Assembly: GCA_965197745.1 (NCBI GenBank)
Contig: CBDANS010000006.1
Coordinates: forward strand, 416,001-480,000
Length of the DNA: 64,000 bases
Reading direction: 5' to 3'
Origin: Opitutales bacterium
GTDB taxonomy: Bacteria; Verrucomicrobiota; Verrucomicrobiia; Opitutales; PNEW01
A program made the position numbers and the translations under genes. Positions 1 to 64,000 of the stretch are shown here, piece after piece (within the stretch, counting starts at the first letter, position 1; each line of letters opens with the position of its first letter). The notes beneath the pieces are model-generated. The model did no database searches, was not told the DNA's origin, and worked only from the letters and a program-made list of their open reading frames with translations.

Positions 1-1618
1 CAAATAGCGATGCGATTAACATCGTCGTTAAGGCATAGGGTAATTGGGTCGTTACATGGTCGATAGGGTCACATAAGGTGGAAAGAGAAGAGAGTATGGT
101 GGTATCACTAATTGGGCTGCAGTGATCGCCAAAAATAGCTCCATCGAGAACGGCGGCCGCGGTGAGATAGAATAAAATCTGCCCACCATGATCAAAAGCG
201 CCCATGGCATAGGACAGGGGCATGACAACAGGGATAAGTATGCCCATGGTCGCCCAACTGGATCCCGTAGAAAATGATATACCGCTTGCCAGGAAAAAGG
301 TCAGGAGGGGAAGCAGCCAGAGAGGTAACCGGTCACCCAAAACCGAAACAAGGTATGTATCGGTGCCGAGAGTTTCACATATAGTTTTCATCGACCAGGC
401 CATAATGATAATGAATATAGCCATCCTCATCGTGTGAATAGACTGAAAAACAACTTTAATTGATTGTTTAAGCGAAAGAATGTTTTGGGCTCTCGCGAGG
501 CCAATCGCGATCAGACACCCCGTTATTGAAGACCAGAAAAGCACGGCCACCGCCCCGGTATCTGATTGAACGGCAGCAGTAACATATTGATACCACTCTG
601 TAATTGAAAACAGGGATATACTCTCACCTCTTAATTCTAACCGGTAGTGGCCTAGAAAAATGATACCAATGAAGATCCCACCTATGACCACCAGTAGAGG
701 CAGGGCGGCGTTAATCCAACGGTGAGGGACACCTGGTGCCGGTTCTACAGCTTCTCCCCTTTCACGGGTTAATAGACGCGCACCATCGCCCAGTAGCTTA
801 CCTTCGACTGCCGATCGCATTTCTGCGCGGTACATGGGACCAAAATCACGCTCCATAAGCGATGTTAGAAAAATGAAGATCAAGGTACCCCAACAATAAA
901 AACGGAGAGGGATAAGTTTAAGGAAAATGGCGTAACCACCGTCATCAATCCCGAGATCACGCGCAGTTGATCCGAGAAGCCAGACTTCAAAGCCGATCCA
1001 AGTAGATACCAGCGCTAATCCCGCAATTGGCGCCGTTGTCGAGTCTACAAGATAAGCGAGTTTTTCACGGGATATCTTCCATTTATCCGTCAACTTACGC
1101 ATCGTTGATCCAACGACTATGGTATTAGAGTAATCATCAAAGAATATGGCGAGCCCAGCGATCAAGGCAGTCACCTTGGTTGATCGTGAGCTTTTGGCAA
1201 AACGGGAAATAACTGCAATCAGACCATCAATTCCTCCACTTTTATAAATTACATTAACCATTCCCATGAGAGCGAAGAGGAACCCGAAAATATAAATATT
1301 AAATTGTTTTATAAGGTTTACCCAGATGAACTGGTGTCCTGCTGAGTAAATAGCCACCCAGGGATATGGCCCGTAGGCGAGAAAAGCGCCCAGTAAAAAA
1401 GCGCTGCTCAATGCCCATACAAGGGATCGAAAATAAACAGCCACACTAACCGCGAGCAGAGGGGGTAAAATAGAAGTCCAATGCCCGATAAATTTATCAC
1501 TGAGCGTATAGTGTGTCGTCGTCGGAAGGTTGGCTAATAACCCACATAATACGATTATGCACAAGGCAAAGGAAATCCAGCGCTTTGAATTTCTCCAATG
1601 GGGTTTTGATTCATTCAT
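1..1618 (-). CDS. NhaC-family Na+/H+ antiporter / amino-acid transporter (3' end runs off the window; not in the ORF track)
   Basis: Manual translation from ATG at 1618: MNESKPHWRNSKRWISFALCII...WTSILPPLLAV...FFDDYSNTIVVGSTMRKLTDKWKISREKLAYLVDSTTAP...GAIFGDHCSPISDTTILSS, which are NhaC-family motifs. Confidence 0.85.
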   Translation of the reverse strand, partial: MNESKPHWRNSKRWISFALCIIVLCGLLANLPTTTHYTLSDKFIGHWTSILPPLLAVSVAVYFRSLVWALSSAFLLGAFLAYGPYPWVAIYSAGHQFIWVNLIKQFNIYIFGFLFALMGMVNVIYKSGGIDGLIAVISRFAKSSRSTKVTALIAGLAIFFDDYSNTIVVGSTMRKLTDKWKISREKLAYLVDSTTAPIAGLALVSTWIGFEVWLLGSTARDLGIDDGGYAIFLKLIPLRFYCWGTLIFIFLTSLMERDFGPMYRAEMRSAVEGKLLGDGARLLTRERGEAVEPAPGVPHRWINAALPLLVVIGGIFIGIIFLGHYRLELRGESISLFSITEWYQYVTAAVQSDTGAVAVLFWSSITGCLIAIGLARAQNILSLKQSIKVVFQSIHTMRMAIFIIIMAWSMKTICETLGTDTYLVSVLGDRLPLWLLPLLTFFLASGISFSTGSSWATMGILIPVVMPLSYAMGAFDHGGQILFYLTAAAVLDGAIFGDHCSPISDTTILSSLSTLCDPIDHVTTQLPYALTTMLIASLF

Positions 1619-1740
1619 GGATATCAATCACCTAAAAAATAAATTCTCCCTTTGATCCCTTCGCTCAGAAAAAAAAACGTCAAGAGGAAATAGTAAATTT
1701 TAATTCACCCTCATGCGCAGGAGTGAAAAGAATTACTCGC

Positions 1741-1778
1741 AAAAAAAACAGGGGCATTGTTTTCACAATGCCCCTGTT
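1741..1778 (-). terminator. Rho-independent terminator after the TonB-dependent receptor
   Basis: Perfect 14-bp inverted repeat aacaggggcattgt / acaatgcccctgtt with a 4-nt loop and a T-tract on the minus strand, about 30 nt past the stop codon. Confidence 0.9.
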
Positions 1779-1809
1779 AAGGTTTATTAACTAAATATAA
1801 AGTTAATTG

Positions 1810-4023
1810 TTAGAATCCAATTCTTACACCACCTTTGAATGTGCGTGCTTCTAAGAATGCCTGATTTCTTTCGACCGCATCGATGTTAAACAAATTATGT
1901 ATGTTAAACATCAGAGTAACATCATAATCCTTCCAATCGAAGTTATATCGTGTGAATAGGCTGGTGTTGTAGATCTCATCGGAGTAACGACCCCGAGGAA
2001 CATCAGGAAGATTCGTGAAACCACTACGGTCTACTTCTTCCATATAGGTAAGGGTACCACCAAGGGCTAAACCCTCTAATGGACCCTCATTGAAGCTGTA
2101 ACGTGAGGTTACGCTAAACTGAGTTCCAGGTGCTCCACCCAAATTTCCGCCTTCACGGGCTGGATTGGTTTCGTCACTTACTAACTGGGTATCGAGGAAT
2201 GAGAAAGAGAACATGTTCTGCCAGTTATCCCATGGCGAGTAAACAAGGTCTCCATCAAAACCACTCGAATTTTCAATACCTGATAGGAAGGTGCGCTCAC
2301 CTGCACGGTTACCGGTAATGGGGTCAAAAATCGTCACCTGACGAGGAATATTCGACCGGTCAATGTCAAAGTATGACATCGAACCAGAGAGTCTTCCATC
2401 CCAGATATCTAATTTAACACCAAACTCGGTGCCTTTACCTGACTGCGGGTCAAGAGCATTGGCATCCTGTCCAGTTCCATTGTCAGCGAGAGATTCACTC
2501 CAGCTGAAGAAGAGTCCGAAACCGGGCCATACATCGAAAACGAGTCCAGCCTGGAAGGTTTCATCCTGTACTTCAGGGTTTTGAATCTGGTCAGTGCGTG
2601 CACCCCATAAGACATGTAATCTGCCGTCATAGGCTGTAATCTGATCAGTGAAGAACCATGCATCATAACCAAATCCACCACCTACGTTATGCAAGCGGTC
2701 AATTGTTTGTGATTTGCTCGGTGCGTCACCTTTCGGCCAACCAACGACTCTTTCCTGATCACCATCCGGACCTGCATCATTAGTAAACGGACTGTTGGGA
2801 TCATAGGGAACTACGTTATCAGTAAGATATCCAAACTGCGATACGAACTTTGAAGTTCTGCGCCTGGAATCAAACCCAATAACAATATTGTGTTCCATAT
2901 TCCAAATATTCGTTTTGAGTTGCAAGTCATGTCTGTGATGGGTGTGGTCTTCTTCCTCAATCGTGAAACGAGTTCCAATTTCCTGGAAACCATCGAACTC
3001 ACCACCGCGAATTAAACCACGAGGCTGCCTTAAGAAAACATCTCTTTCGCGCTGTCTGTTGAATATCACATAGCGGTAATTAACGTTTTCACTGAAGGAG
3101 TAGTCGAACTTTATGACATTGAAGTCATGGGTGTTGTCAAACCAGTCGTCTGGTCCTCTCCAAGCAACATTTTCTCTTCCACCACTATAGGCACGCCATG
3201 GGGACTGATTACCGAACTCGTCGGAAACCCAGAAGGGGGTTCCTTGGCTAGGAGTCCAGTCACGGTCATGGTGTTCCCATTCGAACTGGATAGTCGCCTT
3301 GTCCGTTAATCTCCATTGGACTGCACCATACAGGAATTCAATCTCGAGCTCTTCAAAGAGCTCATCAGATTTGTTATATACGTACTCACCTGTAAAGCGA
3401 TAGGCAATTCTATCACCGACAGCATCCAGAGGTCCAGTCACATCAAGAACCGCACGACGATAGGAATAATTACCGATGGTACCGGTAAAGGATCCCGAAC
3501 GCGTCCACTGTGGTTGCTTGGTGATTAAGTTGATCGAACCACCGGGTGTCATTGATCCATAAGTCACCGACCTCGGCCCTTTAATAATTTCCACGCGTGC
3601 GAGATTAGCTGCCGAGTGATAACCTGAGATGGTTACACCATTGCGGTAGATCTGATCTGTGGGGAACCCACGGATGTTATACCAGCCTTGGTCTCGTTCA
3701 GCATACTCCACTCTGACATTGGCGGCATATTCAACTATGTCATCCAAATCAGCAGACATGGTGTCAGCTATAAGGTCCTCAGTAATGGCTTGAATCGGAA
3801 TGGCTATATCTGTCAATGCAACTGCAGTTCTTGAACCACTGATGACATCGATAGCTTTATAGCCAACGTCTTTAGAAGTATCCACCTCGTACTCAGACAA
3901 GGTATAGACATCTTCCTCGTCTTGCGCTGATAATTGCACGGGTGCAATTATGGCAAGACTCAGTACTGTTGCCGTGCCAAAGAGAAATAATCTCTTCGCA
4001 AAGCAAGATAATACGTCACTCAT
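1810..4023 (-). CDS. TonB-dependent outer-membrane receptor (siderophore-receptor-like)
   Basis: Signal peptide, plug motifs IRGF and RVEIIKGPRSVTYG..PGGSINLITKQP, barrel motifs GTEFGVK and NIHNLFN, C-terminal F. Confidence 0.9.
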   Translation of the reverse strand: MSDVLSCFAKRLFLFGTATVLSLAIIAPVQLSAQDEEDVYTLSEYEVDTSKDVGYKAIDVISGSRTAVALTDIAIPIQAITEDLIADTMSADLDDIVEYAANVRVEYAERDQGWYNIRGFPTDQIYRNGVTISGYHSAANLARVEIIKGPRSVTYGSMTPGGSINLITKQPQWTRSGSFTGTIGNYSYRRAVLDVTGPLDAVGDRIAYRFTGEYVYNKSDELFEELEIEFLYGAVQWRLTDKATIQFEWEHHDRDWTPSQGTPFWVSDEFGNQSPWRAYSGGRENVAWRGPDDWFDNTHDFNVIKFDYSFSENVNYRYVIFNRQRERDVFLRQPRGLIRGGEFDGFQEIGTRFTIEEEDHTHHRHDLQLKTNIWNMEHNIVIGFDSRRRTSKFVSQFGYLTDNVVPYDPNSPFTNDAGPDGDQERVVGWPKGDAPSKSQTIDRLHNVGGGFGYDAWFFTDQITAYDGRLHVLWGARTDQIQNPEVQDETFQAGLVFDVWPGFGLFFSWSESLADNGTGQDANALDPQSGKGTEFGVKLDIWDGRLSGSMSYFDIDRSNIPRQVTIFDPITGNRAGERTFLSGIENSSGFDGDLVYSPWDNWQNMFSFSFLDTQLVSDETNPAREGGNLGGAPGTQFSVTSRYSFNEGPLEGLALGGTLTYMEEVDRSGFTNLPDVPRGRYSDEIYNTSLFTRYNFDWKDYDVTLMFNIHNLFNIDAVERNQAFLEARTFKGGVRIGF

Positions 4024-4447
4024 ATGTTTTTCCCTATTTTGGGGTTTTGTAGGTTGGTTTTGAACTCGCAGAGCGAGCCCAAATCATATGGCCATAAATT
4101 TCGTGGCTGATCCCCTACCTGTCAACCCATTTTTACATTATTTTTAAAACCTGGACTGAAGCGTTAATTTAATCGCCATAGAGCTCATTATTATGAGTCC
4201 AAATTTATCTTTTTTAGGGAAATTTAGCTATATAACTATTTGTTTATTAAATATTTATAAAATAATATTTATAAAATTTATTAGGGGCCCGGAAAAAATA
4301 GCGGTGTCCCGTAGTTCTCATCTTCTCAAATGTTATGTCAAAATAAGCGATTTACAAGGTCTTAACCACCAGCTAAAAAGGGACTATTCGAAGGGGTTAT
4401 TGTTAAGCTCAGGGTTAACTGGATAGCGCACTACCCTGTATAAAAAT

Positions 4448-5248
4448 TTAATGGTTTAAATGGAAGAAATTCCTCGTATTTTCAGACGCCCGCTGCGCAA
4501 ATTCCTGGGGATCCAGTTCAAAAAATTGCGCACAGAATCGGGCAGTGTGCACGAGATAAGCAGGTTCATTGCGTTTTCCACGACGTGGGACGGGGGCAAG
4601 GTAGGGCGCATCCGTTTCTATCATCAGCTGATCAAGCCCCTGAATTTGGGCGGCTTGACGTATCGAATCAGCCGATTTGTAAGTGATAATACCTGTAAAT
4701 GAGCCCCTACCGCCCTTTTTCATAAGCAGTTTCATTTCCTCGGGGCCATGCGCAAAGCAATGAAAAACCACTTTCTGAAAATCTATTCCTGACTTATCGA
4801 TGACCTCTAAACAGGCATTAAATGCGTTACGGGAGTGTATGACAACAGGGCAATCTACCTCGAGAGCCAGGGATAATTGACGTCTAAAGGCCTCACCCTG
4901 GCGGTATTTCACCCCGGCAGCTTCATCGGGATTTTTTGGGAGGTGAAAATAGTCTAATCCTATCTCACCTAAAGCTACGGGACTGCTATCAGCAGAGAAG
5001 TAAGGGTTTAACAGGAGTAATTGCTCCTCCCAGTCCTCTTCCACATGTGAGGGGTGCAGTCCGGCTGTGTAATAGATGTTTCCCTCGTTGCTATGCGCCA
5101 TATCCTTATAGAGTGCCCAATCAGACGCACAGGTGCCGATAGTAATAATCTGATTAATACCCTCTGATTGGGCATTATCCAATGTCTGGTCCAGATTTCC
5201 CTTTTTGTGGAAGAATTCAAGGTGGCAATGGCTATCGATGAGAACCAT
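4448..5248 (-). CDS. tatD: TatD-family nuclease
   Basis: DSHCHL, GLHP, GEIGLDY, IHSR, FHCF and ETDAPYLAP motifs. Confidence 0.95.
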   Translation of the reverse strand: MVLIDSHCHLEFFHKKGNLDQTLDNAQSEGINQIITIGTCASDWALYKDMAHSNEGNIYYTAGLHPSHVEEDWEEQLLLLNPYFSADSSPVALGEIGLDYFHLPKNPDEAAGVKYRQGEAFRRQLSLALEVDCPVVIHSRNAFNACLEVIDKSGIDFQKVVFHCFAHGPEEMKLLMKKGGRGSFTGIITYKSADSIRQAAQIQGLDQLMIETDAPYLAPVPRRGKRNEPAYLVHTARFCAQFFELDPQEFAQRASENTRNFFHLNH

Positions 5249-5521
5249 ACTTCGTCAAAGTGAGCAATACACATGCAGAAACTTCAAGATATTACGCAAC
5301 CTTTAACAGCACATACGGTATTCGGTGTGAATCATATTGATCCTGACAGAGGTTGGAAACAAGTTTGTTAATATAGGGAGACATTAATACGGTTATTTCC
5401 CCACTTAAGCTCAGCGATTTTAAAATTTTTAAAATTTACGGGAACCAACCTCGATTTGCCTGGGTAGTAGTCCTATTACAATCGCAAATTGAGCTATAGT
5501 ATTATACCAATATAGGATAAC

Positions 5522-6925
5522 ATGATAAATATCCCCTATCATAAGGGCAGGTTACTCTTCTTTAATTTTGCCTTCATTTTACCGTTTTACTTCACCCCCC
5601 ACCTGGCTGCCGTAGACCCCCAGCCTAACTCTTTTCATGAAATCTTAGCGATAAGCAAAATTCGATCATCGAACGGGCAAGAGCGGAAAAATGCCTACAA
5701 CTACATAAACGCCCATTGGCAGGACAACTTCACTCCGATGATTCTGGAGCTCATTCAGTTGAACCGATACGAAGATTTGCGGCGGGGTTCCACAATACAG
5801 TTTTATCGCTTACTGCAAAAGAAAACAAAACAGCGTATCAGCAGTGATGTAAAAAAGTGGCAGGAATGGTTATGGAACAAAGAACCCGATTTACACCCTT
5901 ATTATGCCGCTTATAAATTTATGATTTATGGCCGCATCGACCGGCGATTTGAGAAATATTTCAGAGTCGGTCGAACCGCAAAAATACGGTTGGATGAAGT
6001 GGTATGGGGAGGCGTACGGCAAGACGCTATACCGCCTTTGCGCCACCCGAAGATGATCGATGCCAGCGAAGCTACATTTTTATCCATCAAGCAAAAAGTA
6101 TTTGGCCTTATGGTTAATGATACCGCCAGTGCTTATCCCCAACGCATACTCGCCTGGCATGAAATGGTCGTTGATGAGGTGGGGGGAGAACCTATAGCCG
6201 GAGTTTACTGCACGCTCTGCGGTTCTCTGGTCATTTATAAGACGAAGCACAAGGGAGTTAATCATCAACTGGGGACCAGTGGATTTCTCTACCGCTCTAA
6301 TAAATTGATGTATGATAAAAATACACAATCCCTTTGGAGTACCCTGCGAGGAGAGCCCGTTATCGGACCTCTCGCTGATGAGGCCATTAAATTGGATCGG
6401 ATCGGTGTTGTCACCACCTCGTGGGGTGAGTGGAAGAGGAGGCATCCCGCGACTCGGGTGATGTCCATAGATACGGGATATAGTCGCGATTATGGCGAAG
6501 GTGCAGCCTATAGGGAGTACTTCAGCAACGATGAGTTAATGTTCGCTGTTCCTAAAACGGACAAGCGACTCAAAAACAAATCCGAGGTATTAGGTTTAAT
6601 TTTCAGCGATTATCCAACAAAGCCCATCGCCATATCTGTAGATTTTTTGAATAAAAATCCTATCTATCATGACCGTGTTGGAGATCTCAACTTCGTGGTG
6701 CTTACCGACAAGTCCGGAGCCAATCGTGTCTATGATACCGAGGGTATCAATTTTAAAAATTGGGATGGCGATCAGACGGTTGTCGACGAAAACGATACCT
6801 CATGGAGATTAAGTGAAAATCGATTGGTTTCTACAGATGACCGCAGTCTTTTACGTTTACCGGCTCACCGCACCTTTTGGTTCGGTTGGTTCTCCACTTT
6901 TATGCAAACACGTTTAGTAAAGTAA
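5522..6925 (+). CDS. DUF3179-family protein with N-terminal extension, probably secreted
   Basis: GGVRQDAIP, AYPQRILAWHEMV, YCTLCGS, SGFLYRSNKLMYD..T.SLW and FWFGW motifs; N-terminal signal-like segment. Confidence 0.8.
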   Translation: MINIPYHKGRLLFFNFAFILPFYFTPHLAAVDPQPNSFHEILAISKIRSSNGQERKNAYNYINAHWQDNFTPMILELIQLNRYEDLRRGSTIQFYRLLQKKTKQRISSDVKKWQEWLWNKEPDLHPYYAAYKFMIYGRIDRRFEKYFRVGRTAKIRLDEVVWGGVRQDAIPPLRHPKMIDASEATFLSIKQKVFGLMVNDTASAYPQRILAWHEMVVDEVGGEPIAGVYCTLCGSLVIYKTKHKGVNHQLGTSGFLYRSNKLMYDKNTQSLWSTLRGEPVIGPLADEAIKLDRIGVVTTSWGEWKRRHPATRVMSIDTGYSRDYGEGAAYREYFSNDELMFAVPKTDKRLKNKSEVLGLIFSDYPTKPIAISVDFLNKNPIYHDRVGDLNFVVLTDKSGANRVYDTEGINFKNWDGDQTVVDENDTSWRLSENRLVSTDDRSLLRLPAHRTFWFGWFSTFMQTRLVK

Positions 6926-7076
6926 TTATAGATCCGCAGAGTTATCCATTCGTAGTATGATCTTAATTACTGAGAGACAGTCTTTCATTCCACGCCATAG
7001 AACTCAATTTATTCTGATAGAAAACAATGGCAGGAAAATCGGGATTTGATAAAAATCAACAGGCCAGGTGCTCAGG

Positions 7077-8063
7077 TCAGCCTTTTACATTTTTCTTCTT
7101 AATTTTCTTCTTAACATTTTTAGCCACACTTAATTTCGTCTTTGGATAAAACGCCTGCCAGGCAAACCAGTAAGACAATACAGAGGGAATAACTTCTCCC
7201 GTTCCACCGTGTGTGACTACTGCCTTTTTATTTTCTGGATCATAATTGATGTAGATATCCACTCCTTTAACGGTGTCTTTTACCGTTGCTTTAGGTGGAA
7301 ATAATGCCAGTTCATATGCCGCAGGGTGCTCATCGACTTTTACTCCTAATACCCAGGTCTTCGGTGCCAGTTCCGTGCGGTATAGTGAAACATTAAACAT
7401 GACACCCTTAGACTTTGCGTAGCCGGCATACGGGTTCCTGAAATAAGGTCTATCATATCCTGTTTTTTTGGAGAGCACCTCGCCATCAGGATAACTCTTC
7501 TTCCATACCTCCCAAGTCATAAGCTCGCTGACCATCCAGGGAAGTTCCTCGCCAACCATGGGGCCGGTGACTGCCTTCATGCCAAGTTGCGACCAAAGAC
7601 TTTCCGTCTGGCGATCATACAATAGAACATCGCTTTCATAAAGCATACCCGAACCGCCAAAATCAAATAATCGTCCGTTAATAGTGCGTTTAAAAACCAT
7701 CGCTGTACCACAGAGCGGACAATAGGTTACGGTAAAATGATCCTCCCCTATCGAGTCATTAACTATTTCATGATGATTGAGAATTCGGATTGGATAGGCT
7801 CGGTATTTGCCATTGCTATTTACACTTACAACCAGATCTTCATCCTTAAGGTACTCCGCCTCTTCCGGCTTTATAAAAAGGGGGTTGTCAAGAGCGGGAA
7901 TGGCATCCCGTTTTGGCCCTCCTCCTTTAATCATCTTTACCGGGACTATAGCGTTACCAAGGTTAAATCCATTTCTTATCGGCTCGCCGTAAATAGGGAT
8001 TCCGGCTAGAATGCCATAAATCCAAAGTAACAAGAGTCCGCCTTGTATTCTTACTGTGCTCAC
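7077..8063 (-). CDS. DUF3179-family protein, probably secreted
   Basis: GGPKRDAIPAL, AYPIRILNHHEIVND, YCPLCGT, SGMLYESDVLLYDRQTESLWSQ and YWFAWQAFYP motifs; Lys-rich tail. Confidence 0.8.
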   Translation of the reverse strand: MSTVRIQGGLLLLWIYGILAGIPIYGEPIRNGFNLGNAIVPVKMIKGGGPKRDAIPALDNPLFIKPEEAEYLKDEDLVVSVNSNGKYRAYPIRILNHHEIVNDSIGEDHFTVTYCPLCGTAMVFKRTINGRLFDFGGSGMLYESDVLLYDRQTESLWSQLGMKAVTGPMVGEELPWMVSELMTWEVWKKSYPDGEVLSKKTGYDRPYFRNPYAGYAKSKGVMFNVSLYRTELAPKTWVLGVKVDEHPAAYELALFPPKATVKDTVKGVDIYINYDPENKKAVVTHGGTGEVIPSVLSYWFAWQAFYPKTKLSVAKNVKKKIKKKNVKG

Positions 8064-8309
8064 TTAATTGATTAGAGTGTGCCCTTTTTAATTTTATTTC
8101 CCGGAAACTTATTTTTTCTTTCAGCCAGTACCATCGATCCCCGGTCTGTCTTTTTCCCTAACAACATTAATTCATCCTGGAATCGGCTCGGGATTATTCT
8201 GACCACTATGAATACGACAATAAGAACATACCAGGTATTCATTAAGCCGGGAGTAACCCATTCACTTAATCCCAGCGCGAATTATCAAATAGGGAGAATA
8301 CGGACACAA

Positions 8310-8520
8310 ATACCCCGGTTGCGGTTATCAATAGAGTGATGCTCACGCTAACGGATGGCAGGCGCGAGCCAGCGACCGCAGGGAACCCCATTGACCCGGG
8401 CTTACAGCGGTAAAATCAAGGTGGGAGGTAGGGAAATTAGGCGATTGGGTCAGGTTGAAACGCCACGGAGCCCTAAATCTGACGTTCTGCTGCTATAGCC
8501 GCAAATGGCCAAAGCTGGGC
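8310..8520 (-). ncRNA. Possible 6S-like structured RNA (boundaries uncertain)
   Basis: GC-rich island in an AT-rich intergenic region. Minus strand reads cccaccttga...gggtcaatgggg...cctgcggtcgc, resembling 6S RNA 3' halves, with nested helices (ccagc/gctgg, taggg/cccta, ggcg/cgcc). Judged by eye only. Confidence 0.35.
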
Positions 8521-8589
8521 AATTAATGCATTTAAACAGGTTTTTTTTCATATTTTTTGACAAAAACTATAAAACTTGCTTCTTTTGAA

Positions 8590-8635
8590 TAATAATGATT
8601 ATTAGTCTCAATTAATAATGAAATTAAATCTCAAT
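8590..8635 (+). promoter_or_regulatory. Two tandem Fur-box-like operators upstream of the Fur-family/suf operon
   Basis: Direct 23-bp repeat taataatgattattagtctcaat / taataatgaaattaaatctcaat (18/23 identical); each copy contains an AATGA-N7-TCTCAAT Fur-like dyad. Confidence 0.7.
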
Positions 8636-8694
8636 AAGGTTTGATCCCAAGAATCGTTCCAAACATAATCCTGAGATTATAGCCCCAAAAAACG

Positions 8695-9147
8695 ATGAAA
8701 CTGAATAACGAAGCTAGAGAAGTGCTTTATAAAGCGCTGAGCCAATATGGACTGCGTTCCACGCGACAACGCGAACAGGTATACAGTGTATTGCTCGGCG
8801 AGCACGATCATCCCACCGCTGACGGCATCTATTCGCGAGCTAGAGAAGAGATGCCCAGCATATCACTGGCGACTGTCTATAATTGTCTGGACACACTTGT
8901 TGATTGCGGCCTTGCCCGCCAGGTTAATTTCGAGCGAGAGCCATCACGCTACTGCCCGATGGAAACAGATAATGAACATTATGCCCACTTTCACTGCACC
9001 AAAACCGGCAAGGTCTATGATATACATATCCCCTCGCCCGTGTTAAAGCTCCTGCAAAAGATTATGCCGGAGGGTTTTTCTGCGGACAAAGTAGAACTCT
9101 GTTTCCGCGGTACAGTTCCGCCAGACAGCGATTCCCCGGAGAACTGA
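8695..9147 (+). CDS. Fur-family transcriptional regulator (PerR/Irr-like)
   Basis: GLRSTRQR, HDHPTAD, SLATVYNCL and HYAHFHC motifs; no CxxC pairs. Confidence 0.9.
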   Translation: MKLNNEAREVLYKALSQYGLRSTRQREQVYSVLLGEHDHPTADGIYSRAREEMPSISLATVYNCLDTLVDCGLARQVNFEREPSRYCPMETDNEHYAHFHCTKTGKVYDIHIPSPVLKLLQKIMPEGFSADKVELCFRGTVPPDSDSPEN

Positions 9148-9179
9148 CACCACGATTATAAGAATAAACGCATTTAGCT

Positions 9180-9938
9180 ATGGAATCCCTGGATATCAAA
9201 AACTTGAGCGTCGCAATCGCGGGTAAAAAGATCCTCGATAATTTTTCCTTAAATATACCTAAGGGAGAAGTGCACGCCCTCATGGGCCCTAACGGTTCAG
9301 GTAAGAGCACGCTGGCAAAAGCCCTGGCGGGGCATCCCGATTACTCCGTAGTCTCGGGCGAGGCCCTGGTCGATGGTAAAACTATCATCGGGAAAAGTCC
9401 GGACGAAATTGCACGCGAGGGAGTGTTCATGGCATTTCAGTATCCCAGTGAAATTTCCGGAGTGAGTATCGCTAACTTTATTCGCGCCGCGATTACGGCC
9501 CGTCTTGGGGATGGTGAAGAACTGCAAGCGACCCACTACTACCAGAACTTGTATGAAAAAATGGACCATTTAAAGATCGATCGCAAATTTACCTCGCGGT
9601 CTATTAATGAAGGGTTTTCAGGTGGCGAAAAAAAACGTTGTGAAGTGTTGCAAATGATGATGCTCGATCCGAAGTATGCGATTCTGGACGAAACGGACAG
9701 TGGCCTGGACATCGATGCACTCAGGGTGGTAGCTGAAGGCGTAAATAGTATGCGGTGTCCAAATATAGGGGTCTTGGTTATCACCCACTACCAGCGGCTC
9801 CTCGACTATATCATCCCCGACCGGGTGCATGTGCTTTACGACGGACACATTGTCCGCAGCGGCGATAAAGCATTAGCTTTAGAGCTGGATGAAAAAGGGT
9901 ATGACTGGGTAAAAAAAGAACTGGCCGCCACTGCTTAG
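9180..9938 (+). CDS. sufC: Fe-S assembly ATPase SufC
   Basis: [48 protein letters not shown]. Confidence 0.97.
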
Positions 9939-9989
9939 GTGACGAAAAGGGAAATAAAAATAAACAATTATAAAAACATTTAAAATCTC

Positions 9990-11396
9990 ATGGCAGCGAC
10001 ATCAACCATAGATATTGATAGAGATAAGGGGAACTTTCATTACGATACGCAGTACGAATACGATGCGGGCATCGGTCTTAATGAGGACACGGTGCGCTAT
10101 ATTTCCGAAGTCAAGGGTGAAGACGAATGGGTGCGTGATTTTCGTATGAAGGCGTTAAAAATATATGGAAGCAAACCATTGCCTACCCACTGGGCTTCCG
10201 AGGATCTGGAGAACATTGATTTTAAAAAGATTCGATATTACCTGGCCAAAGGACAGCAGCCCAGTCGATCCTGGGATGAAGTTCCCGACGACGTTAAAGA
10301 GACCTTTGAACGCCTGGGGATTCCGGAACAGGAACGGAAGTACCTCGCTGGCGTGGAGGCGCAGTTTGACAGCGAAGCCGCCTACTCAAACACCAAGGAG
10401 CAACTGTCTAAAGAGGGTGTTCTTTTTATCGGGTCCACAGAGGGGTTAAAGGAACACCCGGAAATTTTCCGAAAATGGTTTGGGAAAATTATACCCTCCG
10501 GCGACAACAAGTTCAGCGCACTCAACAGCGCCGTCTTCAGCGGCGGCAGTTTTATTTATGTGCCACCCGGGGTGAAAGTTCGGCAACCCTTACAAGCCTA
10601 TTTCCGAATAAATGCCGAGAACTTCGGCCAATTTGAACGCACCCTGATCATTGCCGATGAGGGAGCCGAAGTCACCTATATGGAGGGTTGCACAGCGCCA
10701 AAATTCGAGACCACCACGCTGCATAGTGCGGTTGTCGAACTGGTCGCGCTGAAAGGGGCGAAAATTCAGTACATTACTGTGCAGAACTGGTCTAATAATG
10801 TTTTCAACCTTGTAACCAAGCGCGGCATGGCGATGGAAGAAGCCGAAATCAAATGGATCGATTGCAACATCGGCAGCCGTCTTACGATGAAGTATCCCTC
10901 GGTTATCCTCAAAGGAGAAAAAAGCCGAGGCGAGGTGCTTTCCATCGCTCTGGCTAATAACGGACAACACCAGGATACTGGGGCAAAGATGATTCATGCC
11001 GCTAACGAAACATCGTCCAACATTATCGCCAAGAGTATCAGCGTGGGGAAAGGGCGCTCCTCTTATCGGGGGTTGGTCAGTATACCCAAGCACCTGAAAA
11101 ATTGTAAGAACAACACCGAATGTGACGCCCTGCTCATCAACAGCAATAGCCGCACCGATACTTACCCCGCGATTTCAGTCCGGGGAGATGGCAATTCAGT
11201 GCAGCATGAAGCCAGCGTCTCCAAGGTGAGTGCCGAACAGATATTTTATATGATGCAACGCGGTTTGACTGAAGGTGAAGCGATGAGCCTCAGTGTTAAC
11301 GGCTTTGTCAACGATCTTATCCGTCAGTTCCCGATGGAATACAGCGTGGAACTCAAGCGCCTCATTGATATGGAAATGGAAGGGTCGGTCGGATAA
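9990..11396 (+). CDS. sufB: Fe-S assembly protein SufB
   Basis: [52 protein letters not shown]-terminal EGSVG. Confidence 0.97.
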
Positions 11397-11459
11397 ACCT
11401 GTCGGAGACAGGATGTGAACCGCAGAATTTAAAACGTTAAAAGATAAAGGCAGGGATAC

Positions 11460-12809
11460 ATGCTTGAGGCCAGATCAGCCGATCTCGCAAGACTTAGAGA
11501 TAATTCCAGCGAGGTGACCGACAAAGAAACTTTCACCCATCATCTGGAAGGAATAAATGGTGTGCCAGAATGGCTACTGGATCTTAAGCGTGCTGCGTGG
11601 GACAAGTTTGTCGCTACACCCATGCCAAAACGAACCGAGGATACCTGGCGCTTTTCTAAGATTCGGGGGCTCAATCTGGATAATTTTCATCGGCAGAGTG
11701 ATGATCTATCGATTAAAGAAGAAACGCTGCTGGAACAATCCAGTCAACTCAGCTCAGTTTCGGGCAAAATCATCTTTGCCGATGACCGTCAGTGTGGAAG
11801 TGTGGATTACGATCAGGAATTACACGAAAAAGGGGTGATCTGGACAACCCTGGAGGATGCCTTTCTCAATCACCGTGATCTTGTCAAAAAATATTTTACT
11901 GCCGATTTGCCAAATCTTGGCGCGGAAAAATTTGGCGCTTTACATTATGCGCTTTCTACCAGCGGTTCTTTTCTCTACATTCCACAGGGTGTTGAGATCG
12001 AAATCCCTTTTGCCACCTATAATTGGATCTCTACCGACAGTATGGCCGTATTCCCCCACACTATTGTTATTGCCGATGATAATGCCAAGGTAAGTCTCGT
12101 AAATTTCTTTAACAGTGTGAAGCCGGACCACCGTAACCTGGCCATATCCTGTTCCAATATTTATGCCGGACCAGGGAGTCACATTTCTTACATGGCGGTT
12201 CAAGATTGGAACCTGAAGACCCAAAGCTATCATCTCAATACCGCTAATGCTGAACGTGACGCCGAAATTAAAAGTATTAATATTAATTTAGGATCTTCCT
12301 ATATGCGCCACGAGCATCACACCCGGATGCTTGGTTCCGGCAGTAAGGTTGATACTTATTCTCTGAGTGTCGCCACTGGTAAACAGGAGTTTGATCAGCG
12401 CAGCTTGCAAACGCATTCCGCGCCCCATGCCGTTTCCGATCTTCTTTTTAAAAACACCCTTTTTAATCAATCGCGCACCATCTTTTCCGGACTTATTCGC
12501 GTCGATGAAAATGCCCAGAAAACGGACGCCTATCAGACTAATCGCAACCTCCTTCTCAGCGATACCGCCGAAGCCAACTCGCTGCCCGGTCTTGAAATCC
12601 TGGCAGACGATGTCAAGTGCAGTCACGGTGCGACGACCGGCCGCCTTGATCGGAATCAGTTATTCTATATGCTTTCACGCGGAATATCCGAACGCATAGC
12701 ACAACAACTTATGGTATTCGGTTTTTTCGAAGAGATTATTGATAAGATTGATAACCGGGAACTGGCTGATAATATTCGTACTATCATACGCGGCAAACTC
12801 CACGATTAA
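11460..12809 (+). CDS. sufD: Fe-S assembly protein SufD
   Basis: FSGLIRV, QKTDAYQTNRNLLLS, PGLEILADDVKCSHGAT, FYMLSRGI; follows sufB. Confidence 0.95.
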   Translation: MLEARSADLARLRDNSSEVTDKETFTHHLEGINGVPEWLLDLKRAAWDKFVATPMPKRTEDTWRFSKIRGLNLDNFHRQSDDLSIKEETLLEQSSQLSSVSGKIIFADDRQCGSVDYDQELHEKGVIWTTLEDAFLNHRDLVKKYFTADLPNLGAEKFGALHYALSTSGSFLYIPQGVEIEIPFATYNWISTDSMAVFPHTIVIADDNAKVSLVNFFNSVKPDHRNLAISCSNIYAGPGSHISYMAVQDWNLKTQSYHLNTANAERDAEIKSININLGSSYMRHEHHTRMLGSGSKVDTYSLSVATGKQEFDQRSLQTHSAPHAVSDLLFKNTLFNQSRTIFSGLIRVDENAQKTDAYQTNRNLLLSDTAEANSLPGLEILADDVKCSHGATTGRLDRNQLFYMLSRGISERIAQQLMVFGFFEEIIDKIDNRELADNIRTIIRGKLHD

Positions 12810-12836
12810 TCAGCTGTTGTCCAAGCGGTCATCACC

Positions 12837-13391
12837 ATGCCTAGAGAAGAAGAAAGAATACTATCCCGCGATTGTCAGGCTACCGTTGTACCCTCTGGAG
12901 AATCAGTAACTATACCTGAAGGGAGCAAGGTAAACATCACTCACCAGCTCGGCGGTAACTTTACCGTAGTCTGGGACTATGGAATGGCCCGAATTGAGAG
13001 TGCCAATGCTGACGCTCTCGGGGAAGAAGTTAAAACGGCACCCACTGTACCCTGTGCTTCCGAGGCGCACCAGGGTGCGCCGGATGAAGCGGCAATCTGG
13101 GACCAGTTAAAAACCGTTTTTGATCCGGAAATTCCAGTCAATATCGTCGATCTCGGGCTGGTCTATTCTATGACTGTTAAGGAAGAAGAGGACGACACTT
13201 ATAATGTTGATGTAACGATGACCCTCACCGCGCCGGGATGCGGGATGGGACCGGTGATTGCCGAAGACGCAAAAAGCAAAATGATTGAAGTACCCGGGGT
13301 GAGTGAAGCGCGTGTTGAACTGGTTTGGGATCCGCCCTGGAACCAGGATATGATCAGCGAAGCGGGTAAGATGGAACTCGGGCTGATCTGA
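12837..13391 (+). CDS. sufT: Fe-S assembly protein SufT (DUF59)
   Basis: ITHQLGGNFT N-domain; DPEIPVNIVDLGLVY, MTLTAPGCGMG, VWDPPW. Confidence 0.93.
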   Translation: MPREEERILSRDCQATVVPSGESVTIPEGSKVNITHQLGGNFTVVWDYGMARIESANADALGEEVKTAPTVPCASEAHQGAPDEAAIWDQLKTVFDPEIPVNIVDLGLVYSMTVKEEEDDTYNVDVTMTLTAPGCGMGPVIAEDAKSKMIEVPGVSEARVELVWDPPWNQDMISEAGKMELGLI

Positions 13392-13443
13392 TATATTCTC
13401 ACCCGTGCTCGCAATCGCCCGTATTTCGGTAACCGTCGAAAAC

Positions 13444-14808
13444 TTAGCTGCGGTTATCAACTCGCTCGCGTGTATCCCAGGGATGGGGAGGGTGTTTTTC
13501 CCGCTGTGCATCCAGATTCCGATCAGATGGCTCTCCAACAATCGCCTCCTCCGGCGCAGGCACCGCTCCTTTAAGTAATGGATCAATCGTCTTTCGCATC
13601 CACTGATCGAGGCGCTCCCGCAATTCCTCGAGGACTTCGGCATATCCCTGATCGCCGACTAGGTTATTCACTTCATTAGGATCGATGACGAGATCGTACA
13701 ATCCCTCCATCGCCAATGATCGATCCTCCCATCCGTGCTTAAGTAAAAAGTCTCGGGATAAACCAGAATCTACATTAATGACATATTTTTTGGAGTATTC
13801 TCTGAAATGACGTATGTATTTCCACCTTGTAGTTCTCATAGAACGCATCGGCTGATAACCGGCGTGGTAGTTGATTTCGGCAAAAATTTCTTTATTAATT
13901 TCATCTTTTTCATTTCGTATGAGTGGCTTCAATGAATGCCCTTCCAGCCATGCGGGAACTTCAATAGCAAGCAAATCGCAAAGGGTCGGGTAAATGTCGA
14001 TCTGCGAGACGAGCGCATCACACACTTTTCCACCTTGAAATCCCCCGGGTCCCCGCATTATCAGCATGACCCCCGTACCCTGGTCATTGAGATTGCACTT
14101 CATGTTAGGAAATGCCAATCCGTGATCAGTAGTGCAAATAACCAGGGTGTTCTCTGCCAGTCCGCAATCGTCGAGGGATTTAAGGATGGCACCTATGATT
14201 TCGTCGAGGATTCTCGCGCTCGCTTTATACGCGGCCATATCTTCCCGGGTCTCACGGGTGTCAGGAAGCGGGAACGGAGGTATACAATAAAATGGATTTT
14301 CTGCGGGACCCGGGGAGGGAAATACCCGGTGTGTTTCGGAATAGCCTACGGTCAGGAAGAACGGCTGAGAGGGCGTGTTTTTTAGAAAATCCAGAACATT
14401 ATTGGTTGTATCCGAAGATATATTCAACGATGGGTATAATGAAGCTCGCTTAGCCTCAACAATCCGATCGTATCCCAGCAAATTGGGATCAAGGTGGAGA
14501 TGTTGAACACCATATAATGCGGTATAATAATTATTGCGTCTAAGGGTATGAGCCAAGTGCTTATCCGTATCGCGTAAATAGAAGCCGAGATTCGCTAGAC
14601 CTAATTGACCGCAGCTGTGAGGGCATTGGCCCGTGAGCAGCGCAGCCCGGCTCGGAGAACATGTCGGGGCCGCACAATGTGCCTGCCTGAATACGACGCC
14701 CTCTTGTGCCAGGCGTTGAATATTTGGCGTGGGAACGGCGTAGCCGTAGGGCTGAACATAGCGCCCGGTATCATGCGAGTGTAAATATAAAATGTTCGGG
14801 CGATTCAT
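13444..14808 (-). CDS. Formylglycine-dependent sulfatase (sulfamidase-like)
   Basis: PNILYLHSHD, CSPSRAALLTG signature, TTDHG; likely start MNRPNIL at 14808. Confidence 0.92.
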   Translation of the reverse strand: MNRPNILYLHSHDTGRYVQPYGYAVPTPNIQRLAQEGVVFRQAHCAAPTCSPSRAALLTGQCPHSCGQLGLANLGFYLRDTDKHLAHTLRRNNYYTALYGVQHLHLDPNLLGYDRIVEAKRASLYPSLNISSDTTNNVLDFLKNTPSQPFFLTVGYSETHRVFPSPGPAENPFYCIPPFPLPDTRETREDMAAYKASARILDEIIGAILKSLDDCGLAENTLVICTTDHGLAFPNMKCNLNDQGTGVMLIMRGPGGFQGGKVCDALVSQIDIYPTLCDLLAIEVPAWLEGHSLKPLIRNEKDEINKEIFAEINYHAGYQPMRSMRTTRWKYIRHFREYSKKYVINVDSGLSRDFLLKHGWEDRSLAMEGLYDLVIDPNEVNNLVGDQGYAEVLEELRERLDQWMRKTIDPLLKGAVPAPEEAIVGEPSDRNLDAQREKHPPHPWDTRERVDNRS

Positions 14809-14844
14809 TTTAAAATTCTTAGTCAATAAAGATACTACTAAGAA

Positions 14845-15996
14845 TCAAGATATACTTTGAAGAGAAACCGCGACGCCCATGCCTCCGCCTACGCAGAGTG
14901 AGGCCAGACCCTTTTGCGTTTTACCCGCATGAATACGATGAGCGATGTGGGTGGCAAGGCGGGCTCCACTCGCTCCGACCGGATGGCCGAGAGCGATAGC
15001 TCCCCCATCCTGGTTCACTTTATCCCGGTCCAGTTTTAATTCATTGAGGCAGGCCAGAGTCTGAACCGCGAAAGCTTCATTAATTTCTACGGTGTCAAAA
15101 TTATCAACTTCACACCCGTATTGTTCACACAATTTTCTCGTGGCGTAAACCGGCCCAAGCCCCATGTATTTTGGGTCGCATCCAACAGAAGCCCAGGTGC
15201 CTAATTCAGCGAGGGGTTCCCAGTTATGATCACGCAACGCCTTTTCACCGCACACTACCAGCATCGCCGCTCCGTCATTAATTCCTGAGGAGTTGCCCGC
15301 CGTAACACTTCCCTTTTTATCAAAGACGGGCTTCAGGGTAGCGAGCTGCTCCAGGGTTGTCTCCGGTCGTGGGTGTTCATCCTTGTCGAGTCCATCCACA
15401 GTTATTATCTCTTCAGCATAATGACCCGCGCTCACGGCATCGGCGTATCGCCTCTGACTGATTTCAGCAAATGTATCCTGTTCTTTACGGCTGATTTTAT
15501 ACTCATTAGCAAGACGTTCAGCAGTCGTTCCCATGTGTTGATGATCAAAGCTGTCAACCAGTCCGTCGCGCAAGATGGAGTCAATTACCGCTCCATCACC
15601 TAATTTGTAACCTTGACGCGCGCGCTCAAGCAGGTAGGGCGCATTCGACATCGATTCGGTTCCACCGCACAAAACAACAAATGCCTCTTCTGCCTTGATC
15701 GCTTGAGCAGCCAGAATTATCGACCAGAGTCCTGATGCACACATCATGTTTACCGTATATGCCGGTCGATCAAGAGGGACTCCCACCTTGACACCGATCT
15801 GACGGGCAATGTTCATCCCCTGCCCCGCGCTCAGAATATTACCGATGATAACCCCATCAATCACCGTTGGATCGATTTCAGCGAGCGCTTTATTTCCGGC
15901 AGCAACCGCGAGATCTACCGCTGAGTGAGAAGATAGTTTACCGAGAAAACGACCCTGCGGCGTACGTTTTGCGGCGATAATGAAATAACGACTCAT
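14845..15996 (-). CDS. Acetyl-CoA C-acyltransferase (thiolase)
   Basis: [22 protein letters not shown] and LCVGGGMG catalytic motifs. Confidence 0.95.
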
Positions 15997-16039
15997 AACC
16001 TGAAGTCACTCTATCAAAAAATGTTTTTACTGCTCCCGC

Positions 16040-16987
16040 TTACCCTCTCAGTGTTCCCGCTAATTGATCGTTAAGAAAATCCTGGTAGGTTTTCTCGAGA
16101 CCCACTTCCAGTGATATTCCCGGCTTCCAGCCCGTGGCAATGATACGCCCGACATCAAGCAACTTGCGCGGCGTGCCGTCGGGTTTACCCGTGTCAAATT
16201 TTATCTCACCGGTGTAACCAATTACTCTTTTTACTAACTGTGCCAATTCCTCAATTGTTACATCCACACCCGTGCCAATATTAATCCAATCCGGTGGATC
16301 ACTGAGCTGCAGCATATGTATCACCCCACTCGCCAGGTCCTCGACATGGAGAAATTCTCGGCGCACCTTGCCGGTCCCCCAAATTGTCATCTCCGCCATC
16401 CCTTTCTCTTTAGCCTCGTGAAAACGTCGTATAAGCGCGGGGATAACATGGCTGTTTTCCAGGTGATAATTGTCACCCGGTCCATATAAATTAGTGGGCA
16501 TAGCCGAGTGAAAGAGAACCCCGTATTGCTTTCGGTAATATTGGCAGAGCTTGAGGCCAGCAATTTTAGCAATAGAGTAGGCTTCATTAGTGGCTTCCAG
16601 GGGACTGGAAAGAAGGGAGTCTTCAGACATCGGTTGCGACGAGCCGCGCGGATAAATGCAGGAACTTCCGAGATAAAGAAGCCGTTTAACCCCGTGACGG
16701 TAAGCAGCGTGAATGGTATTCAGGGCGATAGCCAGATTTTCGTAAATAAATTCCGCGGGGTAGGTGTGATTTGCGAGGATGCCCCCCACTTTAGCAGCGG
16801 CAACAATTACTATCTCGGGTTTTTCATTCTGAAAAAAAGCATCTACGGCAGAACCATCGCAAAGGTCGAGCTCCTGGTGTGTTCGCAATACGAGCTTGTC
16901 GAAGCTATTTTCGTGCATCAGCCTTATGATCGCGGAGCCCACCATACCCTGATGCCCCGAGACATATATTTTATCCATCGACTGCAT
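16040..16987 (-). CDS. fcl: GDP-L-fucose synthase
   Basis: [48 protein letters not shown]. Confidence 0.95.
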
Positions 16988-16992
16988 TTAGA

Positions 16993-18018
16993 CTAAGCTT
17001 TATCTTTACTCACAGCATCCTGGTATTTTTTTTCATTTTCAGCCGCTTCCAAATCCGCTTCTACCATGATTTTAACAAGCTCTTTGAATTTTACTTTTGG
17101 CTCCCACTCGAGCTGCTTTTTAGCCTTGATCGGGTTCCCTTTTAAGAGGTTTACCTCGGCTGGCCGTTCATAGCGATCATCATAGTTAACATATTCCTTC
17201 CAATCCAAATCCACAAGGGAAAATGCCTCTTCGCAAAAATCCTTTACACTGTGTGTTTCATTTGTCGCGATGACATAATCATCGGAATTTTCCTGTTGTA
17301 GCATAATCCACATCGCTTCAACAAACTCCGGCGCATAGCCCCAGTCGCGCTGAGCGTCAAGGTTGCCGAGGAAAAGACTGTCCTGTAACCCTATTTTGAT
17401 TCGCGCCACCGCTTGTGTTATTTTTCGCGTGACAAATGTTTCACCCCGCCGGGGGGATTCATGATTAAAAAGAATGCCGTTGTTGGCATGCAGACTGTAA
17501 GATTCACGGTAATTGACGGTAAGCCAAAAAGCGTAAACCTTGGCGCAACCATAAGGGGAACGGGGGTGGAACGGGGTTGTTTCCGTCTGTGGCACTTCCT
17601 GGACTTCACCAAACATTTCGGAGGAGGATGCCTGGTAGAAACGGACGCGCCGCTCGAGTCCGGCTTCGCGAACCGCTTCAAGAATTCTCACGGTACTTAA
17701 ACCGGAAACATCTCCCGTATACTCAGGCATATCAAAAGACACGCGCACATGGCTCTGGGCTCCGAGATTATAAATTTCCTCGGGTTTAAGTTCATAGATG
17801 AGTTTTACCATACGGACCGAGTCGGCTAAATCACCATAGTGGAGAAAAAGACGCGTGCCAATGACATGCGGGTCGCGGTAAAGGTGGTCGATACGGTCGG
17901 TATTAAAGGTAGAAGCCCGGCGAATAATACCGTGTACTTCATATCCTTTTGCGAGAAGATATTCCGCCAGATAGGAACCGTCCTGACCTGTTATTCCAGT
18001 TATTAGAGCACGTGTCAT
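16993..18018 (-). CDS. gmd: GDP-mannose 4,6-dehydratase
   Basis: [47 protein letters not shown]. Confidence 0.97.
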
Positions 18019-18195
18019 AGAGAATATATTTACAGTGTATTGTCCTTTTAAAAGTAAACTGCTAACTGTGTAATATCTGCTTCATCCTGACAACTTATTT
18101 GTTTCCCGTGATTCTACTCAGGTGAAGGGACAAGAAACCGATTTCCATTACCTAACTTGACCTGTGCTGAAAACAATCATGAAGCAGTTTCAATA

Positions 18196-19542
18196 TCATG
18201 TTTCAAACGGGTCAAGAAGCGGCTCTCGCCAATGGTTCAGCAATTCAACCCTGTCCCAATCGAGAATATAGGGAGTCATTTGATCGCCAATATCTCGCAT
18301 TAATGCGCTCCGTTTGAAGGCACGGGTATCCTTGGGTGGTTCGATTTTCGACTCTGAGATTGCTTCAGGTTCCCACATCCCATCACTGTTGGCCATGGCC
18401 AGTCCCAGGCTGTAAGCAGGATCTACGTTGTGATATTCTATATCCTGAGATTTGAGCCACGGATCATCCCAATCAAGATTTTCACTCGTCATGAAACTTT
18501 CAAGAAGATGCTGCTTGGTCACCCAATCGAGAATGCCAACAAGTTCAATTTTATCACCGGCCAGAGATTGAAGCACGCTTCTCCAGAGATTAAGAATGGA
18601 ATCGGTCTCACCGTTCCGATGCCGATACAGCGCGTCTGCATTTTCCCAGTACTTATAGAGCAGCTCAATGGCGTCCTCTACCTGACCGTCACTGGTGGTC
18701 ACCTCCCAGGGGGGTTCGATTTTACCATTTAAGGCATGCAAAGTACTCACCGCGTCGGCTAACTCGATCTCCGGTAAGCAATCGTCTTCGAGAAGATCGA
18801 GAACAAGTGAAGACGATCCGACTTTGAGGAAAAGAGCCGCAGGTAAAACGCTGCTGTCGCTGTGCAAAAGATGGAGCCGTCGATATTTCCTGGGGTCCGC
18901 GAGTGGTTCATCGCGCGTGTTAATGATAGCGCGGTTGTGCTGTACCCATTGAAAGAAATCGTTATGGATGTAATCCGCGCGCTGGCTCAACTGGAAGGGA
19001 GTTAAGTCCTCAATGACAATCGAGTGATGGAATAATCTCCCTTCTTTTGCCGATCCAACCCTTCCCGAACCTGTAAATATTACCCGAAGGGTCTGAAAGG
19101 CCAGGAGTGATAACACGTTTTTTTCCGTCAGGGGCGCATGCCGATCCATGCTGTAATTCTCGTGACAACCAAAGGTAGCACCTGTGAAGTGATCGATATT
19201 ATTGCGAAAAAATTTAACCTGTCCGTGAAAACCGAGTTCATCGACCGCTTCGACAAGAAGAAGATCGCCGGCCCGATCATAACGCACCGTATCAACGGCG
19301 CTGCCACATTCCGGAGTGCAATACTCGATGTGACCCATGTCGACGTAAATACGCCCACCGTTAAAGAGAAAACCTCCGTTCCCCACGGGCTCATCCCAAT
19401 CCCGATCATGAGTATCGATGAGACCGAACTTGTTGTTTTTAAAAAACCAATCACGAATTTCCGGGAGCACGAACTCAGGGACAAGTGGCTGTTCAATCAG
19501 ACAGCCGTATTCTGTCTCCAATCCAATGATACGGCGGGCCAT
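18196..19542 (-). CDS. pafA: Pup/UBact-protein ligase PafA
   Basis: GLETEYG, NGGRIYVDMGHIEYCTPEC, FGCHENY, SQRAD, IINTRDEP, C-terminal DW...DPF; no Dop loop; likely start MARRIIG at 19542. Confidence 0.88.
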   Translation of the reverse strand: MARRIIGLETEYGCLIEQPLVPEFVLPEIRDWFFKNNKFGLIDTHDRDWDEPVGNGGFLFNGGRIYVDMGHIEYCTPECGSAVDTVRYDRAGDLLLVEAVDELGFHGQVKFFRNNIDHFTGATFGCHENYSMDRHAPLTEKNVLSLLAFQTLRVIFTGSGRVGSAKEGRLFHHSIVIEDLTPFQLSQRADYIHNDFFQWVQHNRAIINTRDEPLADPRKYRRLHLLHSDSSVLPAALFLKVGSSSLVLDLLEDDCLPEIELADAVSTLHALNGKIEPPWEVTTSDGQVEDAIELLYKYWENADALYRHRNGETDSILNLWRSVLQSLAGDKIELVGILDWVTKQHLLESFMTSENLDWDDPWLKSQDIEYHNVDPAYSLGLAMANSDGMWEPEAISESKIEPPKDTRAFKRSALMRDIGDQMTPYILDWDRVELLNHWREPLLDPFET

Positions 19543-19550
19543 GCGATGCG

Positions 19551-20270
19551 CTAAAGTTTCGCGACGTCCAAAGGCTGATAACACCCATTCCCCTTGGACT
19601 CGCGCTTAAGCAGGACAGCCTCAATCGTTTTTCCAGGCACTTGCAGAATCTTTTTTTTAGGGGCGATCAATCCGACATTTAAATTATCTTCTATAAGGGC
19701 GTTCCAGGCCGTAAGACAGAGCGAGATAACCCGTCCCAGATTATCCTCTTTATTGATTGTTTCGCGCAGCCATTCTGCGACTATGGCCTCTGTCCCCCAG
19801 ATGGGACCTGCCACCACGATACCGGTTGTTGAATACTCGTGGTTGCCGTCAAAACATAAACGGACAATGGCATCATTTTTCGGTGTTTTCCCTACTTCTG
19901 CCATTATCGATTCTACCATCAATGGCGGGGAAAATATTTGTTCGAAACTGTTCTTTAATGCCGGGCTGAGGGAAAAACTCACGAGACGTCGTAGCGACAC
20001 ATCCTCGGAGGATCGATTAAACCCCTCGGTATGGGCAGCTTCTATAGCCGTTTGTCTAAGTCTTTCAATATCGACGGGGTTACCGAGAGCGGCTAAAGCA
20101 TGCCGGTCATATATTTCATATACTTTTGACTGCCCGCTGCTCACCCCCAGTAAGAACACACCCTCAGGACGTGAAAGAGCAAAAACGGGAGTGCCTCCCT
20201 TAATCTGATCGAGAATGTACTCACGGCGATTCCTGATGGCGTCCAACCAGCGATAGGGTTCTTCATGCAT
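19551..20270 (-). CDS. prcA: 20S proteasome alpha subunit
   Basis: EEPYRWLDAIRNRREYI N-terminus and SKVYEIYDRHALAALG (compare actinobacterial QKISELYDRVGFAAAG); lies between prcB and pafA. Confidence 0.85.
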   Translation of the reverse strand: MHEEPYRWLDAIRNRREYILDQIKGGTPVFALSRPEGVFLLGVSSGQSKVYEIYDRHALAALGNPVDIERLRQTAIEAAHTEGFNRSSEDVSLRRLVSFSLSPALKNSFEQIFSPPLMVESIMAEVGKTPKNDAIVRLCFDGNHEYSTTGIVVAGPIWGTEAIVAEWLRETINKEDNLGRVISLCLTAWNALIEDNLNVGLIAPKKKILQVPGKTIEAVLLKRESKGNGCYQPLDVAKL

Positions 20271-20272
20271 GA

Positions 20273-21043
20273 TCACCCTGCCTTCCAGTATTTCAATTGT
20301 TCGTTGGCGTCGAGCGTGCGAACCCCGTCTTTAGAAAGTAATTTAATCGTTCCGAAAAGTTTACTTTCCGGTTTTACTCCACCCGTAGCAGTATCAAACT
20401 CCGCCGCGGTCATGAGCAGTCGATTGGCGAGGTTCGTGGATGCCTGCAAGTCCATCTCCGCGGGCTTGGGGTGACCCCATTTTTCCAGATAACTAAGAAC
20501 ACTTTTTATATGACTGGATCCGGAACCGGATGCGGCAAAACTGGTGGCCTCGAAATTAGCGCCTAGCGGATCATAAAAATAGATATTGGGGTCAGTCTTT
20601 TTTCCAACCTCATCCTGGCCCGCGAAGATAGGGGCGACCACGCCGATACCTTGAAGCGTAACGGGAAGGTTGTCGCGCAGGAGTCGGGAAAGAGCACGTA
20701 CTTTCGCTGACAGGCTCATCGACTGCAGCTGGCTGCGCCGATAAAATTCAAAAGCAGTGCGTAAAGTGCGAGCCATTTCTGTAGCGATCGCCGGTGATCC
20801 GGCAATGGCCATGATCGACCTTTCATCGAGTTCGAGTATTTTTTCTGCGCTATCGGAAAATATAATATTACCGCTTGTCGCGCGATGGTCTCCCGCAAAC
20901 ATTACCCCCTCTTCACTGTGAAAGGCAAAAACGGTGGTCGCTTCGAGTGTCGAAATCTGTTCACCCAACTGTTCTAAGCGAGGAAAGGGATTCTTCGGCA
21001 GCAGTGATAGGAAGTCGCCATTCATGGCGCGGGGATCACTCAT
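20273..21043 (-). CDS. prcB: 20S proteasome beta subunit
   Basis: 35-aa propeptide followed by TTVFAF..GDHRATSGN..EK, giving Thr1/Asp17/Lys33 at canonical spacing; SGSGS motif. Confidence 0.92.
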   Translation of the reverse strand: MSDPRAMNGDFLSLLPKNPFPRLEQLGEQISTLEATTVFAFHSEEGVMFAGDHRATSGNIIFSDSAEKILELDERSIMAIAGSPAIATEMARTLRTAFEFYRRSQLQSMSLSAKVRALSRLLRDNLPVTLQGIGVVAPIFAGQDEVGKKTDPNIYFYDPLGANFEATSFAASGSGSSHIKSVLSYLEKWGHPKPAEMDLQASTNLANRLLMTAAEFDTATGGVKPESKLFGTIKLLSKDGVRTLDANEQLKYWKAG

Positions 21044-21054
21044 AATAAAAATGC

Positions 21055-21231
21055 CTATTGACCGGTCCGCTGACGATATCGTTTTGCCTGGTCGGGATCG
21101 ACTTTCTTCATACGTTTAAGCAAGTCATCCGTATTCGGCTTATTAACCTTGGGCTCTCGGGGCCCATCCCCGTCGCCCCCTCCCCCCGGTGACGGGTTCG
21201 TGGGTTTAACTTTTCGGGTGGGATCTGGCAT
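21055..21231 (-). CDS. ubact: Ubiquitin-like modifier UBact, 58 aa (below the ORF-track cutoff)
   Basis: Manual translation: MPDPTRKVKPTNPSPGGGGDGDGPREPKVNKPNTDDLLKRMKKVDPDQAKRYRQRTGQ*. LLKRM..VDP.QA.RYRQRTG(Q/E) C-terminus; sits in the pup position between dop and prcB. Confidence 0.93.
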   Translation of the reverse strand: MPDPTRKVKPTNPSPGGGGDGDGPREPKVNKPNTDDLLKRMKKVDPDQAKRYRQRTGQ

Positions 21232-21249
21232 ATTCTATATTATAGCGTA

Positions 21250-22773
21250 TTAAATATTCCTTGCAAACGGCAGTTGCGCTAAATCTTCAACTTCACTTGC
21301 CTTTTTAATTACCGCAACTCCCTCATTTATTGATTCAATATCAAATAGATCACGGAGGCTGAGTTCAATCTTTTTTACATCACCTTCGATTCGAACATGG
21401 TCCCATTGCGCGCTCGTGATACGAGAGCCGAATTTTTCAATACAGACGCCACGAATCAGGGCCCGCGTATCGGGTGGTGGGGTTAAAGTGTCACTCATTA
21501 TCTGTTTATGTGGATAGGGCAAGGTGAAAGCTCCCTGATCCAGCAGCGCATAATATAGACCTTCCTGGGGATCCATGCGGTGATATTCGAGATCCAGGCT
21601 TCGTAACCATTCAGATTTTTCATCAATATTTTCAGCTTCGCGAAACGATTCGATAAGCTTATGTTTTGCCGACCAATCGAGACGATCAGAAGTCGTCAGT
21701 GGATTGTTTTCAAGATCGTCCAGGACCTTTTCCCATGCCTCAATAATTCCCGACCAGTCTTCATCCATTGCGTCATTTAACTGACGGACCCGTTCAAGAT
21801 AACTTCGCTGGACGTCAATGGCGTTACTCGTCCTCCCATCGGAGAGACGAACCATCCATTTCCAATGGGGATCACGTGATATGGATTTAAGGGCGTGAAG
21901 AGGATCTTCAAGTTGTGGTATCTTTTCAAGTGACATCTTATTAGTTAAACACTTCAGGACGAGGGCCGTGGTTCCGACTTTCAGCCATGTGGCATAGGGC
22001 GAGAGATTGGCATCGCCGATGATCACATGAAAGCGTCGCCATTTACTTTCATCAGCATGCGGTTCGTCTCGCGTATTAATAATAGGGCGTCGCTGCATCG
22101 TATCGATACTTTGCAGCTCAGAAAAAAAATCACTGCGTTGACAGAGTTGAAACCCCGATTGCACATATTTATCTTCCGCTTCCCAGCCGTATTTACCCGC
22201 ACCACAAAAAATTTGTCGCGTCACAAAAAATGCCTGTATGCCCTGAGCCAGTATTTCCCATGGTAATTCTCGAGGGAGTAGATAATTCTCGTGGCACCCA
22301 TAACTGTGACCCTGAAAATCAGTATTGTTTTTATAGAGGATGACAGGGTTTTCGGTCGTCTTATTAATGGCTTGCGCGCAGCTGATAAGAAGCTGGTCTC
22401 CACTGTAATCCTGTTGAAGAAGCTGCCTCAAAGTACGGCATTCAGGAGTGCAGTACTCCGGGTGCGCATGATCATTGTAAAAACGGGCCCCATTTTTCAA
22501 AACCAGGTCACTTTTTATTTCCCCAAAAGAGAGCGGGCGGGCGGCATCCTGCGCAAAGTAGTTCGCTTCATCAAAATCCTGTTTCAGCTTATCGACGCGA
22601 AATCCACGAGCGTCCTGATGGGGATCCTCGTAGTGATAGTCCCACCGCATACGAATCCCGGGAGCCGTCGCGCTTCGCACCAGATCAATTGACTCTGCTA
22701 CAACATCGATCCCCTCAGGATCCTGCCGCGTAATACCATACTCCGTTTCCAGACCAAAAAGAATTTCCGCCAT
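21250..22773 (-). CDS. dop: Deamidase/depupylase Dop (PafA2)
   Basis: GLETEYG, Dop loop RWDY..EDP..DARGF, NGARFYNDHAHPEYCTPEC, SYGCHENY, RPIINTRDEPHAD, RRFHVIIGDAN. Confidence 0.92.
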   Translation of the reverse strand: MAEILFGLETEYGITRQDPEGIDVVAESIDLVRSATAPGIRMRWDYHYEDPHQDARGFRVDKLKQDFDEANYFAQDAARPLSFGEIKSDLVLKNGARFYNDHAHPEYCTPECRTLRQLLQQDYSGDQLLISCAQAINKTTENPVILYKNNTDFQGHSYGCHENYLLPRELPWEILAQGIQAFFVTRQIFCGAGKYGWEAEDKYVQSGFQLCQRSDFFSELQSIDTMQRRPIINTRDEPHADESKWRRFHVIIGDANLSPYATWLKVGTTALVLKCLTNKMSLEKIPQLEDPLHALKSISRDPHWKWMVRLSDGRTSNAIDVQRSYLERVRQLNDAMDEDWSGIIEAWEKVLDDLENNPLTTSDRLDWSAKHKLIESFREAENIDEKSEWLRSLDLEYHRMDPQEGLYYALLDQGAFTLPYPHKQIMSDTLTPPPDTRALIRGVCIEKFGSRITSAQWDHVRIEGDVKKIELSLRDLFDIESINEGVAVIKKASEVEDLAQLPFARNI

Positions 22774-22791
22774 GAGCGTCCAAGGCTAAAT

Positions 22792-24498
22792 CTATACAGC
22801 CGAGCTATGGTCCTCCCCTGATTTTCTCTTATAAGGGTTGAGGCGCACAATGTTAGACGGGTCGAAATCTGTCAACTTAAGCCAGTCTTCTGTGATATCA
22901 GAGGGCGGAAATAATTCGTTTTCCTTATATTCCTTTTCGAAAGCCTCCAGGAGATCATCGATGGAAATGGGAGACGGTGATTCACCACCCTCTTTTATTG
23001 AACGCTTAATGGCGTATTCCTTAGCACGCTCGACAATGGCCGCGATGACCGCGCCGCTGGCCAGATCACCACGATAGAGATGCTCCTGCTTGCCGCTTCG
23101 GTAGGTAACTTCAAGAAATCGGTTCGTCTCGGTCTTCTCGTAATGGGCTTTGACAATTTGATCAATGAGTTCTTCTTGCGGTTTTGCTAAAGGCAGTGAT
23201 TCTTCGATATAGATGCCATATATTTCTCGCGCTGCTTCCGCGTCAGGCCGCTTAACCCCGATTTTACGATCTATGCGTCCCGGACGCAGTATCGCCGGAT
23301 CAATTAAATCAGCCCGATTAGAGGCGAGAATAATGACGACATTTTTCAATGCTTCCATGCCATCCATCTCCGCACAGAACATCGGGACAAGGGTGGAAAC
23401 AATATTATTACCCGAGCGATAGGCGCTGCGCGTGCCAAGAATCGATTCCGCTTCATCGATAAAAAGAAAAGCGAGTTGACCCTCGGATGCCTTTTCACGA
23501 CATTGCATAAAGAGATCGCGGACCTGCCGCTCAGATTCACCAAGCCACATATTGAGAATTTCCGGTCCCTTAACATGGAGAAAAATCTCCGGATGGTCTT
23601 CTCCGGTATGCGTTAGGATCTGCTGCCGGAGGTTATGGGCGGTAGCTTTGCCCATCAGGGTCTTACCGCAGCCCGGTGGACCGTAGAGGAGAAATCCTTT
23701 AGGTGCTGGATGATTGTAGCGCTCGAAGAGATGAGCATGTAAAAAAGGTAATTCAATCGTATCGCGGATCGCCTCGATGGCCTCCTTCTGGCCACCAACC
23801 GCATCCCAGGGGACGCGTTCAACCGTAGCGAGACTGCGTTCGATTCTTTTTGCTTGTCCAATAATTTCAACTACGACTCTTTGATTGGGATCGAGTCGCA
23901 CATCCATTCCCGTTTTTAATTTTTCTTTGGAAAGCAGGCTGGATCGCAGGGCGGTGATGTCCGCCAGTCCGTGTTCGGAGCCAACACGGATACGCCCGTC
24001 ATGCATTATTTCCTGGATGCGCACAATGGGACCGCTTTTGTCCAATCCGAAAGAGTCGATTACGGCAAAGGCTTCATTTAGGAGGACCCGCATTCCTGTT
24101 TCAAGAACCGCATCTGGCAATGAAGGATCCACATTGCAAAGATAATCGGTGCCATTAGCACACACCATGGCGCGGTCCGCTCCCACGCGTTGAATAAGGG
24201 TGGCCAGACGCAGTGCAGGTGAACGCAATTTGTTAACCGCTTCACTCAATTGCTCGACCGCACTGCGTGCCTGATCCTGAAGCTCTTCCATTTCCTCAAT
24301 ACGATCACGAAGCAATTTGATTTCATACCCGTCTTCGGCCTGAATGTATAGTTTTTTTGCGATACGATCAAAAAGCTGTAAAGCAGAGAGACGATTGGGG
24401 TTTATATCCTCCTCTTCAGTCTCATCAAATGGCTCTCGTTCGTCTGAGAAAGGATCATCCTCAGGCAAATTTCCATCAGGATCATTATTTTTTTTCAC
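22792..24498 (-). CDS. arc: Proteasomal AAA+ ATPase ARC/Mpa
   Basis: Coiled coil and OB-like N-region, GPPGCGKT, KGPEILNMWLGESER, FIDE, SNRADLIDPAILRPGRID, LEVTYRSG..E.LY..D..SGA. Confidence 0.92.
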   Translation of the reverse strand: MKKNNDPDGNLPEDDPFSDEREPFDETEEEDINPNRLSALQLFDRIAKKLYIQAEDGYEIKLLRDRIEEMEELQDQARSAVEQLSEAVNKLRSPALRLATLIQRVGADRAMVCANGTDYLCNVDPSLPDAVLETGMRVLLNEAFAVIDSFGLDKSGPIVRIQEIMHDGRIRVGSEHGLADITALRSSLLSKEKLKTGMDVRLDPNQRVVVEIIGQAKRIERSLATVERVPWDAVGGQKEAIEAIRDTIELPFLHAHLFERYNHPAPKGFLLYGPPGCGKTLMGKATAHNLRQQILTHTGEDHPEIFLHVKGPEILNMWLGESERQVRDLFMQCREKASEGQLAFLFIDEAESILGTRSAYRSGNNIVSTLVPMFCAEMDGMEALKNVVIILASNRADLIDPAILRPGRIDRKIGVKRPDAEAAREIYGIYIEESLPLAKPQEELIDQIVKAHYEKTETNRFLEVTYRSGKQEHLYRGDLASGAVIAAIVERAKEYAIKRSIKEGGESPSPISIDDLLEAFEKEYKENELFPPSDITEDWLKLTDFDPSNIVRLNPYKRKSGEDHSSAV

Positions 24499-24635
24499 GG
24501 GAAAAAATTATCTATAAATAATATTCAAGTGTTACGATTATGAAATTCAGGATGTTCTACCGCATCTTATGGTATAAATAAACAAAAATCAAAAAATTTA
24601 CGAGTGATGCATAATCTACAGCTCATGTATCGTTT

Positions 24636-25883
24636 TCATTCTTTAACACTCATACTTAATTGAATTCTCGCTCCCTTGTATTCATAAAAATCATTTAATC
24701 CGGTCGCAACACTTTGCTCCAGTAAAGCTATCGATCCGTTATAGTCACCCCTTAATTGACGCAGTTGAGCGGCATAAAAAAATGCTTCACAACGGTATCC
24801 TTCTACTTTCTCCGGGTCGTCGCTCTCACTCGCCTCGGCGATCAGAGTTTCTTCATCGATCTCACCGAGTATAAAATGAATCAACTTCTCATACCAGGTG
24901 TTGATAGCTTCATGACCCTTTTCCCGTCTGTTATAATAGCTTGTCAACTCGGCATCCGCGGCATCAGGTTGACCGAGTTGTGTTTCCACTAACCAGATCC
25001 AGAGTTGCACATAGTCAAGCGCCTCTTGTTCCTGTAATATTTTCTGGCATTCACGCATGTCATTCAGTGCCTTTTTAGATTTTCCCTGGACATACGCAAT
25101 AAAGCCTCGCATTAACAAGGCCCCGTCAGATCGGATCGACGTTTTAATCGCCTTGTCAAATTCCCGCATCGCTTTCGTAATATCGCCCGTCTCAAGATGA
25201 AGATTGCCGCGCAGATAATAGGCTTTTGCATAGCCTGGAAAACGTTCAATCGTTTCCGTGTAATCACTCATTGCTCCTTTCAGATCACCCAGTTTCTCCA
25301 GGGTTTTGCCTCTTCCCGCAAGATATGACGGCTCATCTGAATTCAGTGCCAGGGCAGATGAGTAATCCGCAACGGCGCCCGTATAATCCTTTAGATCATA
25401 TTTTGTCTGCGCCCTTAAATAATAAGGCTCGGTGTTTTCGGGATTCACCCGAATCGCTTCCGAAAAATCAATGAGCGCCGCATCGGTATCCTTTTTTTCA
25501 AGACTGATAAGCCCTCGCTTGACATAAGCGCGTGATAAGGTGGGATCAATTCGGATCGCTGTGGTGAAGTCATCGATGGCATAATCCGTCTCCTTCATTT
25601 TCTGACGCGTGATTCCCCGATTGAGAAAAGCGTCTGCATTTAAAGGATCAAGACGTATTGCTTCATTGTAATCTAAGATCGCGCCCTGGTAGTCATTCAT
25701 TTCCCGCATTTCATTTCCCCGCTGCACGTGACGCACTGAGCGCGATTCATCAGACGCCCCATACAGTGGCCCACCACTCTTAAAAAAGAATCCCAGGATC
25801 CCCGCTGCGCAGATCAGAATAGTAATTTTGGAGCGCCCTTTAAAATTCGGGGGCATCTTTTTAAATATGGGGTTGAATCGCAT
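24636..25883 (-). CDS. TPR-repeat protein, NlpI-like, probably exported
   Basis: Repeated A..D...AI.L.P....A...RG units; C-terminal CEAFFYAAQ...FYEY resembles NlpI; hydrophobic N-terminus. Confidence 0.8.
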   Translation of the reverse strand: MRFNPIFKKMPPNFKGRSKITILICAAGILGFFFKSGGPLYGASDESRSVRHVQRGNEMREMNDYQGAILDYNEAIRLDPLNADAFLNRGITRQKMKETDYAIDDFTTAIRIDPTLSRAYVKRGLISLEKKDTDAALIDFSEAIRVNPENTEPYYLRAQTKYDLKDYTGAVADYSSALALNSDEPSYLAGRGKTLEKLGDLKGAMSDYTETIERFPGYAKAYYLRGNLHLETGDITKAMREFDKAIKTSIRSDGALLMRGFIAYVQGKSKKALNDMRECQKILQEQEALDYVQLWIWLVETQLGQPDAADAELTSYYNRREKGHEAINTWYEKLIHFILGEIDEETLIAEASESDDPEKVEGYRCEAFFYAAQLRQLRGDYNGSIALLEQSVATGLNDFYEYKGARIQLSMSVKE

Positions 25884-26090
25884 AAGTTGATGCCCAGTTC
25901 ATAGGTATTTTCAACATTGATCAATACACTAGACGACAATACCGTAATAATGTTTCGTCTCGCCACCAGGATTGTATAATTTCGTTATAAGTCCGATCTC
26001 TCCTCTTTGGAAATTGTGTTCGGGTCATGACCGTGGAGAATTCTTTGTTATATCATTGAAAGAGTAAGCGCTATATCTTCAAATCTTCCT

Positions 26091-26507
26091 ATGATTAAAA
26101 TTACCGCAGATTATCAGGGTGAATTACATTGTCAGGCTATTCATGGTCCCTCAGGTTGCAAGATTACTACTGATGCCCCGGTCGATAACCAGGGTCGCGG
26201 TGAAAGCTTTTCCCCTACGGATCTATGCGCTGCCGCTCTTGCCACATGTATGGCAACAATTATGGGAATACAGTCGGGAAAAATGGGCATCGATCTTAAA
26301 GGTATGAAAATTGAAGTAACTAAGGAAATGGCCGCCGATAGTCCACGCCGTATTGCCCGTCTCCCCGTCGAATTCTGGATCCCCGGTTCCCTCACCAAAG
26401 AACAGAAAGCTGCTCTTCACCATGCTGCTGAAAACTGCCCCGTTCATCTCAGCCTCCATCCAGATATAGATAAACCCATTCTCTTTCACTGGGTCGACGA
26501 AGACTGA
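26091..26507 (+). CDS. OsmC-family protein
   Basis: TDAPVDNQGRGESFSPTDL..AL.TC and AENCPVH (two conserved Cys). Confidence 0.9.
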   Translation: MIKITADYQGELHCQAIHGPSGCKITTDAPVDNQGRGESFSPTDLCAAALATCMATIMGIQSGKMGIDLKGMKIEVTKEMAADSPRRIARLPVEFWIPGSLTKEQKAALHHAAENCPVHLSLHPDIDKPILFHWVDED

Positions 26508-26513
26508 TCCAAT

Positions 26514-29465
26514 ATGTCCTCCTCTCTTCGCCTCTACTTGGCTTCCAGCTTCGAACAAGCCTGGGTAGAGGTGCTCGTCCCCTGGTTTAAGAAAGCCGTC
26601 TCTCACGCCTCTCAAAACACTCTACCTTGCGCTGCCGTTGTCCCTTCTCACGCTCTTGCCAGTCTTCTCAAAGCGCGTCTCGTCGAGGCAAATATCCCTC
26701 TTTATAATATCTATTTGTGGACCCCGGAGGACTTGGGAAAATACCTGCGTACTATTTATTTAAGCAGTAAAAAAATTGCGCTGCGGGAGGATTTGCGTCT
26801 GCTTATGTCTGCCGCCGCAGATGAGTTTTCAAACCAACCTGCCGCTAATGCTGTCGCTTCCAACCCTGACGATCTTCTCCTCGCTTACGATACCCTTTTG
26901 CGGGCCGCTCACGATAAAATGTCACTGACTAGTGAATTAGGTCGTGGGATACTCTCCCGATTTGAGAAAATGCTCACCCAATCGGGGCTTTTGAGTGAAC
27001 CACAAGCGGAACGCTTAATGGCCGAAGGCCATGCAGAAGAAGGGCGCTTAATCTCACTCCTCCTTTATGGATTTGGCGGTCGTGAATGGCGTTATTTATC
27101 GCTCTTGCAGGCGGCAAAAAAATCAGCTGAAAAAGTTACCCTATGTCTGTCTGATAGTCGATGTGAGAGCGATCGTTTATGGCAGGCGACGTTGGAGGAG
27201 ATTTATGGTGAGGTGCAACTCGTTTCCAATCCGGAGGAAGATACAAAATCCCCCTTCAGGATCACGGCTCAATTATTAGAATTAGATAGTCGAGGCGAAT
27301 TCGAGCCGGATCAAAATCCTGTCATCTATAGAATCGCTGCGAACATAAGAGAGGAAGCCATAGCCGTCGTCGCACAGGGATTACAATTTTTGATGCAGCC
27401 CAATTGCCGTCGTCTTGGTATTGTTCTCCCTAAACATTCAGCAGTAGCACGGGAAGTATCAGCCTGTCTGATTCAGTTTGAAATACCCCACCATGATACG
27501 ATCGGGCATTACCCTGTGCAACCGGATCGACAGGCACTTCTCAATCGATGGCTGGATTTTCAAAACGATCCTCGATTATCCCCTATTATAAGTTTTCTTC
27601 ACTTATGTCGGGAGCAACATATAGTCACGGTGGTAGACGCCATCAAAATCGAAGCTTATATTAAACGGACCTATGAAACATTAATGACCGATGACTTTAG
27701 GGTAATACGTTCCTGGCTGCATGATAACGAACCTGAGGGAGTCGGTTCGATTTTTTTGGATTCCTGGCAGCTGCTCCCCACACATGCCACGATGGTTGAC
27801 TTTCTCACTTTATCGGTCGATGCCCTCAGCGCTCTCGGCTGGAAAAGTGAAGTAGAGAGCTTGCCGTCGAATACCCCCAGTTTGAGCAAAGTCCTCAACA
27901 CCCCGATCGACCGTCGCCATTTTCTTAAATGGCTGGGTGATATATTGCGCACCCCTGGCCGCAATCGCCACCCCTTAGGGCGCCATTCGCTCTCGCCGCT
28001 TCAGCTCCTCTCCTATGATCAAATTGGGGATCAATCTTTCAGTCACCTGGTTTTAGCCGGTTTAAACCAAGGGGCATGGCCATTTGAAACCCCCACCAAC
28101 CTGTTTCTCTCGGACACCCATCTGGACAGGTTGAATAGAACCGTTGTTCAACAGGGTTCCCAAGGTGAAGGGCATCAGGTAGTGATAAAAGGGCGGGGAT
28201 ATCTTCTCACGATGGAAGAAAAGCGGTTACAGGCGAAAGCTGAATTTATAAACCTCCTTGAAACGGTGAGTGAAGGGTTAGCGGTTTCTGCCAGTTTATC
28301 AGCAGAAAATGATTTCAATCAATCAGCGTTGGTCAGCGATCTTCTTCTGAGACTTTACTGGGCAGATCGTGGTTCCTTTCTCGATGATCGACAAATGCAG
28401 AGCATAAGTCGTGAAACAGCCGCACGGTGTGAAAAGTTCAGTCAGTTGCTCCCTGAGAGGACACCGGGCATCGAACGCATGCTGCATGCATTTAATATTC
28501 GACGAGACCTCAATAAACCATTCGGGGAATTTGAATTCAGTTTTCAATCTCCACCTCGGGGAGGCATCCGATTATCTTGTAAAAGATTTGAAGATATTCT
28601 CAGGAGACCGGCTGCGGTATGGTTGGAGAGTGTACTACAGGCACGCAAACCGTCGGATTATAACCAGTCAATCCAGCTGCCGTTAGTGATTGGGAACTGG
28701 GTGCATCGATGGTTGCGTTTTTCCTTAATCCAGGGATTTTCCCCTATCCTGAAAGAGGAGGAGTGGGAAGCTAAAGTGTATGATCACGCCCATTCTCTTC
28801 GTGACAATGTAGCCCGTGCCTACGCAAAAGCGGACCGTGAATTGCCGGACTGGTGGAACGCATGCTGGTCCGAGGCTTTTCATTATGGGAAAAACCTGGT
28901 GAATTGTGTTTCTCAAGTAGAGGGATGGCCTTTCGTTGCTGCTGAATTTAATTTACCTGAAAATACAGTTGGACTCGCCGGCGATGATATTCAACTGCCA
29001 TTGAGTGGTCGTATAGACCTGGTGTTGTCCACAGAGTGTATTTCCGATATTCGAAAAAAAAATGAGTTTACAAATAATACGCAATTTTGGGTTGTCGATT
29101 TCAAAACGGGAAACGACAAAGCGCTCAGCACTTCGTTACTAAAGAAAGGTGAAGGGGTGCAAATTGCCCTCTATGCGCTGGCGCTCCACTCCAGGGGATG
29201 TAATAAAATCTGGGCCAGTACACTGCAACCTAATGGTGAACTGAGTAAACAATTGAGTCTCGAAAATATATTGGAACTTGGGGATCTGTGGGAAGGACTC
29301 GCCGCTATTCAACATAGCGGTGTATTCGGAATGACAGGGCCAATCTATTCCCGTTTCGCTTTCGTCGGTGATTACCCCATCGCGACCCTTTCAATCAGCG
29401 AAGATATTCTCAATGCTAAATGGAATATGTCTCATCCGCTCCTAACCCTCACACAGGGATCCTGA
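26514..29465 (+). CDS. AddB/RexB-like subunit with C-terminal PD-(D/E)XK nuclease
   Basis: LAGLNQGAWP helicase-remnant motif; GRIDLV...VVDFKTG...QIALYAL RecB-type nuclease; directly upstream of the AddA-like gene. Confidence 0.75.
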   Translation: MSSSLRLYLASSFEQAWVEVLVPWFKKAVSHASQNTLPCAAVVPSHALASLLKARLVEANIPLYNIYLWTPEDLGKYLRTIYLSSKKIALREDLRLLMSAAADEFSNQPAANAVASNPDDLLLAYDTLLRAAHDKMSLTSELGRGILSRFEKMLTQSGLLSEPQAERLMAEGHAEEGRLISLLLYGFGGREWRYLSLLQAAKKSAEKVTLCLSDSRCESDRLWQATLEEIYGEVQLVSNPEEDTKSPFRITAQLLELDSRGEFEPDQNPVIYRIAANIREEAIAVVAQGLQFLMQPNCRRLGIVLPKHSAVAREVSACLIQFEIPHHDTIGHYPVQPDRQALLNRWLDFQNDPRLSPIISFLHLCREQHIVTVVDAIKIEAYIKRTYETLMTDDFRVIRSWLHDNEPEGVGSIFLDSWQLLPTHATMVDFLTLSVDALSALGWKSEVESLPSNTPSLSKVLNTPIDRRHFLKWLGDILRTPGRNRHPLGRHSLSPLQLLSYDQIGDQSFSHLVLAGLNQGAWPFETPTNLFLSDTHLDRLNRTVVQQGSQGEGHQVVIKGRGYLLTMEEKRLQAKAEFINLLETVSEGLAVSASLSAENDFNQSALVSDLLLRLYWADRGSFLDDRQMQSISRETAARCEKFSQLLPERTPGIERMLHAFNIRRDLNKPFGEFEFSFQSPPRGGIRLSCKRFEDILRRPAAVWLESVLQARKPSDYNQSIQLPLVIGNWVHRWLRFSLIQGFSPILKEEEWEAKVYDHAHSLRDNVARAYAKADRELPDWWNACWSEAFHYGKNLVNCVSQVEGWPFVAAEFNLPENTVGLAGDDIQLPLSGRIDLVLSTECISDIRKKNEFTNNTQFWVVDFKTGNDKALSTSLLKKGEGVQIALYALALHSRGCNKIWASTLQPNGELSKQLSLENILELGDLWEGLAAIQHSGVFGMTGPIYSRFAFVGDYPIATLSISEDILNAKWNMSHPLLTLTQGS

Positions 29466-29477
29466 AAACACAATTCC

Positions 29478-32400
29478 ATGACTGAAATATTATCAGATAG
29501 TGCTAATCGCCATAGGTTTGTGCATGAATTTAATCATAATTTTTCCGTTCATGCCCCGGCCGGTGTCGGTAAAACCAAAGCTATTGTTGACCGAATAGTC
29601 AATATTGCATTGAATGATAGTGAAAGTGAGCATACCCTCCTGCAGCGTCTGGTAATAGTCACTTACACAAAAAAAGCGGCTGACGAGATGCAACACCGCA
29701 CACGCAACGCGATCATGGAAAAAGGCGTGGGACCCGACGTGGTAAATCGACTGAACCAGGCTTACTTCGGAACGATTCACAGTTATTGCCTGGAGTTGCT
29801 CAGGCAGCAAGGATCCCTCCTGGGGTTGCCTGCGACGATCGAAATAGCGGAGAGCGAAGATCTGCTGTGGGAGCAGTTTATCCGAAGTTCAGATCTATTA
29901 ACCGCTATTCTTCCCGAAGAGGCGCGCCTTTATTTTTTACGCCACACACGATTGGATTCGATATTCCAACTTGCCCGCAAATTAAAGTTTCCGGTTGAAA
30001 AGGGGCAGGAAAAAAAGGTCCCCCCCCAACCTGAACTCGATTTTGATCCTGTATTTCAATGTCCGCCAAATAAGAGGTCTAAAGGCAATGTAGAAACCGG
30101 CCAGGAAATATTGCGGCGTTGGCTGGAGGTGGAAGCCGATGGCGACGGCTATAATCCCATACCCGTCTATGAAAAAGGGGGCAAAGATTTCCAGGAAATA
30201 TGGAGCAACAGTTTCATCCCTTTAAGAAACTGGTTAGGGAAAACCGCTATCGTATTAATAAGCCATGTGTCACAAGAATATTTAAAATTTCGGATTGCCC
30301 AGGGTCTGCTCACATACGGGGATCTCGTGGAATTGGTATTGGAATTATTGAAGGATGTGCAAGTTGGAGGGGAAATCCGGGCAGAGGGTAAATGTGTTAT
30401 ACTCGACGAAGCCCAGGACACGGATCCGAGTCAATTCAAAGTCTTGACTGAAATTGCGCGTCCTGAGAGCGCACAAGGTGTCTGGATAAACGGCGATGAT
30501 CAACCGCCGGAGGCAGGTCGCTTTTGTATGGTTGGTGATCCCCAACAATCTATTTACGGCAGCCGTGCGGATCTTGTCGTATATCAACAACTGCACCAAA
30601 AGTTTCTAAAAGAAAATGCCGCAGAAGAGTTGATCTTTGAAGTGACCTTTCGCTGTGCTGAGCGCATTGTTGATGCCGTTAATCTATTCTTTCCCCAGGT
30701 TCTCAAGGGAACTGGTAAAATAGGTGAGCAAGTAAAATTTGTTCCTTTAAAAGCCAGACCGGATGCAGAAAAAGGTCAGCTATTCCGAGCTATTTTGGAT
30801 CGTCCTGGAGAGATTGAGCAATCAAGGCGGCAGGGTGTTGTAGCACTCTCCTATGCTACCGCATTAGCCAACTGGCTGAAAAGAATTAAACCCGAGGATT
30901 TAGGAGCGCGAAGCTGGTCCGACGTTGCCATTCTCTGCCCACGAAACGAATGGCTGGAGACACTTGACGTCGAGCTGAAGGCCGCGGGCTTCGCCACTCA
31001 ACTGCTCTCACGTTCAGACCGTATGGGCAATAACCCGACATACGCGTGGTTCACCTCCCTTATGGCGATCATTAGCGAACCGGAAAATGCTTTTGAAATT
31101 GCCGGTGTCCTTCGTGAATTTTTCGGAATATCCGATCACGATCTGGTGGCCTATTATCAATTTTGGAAAAGTCATCACGAACAGTACCCCCCGACAACCC
31201 ATGCCTTGCAGATACTCCATCCTGTTGAGGGGGATGGGTGCGTAGCCGAAACGCTGAACCTGCTTGCCCGATCCCGTCAGAAAGCGATGACGATGCCCCT
31301 TCGTGAAGCCGTTGCTTATCTCGTTGATGCGGTCCAATTGCGCCATCGCCTCGTGATGCTTCCCCTCAGCTACCCCAGTGAGACTAACACCCTGCTCGAT
31401 CATCTGATAGCGCAATCAGCGGTGGCTGAAGGGGAGAGAATGTCTTTAGCGGAATGGACCTATTCGCTTGTGAACGGGTTAGATAATCAAATCGATAGTG
31501 GTTCCCTTCTCCCCGATCATATTCAACTGCTCTCCACACATAAAGCCAAAGGCCTGGAATGGGATGCCGTTTTACTCCCCTTCTTTTTTCGCCAGATTAA
31601 CTATGCACACGGTAACTATCCAAGACTCAACTATGAACAGGGACAGAAAAGTCTGACTGTAACTCTAGATAAACAGCATGATACTAATACTTATAGAGAG
31701 CAGTTAGATAAGGGGCAGCACCAGGAGTTGGATCGCCTGCTCTATGTCGCTATAACACGCGCGCGTCAGACCCTTGTTCTTTTCAATGATGAATCGTTTT
31801 TTCCTCCAGAAAAAAATTCTTTTGGAACCCGGTTAAAAGTTAACCTGAACGAGACTAACCATGAACATTGGATCGCACTCCCTACGGGCCTTCATACGGA
31901 TACTGAATCAGAGGCTGGCGTCGATCGAGATGTTGTTACCGAGAATGTTGATGAGAAAAAGATCTCTCCCTTTGACTCGACGATATTAAAGAGTGCCCGC
32001 AGACATGGCCTGGGGAAATTTAAACACGCCACCCCTCACACCCTGGCAATGCGGGTAAAGGACCTCCCCACCGAGAGGGACGAACCGGAACAACTCCTCG
32101 GTCATGCTTTTCCCGACGAGTCCTCAAACACGGCGGCCACAGAGTATGGCAGTTGGTGGCATGAAATGATGGAGGAAAATGCCTGGGACAAGAACATGGA
32201 GAACTGGAAAAGTCACTGTGCTTCAAAGGCGCAATCTCCCACATGTCCGGATCCTCACAGAGGCAGGGAGGAGATTGAACTTTTTTTTTATTCTCAACTG
32301 ACGGCACAATTGACGGCACACGATTATAGAATCCAAACGGAGGTGCCATTTCTCTGGCGTGATGATGAGGACAGCGTCTTTGAGGGCCTGATCGATTTCG

Positions 32401-32612
32401 TAGCCTATGATCACACCCTGAAGCAATGGATGGTTATCGACTGGAAAACACATCAAGCCACCGCACAGAATTTTACCGCTGACCTTGTCAAGCAATATAC
32501 ACCCCAATTATCAGCTTATGCCAACGCCCTTCATGGAATTTCCGGTGAACCGGTTAAAACCTATTTGTATTCAACAGCACTCGGTCAATTGTTAGCGATC
32601 GAGGACAGTTGA
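29478..32612 (+). CDS. addA: AddA/RecB-like UvrD helicase-nuclease
   Basis: APAGVGKT, TYTKKAA, TIHSY, DEAQD, GDPQQSIY, THKAKGLEW, LYVAITRA; nuclease GLID..IDWKT..QL.AY. Confidence 0.85.
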   Translation: MTEILSDSANRHRFVHEFNHNFSVHAPAGVGKTKAIVDRIVNIALNDSESEHTLLQRLVIVTYTKKAADEMQHRTRNAIMEKGVGPDVVNRLNQAYFGTIHSYCLELLRQQGSLLGLPATIEIAESEDLLWEQFIRSSDLLTAILPEEARLYFLRHTRLDSIFQLARKLKFPVEKGQEKKVPPQPELDFDPVFQCPPNKRSKGNVETGQEILRRWLEVEADGDGYNPIPVYEKGGKDFQEIWSNSFIPLRNWLGKTAIVLISHVSQEYLKFRIAQGLLTYGDLVELVLELLKDVQVGGEIRAEGKCVILDEAQDTDPSQFKVLTEIARPESAQGVWINGDDQPPEAGRFCMVGDPQQSIYGSRADLVVYQQLHQKFLKENAAEELIFEVTFRCAERIVDAVNLFFPQVLKGTGKIGEQVKFVPLKARPDAEKGQLFRAILDRPGEIEQSRRQGVVALSYATALANWLKRIKPEDLGARSWSDVAILCPRNEWLETLDVELKAAGFATQLLSRSDRMGNNPTYAWFTSLMAIISEPENAFEIAGVLREFFGISDHDLVAYYQFWKSHHEQYPPTTHALQILHPVEGDGCVAETLNLLARSRQKAMTMPLREAVAYLVDAVQLRHRLVMLPLSYPSETNTLLDHLIAQSAVAEGERMSLAEWTYSLVNGLDNQIDSGSLLPDHIQLLSTHKAKGLEWDAVLLPFFFRQINYAHGNYPRLNYEQGQKSLTVTLDKQHDTNTYREQLDKGQHQELDRLLYVAITRARQTLVLFNDESFFPPEKNSFGTRLKVNLNETNHEHWIALPTGLHTDTESEAGVDRDVVTENVDEKKISPFDSTILKSARRHGLGKFKHATPHTLAMRVKDLPTERDEPEQLLGHAFPDESSNTAATEYGSWWHEMMEENAWDKNMENWKSHCASKAQSPTCPDPHRGREEIELFFYSQLTAQLTAHDYRIQTEVPFLWRDDEDSVFEGLIDFVAYDHTLKQWMVIDWKTHQATAQNFTADLVKQYTPQLSAYANALHGISGEPVKTYLYSTALGQLLAIEDS

Positions 32613-32666
32613 ATTATTGGGGGAAAGAAAAGAGTCTTTACCGCTATAGGAAAAAGCAGAAAACTG

Positions 32667-34289
32667 ATGACTATAATAATGAGACTTGCTAACTTCTTTA
32701 CGATTATCCGATGTCCATTCATTTTTATCTCATTAATTGCTTGCGCCTGGATACTGAATGGATGCTCACGCGTTAAGCAATTAGAGGATCAACCCGCTGC
32801 TTTTATTTTTGCCCGGGGTAGTGACGCGCAGAAACTCGATCCTGCTGATATTGACGATGGCGAATCGGTAAACACGCTGGCCCAGATATGTGAAGGTCTC
32901 GTTCGTTTTAAAAGCGGCACTCTGGAGATCCAACCCTGGTTAGCCCAATCCTATACTATTTCGAATGACGGCCTAACCTACACTTTCAAGTTACGTGAAG
33001 GCGTAAAATTCCACGACGGATCTTCCCTTGATGCGACAGCAGCGCTCTTTACATTTAAAAGGCAAATAGATCCCGCGCACCCAGCACATTTCCCTACGGC
33101 CAGCTTTCAATACTGGGAAAATCTATTCCGGGAAATTAGGGAAATTCACGCGCCTGAGCCGATGACGCTTCAATTCGAGCTCAATGAACCTAACGCTTCT
33201 ATACTCTATTCCCTTGCCACTTTTCCCGCCTGGCTAATCAGTCCCAGGGCTTTTGAAAAGTATGACCGGGCGATGATACGTCATCCCGTTGGCACCGGCC
33301 CCTACCGGTTCGTGGACTGGATACCGAACCAGGCGATAATTCTTGAGAAAAACCCGGATTACTGGGGTAAACCCGCCCTGTTTGAGCGACTGGTCATGCG
33401 TTCCATTCCCGATAACACGGTACGCCTTTTAGAGCTTAAGTCAGATAAGATCCATGCTCTCGACGGTCTCCAGCCAGCAGAATTAAAAGTGATTACTGAC
33501 GATCCAAAATTCACCATCCACTCGCAGCCGGGAATGAATGTAGGTTATTTGGCCATCAGCCATTTTTCAGAACGTCTTAGAAATTCAGAAATCCGCCATG
33601 CCATCGCCATGGCTATTGACCGCCAGGCGATTGTCGATCTCGCCCTGGATGGATACGCCGTCGTCGCCGAATACCCTATTCCTCCGGGGTTTCTCGGTGA
33701 ACCAGAAAATGGTAAACCGCCGATGCGTTTTGATCCTGAAACTGCGCGCGCTATAATTAATAAATATCCGGAGTTACACACCCGGCCCGTTGAACTCCAC
33801 ACCTTCACGGCTCCCCGACCGTACTTTCCTGATCCCTTGAAAATTGCCTCTCTAATCCGAAGCGATCTTGAGAAAGTAGGGCTGAAAGTGGAAATTATCA
33901 CCCGGGATTTTAAAAGTCACCTTGTCGTCGCGCGCCGTGGGCAATTCGAACTTGGGCTCCTCGGGTGGTCCGGGGATAACGGCGACACCGATAACTTCCT
34001 CGCAACTTTTTTTGCCAGTTGGGCTGCAGTTGAAGACTCGGCCACGAATATCTCTTTTTATAAAAATAAGGCGATGGATAATTTGCTTGTTGCCGGACGC
34101 CAGAAGACCGATCTCCGGCAACGCCAGAAAATATACGAAGAGGCCCTTACCCTGTGGGCGCGTGACCTGCCACTCATTCCTCTTCTTCACTCTGAACAGA
34201 TTGTTGTCACGCGTTCTGAAGTGACAGGATTCCAACTTCAAAAAACAGCAAATTTGTTTTTCGGATCAGTCGGTTGGCAAGTTCCTTAA
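32667..34289 (+). CDS. Peptide ABC transporter substrate-binding lipoprotein (DppA-like, family 5)
   Basis: Lipobox LNGC, YTFKLREGVKFHDG, PVGTGPY, NPDYWG, GWSGDNGD.DNF. Confidence 0.9.
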   Translation: MTIIMRLANFFTIIRCPFIFISLIACAWILNGCSRVKQLEDQPAAFIFARGSDAQKLDPADIDDGESVNTLAQICEGLVRFKSGTLEIQPWLAQSYTISNDGLTYTFKLREGVKFHDGSSLDATAALFTFKRQIDPAHPAHFPTASFQYWENLFREIREIHAPEPMTLQFELNEPNASILYSLATFPAWLISPRAFEKYDRAMIRHPVGTGPYRFVDWIPNQAIILEKNPDYWGKPALFERLVMRSIPDNTVRLLELKSDKIHALDGLQPAELKVITDDPKFTIHSQPGMNVGYLAISHFSERLRNSEIRHAIAMAIDRQAIVDLALDGYAVVAEYPIPPGFLGEPENGKPPMRFDPETARAIINKYPELHTRPVELHTFTAPRPYFPDPLKIASLIRSDLEKVGLKVEIITRDFKSHLVVARRGQFELGLLGWSGDNGDTDNFLATFFASWAAVEDSATNISFYKNKAMDNLLVAGRQKTDLRQRQKIYEEALTLWARDLPLIPLLHSEQIVVTRSEVTGFQLQKTANLFFGSVGWQVP

Positions 34290-34327
34290 TTGTTCAACAG
34301 ATAGCTGCATAGCCACTATCAAAAACC

Positions 34328-35374
34328 ATGACAGGTGTCAGACAGAACCAGAAACTTAAGGCGTTTTCGGGATATTTGCTGCAGAAACTGGGCACCTTGC
34401 TCCTCGTCTTTATCAGCGCTAGCGCGATCCTTTTTACTGCCGTCAATTTCGTGCCCGGTGATCCCATATCGCTGCGATTAAAAAATCCGGATCCCGAACG
34501 GGTAGCTGCCATACGTAAAGAGCTGGGGCTTGATGCTCCTTTGCTTCATCAATACCTCCATTATACTATTAATTTCCTGCGTGGCAAATGGGGTGAAAGT
34601 TTAATCACCGGGCAGAAAGTGAGTGAAGAGATAAATGAATATTTTCCGGCGACCATGGAACTGGCGCTTATTGCCTTGATCCTGGGTGTGACCCTCGGTC
34701 TCATCGCAGCGCTCTGTGCGCAATGGTTTAAGTTCAGCCTGTGGCGCAATACCGCTCTTGCTCTGGGGGCACTGGGTCTGACCGTACCTATTTTCTGGCT
34801 GGGTTTAATGCTCATTGTTGTGGGCAGTCTGTGGATGGGCTGGTTTCCCACAGGGGGCCGTTTCGATTACGCTATGCCTCTACCGCGAGGGAGCGGATTT
34901 CTTCTTTTCGATTCTTTAGCTTCCGGGCGATTCGATATGTTTCAAGTTGCCTGTCATCATCTCGCCTTACCGGTTTGCTGCCTTGCACTTTATCCGGCAG
35001 CTCTGGTTTGCGGTGTCTTACAAGCACGATTGGAAGACCCCCGTATTCAAGAATTAGTCAGTGCTCTGAAAGCCAAAGGGCTGGCCGGATGGCAGATCTG
35101 GTTTAAGCACATCCTTCGATTGCTGGGGGCCGCTGTGATCACCGTCGTCGGCACAAACTTTGGTGCTCTGCTCGGTGGTGCGGTCCTCACCGAATCGGTC
35201 TTTTCCTGGCCCGGTATGGGTCGCTACCTCGTGGGTGCTGTTTTAAACCGCGATCTTTACGTTATCGAAAACGGTCTGCTTCTCGTCATCTTATTGGCCT
35301 ACCTGAGCATCACTCTCGCTGATGTGCTGGCCTTTCTTGCTAATCCCACCGTAAAGCAGAATAACGATCCGTGA
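34328..35374 (+). CDS. Peptide ABC transporter permease (DppB-like)
   Basis: PGDP, LGLD.PL..QY, PATMELA, GAVLTESVFSWPGMG. Confidence 0.9.
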   Translation: MTGVRQNQKLKAFSGYLLQKLGTLLLVFISASAILFTAVNFVPGDPISLRLKNPDPERVAAIRKELGLDAPLLHQYLHYTINFLRGKWGESLITGQKVSEEINEYFPATMELALIALILGVTLGLIAALCAQWFKFSLWRNTALALGALGLTVPIFWLGLMLIVVGSLWMGWFPTGGRFDYAMPLPRGSGFLLFDSLASGRFDMFQVACHHLALPVCCLALYPAALVCGVLQARLEDPRIQELVSALKAKGLAGWQIWFKHILRLLGAAVITVVGTNFGALLGGAVLTESVFSWPGMGRYLVGAVLNRDLYVIENGLLLVILLAYLSITLADVLAFLANPTVKQNNDP

Positions 35375-35396
35375 CAATGACCCCAGGTGTTTATAA

Positions 35397-36173
35397 ATGA
35401 ACCGCTTCAATACTGTATTAGAGTACCTTGCCTTCGGCGCATTGATTTTATCGCTGCTGGGTTTGCTTTACACCCCTTACGATCCGTTGGAGCAAAATTT
35501 TCGGGATGACGCTTTTTCCCGTGCAACCGTAAACCACTGGTTGGGTATTGATGGTCTTGGTCGTGACTTTGGCAGCCGCCTTTGGCGGGGCGCTGGTAAT
35601 ACTGTGGCCATGGCGCTTATGGCCTTAACTTTAAATTTCATTATCGCGTCAAGCCTCCTTTACCTCGATCAAAGTGGCCCACGGTGGTTGCAGCATCTCA
35701 TTCCTTTAGGGATAGGAATATGGGTGGCGATTCCGGTGCTTCTTTTCGGACTCGTGCTCCTCGTATTCCTCAAACCATCGACGGGAACACTGGTTGTCGC
35801 TGCCTCCCTTGGAAACGTGCCACTCGCCTATCGTCAATTAAGAATACTTTGGTTAGAGCAACGAAACGCTCTCTATGTTCGTGCGAGTGAAATCTTAGGA
35901 GCAGGACGGCGCCATTTATTGATTTATACCTTGTGGCCTAATCTGCGTCCGGATCTCCTCGGTCTGGCTAAACTTATTTTAGCGATCAGTGTTTTAGAGC
36001 TCAGCGGGCTGGCTTTTCTCGGGCTTATCGGGGATCCGGACTTTCCTGAGCTTGGCGCTATTCTCAAGCAGAACCAGTCTTATCTCTTTCGTAGTCCTAT
36101 GCTTGTTGTCTGGCCGGGTATAATTCTCTGTTCCCTTCTCTTGATATTACATCTCTCCAAACCGCGAACTTAA
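35397..36173 (+). CDS. Peptide ABC transporter permease (DppC-like)
   Basis: HWLGIDGLGRD..SRL, YVRASEILGA, LAFLGL, PELG. Confidence 0.85.
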   Translation: MNRFNTVLEYLAFGALILSLLGLLYTPYDPLEQNFRDDAFSRATVNHWLGIDGLGRDFGSRLWRGAGNTVAMALMALTLNFIIASSLLYLDQSGPRWLQHLIPLGIGIWVAIPVLLFGLVLLVFLKPSTGTLVVAASLGNVPLAYRQLRILWLEQRNALYVRASEILGAGRRHLLIYTLWPNLRPDLLGLAKLILAISVLELSGLAFLGLIGDPDFPELGAILKQNQSYLFRSPMLVVWPGIILCSLLLILHLSKPRT

Positions 36174-36185
36174 ATAAATTCAAGC

Positions 36186-36566
36186 TTAATTGTTTTCAAG
36201 TAGTTCTATCTCGTAGCCGTCAGGGTCATCGACAAAAGCCATCTTCAATCCGGTGACAAATTTCTCCCGCCAACCATCCGGCCAGATTTCTAAGCCCGCC
36301 TTTTCCAGTTTGTCGCAATAGGCAATCAGATCGGGCACGCCTATGGCAAAGTGCATCAAGTCTTCGGGAACATTTACTTTGTAGTCAGAAGAATAAGTTA
36401 ATTCCAAAGTATGGGCATTGCCCGGCAGTTCCAGGTGCACGATCTGGTTCCCGGCGGGCGATTTGTCCGATCGGCTCTTCACTTGAAATTCGAAGTTGTC
36501 ACAATAGAATTTAATCGACCTTTCAAGATCGCTTACTCGTATACGGGTGTGTAAAAATAATGCCAT
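36186..36566 (-). CDS. VOC/glyoxalase I-like protein
   Basis: FLHTRIRVSDLERSIKFY, LELTY, HFAIGV, AFVDDPDGYEIEL. Confidence 0.88.
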   Translation of the reverse strand: MALFLHTRIRVSDLERSIKFYCDNFEFQVKSRSDKSPAGNQIVHLELPGNAHTLELTYSSDYKVNVPEDLMHFAIGVPDLIAYCDKLEKAGLEIWPDGWREKFVTGLKMAFVDDPDGYEIELLENN

Positions 36567-36642
36567 AGATTTATCCTCTTTAATTTAATTACCATTTTTA
36601 CATTGGAGTTATTAAAAAGTCTGTCCATCCTTTTAATGCAAA

Positions 36643-37611
36643 ATGGAGAGTGAAAATGAATATCGGTCTACGCCGGGGACACACCTCTTTCGTCAATTGC
36701 GTTGGGATGACCTCGATCCGGTTTACCTGCGCCAACTTATTTTTCTTGCTAAAGAAGAAGATTTCGAAGGATCAGGTTTAGCGGCGCTCCCTAAAGTGGT
36801 TGGCGATATTTCGACAAGCAGGCTTGACCTCAAAAATAATCTTGAAGGCGAAGTTGCTATTATCGCCCGGGAGGAAATGATCGTAGCAGGTCTTCCTCTA
36901 ATCCCTATGATCCTCGAGGCTTATGGAGAGGGTTGTGTTTTCAAGCAGAAGGTTGAAGAAGGATCCAGCATTTTAGAAAATGATGTGTTGGCAGAGATAA
37001 CCGGACCGGCTCCTGTTTTATTGTCGTCTGAACGTGTTATCCTGAATTTTCTTCAGCACCTCTCCGGCATTGCAACGCAGACCGCCAGTTACGTAGCGGC
37101 TTTAGGGGATAGCAAAACGCGTCTCCTTGACACCAGAAAAACGACTCCGGGTTACCGCGTTCTGGAAAAGTATGCTGTCGCCCAGGGGGATGGTTGGAAC
37201 CATAGAATGGGTCTCTTTGAATGGGTTTTACTTAAAGACAACCACCTGGCTGTATCTCGCGTGAAAGGCGGTCACGCACTCGCGGAAATGATATGTCATG
37301 TCCGGGAAGGTTCACCCGGTCTCGCCATTGAAGTTGAAGTAGATAATCTCACGCAAATTGATCCTGTCTTAGAGGCAGGAGCAGAAATTATCCTATTCGA
37401 TAATTTCAGTCTCGATGAACTGCGTAAAGCAGTGAATATCGTCGGTAATCGTGCCATTAAAGAAGCCAGTGGGGGAATAACTTATAATATGCTGCCAAAA
37501 ATGGTGGACCTCGGTCTCGATTTCATCTCAGTCGGGGCGCTCATTCACCAAAGCACATGGATAGATATCGGCCTGGATTGGGTGAATCATTTAGGATTGC
37601 CGCACGAATAA
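36643..37611 (+). CDS. nadC: Quinolinate phosphoribosyltransferase
   Basis: ERVILNFLQHLSGIAT, DTRKTTPG, NHRMGL, LKDNH, EVEV, EASGGI. Confidence 0.95.
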   Translation: MESENEYRSTPGTHLFRQLRWDDLDPVYLRQLIFLAKEEDFEGSGLAALPKVVGDISTSRLDLKNNLEGEVAIIAREEMIVAGLPLIPMILEAYGEGCVFKQKVEEGSSILENDVLAEITGPAPVLLSSERVILNFLQHLSGIATQTASYVAALGDSKTRLLDTRKTTPGYRVLEKYAVAQGDGWNHRMGLFEWVLLKDNHLAVSRVKGGHALAEMICHVREGSPGLAIEVEVDNLTQIDPVLEAGAEIILFDNFSLDELRKAVNIVGNRAIKEASGGITYNMLPKMVDLGLDFISVGALIHQSTWIDIGLDWVNHLGLPHE

Positions 37612-37686
37612 ATTCCTTAAACTATTCTATCTCTATCATACGTCTGCTTCCAGTGTTACAAGCATGCCTTCACGCCTATATTATTT

Positions 37687-38697
37687 ATGCCTGATCCTGA
37701 CATCATTATTCTTAAATCGCTACTCAATGCGGGGCAGGAATACATCTCCGGGAACATTCTGGCAGGAAAATTAGGGCTTTCCCGGGTGGGTGTTTGGGCC
37801 CGCTTCGAAAAGTTACGCGAGCAGGGATTTAAATTCGATGCCGTGCGTCATCGCGGGTATAGAATAAACAGTGAACCTCCCGAATTAAATGCCCCCCTTA
37901 TCCGCGCCTACCTCGCCAATGAAAAATCTTCAGCAAAAATTGTTTTTTTTCCGGAGATTGATAGCACTAACGCTGAAGGAGAACGACAATTGGCTGATGG
38001 CCGAACCGCTCCCTTTGTCGTCATTGCTTCCAAACAGCAAGAGGGGCGTGGGCGATTGGGAAGAAAATGGCACAGTCCCGAAGAGGGTAATATTTATATG
38101 AGTTTTGTCTTTCGACCACAACTCCCCCCTGCCAGGATGCAGCCATTTACATTGTGGATGGGTCTTAATATGTGCGTGTTACTGAATCGCGAATGCAACC
38201 TGCCTGTGCAGTTAAAATGGCCCAATGATATTGTGCTTAAAAAGAAAAAAGTGGCGGGCATCTTGACGGAAGCGAGGGTTGATGCCGACCAGATGCGCGA
38301 TTTGATTTTAGGCATCGGGCTCAATGTCAATAGCGACTGTAAACACTGGCCCAAAAACATTGCTTCCACCGCGATCTCACTGGCTTCAGTTATGGAAAAA
38401 CCGCTGCCTATAAACAGGTTCGCCACCAGTCTCGTTATCACCGGTCAGGATGCTTACAAAAAATTCCGGGACGGATCTTACAAAACGGAATTTCCTCATC
38501 TTTGGGATCAATATAATGCTTTAAGCGGTGTTGAGGTTACGGTGAAATCTCAATCTGAGTCCTTGTGCGGCACGGTTACCGGAATCGATGAAGAAGGTTC
38601 TTTGCTCTTACGCGACGAAGATGAAAAACAGCATGTGCTGCGAGCGGGAGAAGTCAGTCTCGGCAGCCATGATACATTCGCCTCCTTATCCTCATGA
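37687..38697 (+). CDS. birA: Bifunctional biotin ligase/repressor
   Basis: N-terminal HTH, DSTN, QQEGRGRLGRKW.SP, KWPND, KVAGILTE, GIGLNVN. Confidence 0.95.
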   Translation: MPDPDIIILKSLLNAGQEYISGNILAGKLGLSRVGVWARFEKLREQGFKFDAVRHRGYRINSEPPELNAPLIRAYLANEKSSAKIVFFPEIDSTNAEGERQLADGRTAPFVVIASKQQEGRGRLGRKWHSPEEGNIYMSFVFRPQLPPARMQPFTLWMGLNMCVLLNRECNLPVQLKWPNDIVLKKKKVAGILTEARVDADQMRDLILGIGLNVNSDCKHWPKNIASTAISLASVMEKPLPINRFATSLVITGQDAYKKFRDGSYKTEFPHLWDQYNALSGVEVTVKSQSESLCGTVTGIDEEGSLLLRDEDEKQHVLRAGEVSLGSHDTFASLSS

Positions 38698-39473
38698 AAA
38701 TATTCTGTATCGATATTGGTAATACCACAATCCGTTACGGTTTGGTTCTTGATGCTGAAACAAAAAATCCCGGCAACATTCTTACGCCACGTCTTGAAGA
38801 ACCGGATAATGAACTGATCAATGCTTTGAAGGATGCCTCCCAGGAGAATAGCTCACTCGATGGGATTTCTTTCAGCTCAGTAGTTCCAACCATAACTCCG
38901 AAACTGATACATTTACTAAAAAGTGTGGAATCATCGCTTCCCATACATCAATTAACCTGCGATAATTGTCCTATCCCCATTAATTATCCAAATCCCCGGG
39001 AGATCGGTCAGGATCGTCTTGCTAATGCCATTGGCGCTAAAGCAATTTATGGTCTTCCTTCGATTGTTGTCGATATGGGAACTACCGTGAACTTCGATAT
39101 CGTTACATCACAGGGTTACGAGGGTGGCATCATTGCCCCCGGATTGGGCGTTATCACCCGATACCTCCATGAACAGACGGCTCTGCTTCCGCAACTCGAT
39201 CCCGAAGACTTAATGGTTTCCACTGGAATTGGGAAAACTACGGCTGATGCGATGAAATTAGGGTGCATGGTTGGTTTCGAGGGAATGGTTCGATCACTTT
39301 TGGATTGTGTGAAATGTGAACTAAAAAAACTAGGCCATTCAGAACCTGCCGTTATAGCGACTGGAGGATCTGTGGGTATATTGCCGCAATCATGGAAGAA
39401 TGATATAGCATTTAACAGCGATATTACGTTGCTCGGCTTGGCTTTGGCCTTTACCCAATGCAATAAATATTGA
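38694..39473 (+). CDS. coaX: Type III pantothenate kinase
   Basis: IDIGNT, SSVVP, IGQDR, VDMGT, GGIIAPG, ATGG; start overlaps the birA stop. Confidence 0.95.
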   Translation: MKIFCIDIGNTTIRYGLVLDAETKNPGNILTPRLEEPDNELINALKDASQENSSLDGISFSSVVPTITPKLIHLLKSVESSLPIHQLTCDNCPIPINYPNPREIGQDRLANAIGAKAIYGLPSIVVDMGTTVNFDIVTSQGYEGGIIAPGLGVITRYLHEQTALLPQLDPEDLMVSTGIGKTTADAMKLGCMVGFEGMVRSLLDCVKCELKKLGHSEPAVIATGGSVGILPQSWKNDIAFNSDITLLGLALAFTQCNKY

Positions 39474-39551
39474 ACATCAATACCCCCTTATGATGTCTAT
39501 ATATAAAAGTATACTCTCGCTGGCTGCTTATTAATCGAATAACTAGAATTT

Positions 39552-40607
39552 ATGCGCAATAACGGACATAGTATCGAAGTTGAAAATTTAACAAAATATT
39601 ATGGCTCCTTAATGGCCATCCATGAAGTTTCGTTTAACGTGGCAAAAGGTGAAATCGTTGGATTTCTCGGGCCCAATGGTGCGGGTAAAAGTACCACCAT
39701 GCGCATCCTCTGTGGCATCATTGCAGCCAGTTCAGGAATTGCTAAAATTTGTGGTATTCCCGTTGCCAGTAATCCTGATGAAATAAAACGTCGCATCGGA
39801 TATATGCCTGAAAATAATCCGCTGCCTGAAGATATGCGCGTCGTTGAATATTTACGTTACCGCGCCCAGCTTAAGGATATTCCACGTAAACAATTAAAAC
39901 CCCGCGTAGAAGAAACACTTGAGATTTGTGATCTCAACCGTAACGCTCGACGGAAAGTTATTGGCACCCTTTCGAAAGGATATCGGCAACGAGTGGGCGT
40001 CGCCGATGCTATTCTATCCAAGCCGGAAGTGATTATCATGGACGAACCGACGATTGGACTCGATCCACATCAAGTGCTCATGATACGCGACCTCATAAAC
40101 AGTCTGCGGGGTGAAATGACCGTGATTATATCCAGTCATATTCTGGCTGAAGTGGAACTGTGCTGTGATCGGGTCATCATTATTAACCAGGGACACATTG
40201 TCGCCAGTGGCACTTCAGATAGCTTGTGCAAAGAATTTATAAGAGACACTACCTATATTCTTAAATTGAAGGGAGACTGCTCCGCGTTGGATCCATTGCT
40301 TAAAACTATAGACCCCGATCTTAAAGTCGGCAATACGACACCGATTGGCAATGACGGTTACTATGAACTTGATTTAAATACCCCTCATTCCCATGACATA
40401 GGTGAAGAAATTTTAAATCGTCTGTATGCCCTACCGCAACTTCGCGTAAGCGGGCTCAGTCGCAAAGTTCCTAATCTGGAAGATATATTCCTCTTTGCCA
40501 CGCGGCGCAGCTGGGAAGAAAGCCTACCCATTACGGCCTCCAATAAAACCGGCGAAGGTGCTAAGAGTAAAATAGAAGCTGCCGCGAAAACCGCAGAGTT
40601 TGAATGA
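39552..40607 (+). CDS. ABC-2 transporter ATP-binding protein (GldA-like)
   Basis: GPNGAGKST, LSKGYRQRVG, DEPTIGLDP, SSHILAEV. Confidence 0.9.
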   Translation: MRNNGHSIEVENLTKYYGSLMAIHEVSFNVAKGEIVGFLGPNGAGKSTTMRILCGIIAASSGIAKICGIPVASNPDEIKRRIGYMPENNPLPEDMRVVEYLRYRAQLKDIPRKQLKPRVEETLEICDLNRNARRKVIGTLSKGYRQRVGVADAILSKPEVIIMDEPTIGLDPHQVLMIRDLINSLRGEMTVIISSHILAEVELCCDRVIIINQGHIVASGTSDSLCKEFIRDTTYILKLKGDCSALDPLLKTIDPDLKVGNTTPIGNDGYYELDLNTPHSHDIGEEILNRLYALPQLRVSGLSRKVPNLEDIFLFATRRSWEESLPITASNKTGEGAKSKIEAAAKTAEFE

Positions 40608-41359
40608 AGCATTTTCTCAGTTTGCTCAAGCACGAGCTTCGAGCTCTTTTTATCGCTCCTTCAACTTACGTCGCCGGCGTTATTTTTCTCCTTCTTATGG
40701 GGTTCATCTATATCCTTATTCTTGCCGACTTTGCGATGCAACCTCGCGATGGTCTTCCCACAGAAGATTTCTTCCAACTTTACTGGCTTCCCGTTTTTTT
40801 TATTGTGCCACTTTTGACGATGAAAAGCATCGCTGAAGAGCGGCGGTTGGGGACATTGGAAACATTAATGACCACCCCGGTAACCGCGACCGAGATTATC
40901 TTCAGCAAGTTTCTTGCCGCCTATTTGTTTTATTGTTTTCTCTGGCTGATCACCCTGGGATTTCCCCTTATTGTGAAAATCACCATTCAATCGCCATTGG
41001 TGACGGCTAAGCTTCTTGACCCTGCGTCATTGATAGGGGGTTACCTCTTCGTCACCGTCAGTGGATTATTGTTTATCTCCGTAGGTATTTTTTCCAGCAG
41101 TTTGACGCGAAGTCAACTCGTGGCTGGCATGTTCTGTTTTAGCATTCTCTTCATTATTATACTCGGTGTCCCCGCGGTGAAATCGCAAAGTATCGGTTGG
41201 ATCGAATGGGTAAATACTACCTTGGAATATTTTAATAATTTTAAGCATCTCGAAGATTTCGGCCGAGGTGTAATTGATACTCGCCCTATCTTTTTTTACC
41301 TCAGCAATACCGCGCTGGTCCTCGGTATATCTGTTCTCATTACCGAAGCGAAAGTCTAA
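40604..41359 (+). CDS. ABC-2 permease (GldF-like)
   Basis: PLLTM.SIAEERRLGTLETL.T.PV, KFLA, SSLTRSQLVA, F.RGVIDTR; multiple TM segments. Confidence 0.88.
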   Translation: MKHFLSLLKHELRALFIAPSTYVAGVIFLLLMGFIYILILADFAMQPRDGLPTEDFFQLYWLPVFFIVPLLTMKSIAEERRLGTLETLMTTPVTATEIIFSKFLAAYLFYCFLWLITLGFPLIVKITIQSPLVTAKLLDPASLIGGYLFVTVSGLLFISVGIFSSSLTRSQLVAGMFCFSILFIIILGVPAVKSQSIGWIEWVNTTLEYFNNFKHLEDFGRGVIDTRPIFFYLSNTALVLGISVLITEAKV

Positions 41360-41374
41360 TCCCCGATTATTTCT

Positions 41375-42850
41375 ATGCCCCCACTCGAAAATTATAAATA
41401 TGTAAACTGGATCAAGCGAATTAACCGAGTCGCGCAGATTGTCCTTTGTATCAGTTTTATCGTGGGGTTAAACTACTTCGCCACCAAACGCTACTGGCGA
41501 TCTGATCTCACCCGTAACCATGCTTATTCTCTCTCTCCAGAGACACTTGCTTACATCAGGCAAATCGACAAACCGGTAAAAATCATCGTCACCTTAACCC
41601 CCGGCTCAATTGATGATGACCTGCAACAGGTTTATATCCATATACGCAATTTGCTTAAAGAGTATGAATATGCAGGTCGTATAGGGGGAAAGAAAATGAT
41701 AGAAATTGATGTCGTTGATGTTCTCAAGGAACGCAAAAGAGCCGACTACCTCGCTCGCACCTACGGTATAGAACAACAGGATGTGGTCCTCGTTGTATGT
41801 GAAGATCGCCAGCGGAGATTCATCTTACCTGATATAATTGATATGCAAAATGGTGAATTATCTGCCTTTAAAGGTGAACGGGCTTTCACCTCGGCCCTCA
41901 TCGATGTCTCTAACACTAACCGCCAGAAAGTTTATTTTATCGCCGGTCATGGTGAGATGCGCCTCGATAATGTCGATCCCTTGCGGGGGTTAACGAACCT
42001 CGCTGAAAAACTCCAGTGGGTAAATATTACCCTCGAAACCCTGGACATTACAAGTATCCCTGAAATTCCCGATGACGCCGACCTCATTGTTCTCGCTTCA
42101 CCTCAAGGATCCATTCGTCCTCAAGAGGTTGAAAAATTGCGGAACTATCTCGCTCAGAGTGCTGGCCGGCTTATTGTTTTTATTGAACCGGCGAGAGAGC
42201 ATGGTTTGAGCGATCTGTTTTATGAATGGGGGATTATATCTGATGACATGGTGGTCCTTGATATGGGAGAAGATTTCCAGGCGGCAAGTGGTGATCTTCT
42301 CATTCGACGATTTGCCGCGCACCCTATAACAGATATAATGCGTCTAAACCCCATCCCCGTAATTGCCGGTCTCAGTCGGCCGGTGAGGCAAAATATGGAT
42401 AGACCCGCTGACGAAAGACTCTCGATAACACCCCTCATGAGCAGTTCACCCGAGAGTTGGGCTGAACGCTCTTACCGCCAGAAACTGGATCTGAAATTCA
42501 ATCCTGAAATTGATTTGAAGGGACAGGTAAGCCTGGGCATTATTTCAGAACGAAAAGTATCCTCGCAATTAGGAATCCATGTGGAAGGTGGTCGTCTCGT
42601 AGTTTTCGGGAACGCCGATATTATTTCCAATCAGCGTATGGCTTCGCTCGGCAATCAAATGCTTATTCTCAACACCATCAATTGGTGCCTGGACCGTGAG
42701 CAACTGCTCGCTATTCAATCAAGACCTATTGAAAAATTTCATCTCCTTCTGAGCAGACAGGAATTAATCCAACTTGGCCTGGTCCTCTTAAGTCTACCTG
42801 GTGCAGCTGCTATTTGTGGCATAATGATTTACTGGGTGCGCAGAAATTAA
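41375..42850 (+). CDS. GldG-like ABC auxiliary protein (GIFT domain)
   Basis: R.DLT....YSLS, GE..FTSAL, VYFIAGHGE, GRLVVFGNAD, N.INW; TM anchors at both ends. Confidence 0.85.
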   Translation: MPPLENYKYVNWIKRINRVAQIVLCISFIVGLNYFATKRYWRSDLTRNHAYSLSPETLAYIRQIDKPVKIIVTLTPGSIDDDLQQVYIHIRNLLKEYEYAGRIGGKKMIEIDVVDVLKERKRADYLARTYGIEQQDVVLVVCEDRQRRFILPDIIDMQNGELSAFKGERAFTSALIDVSNTNRQKVYFIAGHGEMRLDNVDPLRGLTNLAEKLQWVNITLETLDITSIPEIPDDADLIVLASPQGSIRPQEVEKLRNYLAQSAGRLIVFIEPAREHGLSDLFYEWGIISDDMVVLDMGEDFQAASGDLLIRRFAAHPITDIMRLNPIPVIAGLSRPVRQNMDRPADERLSITPLMSSSPESWAERSYRQKLDLKFNPEIDLKGQVSLGIISERKVSSQLGIHVEGGRLVVFGNADIISNQRMASLGNQMLILNTINWCLDREQLLAIQSRPIEKFHLLLSRQELIQLGLVLLSLPGAAAICGIMIYWVRRN

Positions 42851-42888
42851 TTGACTCCGCGGTTGTTCAATCCAACTCCTTTATTTTA

Positions 42889-44865
42889 ATGCGGATTAAA
42901 ATTTCTATTATTTTGATTGGCCTCAACTTAGGTCTCTTCGGTCTGATCTATTATCTTGAAAAGGAAGCGGCCACCGTAGGTGCTTTTGAAAGCGCGAAGC
43001 GATTAGTCTTTCCCCCGGGATTTGTCGAGGATAGCGACCGACTCGAGATTGATGGGAGGGGGTTGACTCATAGCTGGGTCCTCGTCCGCGAAATGGATCA
43101 TTGGTATCTCGATAAGCCGATCAACTGGCCTGCCAATATCTATGCTGTGAGCAGAATGATTAATCAGCTTAAATTTCTCGAATGGGAAACACGGTTTTCC
43201 GTGAATGAAATTAAAAAAGCCGGTCGTAGTTTGGAAGATTACGGGCTGAAGAATCCCAAAGCGGTCCTTACCCTTAGTCAGGGAAATATGAAAAAAGAAA
43301 TTAAAATTGGCGAGTCGACTGAAATAGGAAAACGTCTCTATATCCTGTCTCCAGCCGAGGAGGAAGTTTTCGTCGTTAATCGTGATTTGCTTCAAAGTTT
43401 AACCCTCGATCTGCAAGATCTGCGCAGTCAGAATATTTTCGATATCCCCTTGTTTGAAGTGCGTTCACTAAGTATTCAGATCACCGATCCCGGTAACCTT
43501 AAGGTTCGGCTCGCGCGTATCGGTGATGATTGGATTTTTGAATCGCCCATTCAAACCAATGCCAATACTCAGCATGTTAACAGCACCATTAATCAACTGA
43601 CTGGATTGAAAGTTATCGATTTTCAGGGAGCGGACCGTGTTCAGGAAATATTGGCCAACCCCGCCCTGAGAATAACGCTCGAAGGGAATAACCGGAGACA
43701 AACGCTGCTCGTCGGCGAAGCCGTGAGGGAAGAGGGCAATGGGAAAAAGACAAAATATTTCGCAAGCATGGAAGATAATTCAACGGTATTCACCCTGGCT
43801 GCCGCGCCCATCAATGAACTTCTCAATGTTCAAGAGAGTCTGCGGGAAAAAAAATTCGTTCTTTTCGACCCCTCTGAACTTAAATCCATTGATATTTCGA
43901 TTTCAGATAACTCCGTTGAATTACAAAAACTTGAAACCGGGACTTGGCAGGTGCTTAAGTCCAATAAAATCGGAGAACTCTCGGCATGGACCGCTGATTC
44001 TCAATTGATGAACGATGTCATAAACTCACTGCATGATATTGAAGCTGTCCGCTTTATAAGTGATGCGCCATCAGCCGCGGATCTCGAAAAATATGGCTTC
44101 AATGATCCACAAAGACGTGTCGTATTTCGATCTCAGGATGAACAGACATTGCTCATCGGAGATTTGGATCCGGGGTCAAGACTGCTCTTCGCAAAGATGG
44201 AAGCAGCGCCTTTTATTTACCAGATTAGAACAGATATTTTGCACCTCCTTAAAGTGAGTGCCCTCTATTATCGTTTACGTGTGATTGAAGAACTGCCTCA
44301 GGGAGCACGTGTGAAAAAAATAATCCTCGTTGATATAGAAAATGATACTTCCATCATCGACATTGAGATCGATCTCTCAAATGAATCATGGTCTGACGCG
44401 CTCATTGATTATCCTGAGAAAAAACAGTATGCAATTTTAGATTTAATCGATGTAATTCGTAAATTTGAGGTTAAAGAGTACTTAAGTGACAGCTATAGTC
44501 ATAGCTACCAACAGGGGAATAGGGTAATACCATGGAAATACCGTTTGGAAGCTGACATTCATTTACCCGGTGGCGAAGAGGATCGCATGCAGACCCGCAT
44601 GTTTTCTTTCAGTGATCGAATCGGCGGAACCACGCAAATTGGTGGATCACCGGATGCACAGGTTATATTCGCTATAAACCAAAAGTTGATAGATGCTCTT
44701 TTCGAACTGACATTCGATCCGATTCCACCGGTCGATAAAGGTCTGGCTCAGGAACCCCTTCCTACCACTGATGAACCGGATACCAGTGAGATAACAACCC
44801 AGGATGCTTCCTCCCCGTCTGAAAATATTCCTGAGCAATCTGCCTCGGAAGAAGTAAAACCATAA
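42889..44865 (+). CDS. DUF4340-domain protein (repeated domains), membrane anchored
   Basis: Repeated W....P....A / L..YGL..P / IG units; follows gldG-like gene; likely start MRIKISII at 42889. Confidence 0.75.
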   Translation: MRIKISIILIGLNLGLFGLIYYLEKEAATVGAFESAKRLVFPPGFVEDSDRLEIDGRGLTHSWVLVREMDHWYLDKPINWPANIYAVSRMINQLKFLEWETRFSVNEIKKAGRSLEDYGLKNPKAVLTLSQGNMKKEIKIGESTEIGKRLYILSPAEEEVFVVNRDLLQSLTLDLQDLRSQNIFDIPLFEVRSLSIQITDPGNLKVRLARIGDDWIFESPIQTNANTQHVNSTINQLTGLKVIDFQGADRVQEILANPALRITLEGNNRRQTLLVGEAVREEGNGKKTKYFASMEDNSTVFTLAAAPINELLNVQESLREKKFVLFDPSELKSIDISISDNSVELQKLETGTWQVLKSNKIGELSAWTADSQLMNDVINSLHDIEAVRFISDAPSAADLEKYGFNDPQRRVVFRSQDEQTLLIGDLDPGSRLLFAKMEAAPFIYQIRTDILHLLKVSALYYRLRVIEELPQGARVKKIILVDIENDTSIIDIEIDLSNESWSDALIDYPEKKQYAILDLIDVIRKFEVKEYLSDSYSHSYQQGNRVIPWKYRLEADIHLPGGEEDRMQTRMFSFSDRIGGTTQIGGSPDAQVIFAINQKLIDALFELTFDPIPPVDKGLAQEPLPTTDEPDTSEITTQDASSPSENIPEQSASEEVKP

Positions 44866-44873
44866 CGGGCGTA

Positions 44874-47642
44874 GTGCTGAAGATGATAGACGAAAGAGCC
44901 GCATACCGGATGAAAGGTATGCTTTTAGGTACTTGGAGAATCTGTCAGTCTTTTCTCATTTATTTTTTGCTTGTCCTTGCACTCATCCAGGGTGCGATAC
45001 TGGCTTTTTCATATTTTAACCGTGAGTTGCCTGTGCCCAGGTTTCTTTTCAATAAAATTGAGGAGGGATTGGCCAGCATTGGTGTCTACCCCCAGTCAGG
45101 TGAGTTTTTCGTCGATCTCACGGGTAAAGTTTTTGTCCGCGATTTAAAAATCGCCACGATTGACAGTGACGATCTTTTGGTCAGCAGCGAAGCCGCGTTG
45201 ATCGGTTTACAATTACCCTACTTAATAATCGGGGATCTCGAAATAAAATCCATTCGATTGAGTCATACCTCTTTGTATCTACCCGCAATATATTCAGCCA
45301 GTGGAGTGAACGAACCTGTCATTGAGAGACTAAACTGCAATCTCATGTTAAAAAATCCCCGTTGGCATTTGGAGCAATTGAATTTCTTTCTTCATAATCT
45401 TCGGGTGGAGGCAAAAGGTATCTGGAAACCGCCTCCGAAGACTCTGGTAACGATTGATCCTGCACAAAAACAGCCGGCCCTGCCTGAGACGATACTGGAA
45501 CGCTATTATCTTTTCTGCAGCAAAATCATGACCTTGCATCCTACCTTCAGCAAACTTAAGGCTCCCATCCTCGAGGCCGTTCTTCAACCCGACGCCAGGG
45601 GAATGCCAAGAGCAGACATCACCTTAGCGGCACAAGGTGGTACTTTCTTTAACACCATCCGGGTGGGTTCTTTTCAAATGAAAATGAATGATGTCGGTTA
45701 TTTTCAATTAGACCCCAAAGGGCCCGTAAAATTCAATTTAGACACGTTTACATGGATAAATAAGATAGAGGCGGAAAACCTGGAAGCTTTATTTGAAATT
45801 AATTCTTTACACCCTGATCAAATAAAAATCCCCAGGCTTGTCTCTCTTGCTGCGCACCGGTTGTGGCGCGACGAACTCGTCGCGGATAATCTTGTCGCGG
45901 AGATAGTGCCTCATCTCTACCCCATCGTGCGTGGCAATGCTTTCATAAAGTTGGACGGAAGACCATTAGCATTTAAGGGGGAAGCAGATGTAAATAACAG
46001 GACTGCTGAGTTGCATATCAATTCCCGGGTCGAGTTGGAAAAAATACCCGTTCTCTCAATACTTTTAGATTCTGATATGAGTAAAAATCTGTCATTTAGC
46101 GGACCTCCCCATGTAATCATGGATGTTTCGCTCAGTGACGCATACAAGCTCGATCATCTGGATTATTCATTAGATACAACGCTACCTTCTCTAAATGGCG
46201 TAACTATTGACCGCTTCGCCGCTCGCGGTTCGCTCACCCCCCTCACCCTTGTCGCGGATAATATTATAATGGAAAAGAATAGCAATCGGCTTACCGGTTC
46301 CTATCAACATAATCTTAAGAACAATGATTTCCGAATGCTTGCGAAGGGTAATTTTCTTCCCTCTCATTTAAATAAGGCAATGCGTCCCTGGTGGACCGCA
46401 TTATGGAATAATTTCATTTTCTCCGATGGGTTCACTTACAATGATATCGATTTTCGCGGAAACTGGAATGATCGATCACGGCGTCTATTTTATGGCGAAC
46501 TCAAAGCCGACAACCTCTCCTATAAAGGGCTCTCTTTACTTAAAGGCCGTACCACAGTCTGGGCATTCCCCGGTTACGTGCGATTAATTGATTTGATGTG
46601 TGAACGGGTCGAAGGGCGCACCATGGGGTCTCTCAATTCCTTTTTCGCTCTCGATGCCATGAATACAAGGACGCATTATTTCGATTTCAGGACAGAATTT
46701 GCGATTCCAGAATTAAGTCCCCTTCTTGGTTCTGATGTGTCATCAATAATGGACAACTTTACCTTCACTGCTGCGCCTCGTGTGAACCTTATTGGCATGC
46801 GCCATATACAGGGTGAAAATGAACAGCTCAAACGTGATGTAAAGATTAAGGCTGAAACTGATCAGGCTCATACTATATACGGATACCCCATTGATAGTAT
46901 ATCTTTCCAGGGACATCTCACCGATGATTTCTTCGATATCGATTACATGAAATTTGGAGTAAGTGATGGTTATGGGTCTGGAAATATGCATTTTCGAAAA
47001 ACACAAGACGGACCGAGAGTTGATTTTGATCTCATCCTCAAAGAAGCGGACTATGCGCGTGTCCTATCCGCCATTGGTTTTGAAGATAAATATTTAAATT
47101 CATCCGGCAACGGGAGTAAGAATCAACTCACTAGTTTTGCTCCAGGCCAACTCGATTTATATTTAAATGCCATTGGGGTGCCAGGAGAATTGACGAGTTT
47201 TGAAGGAGAGGGCAGGTTTTCAATAACTAAAGCTGAACTTGGCAAATTTCATCTTGCCGGGATGCTCTCCCGCTTTTTTGGAAGTTCTCTTCTTGGTTTT
47301 ACGCCACTGGCTCTCGACTCAATGGGCGGTGATATTATACTCGATCACAATCTGATTAATTTTCCTAAAATTACTTTTACCGGCCCTTACAGTATCGTCC
47401 GCGCCGACGGAAATGTTACATTGCCGAATAAGGATCTGGAATTCCGTGTCCTAGTCTCCTATTTAGAAAATAAAAATAATCCTGTTGTGAATATTTTCGG
47501 CATTCCCCTTTTCCCCTTCGGCCAGGTATTGCAATTGCGATTACGGGGCTCGCTTGCGGAACCCCAGTGGCGGTTTGCGCTGGATCCCCGAAATGTATTT
47601 GAAACACCGGCTATTGATGTTCCGCAAGTAGAGGAAAAATAA
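44874..47642 (+). CDS. AsmA-like (YhdP/TamB clan) periplasmic protein
   Basis: Single N-terminal TM, ~900 aa beta-rich body, C-terminal GEGRF.I...G..A.G.V...L.F...LRGSLAEPQW typical of AsmA-like C-termini. Confidence 0.6.
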   Translation: MLKMIDERAAYRMKGMLLGTWRICQSFLIYFLLVLALIQGAILAFSYFNRELPVPRFLFNKIEEGLASIGVYPQSGEFFVDLTGKVFVRDLKIATIDSDDLLVSSEAALIGLQLPYLIIGDLEIKSIRLSHTSLYLPAIYSASGVNEPVIERLNCNLMLKNPRWHLEQLNFFLHNLRVEAKGIWKPPPKTLVTIDPAQKQPALPETILERYYLFCSKIMTLHPTFSKLKAPILEAVLQPDARGMPRADITLAAQGGTFFNTIRVGSFQMKMNDVGYFQLDPKGPVKFNLDTFTWINKIEAENLEALFEINSLHPDQIKIPRLVSLAAHRLWRDELVADNLVAEIVPHLYPIVRGNAFIKLDGRPLAFKGEADVNNRTAELHINSRVELEKIPVLSILLDSDMSKNLSFSGPPHVIMDVSLSDAYKLDHLDYSLDTTLPSLNGVTIDRFAARGSLTPLTLVADNIIMEKNSNRLTGSYQHNLKNNDFRMLAKGNFLPSHLNKAMRPWWTALWNNFIFSDGFTYNDIDFRGNWNDRSRRLFYGELKADNLSYKGLSLLKGRTTVWAFPGYVRLIDLMCERVEGRTMGSLNSFFALDAMNTRTHYFDFRTEFAIPELSPLLGSDVSSIMDNFTFTAAPRVNLIGMRHIQGENEQLKRDVKIKAETDQAHTIYGYPIDSISFQGHLTDDFFDIDYMKFGVSDGYGSGNMHFRKTQDGPRVDFDLILKEADYARVLSAIGFEDKYLNSSGNGSKNQLTSFAPGQLDLYLNAIGVPGELTSFEGEGRFSITKAELGKFHLAGMLSRFFGSSLLGFTPLALDSMGGDIILDHNLINFPKITFTGPYSIVRADGNVTLPNKDLEFRVLVSYLENKNNPVVNIFGIPLFPFGQVLQLRLRGSLAEPQWRFALDPRNVFETPAIDVPQVEEK

Positions 47643-47859
47643 ATCTCACTCCTCGCTCATCGTAGAGGGTGGGCTATAACCTTTGGTAACCCGATTTTAA
47701 TTTCTCCATAGAGCGATCTCTTCCCCGTCAATTGGGATCTCCAAAGAAAATAAGGATTCTATTTTACTGTAAATTAAGAGGTTGCTTCATCAGGGTAATT
47801 CCTTTGTAGTTTAAAGCTTTTAACTCTGTTCATCAGCCAATAATAACAAGGAGTAATGC

Positions 47860-48330
47860 TTGGACCTGAAACTGATAAAACAAATCGTTGAATTAATGAA
47901 AAGCTCTGATCTCACTGAATTTGAGATCGAGGAAGAGGGCTTGAAAATACGCATCTGTCGCAGTAATGGTGATACCCCCCAATTCGTTACTACCGTTACG
48001 CCTCCTCCTTTTCCCGTCACCTCTCAAACATGGAGTCAGGAAACGGCCCCTCTCCCTGAACCAGCAGCTTCACCCGCAGAAGATAAAAATATAACTTTTG
48101 TAAAATCCCCCATGGTGGGAACTTTCTACCGTGCTCCCTCACCGGACAGCCCACCCTTCATTGAAGTGGGATCCGAAGTAAATCCCGAAACTCCGGTGTG
48201 TATTGTTGAAGCTATGAAAGTGATGAATGAAATTCAAGCAGAGACGAAGGGAACGATTGTTGAAGTACTCGTTGAAAATGGAGAATCCGTAGAATACGGA
48301 CGAGCGTTGTTGAAAGTTAAAAGAGCCTGA
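47860..48330 (+). CDS. accB: Biotin carboxyl carrier protein
   Basis: [22 protein letters not shown] biotinylation motif; TTG start with aaggag SD. Confidence 0.97.
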
Positions 48331-48340
48331 GCTTCAGTTT

Positions 48341-49717
48341 ATGTTTGAAAAAATACTCATCGCTAATCGTGGCGAGATCGCTTTACGCATCATTCGCGCC
48401 TGTAAAGAGCTGGGCATTAAATCGGTTGCCGTTTACTCGGAAGCCGACGAACAGTCCCTGCATGTTCAATTAGCAGACGGTGCCATTTGTATCGGTCCGG
48501 CGAAGAGCCTGGAAAGTTATCTCAAAAGTGATCGCATCATAAGCGCGGCAGAAATTGCCGATGTTGATGCCATACACCCCGGCTATGGTTTTCTTGCCGA
48601 AAAACCGGAATTTGCGGAACAGTGCGAAAGCTGTAATATTAATTTTATCGGACCTTCTTCCGATTCCATGCGCAGGATGGGTGATAAATCCATCGCTCGA
48701 GAAACGGTAAGAAAGGCACGAGTTCCCGTCATACCCGGAAGTGAAGGTTCTCTCGAATCAGTAACGGAAGCGCTTAATGTGGCAAAAAAAATCGGGTTCC
48801 CGGTGATTATCAAAGCAGTCGCTGGCGGTGGCGGTAAAGGAATGCGAATGGCACATAACGCCATAACTTTCGCTAAAGAATTTTCCACTGCCCAATTGGA
48901 AGCGGAAAAAGCCTTTGGTGAAAGTGAAGTTTATGTTGAGAAATATATTTCCAATCCCCGTCACATCGAGTTTCAAGTTCTTGCCGATAAAAAGGGTAAA
49001 ACATTGCATTTAGGAGAACGTGATTGTTCTGTTCAGAGAAGATATCAAAAACTTATTGAAGAAGCGCCTTCGCCTTTTCTTAACGCTGACTTGCGTAAGA
49101 AAATGGGGCGTTCCGCGATTCGCGCCGCCGAAGCTTGTAATTATACAAATGCCGGAACCATTGAGTTTCTCGTCGATAAAAATGGTAACTATTTTTTTAT
49201 CGAAATGAATACACGCATTCAGGTCGAGCATGGTGTTACCGAGGAAATTACGGGAATAGATTTAATAAAAGAACAGATCCGTATTGCCGCGGGCGAATCA
49301 CTCGAGATTGACCAAAGAGATGTGAAAATTACCCGACACGCCATAGAATGCCGTATTTGTGCGGAAGACCCGGGTCATAATTTTGCCCCTTGCCCGGGAG
49401 AAATTGGCCTCTATTACCAACCCGGGGGACATGGGGTACGAGTTGACTCTCATATATATGGCGGTTATTATATCCCCTCTGAATATGATAGTATGATTGG
49501 CAAAGTTATAACCCATGCGAAAACACGTGATCAGGCACTCGACAGGATGCATCGAGCACTAAGCGAATATATCATCCGCGGCGTAAAAACAACGATCCCT
49601 TTTAGTCTGGCTGTTATAAATGACCCAAAATTTCGTCGAGTCGGGGCCACGACTAATTTTATCGATGATTTTCTCAATGGAAAACCTAAAGACTTTTTTA
49701 ATAATAAAACCCATTAG
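48341..49717 (+). CDS. accC: Biotin carboxylase
   Basis: [48 protein letters not shown]. Confidence 0.97.
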
Positions 49718-49728
49718 GAACTATTAAT

Positions 49729-50199
49729 ATGAAAAAAACGAAGAAAAAGAGTGCGCCGGAAGAAAATGTTGATGTGCACGAAATTCCTACGATTAATGAA
49801 GAATCGTCATCGATGGGCGAAATCAAAATTAACCATACGGTTATAGCCAGTATCGTTAGACTCGCTACTCTCGAAGTTTCCGGTGTCGTCATGGTAGCCG
49901 GTGGGCGAATGGAGGAACTCACGGGAATGTTCACGAAAAAAGATTCGGGCATCGGTATCCGGGTAGAAGAAAACGAAATGGGCGATTACCATATCGTAAT
50001 TCGTGTTATACTCTCATTTGGCATTGAACTGGCCAGAACCGCCTATGAAATACAGACCACCGTTCGCGACCAGGTAAATAAAATGACGAATAAGCAGGTC
50101 GCTAAGGTCGATGTCATTATTGATGGCGTGAAAATGCCTAATAGTGTTGTCGAAGAAGATGAGAGAAAAAATTGGGTTGAACCCGAACATACGGACTGA
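49729..50199 (+). CDS. Asp23/Gls24-family protein (YqhY-like)
   Basis: GEIKI...VIASI...A.LEV.GV, IQ..V...V..MT...V..VDV.IDGV. Confidence 0.9.
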   Translation: MKKTKKKSAPEENVDVHEIPTINEESSSMGEIKINHTVIASIVRLATLEVSGVVMVAGGRMEELTGMFTKKDSGIGIRVEENEMGDYHIVIRVILSFGIELARTAYEIQTTVRDQVNKMTNKQVAKVDVIIDGVKMPNSVVEEDERKNWVEPEHTD

Positions 50200-50244
50200 T
50201 CTATTCAGTCATTTATCACTAATATTCTAAATTCTCGGGCAATT

Positions 50245-50754
50245 TTGGAAAACATCACGCAAATCCTTGAGCACCTGACCGGCGGTCCCTATTTATGGAT
50301 AGGTGGGGCAGCTATTTTGTTGCTCTTTATATTATGGCTGTTGGCGCGAAAACAACCCGGTTCGTTTATCGCTTTCAAAAGCACAGCGGGGAAAATAATT
50401 ATCACCCGGTCAGCCATCAACGAATTGGCTCAACGTACCTGCAGTCAGATTGAAACAATAGGTAAATGCTCAACGCGAATAAAAACGCGTGGCGGTACTT
50501 TAAAAATTGAAGTGCGCATTCAATTACTTGCCGGATCCAAGCTGAATGATGTAACTTCAGATTTGCAAACCCACCTCACGCATGCTTTTGGAGAAATACT
50601 GGGGATTGAAAATTTGGGAGACATTAATGTGGTTGTTACTGGATTCATTGGTAGCCATGATGCTACTCCTCCTCCGGCGATGAGTGAATCATTAGAGAGT
50701 GAGTTTCCAGAAACAGTGGCATCAGCGAGTCGTGATTCGGACGAGACCTCTTGA
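50245..50754 (+). CDS. Membrane-anchored Asp23-like protein (AmaP-like)
   Basis: N-terminal TM, then G.I.I..SAI..L and LGI......NV.V.G; follows asp23; TTG start. Confidence 0.55.
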   Translation: MENITQILEHLTGGPYLWIGGAAILLLFILWLLARKQPGSFIAFKSTAGKIIITRSAINELAQRTCSQIETIGKCSTRIKTRGGTLKIEVRIQLLAGSKLNDVTSDLQTHLTHAFGEILGIENLGDINVVVTGFIGSHDATPPPAMSESLESEFPETVASASRDSDETS

Positions 50755-50879
50755 TGCCTTGGGTTGGTCCGATCCCGATTTCTTAAGTTTGCATGACGCA
50801 CCGTGAATCTCCGATATAATGGGTTTCCTATGGGTTGGATAATCCGTCGCTTATTCTTAATTCTCAGTTTAATAAACTA

Positions 50880-51515
50880 ATGGCACTTGATCTACACTCG
50901 GCCCGGTTTTATGGCATCCTCGATGCCGCTTACGTGTCAATGGAACAGTGGATCGATAAGTGCCGCGCATTGTTAAATGGAGGAGCGGACCTGGTTCAAT
51001 TACGAGCAAAAAATAAAACTCATAAAGAACGAATTGAACTCTTAGAATTAATACTGCCTCTTTTTAAAAACAAAATGGATGCTCTTATTATTAACGATGA
51101 TATTAATCTCGTCCTTCAATATCCGAGCGTGGGTCTGCATATTGGACCGCAGGATATACCGCCTTTAGAAGCGCGCAAACTTATGGGAAGTGATCGCCTC
51201 CTTGGGTTGTCATCACATTCATTGGAACAGGCCAATAACGCGGCAGGTTTAATTAAAATTATCAACTATTTTTGTATTGGTCCTGTTTTTGCAACAAAGA
51301 CTAAACCGGAATATACTCCCGTTGGCCTGGATCTGCTCAGTGCGGTAGCTGATATAAAAACGGAATTACCACTATTTTGTATTGGCGGTATTACACGCCT
51401 TAATGCCGAGAAGGTTAAAAATGCCGGCGCTGAACGTGTCGTTGCCATCTCAGATGTCCTTTGCGACGACGACACGGCCTCGGCCGTGCGCGAATTCCGT
51501 GGTCTATTTGAATAA
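50880..51515 (+). CDS. thiE: Thiamine-phosphate synthase
   Basis: GADLVQLRAK, IINDD, LHIG..D, GLSSH, GPVFATKTK, IGGI; likely start at 50880. Confidence 0.92.
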   Translation: MALDLHSARFYGILDAAYVSMEQWIDKCRALLNGGADLVQLRAKNKTHKERIELLELILPLFKNKMDALIINDDINLVLQYPSVGLHIGPQDIPPLEARKLMGSDRLLGLSSHSLEQANNAAGLIKIINYFCIGPVFATKTKPEYTPVGLDLLSAVADIKTELPLFCIGGITRLNAEKVKNAGAERVVAISDVLCDDDTASAVREFRGLFE

Positions 51516-51656
51516 TAAATCTCAGAACGTTAATTTATCTTCGCACTGAATCTTCTTATTGATCGGGAAAGCAGTGTCGTGATAGGGCCAGTAATCAGTT
51601 CGGGAAAATTAATAACAATGTGTTTTCAAGGTGATTTTATTTAAAATTCCCCCTTA

Positions 51657-52286
51657 ATGGACACGCTCATGGATTGGGTCATTATATCTACCCTCCCATT
51701 TATTACCGCGCTTATCGGTTGGCTGACGAATAAAGTAGCGATAAAAATGCTCTTTCGCCCGCAGCGATCGATCAGCATATGCGGTTGGAAATGGCAGGGC
51801 CTCATACCCAGGCGGCAAAAGGATATCGCGCGTCAAACCGGCGAAATTATTGAGCGTGATATTCTCAGCCATCATGATTTACGCCGTGAGATTATGAATA
51901 TTGATTTAAATCCTCACTTACATGAATTCACTTCTCGTCTTATCCGAAATAAACTCGGGTCCCGTTTAAAAACAATACCCCTCATTGGTAATTTCATTAA
52001 CGAGAAAATGTTAGCGCGACTTGAAAATGTGGCGTTGGATGAAATGATGCATGAGTCAACCGCACTCATGGATCATCTCGCCCATGAAATGGAACACCAT
52101 ATTGAAATAAAAACCCTGGTGGAGCAAAGAATAGCTGAATTTGACTTGGATAAACTCGAGTCTGTCGTCAATAAGGCCGCGAACAGTGAGTTTCGCACGA
52201 TTGAAATACTGGGAGGGATTCTCGGATTTATCATCGGACTGGGCCAGGTTTTATTGCTGTGGCTTACCGGCTATATTCAAATCTGA
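51657..52286 (+). CDS. DUF445-family membrane protein
   Basis: IGWLTNKVAIKMLFRP, QGLIPRR, EF..IE.LGGILGFIIG. Confidence 0.88.
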   Translation: MDTLMDWVIISTLPFITALIGWLTNKVAIKMLFRPQRSISICGWKWQGLIPRRQKDIARQTGEIIERDILSHHDLRREIMNIDLNPHLHEFTSRLIRNKLGSRLKTIPLIGNFINEKMLARLENVALDEMMHESTALMDHLAHEMEHHIEIKTLVEQRIAEFDLDKLESVVNKAANSEFRTIEILGGILGFIIGLGQVLLLWLTGYIQI

Positions 52287-52464
52287 TTTATTATAACGGA
52301 TAATTCATCGCCCGCTACTCACCACCATAAGGGGTTGCGTATCTTCATTTTTTCATAATATCCCCAATTCACTATTTATGGTGTAATGGGGGACGAAAAC
52401 AGGGAGACCGACATAGCTATTCGGTCCACCTCTTCCTGAATACATTATTTCACACAATACCCTG

Positions 52465-53247
52465 CTATAAGCGAAGATACTTACGAATGTAGAGTTCAAG
52501 TGAACTGGTGCGAAGATGATCGGCGATGATAATACCGTTCTGACTTATCAATACCATCGTAGGAATCGTTTCGACTCCCCACTTCTTAGAAATTGTCTTG
52601 TACTTATCCAATGCCATAGGCCAGGTAATTCCGTACTGATTTTCAAATTTACTGAGATTAATCTTACTTTGGTCCAGGCTTACCCCTATAATCTCGAATC
52701 CCCGGTCTTTGTAGCGATTATAAATCTGCACGAGTTGGGGCATCTCTTTGCGGCAGGGAGGACACCAGGTCGCCCAGAAATCGACCAGCACAAGCTTGCC
52801 GCGAAGTTGTTTTAAGGAGATGGAATCAGTGGAACCTTGAATCTTTCCACCCACATTGGGAGCGATATCTCCCGGCTTGTAATGGAGAAGCCTGGGAGGT
52901 GGTACCTTGGTGGGAAGTGCCTGCGCAACCTGCGTCCTGGCGGCTGTTTTCTTTTGAACCGGGGGGTTATATGCCGTTTTGGGTTTGGGTGCGGGCGCCA
53001 GCAGCTTGTCGCCTCCAGGAAATTTTTCGCGCACGTAAGCCTGATCTTCGGACGATAACTGCTTTACCGAATAGAGAACTCTACCGCCTGTCGCTTTTTT
53101 GAGAATAACAATACCCCCTCTATAATTGACAATCTCAGCCTCAAATGTCTTGCCGTCAGCCATGGTCCAAATGCGTGCGTTTAAGGCTATTGGGCTCAAT
53201 GATAATACTGAAATAATTAAAAGAATATTTAAAGATCCTAACTTCAT
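52465..53247 (-). CDS. Exported TlpA-family thiol-disulfide oxidoreductase with N-terminal SHD1-like domain
   Basis: Signal peptide; RIWT.ADGK.FEAE...LS.EDQ.YV (SHD1-like); DFWATWCPPC, IP; likely start MKLGSL at 53247. Confidence 0.85.
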   Translation of the reverse strand: MKLGSLNILLIISVLSLSPIALNARIWTMADGKTFEAEIVNYRGGIVILKKATGGRVLYSVKQLSSEDQAYVREKFPGGDKLLAPAPKPKTAYNPPVQKKTAARTQVAQALPTKVPPPRLLHYKPGDIAPNVGGKIQGSTDSISLKQLRGKLVLVDFWATWCPPCRKEMPQLVQIYNRYKDRGFEIIGVSLDQSKINLSKFENQYGITWPMALDKYKTISKKWGVETIPTMVLISQNGIIIADHLRTSSLELYIRKYLRL

Positions 53248-53343
53248 AGAATTATAATTAATATTAAAACCCCCTGGTCTCTGCACCGCATCATTTATAC
53301 TAAGCCAAATGATCACCAGGTGCAAGATCAATATGTATCAAAA

Positions 53344-54525
53344 CTAAACTGAGGCCGACTTTCGCAGGCGCAAATTGACTAAATAAACAGTAGTGACAAA
53401 TACTAAGAGAAAACAACCCACAACCCCGAAGGTTGAAGCTAAACTAAGATGATTGGTTAAAGGTTGTGCGAGAAATGGAGAAACGAATCGCCCTAAAAAA
53501 TGACAGGTCGTGAGGCCTCCTATAGCTCTACCACGATAAGCTTCCGGAGATACCGTATTTACCCAAAGGTTTATGTTAGGTAGGAATAAAGCCATTCCCA
53601 TAGAAAGAAAATACAAGCCGATTATGGCAAAAGCAAAAACTGACGATTGGTAGAGGACAAAAAAGCCAATGCTTGATAATAAAATAGAGGTCATCGTAAT
53701 ATCCATAAATCGAAATCTGCTTTTTATTCTCCCGTAATACGAAGCCCCCAGAGATATGACGATAGTAGTTGACGCTAAGGCCAGTCCTAATTTTGTACTG
53801 CTTGTCACCGATAATTCCTCGGCAAAGAAGGGAAATAATATTCCGGTAAGGAATGTAGCCGCAGTAATGATAAAAGTCAGCCCATATATAGAGCATATTT
53901 TTAAATAGGGGAAGGCTTCCTGCCCAGGTTTATCCTGGCTTATTTCTCGAGGTCTTGGTCGTCGGGGTTCCGTAATATAATACATACCCACGGGTATGAT
54001 AAAAAACGCGATGCTATATAAGTAGAATGGATAGCGCCAACTGATATCTGCTAACATACCACCCACTACCAGAACAATCATCGAGCCTAAACTCATAAAA
54101 GAAACCTGTATCCCAATGATTTTCTGTCGCTTTTCACTATCATAATCATAATAATCTGCGATCAAGGCTATGCACGCTGTGCTGATGGCTCCCACCGCCA
54201 ATCCAAGAATAGCTCTTCCCGCGATCAGCATGTAAAGTGAATCCAGATAACAGGCGGAAGTGCCGCTCAAACCGAAAATAACAACGGATACGAAAAGCAA
54301 TCGCTTGCGCCCAAATCGGTCAATGAAATAACCGGCAAGAGGCGCGCCAATCGCCGTAAACAGGTAAGGCATTGTTAGAAATAACCTGACTAACAATTCA
54401 GCATTGGCTTCACCCTCAAAAAAATTGAGGATTTTTGGTAGTGACGGAATCACCGGCGCCCCCGTCATAGGCGGGAGGCAGCTTATCAATAATAATATGA
54501 CTAAACGCAGAAAATTGTCTTTCAT
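53344..54525 (-). CDS. MFS transporter
   Basis: Motif A G.FIDRFGRK, GR.ILG, WR.PF; about 12 TM segments. Confidence 0.9.
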   Translation of the reverse strand: MKDNFLRLVILLLISCLPPMTGAPVIPSLPKILNFFEGEANAELLVRLFLTMPYLFTAIGAPLAGYFIDRFGRKRLLFVSVVIFGLSGTSACYLDSLYMLIAGRAILGLAVGAISTACIALIADYYDYDSEKRQKIIGIQVSFMSLGSMIVLVVGGMLADISWRYPFYLYSIAFFIIPVGMYYITEPRRPRPREISQDKPGQEAFPYLKICSIYGLTFIITAATFLTGILFPFFAEELSVTSSTKLGLALASTTIVISLGASYYGRIKSRFRFMDITMTSILLSSIGFFVLYQSSVFAFAIIGLYFLSMGMALFLPNINLWVNTVSPEAYRGRAIGGLTTCHFLGRFVSPFLAQPLTNHLSLASTFGVVGCFLLVFVTTVYLVNLRLRKSASV

Positions 54526-54965
54526 AAAAATGCGATTGTTCTTTCCACTTTTGATTGTCTAAGAACGGAACCTATCTTCTTTTCCTTATGATAAGCGCGA
54601 GCCGTATCGCAGTGACCGTAATCCAGCCCTAAAGCATGGCTCACACTCCCGTTGCAATTATTGCCACGTGGCTGCGCAGCGCTATACCCAAGTGCCGTCA
54701 ACCTGGGACTATTGATCTCACCGTATATCAAGGGAATTTAAGTATCGGTTCAGTGATTATGGAGTTAATCAGTACGATCTAAGCTCTAAGAGACAAGGAT
54801 GTAAGCAATAAGAAGATGACAGACCCCTTATCCCATATTACCGTTTTCTATATTGACTCGTAACCCAGTGGCGATCCAATAAACCAGTGTGGTGATAATA
54901 AATAGGTGGTAATTCATGGCAACCTCCCTCAGCCTGTGTTTAAAAGCTCTATGATCTAACCTGCG

Positions 54966-55712
54966 ATGAAGCGCCTTAGTGACAAAGTTGCCATTATTAC
55001 CGGGGCTGGAATGGGGCTGGGTGAATCGCTGGCCATTCTCTTCGCCTCAGAAGGAGCGAAGATCATTGTTGCTGATATTAATCAAAAAGCAGGAGAGGAA
55101 ACGGTCGCGAAAATCCTGGAGGCTGAAGGTGAAGCAACATTTATCCATTCAGACGTGCAAAAAGAAGCGGATGCGGAAAATATGGTTCGCGTAACCAGGG
55201 AGCAGTTTGGAAGACTGGATATCCTTGTCAATAACGTCGGTGTTCAAGTCAATAAGAACATTGTCGAAACGACCGAAGATGAGTGGGACTTTGTCCTCAA
55301 CACAAATTTAAAGAGCATGTTTTTCTGCTCAAAATACGCGATTCCCCAAATGAAAAAAAACGGTGGCGGAAATATTATTTGTGTATCATCTCTCTCGGGA
55401 TTAGTTGGCAATGGCATACAGGCATCCTATAACGCGAGTAAACACGGGGTCATCGGGCTGGTGCGCTGCATGGCCATCGACCACGCCCCCGACAATATTC
55501 GCGTTAATGCCATTTGCCCGGGATCGATGAATACCCCTTTAGTCCTGGGCATTCCAAAAGAAAAACTTGAGCCCTATTACAACTTAAATGTGCAGAAGCG
55601 TTTTGCGGAACCCATCGAGGTTGCGCGCGCCGTGCTTTTCCTCGCCAGCGATGAAGCATCCTTTGTTACTGGATCAGTGATGGTTGCTGATGGCGGATAT
55701 ACCACAATGTAA
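54966..55712 (+). CDS. Classical SDR oxidoreductase
   Basis: TGAGMGLG, NNVG, SS, YNASK, IRVNAICPG, DGG. Confidence 0.93.
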   Translation: MKRLSDKVAIITGAGMGLGESLAILFASEGAKIIVADINQKAGEETVAKILEAEGEATFIHSDVQKEADAENMVRVTREQFGRLDILVNNVGVQVNKNIVETTEDEWDFVLNTNLKSMFFCSKYAIPQMKKNGGGNIICVSSLSGLVGNGIQASYNASKHGVIGLVRCMAIDHAPDNIRVNAICPGSMNTPLVLGIPKEKLEPYYNLNVQKRFAEPIEVARAVLFLASDEASFVTGSVMVADGGYTTM

Positions 55713-55741
55713 GCTATTTTTAATTTTTGATATACACCGTC

Positions 55742-56782
55742 ATGGTTTTTAAAGCAGGAATAATTGGCACCGGGACTATCGCCCTGGACCATGCCGTAAC
55801 TTGCCAGAAAAATTCAAAAGTAGAATTAACTGCGGTCTGTGATCTTTCGCCCGATGCCCTGGCCGTATTTGGCGACCGATTTAATATTTCAAATCGATAT
55901 TCTAATCTGGACGATTTTCTGAAAAACGAGCAGCTCGATATCGTTATTGTATGCACCTGGGGCCCTTCGCATGCTGAAGTAAGTGTCGCTGCGGCAGGTT
56001 CGGGAAATGTCCGAGCCATCCTCTGTGAAAAACCCATTTCCGGCAATGCTGCTGAGTGCGCAGCGATGATTGCCGCTGCACACGGGAATAATGTCTTGTT
56101 AGCGGAAGGATTCAAATGGAGGCATGATCCACAACATGTCAGAATAAAAGAGATTATCGATTCCGGTTGCATTGGAAAAGTTATGTCTGTTCAAAGCACA
56201 TTTTCCTCACCACTCGTTCGCTTCGCCGAGCCCGACAACTGGCGATATGAACGCCAACGCGGCGGGGGATCTGTTTATGACACAGCCTCCTACATCATTC
56301 ATTTCTCACGTCTCGTTATTGGGGAGGAGCCGCATCGGGTTTATGCCGTAGGAAATTATATTGAATCATCCGATGCCGATATGTCGGCGGCAATCATCCT
56401 TGAGTTCCCCGGGGGAGCGACCGCAAAATTAACCTCCAGCTATCAGTACGGCTACTGCCAGGCGACAGAGGTTCTCGGTATGAATGGTTGGATACGCGCC
56501 GACCTGCCCTTTGATCAACGCAGTGTAAGAGAACAGGAATTTGTCGAGAGTGAAGATTTACCGGCCACACTCGAGTTGTTTTATGATAACTTCGACAAGG
56601 AAATTCTCAGTTTTACTCCTATTGACCAGTTTGCTATGCAACTCGACCATTTGGTTGAGTGCCTCGAAACGAATACGCCGCATCGCATACCGCCTGAATT
56701 CAGCCTCGGTAACATGCGGGTCATCGATGCCGTTTATGAATCAATGAATACTGGAAATCCAGTAAAGGTAAAATCCGGTTAG
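55742..56782 (+). CDS. Gfo/Idh/MocA-family NAD(P) oxidoreductase
   Basis: GIIGTGTIA, LCEKP, GGGSVYDTASY; likely start at 55742. Confidence 0.92.
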   Translation: MVFKAGIIGTGTIALDHAVTCQKNSKVELTAVCDLSPDALAVFGDRFNISNRYSNLDDFLKNEQLDIVIVCTWGPSHAEVSVAAAGSGNVRAILCEKPISGNAAECAAMIAAAHGNNVLLAEGFKWRHDPQHVRIKEIIDSGCIGKVMSVQSTFSSPLVRFAEPDNWRYERQRGGGSVYDTASYIIHFSRLVIGEEPHRVYAVGNYIESSDADMSAAIILEFPGGATAKLTSSYQYGYCQATEVLGMNGWIRADLPFDQRSVREQEFVESEDLPATLELFYDNFDKEILSFTPIDQFAMQLDHLVECLETNTPHRIPPEFSLGNMRVIDAVYESMNTGNPVKVKSG

Positions 56783-56797
56783 ACGTAAAAAAGTTAG

Positions 56798-57772
56798 ATG
56801 CCATTTAAATACTCTGCAATTTCCGACACCGTAAGAAGACTCGGGTATAGTATATTGGAGACGCCGCAAATGGTGCTCGAGGCTGTCAAGGGCGCGGGCT
56901 TTGACGCCGTAGATATTCCCGGTGATCCGCAGAAAATCAATGTCCGTGAACTCAGGCAGTTAATTGAGACTACCGGGCTCGAGGTGGCTGAAGTTCAGGG
57001 AGCCTGGTCTTTTCATCACGCGGGAGAAAGCAGGGACCTCGCAGGTGATGATGGGGATGCCAGGCAGAGAGGAATCGATTATGGTAAAGCGTGTATCGAA
57101 CTCGCTTCGGATTTAGGGGCACAGTTTTTCGAGATTTGTTCCGCGCAATCTCCAATTCCGCAAATTCCTTTTCCCAAGTTGCCGCTTCATATTTTGAGAA
57201 ATAACTTTCTCGAATCCTCAAGAACAATTTGTGAATATGCTGCTGAACACAATATTACGGTCCTCTTCGAGCCCTTGAACCGTTATGAAGCTTATCCCGG
57301 GGTCCTTACTTCTGTCTATGATGCGATCAACCTGATAAATGATCTGGGGCTGCCCAATCTGGGCATTCAACCTGATATTTATCACATGAATATCGCCGAG
57401 GCTTCTATCCCCGATGCCCTTATTGCCGCAGGCAGTCGAATCAAGGTCATGCATATGAACGAAACCAATCATTATTATATGGGCGAAGGTCACGCCGACT
57501 ATTACACCATTTTAAAAATTCTTAAGGAGATTAATTTCAATGGATTCCTCTCTCTATATATGCCCTTGATCCCTCGAGAATTGTCATATCGGGAAGGCCG
57601 TGATGAAATTTCATCAAAGCCGGATTTACAGGAAGTTTTAGAGAAACAGTTAAATTTTCTGAAAGCAGTTGAAAGGTCCGTAGACAAACAAAGATCAATT
57701 TATAGCACGAGTGCTTCCTACATTACTGATAGAGAAACCGAGGAGCCAGGAGAGACCGACAATGTTTATTGA
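56798..57772 (+). CDS. Xylose-isomerase-like TIM-barrel protein (ketose 3-epimerase-like, atypical active site)
   Basis: EPLNRYE, QPDIYHMNIAE, HMNETNH..MGEGH, FNGFLSLYMP. Confidence 0.85.
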   Translation: MPFKYSAISDTVRRLGYSILETPQMVLEAVKGAGFDAVDIPGDPQKINVRELRQLIETTGLEVAEVQGAWSFHHAGESRDLAGDDGDARQRGIDYGKACIELASDLGAQFFEICSAQSPIPQIPFPKLPLHILRNNFLESSRTICEYAAEHNITVLFEPLNRYEAYPGVLTSVYDAINLINDLGLPNLGIQPDIYHMNIAEASIPDALIAAGSRIKVMHMNETNHYYMGEGHADYYTILKILKEINFNGFLSLYMPLIPRELSYREGRDEISSKPDLQEVLEKQLNFLKAVERSVDKQRSIYSTSASYITDRETEEPGETDNVY

Positions 57773-57938
57773 AGACGCCGTGGATACGTTTGTTGCTATA
57801 TACTGATATAAACCTGGGGATTTTTTACATAAATTATGAAGCCTATCGAAAAATTTCCCTTTAATATTCCACTGGGCGGAATAATTTAATTAGATGTATT
57901 TATTAATTAATCTTAATATTAAAGAAAGGGATCATGAA

Positions 57939-58469
57939 ATGAGTATGATAATTACAATGGACCATGTCGCGGTCATGGTAAAAGATATTGAGAAATCGCT
58001 CCACTTCTATCGTGATTTGTTGGGGCTTGAAGTGGTATCCCCCGAAGAACACAACGACGGGCCAATATCGGTAATGGTAAACATGCCCAAGGTGCACATG
58101 CGTGAGTACCGCCTGCGTCCCAAAGGCGGAGTCCATGGTCATTCCAGAAATAAAGGCTCCGGGTTTACCTTTGATATTATACAATGGATAAATCCCGAAA
58201 GTCCCGTGGATCGCTATCCCCTTCACCATGTGCCCAGCGCCCATTTCTGTTTTGGGGTAGAAAATGTGCCGGCTACTTATGAAAGGCTCAAGGCAGAAGG
58301 GGTCGAGTTTGTCTCACCCCCTGTAAGCTTCTCCGGAGAGGGCGAGTGGCATGTTTTGTTTTTCTATGATCCGGATGGCAATCTGCTTGAATTGAACGAA
58401 ATGGGAACCGGGGCACAAGTCCCGCACCATTATGAATGGGCCACCGCCAAAGCGTTGGAAGATTATTAA
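57939..58469 (+). CDS. VOC/glyoxalase-family protein
   Basis: DHVAVMVKD.EKSL.FY.D.LG, HFCFGV, FFYDPDGNLLEL; gaaaggga SD before ATG at 57939. Confidence 0.88.
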   Translation: MSMIITMDHVAVMVKDIEKSLHFYRDLLGLEVVSPEEHNDGPISVMVNMPKVHMREYRLRPKGGVHGHSRNKGSGFTFDIIQWINPESPVDRYPLHHVPSAHFCFGVENVPATYERLKAEGVEFVSPPVSFSGEGEWHVLFFYDPDGNLLELNEMGTGAQVPHHYEWATAKALEDY

Positions 58470-58494
58470 TTAATCCGTAAATCTATTATAATCT

Positions 58495-59259
58495 ATGCAG
58501 ACAAACAGAACACGTGAAAAACTGAATGCGGGGCAGGCAGCTCTCGGCACTTTCATGGGTTTGGGCAGCCCCAATCTTGCTGAACTTTTATCTAATGTCG
58601 GCCTCGACTTCCTGGTCATTGAGACCGAACACAACGGTCTGGATTCAGCTGAAATTGAACACATGCTCATGGCCATAAAGGGAACCGAGACTATCCCTAT
58701 TGTCCGTGTCCCTTCACATGACTACGTTTTTATTCAGCGGGCCTTGGATATGGGCGCAATGGGAATTCTTGTTCCCATGCTAAAGACCGCAGCTGAAGTA
58801 GAAAAAATTGTGGCCGCTACTCGCTACCCACCGCAGGGAACGCGTGGTTGGGGTCCGATGCGTGCCAGCAAGTATACCCTCGACGATGATGATTATATTA
58901 AGCGGGCCAATGACAATATCCTCGTCACCGGGCTTCTCGAGACAAAAGAGGCTGTAGAAAATCTGGAAGAGATTACTTCCGTCCCCGGTCTTGACGCCCT
59001 TTACCTGGGAATGTGGGATTTGTGTTTCTCCATGGGATTTAACCCTATGGAAATGCCATTCCCGGAAACAGACGCGGTGATAGAACGCGCCTTGGAAATT
59101 GGGAAAAAAAATGGTGTCGCGATTGGTATCGGTTCTAACTCTCCCGAGGATTTAAAACTACGTCAGGCGCAGGGTATGACCTTTTTAGGTTACGGTCCCG
59201 ACTACTATTTAGTTAGAAATGCTATCAAGGCCGCCGTAGAAGCATTCAATCGACCTTAG
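58495..59259 (+). CDS. HpcH/HpaI-family class II pyruvate aldolase
   Basis: ETEHNG, VRVP, ALDMGA, RYPPQGTRG, ETKEAVENLEEI, G..DL. Confidence 0.9.
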   Translation: MQTNRTREKLNAGQAALGTFMGLGSPNLAELLSNVGLDFLVIETEHNGLDSAEIEHMLMAIKGTETIPIVRVPSHDYVFIQRALDMGAMGILVPMLKTAAEVEKIVAATRYPPQGTRGWGPMRASKYTLDDDDYIKRANDNILVTGLLETKEAVENLEEITSVPGLDALYLGMWDLCFSMGFNPMEMPFPETDAVIERALEIGKKNGVAIGIGSNSPEDLKLRQAQGMTFLGYGPDYYLVRNAIKAAVEAFNRP

Positions 59260-59279
59260 GAGCAAGCGTTGAGACATCG

Positions 59280-60242
59280 ATGAGCGAATATCTTCAGTTG
59301 AAAGATTCAACGGAACACCGGGGCGATAGTAAGCGCCTTGCGGAGATCCTCAACGAAGATGGCTATCTCTTGCTGCGACACCTCGTCAATCCCGATCACG
59401 CCTTACAGGTCAAAAGAGATATCATGGCGATTCTGAAAGAGCATAATATTATTGAGGACGACAGCGCGGCAGATCCCATGTGGAGCGGAGGTCCCCACCC
59501 CACGGAAGAGGAATATATGATCTACTACGATAAAATCGTAAGACTCGACTCTTTTAATAGTTTCGCAAAATCACCGGATGTAGTTTCCTTCATGGAAGGT
59601 GTATTCGGGGCTCCTGTTCAAGTATGGGAACAGCGTCTCATCCGCATCATGTGCCCCGACCCGGACGCCCCTGATGATATCGGTGTTGGCGCGCACCAGG
59701 ACGGCGCGAAGAATCTTGGGTATGGGGCGGATAGATTTTATACCTGCTGGTTACCACTCATGGACATTGATGTGAAATTAGGCGGTCTTGCCATTGTTCC
59801 CGGTTCTCACAAAATGGGATTCATGGAGCATACGGGTTCCAACCCCAGCTCTTCTCAAGAAGCACGGTCAAAGGGGTTTGGACTGGACATGAAGAAGTTC
59901 AACTGGGCAACAAGCGATTACCATCCCGGCGACGCCATCTTCTTCAGTCATGTTACCGCTCATCGTGGACTCATCAATCGCTCCGACCGCATCAGGCTTT
60001 CCTGCGATTTCCGATATCAATCGATCAATGACACCGTAAATTGGCTTGCGCATACCCTGGGGCCTGATGTCCGCCGCGTAGCCCAGCAGATTGATGCGAT
60101 CATCAGCAGTCGTGCACTCTACGTGACAACACACGCTGACCGCGAAACCCTCGTTGAAGTTCGCCGACGCATGTTGGAGGAAAAATCGACGAACCTGGAA
60201 CGCGCACAAGAACTGGTCGCAGAGGTCAGCAATATACATTAA
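59280..60242 (+). CDS. PhyH-family Fe(II)/2-oxoglutarate dioxygenase
   Basis: EDGYLLLR, HQD, W.PL.D....GGL..VPGSH, distal His (AHRG), RLSCDFRYQ. Confidence 0.9.
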   Translation: MSEYLQLKDSTEHRGDSKRLAEILNEDGYLLLRHLVNPDHALQVKRDIMAILKEHNIIEDDSAADPMWSGGPHPTEEEYMIYYDKIVRLDSFNSFAKSPDVVSFMEGVFGAPVQVWEQRLIRIMCPDPDAPDDIGVGAHQDGAKNLGYGADRFYTCWLPLMDIDVKLGGLAIVPGSHKMGFMEHTGSNPSSSQEARSKGFGLDMKKFNWATSDYHPGDAIFFSHVTAHRGLINRSDRIRLSCDFRYQSINDTVNWLAHTLGPDVRRVAQQIDAIISSRALYVTTHADRETLVEVRRRMLEEKSTNLERAQELVAEVSNIH

Positions 60243-60264
60243 TCGTCGTCTTCGTCCCATTCCA

Positions 60265-60317
60265 CGGACGCGATCAGCCGTCGTCCGTACCGCGGACGCG
60301 ACGGAGCGCGTCCCTCC
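60265..60317. repeat. Tandem REP-like palindromes (one intact, one degenerate)
   Basis: ggacgcg-acggag-cgcgtcc-ctcc at 60294-60317, preceded by cggacgcg-atcagc-cgtcgtccg-tacc. Confidence 0.6.
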
Positions 60318-60530
60318 ATAAATATTCATTTATATTTATAATACTGCGTTGGTATCATAAAATTAAAGTTTAAGAAGCGTGCTGGGGACAGCCCGCTCCA
60401 CATCATTGCTCAACACCTCGAACATCGGATATCATCATCATTGGTATTCTGAGGATGGCCGACCACCCTCCGTCCCTCAATCGAGGAACTATGGACGGCG
60501 GGCAGGTAATCGCAAGTCCATCCATGATTT

Positions 60531-60567
60531 CATTCCCGTATTTCCGCATTTCCGCTTACACCCCTTC
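60531..60567. repeat. Degenerate CATTTCCG-octamer repeat, copy 1
   Basis: 33/37 identical to 62550-62586. Confidence 0.7.
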
Positions 60568-60658
60568 TACCCCTACGGCCACGACAGAGCGTGGCCTTCC
60601 ATAAATCAACTTCGCGCAAAGAAAAATGCGCAACCTCTACCGAACTACAATTGCTTTC

Positions 60659-61552
60659 TTACCCGATCTCGGCTTCCACGCCTCTGACATACTCAATTGT
60701 TTCAGTGAGAACGGCGTTCAAATCGGCTTTCGCGGGTGTCGTGCCTTCGTCAACAATACCGCGAAAGGTCATATTGAAAAGTTCTCGCGTCATTAATGGC
60801 ATGTATACCGTCATGTAACCGGAAAATCCTATTTCCTTTAACGCTTGCATTATTCCCTTAACATCGACGTGACCAGTTCCGAATTTAAAGTGATTGGTTT
60901 CGTTCATGTGAAATGTCACGATCTGGTCTTTAAATATTTTTAAAGCATCGGTAATCGATTTTTCTCCGACATTCATATGAAATACGTCCGGTTGAAGCCC
61001 GATGTTATCGTAATCCAGCTCCTTAATGACATTCATTGTTTCATTAAGGGTATTCATTAAACAGGGATAGCTTTCATAACAATTCAAAGGTTCAACGGCG
61101 ACAGTTACCTTTCGTTCGGCAGCGTAAGCACATATTTCTTTGAGTCCGTCGACAAGATTGCTCTTCAGAGTCTCGACGGGCATAACAGAAATGGGCGCCT
61201 CGGTTACACTGGGCTGGGGAAGACAAAACCCAAAAAATGGGGAATTCAAATCGACACAGTAATCAATAGTTTCCTTTGCATACTCAACTGCTTTTTTTCT
61301 CGTGTCTTCATCACCTCCTGCCAGGTCTCTGCCATCACCACCCCAATTGCCTAAAACTTCGGGGATCTCCAGTTTGAGAGAATCTGCAACGCGTCGTATC
61401 TGTTCCGTGTTGCGATTATTCGGATTGTCAAATACATCGATGCCATCAAACCCTGCACTCTTGATTGCTTTCAATATAGGTTCAGGTTCTTCCGAAAAAT
61501 CATAACCCAGAAAGCCGAGTGTAAGTCCGGATACTGAATATTTAAAAGCCAT
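60659..61552 (-). CDS. Xylose-isomerase-like TIM-barrel protein (paralog 2)
   Basis: EPLNCYE, QPDVFHMNVGE, HMNETNH..FGTGH, FSGYMTVYMP. Confidence 0.85.
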   Translation of the reverse strand: MAFKYSVSGLTLGFLGYDFSEEPEPILKAIKSAGFDGIDVFDNPNNRNTEQIRRVADSLKLEIPEVLGNWGGDGRDLAGGDEDTRKKAVEYAKETIDYCVDLNSPFFGFCLPQPSVTEAPISVMPVETLKSNLVDGLKEICAYAAERKVTVAVEPLNCYESYPCLMNTLNETMNVIKELDYDNIGLQPDVFHMNVGEKSITDALKIFKDQIVTFHMNETNHFKFGTGHVDVKGIMQALKEIGFSGYMTVYMPLMTRELFNMTFRGIVDEGTTPAKADLNAVLTETIEYVRGVEAEIG

Positions 61553-61575
61553 AATACCAATTCGTTGTGCTTTAC

Positions 61576-62487
61576 TTAGCCATTAGCTTCCAACTCGTTA
61601 AATAACTTCAACGGTCTTTCAAGATACGCTTTTAAATCAAGCCGCTTGGACTCCCTCTCATCTCCACTTGATTGTCCATAACCTTCTCCAGCCATATTAA
61701 AGATTTCCTGTGTCGTGAACGGCATATAAAAAGCTATATAGCCGTTGTAGTTAATATCCTTCAGCGCTTTGATTATCGCCGGGTAATCTGCATGACCTGT
61801 TCCATGCTCTCGGTGATTCGTTTCATTCATGTGAAAGTGTTTGACCTTCTCACCTGCTGCCCGGATGGCCTCAGGTATAGACCCCTCGCCGACATTCATA
61901 TGAAAGATATCGGGTTGAATACCCAGATTTTTCATACCGGACTCCTCGATAATATCTAAGGCTTCATTAATCGTCGTCAAAACACCGGGATAGGCTTCGT
62001 AGCAGTTCAATGGTTCAAGGAGTATCGATATTCCGCGCTCTTCTGCGTAAGGACATATCTCCTGTAAGGCGTCGATAAAATTCTTTTTTAAAGTATCAAT
62101 GGGCAGCTTCGGAAAGGGAACCTGGTAAATCGGGGGCTGTGCCGCGCATATTTCGAAGAAGGTAGCACCCAGTTCGACCGAATAGTCTATCGCCTTCTTG
62201 GCATACTTAATTCCCCTTTCACGGGCTTCCTCGTTGTCGCCCGCCAGATCCCTGTCCTCGCCACCATGGAAATAAGCCCATGCCCCAAGGACTTCCGGAA
62301 CTTCCAACTCAAGCGTATCCATAATTCCACGCAATTGTTTTGTATCCGCTCTCTCCGGTGCGCCCGGTAAATCCGCCCCGTCATAACCTGCATCTTTTAT
62401 CGTCTTAAGTATCTCCTCGGGTTGCTCCAGAACGTCATAACCTAAAAAACCCAGGGTATCGCAAACAACTGTATATTTATATGCCAT
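61576..62487 (-). CDS. Xylose-isomerase-like TIM-barrel protein (paralog 3)
   Basis: EPLNCYE, QPDIFHMNVGE, HMNETNH..HGTGH, YNGYIAFYMP. Confidence 0.85.
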   Translation of the reverse strand: MAYKYTVVCDTLGFLGYDVLEQPEEILKTIKDAGYDGADLPGAPERADTKQLRGIMDTLELEVPEVLGAWAYFHGGEDRDLAGDNEEARERGIKYAKKAIDYSVELGATFFEICAAQPPIYQVPFPKLPIDTLKKNFIDALQEICPYAEERGISILLEPLNCYEAYPGVLTTINEALDIIEESGMKNLGIQPDIFHMNVGEGSIPEAIRAAGEKVKHFHMNETNHREHGTGHADYPAIIKALKDINYNGYIAFYMPFTTQEIFNMAGEGYGQSSGDERESKRLDLKAYLERPLKLFNELEANG

Positions 62488-62549
62488 GATATTATATCCT
62501 GACCTTCCTGCTCGATCTAATTAATAAATATATATTATACTCATTATTC

Positions 62550-62632
62550 CATCCCCGCATTTCCGCATTTTCGCTTACACCCATTCACGCATCCCCGATT
62601 ACACCCTTTTACCCGTTCACCCATTTTCCCAT
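62550..62632. repeat. Degenerate octamer-period pyrimidine-rich repeat, copy 2 (longer)
   Basis: catccccg-catttccg-cattttcg-cttacacc-cattcacg-catccccg-attacacc-cttttacc-cgttcacc-cattttcc. Confidence 0.7.
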
Positions 62633-63640
62633 TCACGCTTGCACTCTTTCCCGCATATCCCATTTGGGAACGACACCTTTGTTTGCGATCCATTTGGGAA
62701 GATACATTTTTGACATCCCGATAATGACCTCGACGCTGGTAGTATAGATTGCATCCGGGTAGTCATGGTGATAACCGCCTATATGTGGTGTAAAATTCAT
62801 ATTTTCGAATGTGAGATATTCATCATCGGGTTTAAGGGGGTGATTTTCCAGAACATCAAATGCCGCTGCTTTGATCCTTCCCTCTCGAAGGGTTTTCTTC
62901 AATGCTTCTTCATTTACAATCCCCGCTCTCGCACCATTGACGAGGACTGCATCCCGCCTCATTAATTGAAGTTCCTCTTTCCCGACGATCCCGCGGGTTT
63001 CTTTATTCAGCGGGCACACGGTCAATACATACTGCGAAACTTTCAACAGCTCGTTCAATTCCACCTTAATGCACCCCAGTGATTTAATCGTCTCCTCATC
63101 CAGATAGGGATCGAAAACACGGATATTCATATCAAATCCCGAAAGCTTTTTCGTGATCGCCTTGCCGATTCGCCCGAAACCGATAAGGCCCAGATCAGCT
63201 CCCGTAAATTGCCCGAGAGGTAAAGCTTCCTGGGCACTCCATATCCCACGACGAATTAACCGATCCTGTCGGGCTGTTTGCCGTACCGCGGTAAAGAGCA
63301 AAGTTATGATGTGATCGCTCGTCGGTTCCGTTGGATCATCCGGTGTGTGCGCGACAATAATTCCTCTATTCGTGCACGCATCGTGATCGATGTTATCGGT
63401 ACCACTCCCGCATTTGATGACCGAACCCATCTTTTTAAAGATCTCCATATTTTCTTCAACGACCAGTCCTTTTCGCGATGAAGTTAAAAACAGAACATCG
63501 GCATCGCTGGCATATTTTTCCAACTCCTCCCGGGTGTGGCAATCGTGGAATACATAATCAATGCCGGCCTTTTCAAACTTTTCTCTCACCCAGTCGGGCA
63601 CCGGGTGGCTGTCGTTCGCGATATGGGCAACTTTAAACAT
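62633..63640 (-). CDS. D-isomer-specific 2-hydroxyacid dehydrogenase
   Basis: G.DNID, GLIGFGRIG, FDPY, VNGARAG, FDV.E..P, TPHIGG. Confidence 0.92.
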   Translation of the reverse strand: MFKVAHIANDSHPVPDWVREKFEKAGIDYVFHDCHTREELEKYASDADVLFLTSSRKGLVVEENMEIFKKMGSVIKCGSGTDNIDHDACTNRGIIVAHTPDDPTEPTSDHIITLLFTAVRQTARQDRLIRRGIWSAQEALPLGQFTGADLGLIGFGRIGKAITKKLSGFDMNIRVFDPYLDEETIKSLGCIKVELNELLKVSQYVLTVCPLNKETRGIVGKEELQLMRRDAVLVNGARAGIVNEEALKKTLREGRIKAAAFDVLENHPLKPDDEYLTFENMNFTPHIGGYHHDYPDAIYTTSVEVIIGMSKMYLPKWIANKGVVPKWDMRERVQA

Positions 63641-64000
63641 CTACATGTCGATTCGATAAAGTGGATCCAGACCTTCAGCTACGCGGTCGCAGTTTGTAGC
63701 GGCGCAGACCGCGCGATTCCTCGCGGTGCCATCAGTGCCACCTGCAGTGTGCGGCAAGGCAAAAACATTGGGCAGCGCTAATACCGGCTCTGTCGGATCG
63801 ACCGGTTCTTTGGCGAAGACGTCAAGCCCGGCTCCGCCGATTTTATTTCCCAGTAATGCCTCGAATAAGGCGTCCTGATCAACAAGCCCACCACGGGCGA
63901 TATTAATAAGGCACGCCGTCGGTTTCATTAATGCAATCCGCTCGGCGCTAATTATTTTCTCGGTCTGCTTGTTGAGATGAAGATGGAGAGAAAGGTAATC
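63641..64000 (-). CDS. D-isomer-specific 2-hydroxyacid dehydrogenase (5' part outside the window)
   Basis: Frame is open to the window edge (DYLSLHLHLN...); INIARG, GLDVFAKEP, LPHTAG; stop abuts the next ATG (TAGATG). Confidence 0.9.
   Translation of the reverse strand, partial: DYLSLHLHLNKQTEKIISAERIALMKPTACLINIARGGLVDQDALFEALLGNKIGGAGLDVFAKEPVDPTEPVLALPNVFALPHTAGGTDGTARNRAVCAATNCDRVAEGLDPLYRIDM

Follow-up and report, generated by a model that had tools for sequence, protein, structure and literature searches.

Gene layout at the UBact-proteasome locus

Six intact, co-oriented genes in the order arc-dop-ubact-prcB-prcA-pafA were read from the ORFs at positions 24498-18196 (minus strand) of the window, that is, the whole 64,000-nt stretch of DNA that was analysed. 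None of the six contains an internal stop, each has a family match over nearly the whole profile, and no gene is interposed among them. The spacing is compact: in gene order the intergenic gaps are 18, 18, 11, 2, and 8 nt with revised starts for prcA and the last gene, whereas the longest-ORF starts would give overlaps of 4 and 34 nt in place of gaps. The prcA gene (19551..20270, minus strand, 239 aa) most likely starts at ATG 20270 since the 12 homologues in the printed alignment show a conserved N-terminus, MxEEPYRW, and the last gene (18196..19542, minus strand, 448 aa) most likely starts at ATG 19542 since nearly all of its 120 listed homologues are 448 aa long. A preliminary description of this DNA had claimed six tightly packed minus-strand genes in this order with gaps of less than 20 nt; the ORFs and the family matches at these coordinates bear out both the order and the spacing.

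An AT-rich spacer of 137 nt upstream of arc (24499..24635, minus strand) is the likely promoter region of the operon because the six genes have no other sizeable non-coding gap at their head. It contains one weak sigma-70-like match (9/12) at 24535-24507; a scan of the region for such matches found 16 vs 11.5 expected from shuffles, which is barely above expectation. Only two Pup-ligase-family genes were found in the 4.45-Mb genome, both of them inside the operon. Elsewhere in the window, an ORF at 1810-4023 carries a TonB-dependent receptor Plug domain, in agreement with the earlier assignment of the host as a diderm bacterium.

The UBact tag and two Pup-ligase paralogues

The ubact gene (21055..21231, minus strand) encodes a tag of 58 residues that scores above the curated cut-offs of Pfam PF20513 (83.4 bits vs 27.8, E 9.5e-24) and NCBIfam NF033388 (89.8 bits vs 35). 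PF20513 is the only Pfam family listed for it, and the Pfam Pup model gives no match at E 0.01 or better. The protein consists of a Gly-rich N-terminal half and a conserved C-terminal half, and it ends in RTGQ followed directly by the stop, with nothing beyond the residue to be attached. Its relatives were found as 466 protein clusters; among the best 120 of these 466 homologues the C-terminus is RTGQ in 96 and RTGE in 24 (RTG[QE] in 120/120), and 27 columns are invariant in an alignment of 16 sequences. Since the last residue here is Gln and not Glu, the "TGE remnant" named in the preliminary description presupposes deamidation.

A deamidase/de-conjugase candidate is encoded by the neighbouring dop gene (21250..22773, minus strand, 507 aa), the first of the two Pup-ligase paralogues. 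The Dop-like protein matches Pup_ligase at profile positions 2-440 of 441 (491 bits, E 4e-147), and its best NCBIfam model is Dop TIGR03688, with 444.8 bits vs 332.1 bits for PafA (+113 for Dop); this score, like those of 4/4 representatives of the same clade, is below the TIGR03688 cut-off of 492.3. Residues 5-461 align to the solved Acidothermus Dop (4b0r) with the Dop loop included, and an insert of about 81 residues is found where that loop sits. Sequence reading and alignments show GLETEYG and the catalytic Asp intact in both paralogues. Table 1 of Hecht et al. (2020; PMC7947786) gives as Dop marks the Dop loop, His-Ala after the catalytic Asp, Ser/Val at positions 3/4, and an aliphatic residue at position 7. 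The protein has the motif DHAHPEY and Dop-type residues at these positions; across its clade the catalytic Asp is followed by His (48/48) and Ala (44/48), positions 3 and 4 are Ser (46/48) and Val (47/48), and position 7 is V, A, or I. The alpha-loop is related to that of Dop, with SxDTM instead of GLETT, and in the AF2 model (pLDDT 84.9) this region is not helical.

The product of the last gene is a candidate UBact ligase, and its assignment is less simple. It matches Pup_ligase at profile positions 1-440 of 441 (354 bits, E 1.6e-105), and scores 279.8 bits with the NCBIfam Dop model vs 233.8 bits with PafA TIGR03686 (cut-off 551.3), both far below the cut-offs. The two scores lie within about 20 bits of each other for 7/7 representatives of the clade, for which we use the name PafA2 (one listed homologue is called "PafA2 family" in one source). 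The protein falls in a clade of its own, for which these models do not discriminate between Dop and PafA. The match to the Dop model begins at profile position 84, while the match to the PafA model runs end to end, and the Dop-loop region has 48 residues vs 81 in the Dop-like protein. In the same Table 1, the PafA marks are the lack of a Dop loop, Leu-Asp-Val-Gly-Ser around the catalytic Asp, Phe at position 7, Asp at position 46, and the alpha-loop H.WEG.SSATTRS (Hecht et al., 2020), and according to that study the discriminating positions tested fall in segments able to support ligase activity (PMC7947786). Phe 7 and Asp 46 are each present in 18/18 members of the PafA-like clade, as in 6/6 PafA sequences. 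After the catalytic Asp the protein has Met-Gly (DMGH, vs DVGSH in actinobacterial PafA), without PafA's extra residue. Its alpha-loop is Y.QNDFFEWVQHN, a conserved sequence unique to the clade that differs from PafA's H.WEG.SSATTRS; two Thr conserved in Dop and PafA are replaced by V/I and Q (18/18). The preliminary description called this gene pafA. The name agrees with its position and a few PafA-type residues, and the protein does look like a ligase in these respects, but the family models do not support it and the trees support its deep placement weakly.

FastTree (119 rows) put the protein on the PafA side with support of 99, and an IQ-TREE mixture model (41 rows) did the same with support of 46; a topology uniting the PafA-like clade with the Dop-like clade was not rejected (p-AU 0.437), and the deep placement of the clade is weakly supported. 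The AF2 model has low confidence (pLDDT 30-42) over residues 160-230, in the alpha-loop region. The predicted complex of the enzyme with UBact scored 0.83 vs 0.00 for the best of 3 controls, a mark reached by 116/157 solved complexes and 2/215 mismatched pairs. The runs share at least 64% of contacts, the partner has pLDDT of at least 50, and UBact residues 32-54 are placed on ligase residues 346-383 and the active-site sheet. A solved complex of the like kind exists (PafA-Pup, 4bjr), and the passing score may reflect this likeness alone.

The proteasomal ATPase and the 20S subunits

The arc gene (22792..24498, minus strand) encodes an arc/mpa-like proteasomal AAA ATPase of 568 aa. In this protein an acidic tail at the N-terminus leads into a helical region, followed by two OB domains, the AAA domain, and a C-terminal domain whose last residues are SSAV. 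Pfam finds AAA (E 3e-30) and both proteasomal-ATPase OB domains (Prot_ATP_ID_OB_N and Prot_ATP_ID_OB_C). TIGR03689 (pup_AAA) matches at positions 13-508 of 512 with 420.5 bits, below the cut-off of 504.75, and the best solved relatives are chains of M. tuberculosis Mpa (E 6.5e-91). Walker A (GPPGCGKT) and Walker B (FIDEAE) are intact by sequence reading. M. tuberculosis Mpa docks via a C-terminal GQYL (HbYX-like) motif, whose Tyr is bound by Arg26 of the alpha subunit (PMC9599533). In contrast, the tail here is small-small-hydrophobic-hydrophobic and has no Tyr; a penultimate Tyr is found in 0/42 UBact-linked ATPases, and the C-terminal residue is Ile or Val in 41/42.

prcB (20273..21043, minus strand) encodes a 20S proteasome beta subunit precursor of 256 aa that matches Pfam Proteasome (E 4.8e-24) and scores 135.7 bits with TIGR03690, below the cut-off of 191.9. 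A propeptide of 35 residues precedes the mature N-terminus TTVFAF. T36 (Thr1) aligns to residue 1 of the mature Rhodococcus beta subunit (1q5q_H); Asp17 and Lys33 are also present. In the 76 UBact-linked PrcB that were aligned, T1, T2, D17, and K33 do not vary. The residue preceding Thr1 is Ala in 67/76 of these homologues, which sets them apart from the actinobacterial system. Together with the Walker motifs and the Pup-ligase residues described above, Thr1, Asp17, and Lys33 accord with the preliminary report of intact catalytic motifs.

prcA encodes a divergent 20S proteasome alpha subunit. It aligns with the solved alpha subunits of Rhodococcus and M. tuberculosis, with E-values from 4e-10 to 3e-8, and scores 71 bits with TIGR03691, below the cut-off of 139. 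Lys49, aligned to K52 in the activation pocket, is invariant in 47/47 homologues. At the position of Rhodococcus Arg26 the protein has Gly, and its homologues have Gly, Pro, Glu, or Asp. The HMM searches proposed earlier gave matches to Pup_ligase (both paralogues), Proteasome (prcB), and UBact; prcA is the exception, as none of the Pfam families matches it with an E-value of 0.01 or below, and is recognized by TIGR03691 (E 9.6e-20).

Relation to known systems and interpretation

The name UBact was reportedly given in 2017. Pup-like genes beside PafA paralogues and proteasome genes were described from Verrucomicrobia, Nitrospirae, and other phyla in 2008, in a study that took the tags as Pup orthologues (Iyer, Burroughs and Aravind, PMC2588565). 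In the loci presented there, as in ours, a small tag with a G[EQ] end is adjacent to one of two PafA-family paralogues and to three proteasome genes; the difference is that the tag here matches the UBact model and not Pfam Pup at E<=0.01. Compared with the canonical UBact-proteasome locus of Gram-negative phyla (Lehmann et al.; mpa-dop-ubact-prcB-prcA-pafA), our locus has the same genes, order, and orientation, a tag passing the same two models, and the same RTG[QE] end, with no difference of substance. UBact relatives were found in a scan of species genomes (392 in total), and the family is not new, as had been said.

The preliminary description also held that the locus mirrors the actinobacterial system. 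This is true of the architecture and not of every contact. The two systems share the order mpa, dop, tag, prcB, prcA, and then pafA; actinobacterial proteins are the best solved relatives of the operon's proteins (structures 4b0r, 4b0t, 4bjr, 7px9, and 3h6f); and M. tuberculosis Pup ends in Gln (PMC2588565), as UBact does here. The likeness stops at the architecture because 0/5 of the enzyme and subunit genes reach NCBI's actinobacterial equivalog cut-offs in the NCBIfam search and the ATPase lacks the GQYL Tyr. Judged from the protein sequences, what is added here is a separate PafA-like clade with a unique alpha-loop and an ATPase without the mycobacterial Tyr.

Taken together, we regard the locus as a UBact-proteasome operon that is chromosomal and intact, carried by an Opitutales-like verrucomicrobium, and that most likely works like the actinobacterial Pup-proteasome. 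The Dop-like enzyme would convert the last residue of UBact from Gln to Glu by deamidation, and the PafA2-clade enzyme would activate this Glu with ATP and join it to lysine side chains of targets. An ARC/Mpa-like hexamer would then capture the conserved C-terminal half of UBact, thread the disordered Gly-rich N-terminus, and pass the unfolding substrate into the 20S core formed by PrcAB; removal of UBact from substrates may also be carried out by the Dop-like enzyme. The literature searched gave no experimental study of any UBact system, whether of conjugation, of substrates, or of proteasome docking.

The division of labor between the paralogues could be a different one: instead of a split into a deamidase and a ligase, the last gene of the operon would encode another hydrolase, or else a subunit with a regulatory or substrate-selecting role, and ligation would be performed by the Dop-like enzyme or be absent. 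The 46-bit higher score of the last-gene product on the Dop model, the closeness of the two model scores in all seven clade representatives, the absence of PafA's extra residue and of both alpha-loop Thr, and the non-rejected tree with the Dop-like clade speak for such an arrangement. We consider it unlikely because the Dop-model match starting at position 84 means that the Dop loop is missing while the PafA match is end to end, the PafA-type Phe 7, Gly after Asp, and Asp 46 are invariant or nearly so in the clade, the larger tree places the protein on the PafA side, and a tag ending in Gln in most of the best homologues needs a deamidase as well as a ligase. It is much less probable still that UBact is never covalently attached and serves as a non-covalent adaptor, a regulator of the ATPase-proteasome, or one of its substrates. 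Published conjugate data were not found in the literature searched and Pfam Pup is not matched, which speaks for this reading; the invariant RTG[QE] end, the constant position of the tag beside a Pup-ligase-family gene in every canonical locus, and the predicted binding of the conserved C-terminal half in a groove toward the active-site sheet all argue for attachment.

The distribution of UBact is sporadic, with the tag over cut-off in 10/301 sampled genomes of the phylum (G000 counted) and in only 1/37 genomes from other families of the order, as would be expected if the operon were a silent or recently transferred passenger that looks intact and has no role in this organism. This is highly improbable given six intact genes with invariant catalytic residues. 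Furthermore, G+C is 0.48-0.49 over the operon vs 0.42-0.51 over the window with no compositional break, no mobile-element genes flank the operon among the annotated ORFs of the window, and the operon is retained in 2/3 other genomes of the same family, one of which shares the flanking TPR and GDP-mannose dehydratase genes (63-85% protein identity).

A more far-reaching proposal, which we put forward tentatively and think somewhat doubtful, is that UBact is not a plain copy of pupylation. The PafA2 enzyme would have become a ligase independently, starting from a Dop-like ancestor, with the invariant alpha-loop NDFF-E/Q-WVQHN replacing the two-Thr helix of PafA, and the ATPase would dock to the 20S core without the HbYX/GQYL Tyr, matched by an alpha subunit without Arg at the M. 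tuberculosis Arg26 position. If true, this would be a second, independent solution to tagging as well as to gate opening.

As an instance of ubiquitin-like tagging in diderm bacteria, the UBact-proteasome has received little study. Experiments on it would be sharpened by three features: the ligase clade, ambiguous and with a distinct alpha-loop, the ATPase tail, which lacks Tyr, and the Ala that precedes Thr1. These are properties of the whole UBact family and not of the window: the locus is an intact copy of a catalogued six-gene operon in its commonest order, and nothing singles it out. Being compact, complete, and frameshift-free, it would serve for reconstitution, as would hundreds of others. 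The six-gene order occurs in 22/55 UBact loci with enough flanking sequence, and in one more with an insertion; with the nearest locus (L003, in an "Opitutales bacterium" MAG), the individual proteins share 77-91% identity.

Organization of the operon and conserved active sites

Six ORFs without internal stop codons run on the minus strand from 24498 to 18196 in the order arc, dop-like, ubact, prcB, prcA, and pafA-like. The preliminary description called these genes tightly packed with gaps under 20 nt, and with corrected starts the spacers measure 18, 18, 11, 2, and 8 nt. Homologues suggest that the starts of prcA and the last gene need correction: prcA probably begins at ATG 20270, since the N-terminus MxEEPYRW is kept in 12 printed homologues, and the last gene at ATG 19542, since nearly all of 120 listed homologues are 448 aa long. 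An AT-rich spacer of 137 nt lies upstream of arc; the stretch after the last gene measures 177 nt.

The profile (HMM) searches that had been proposed were also run. UBact (58 aa) passes the cut-offs of both Pfam (83.4 bits; cut-off 27.8) and NCBIfam (89.8 bits; cut-off 35). The arc product (568 aa) carries the Pfam AAA domain and both proteasomal-ATPase OB domains and scores 420.5 bits against a cut-off of 504.75 for NCBIfam pup_AAA. Pup_ligase matches both paralogues, with 491 bits for the dop-like product (507 aa; NCBIfam Dop 444.8 bits, cut-off 492.3) and 354 bits for the pafA-like product. The Pfam Proteasome family matches PrcB (256 aa; NCBIfam beta 135.7 bits, cut-off 191.9). PrcA has no Pfam match; it reaches 71 bits on the NCBIfam alpha model (cut-off 139; E 9.6e-20) and aligns to solved actinobacterial alpha subunits at E 4e-10 to 3e-8. 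Exactly two Pup-ligase-family genes are present in the genome (4.45 Mb, 7 contigs, 92% complete), both within the operon. We concluded that the UBact-proteasome operon is real, intact, and canonical.

The catalytic motifs are intact, as had been claimed. Walker A (GPPGCGKT) and Walker B (FIDEAE) can be read in the ATPase, GLETEYG and the catalytic Asp are kept in both Pup-ligase paralogues, and Thr1, Asp17, and Lys33 are correctly placed in the beta subunit. T36 of the beta precursor aligns to residue 1 of mature Rhodococcus beta, which indicates a 35-residue propeptide. Across 76 UBact-linked PrcB sequences T1, T2, D17, and K33 are invariant, and Ala precedes Thr1 in 67.

The best solved relative of the window ATPase is M. 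tuberculosis Mpa (E 6.5e-91). According to PMC9599533, Mpa docks through a C-terminal GQYL in which Tyr608 bonds Arg26 or Glu119 of the alpha subunit and the carboxylate meets Lys52 of alpha. The window ATPase ends instead in SSAV (22792-22850 region). A penultimate Tyr (HbYX/GQYL) is found in none of the 42 UBact-linked ATPase tails examined (the window and loci among L003-L079, UBact loci in other genomes), and 41 of them end in Ile or Val. The pocket Lys of alpha is kept in the window subunit, as Lys49, and in 47/47 homologues. At the position of Rhodococcus alpha Arg26 the window subunit has Gly and its homologues Gly, Pro, Glu, or Asp; no UBact-linked alpha subunit has Arg at this aligned site. 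This pattern suggests that the docking detail may differ from the actinobacterial system across the UBact family.

The two Pup-ligase paralogues

The paralogues were compared at Dop/PafA discriminating positions taken from Hecht et al., 2020 (PMC7947786), using 8 canonical Dop, 6 PafA-type, 48 UBact-linked Dop-like, and 18 UBact-linked PafA-like sequences. The first paralogue aligns to Acidothermus Dop (4b0r) over residues 5-461, Dop loop included, and the Dop-like clade is Dop-like at nearly every discriminating position: the catalytic Asp is followed by His (48/48) and Ala (44/48), position 3 is Ser (46/48), position 4 is Val (47/48), and position 7 is aliphatic. The AF2 model of the window Dop-like protein has a confident fold (pLDDT 84.9) and a non-helical alpha-loop region, as described for Dop.

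The second paralogue aligns to Dop only from residue 64, but to PafA (4b0t, 4bjr) end to end. The PafA-like clade lacks the Dop loop (48 residues vs. 81). It shares with PafA the Phe at position 7 (18/18), a hydrophobic residue and Gly after the catalytic Asp (Met 18/18, Gly 14/18), and the Asp at position 46 (18/18), where Dop has Asn, Ser, or Gly and the Dop-like clade Gln. Unlike PafA, it has no extra residue after the catalytic Asp. Within the clade the alpha-loop, Y.QNDFFEWVQHN, hardly varies, W199 and Q201 of the window protein being among its invariant residues; it resembles neither that of Dop nor that of PafA, both conserved Thr being missing. Family models gave ambiguous scores for the last gene (NCBIfam Dop 279.8 bits; PafA 233.8 bits against a cut-off of 551.3), and the NCBI models cannot assign its clade. 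When groups set by the motif around the catalytic Asp were in part checked with NCBIfam, all 7 PafA-like representatives scored within about 20 bits on the Dop and PafA models, all 6 canonical Dop representatives lay above the Dop cut-off, and all 10 of the PafA-motif group scored higher on the PafA model, 2 of them above its cut-off.

Trees put the last gene on the PafA side with uneven support and did not fix its origin. Their sequences were drawn from the 150 best of 4402 matches of the last-gene product to 50%-identity cluster representatives. A FastTree of 117 full-length representatives (420-640 aa) and both window proteins splits in two with support 99, placing the window PafA-like protein with all PafA-motif rows (42 rows) and the window Dop-like protein with all Dop rows (77 rows). 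An IQ-TREE run on 41 rows picked by group (site-mixture model, short search) strongly supports the UBact-type clades (99 and 98) but gives the branch joining the PafA-like clade to PafA a support of just 46, and a tree forcing both UBact-type clades together is 1.9 log-likelihood units worse (p-AU 0.437). Given this weak branch and the near-equal alternative, the last gene is assigned as a ligase from its residues, its missing loop, and its place in the operon rather than from resolved orthology. On these grounds the last-gene product is probably a ligase, the least certain step of the reading.

Structure prediction is consistent with this role. In three runs the predicted complex of UBact and the PafA-like protein scored 0.83, 0.82, and 0.83, with 0.00 for the best of three controls; 116/157 solved complexes and 2/215 mismatched pairs reach that mark. 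Contact agreement between runs was at least 64% and partner pLDDT at least 50. In the predicted complex UBact residues 32-54 lie on residues 346-383 of the ligase candidate and on the active-site sheet (13-15, 112-122). The prediction supports rather than demonstrates binding of UBact by the PafA-like protein; since a PafA-Pup complex has been solved (4bjr), the passing score may reflect likeness to the known complex. The AF2 model of the ligase candidate alone is less confident (mean pLDDT 69.3; residues 160-228 below 50), and a helix at 195-202, considered as a PafA-like conformation, carries no weight because pLDDT in the alpha-loop region is 30-42.

Other large clades of the Pup-ligase family (search proteins P0265-P0385) belong neither to canonical Dop nor to PafA; examples are a clade whose motif following the catalytic Asp reads D-x-G-H-x-E-W, and one that combines DMGHPEY with very long loop inserts reaching 167 residues.

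The UBact tag and the distribution of its loci

The search returned 466 protein clusters related to UBact. An alignment of 16 sequences has 27 invariant columns, most of them within the C-terminal half (KPNT..LLK.M.KVDP.QA.RYRQRTG). Among the best 120 homologues 96 end in RTGQ and 24 in RTGE, so the Gln end of the window UBact is the majority form, and it implies a deamidation step before ligation. The lysine remnant expected after trypsin would be Thr-Gly-Glu (+287.11 Da, computed from standard residue masses). By homology, UBact would work by a pupylation-like mechanism, for which support is good but indirect; the literature searched, which covered few subscription journals, yielded no experimental study of UBact or pupylation in these phyla. 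The name UBact reportedly originates with Lehmann et al. in 2017.

The preliminary description noted that such loci were already on record for Verrucomicrobia and Nitrospirae, and this is borne out by Iyer et al., 2008 (PMC2588565), who report Pup-like genes beside PafA paralogues and proteasome genes in both phyla. Scanning species genomes, one for each species, gave 392 UBact relatives. Most of the best 80 bear Verrucomicrobiota titles, and the nearest is from an 'Opitutales bacterium' MAG (91% tag identity). The six-gene order of the window recurs in 22 of the 55 loci that extend at least 3.4 kb upstream and 3.2 kb downstream, and in one more with an insertion. In other loci the last gene, or arc and dop, are missing nearby, counts that are upper bounds because divergent genes may escape tblastn at E 1e-5. 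In eight loci (L028, L034, L036, L037, L039, L040, L045, L050), six with Methylacidiphilales titles, arc-dop-ubact-prcB-prcA is present and the 3.2 kb downstream contain no PafA-like gene; in seven, most titled Chthoniobacterales (L046, L057, L059, L064, L069, L074, L082), only ubact-prcB-prcA lie together. Five loci (L005, L010, L038, L043, L051) sit on MAG contigs titled, e.g., Akkermansia muciniphila, Klebsiella, Bacteroidetes, or Betaproteobacteria; their proteins share 55-75% identity with verrucomicrobial proteins, and these bin labels may be wrong.

In the phylum sample 10/301 genomes, the sampled genome G000 included, pass the UBact cut-off. UBact is present in 2/3 other genomes of the window's family (the one without it is 82% complete) and in 1/37 genomes of the rest of the order. 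The operon adds one more copy of an already known UBact-proteasome kind. The family-level oddities, namely the alpha-loop of the ligase and the ATPase tail without Tyr, merit testing at the bench in any UBact member.

Genomic setting

The outer membrane that had been attributed to the host from a TonB receptor is supported by an ORF with the TonB-receptor Plug domain at 1810-4023. No G+C break was seen at the operon within the window, no mobile-element genes occur among the flanking genes, and the 10 runs (4 studies) that contain the window in whole or in part include no RNA runs for expression. The upstream TPR gene and the downstream GDP-mannose dehydratase gene, considered as parts of the system, recur in only one of 80 loci, the nearest (L003, from the same family), and were rejected as components. 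A sigma-70-like internal ubact promoter (TTTGCA-17-TATAAT, 10/12; 21267-21239, in the final part of the dop-like gene, directly ahead of ubact) was not adopted: its -10 hexamer is not conserved in L003 or three other loci, and the scan overall was barely above shuffles (16 found vs. 11.5 expected).

Elsewhere in the window, a 922-aa ORF (44874-47642) with no Pfam family at E <=1e-5 directly follows an ABC-2 transporter, ABC_transp_aux, and DUF4340 gene run (39552-44865), and two adjoining DUF3179 paralogues (5522-6925 and 7077-8063) are divergently oriented. Two large genes (26514-32612), on the strand opposite to the operon and some 2 kb upstream of it, encode proteins of 983 aa, with a PD-(D/E)XK nuclease domain, and 1044 aa, with UvrD helicase and PD-(D/E)XK domains; the pair looks like an AddAB/RexAB-type helicase-nuclease.
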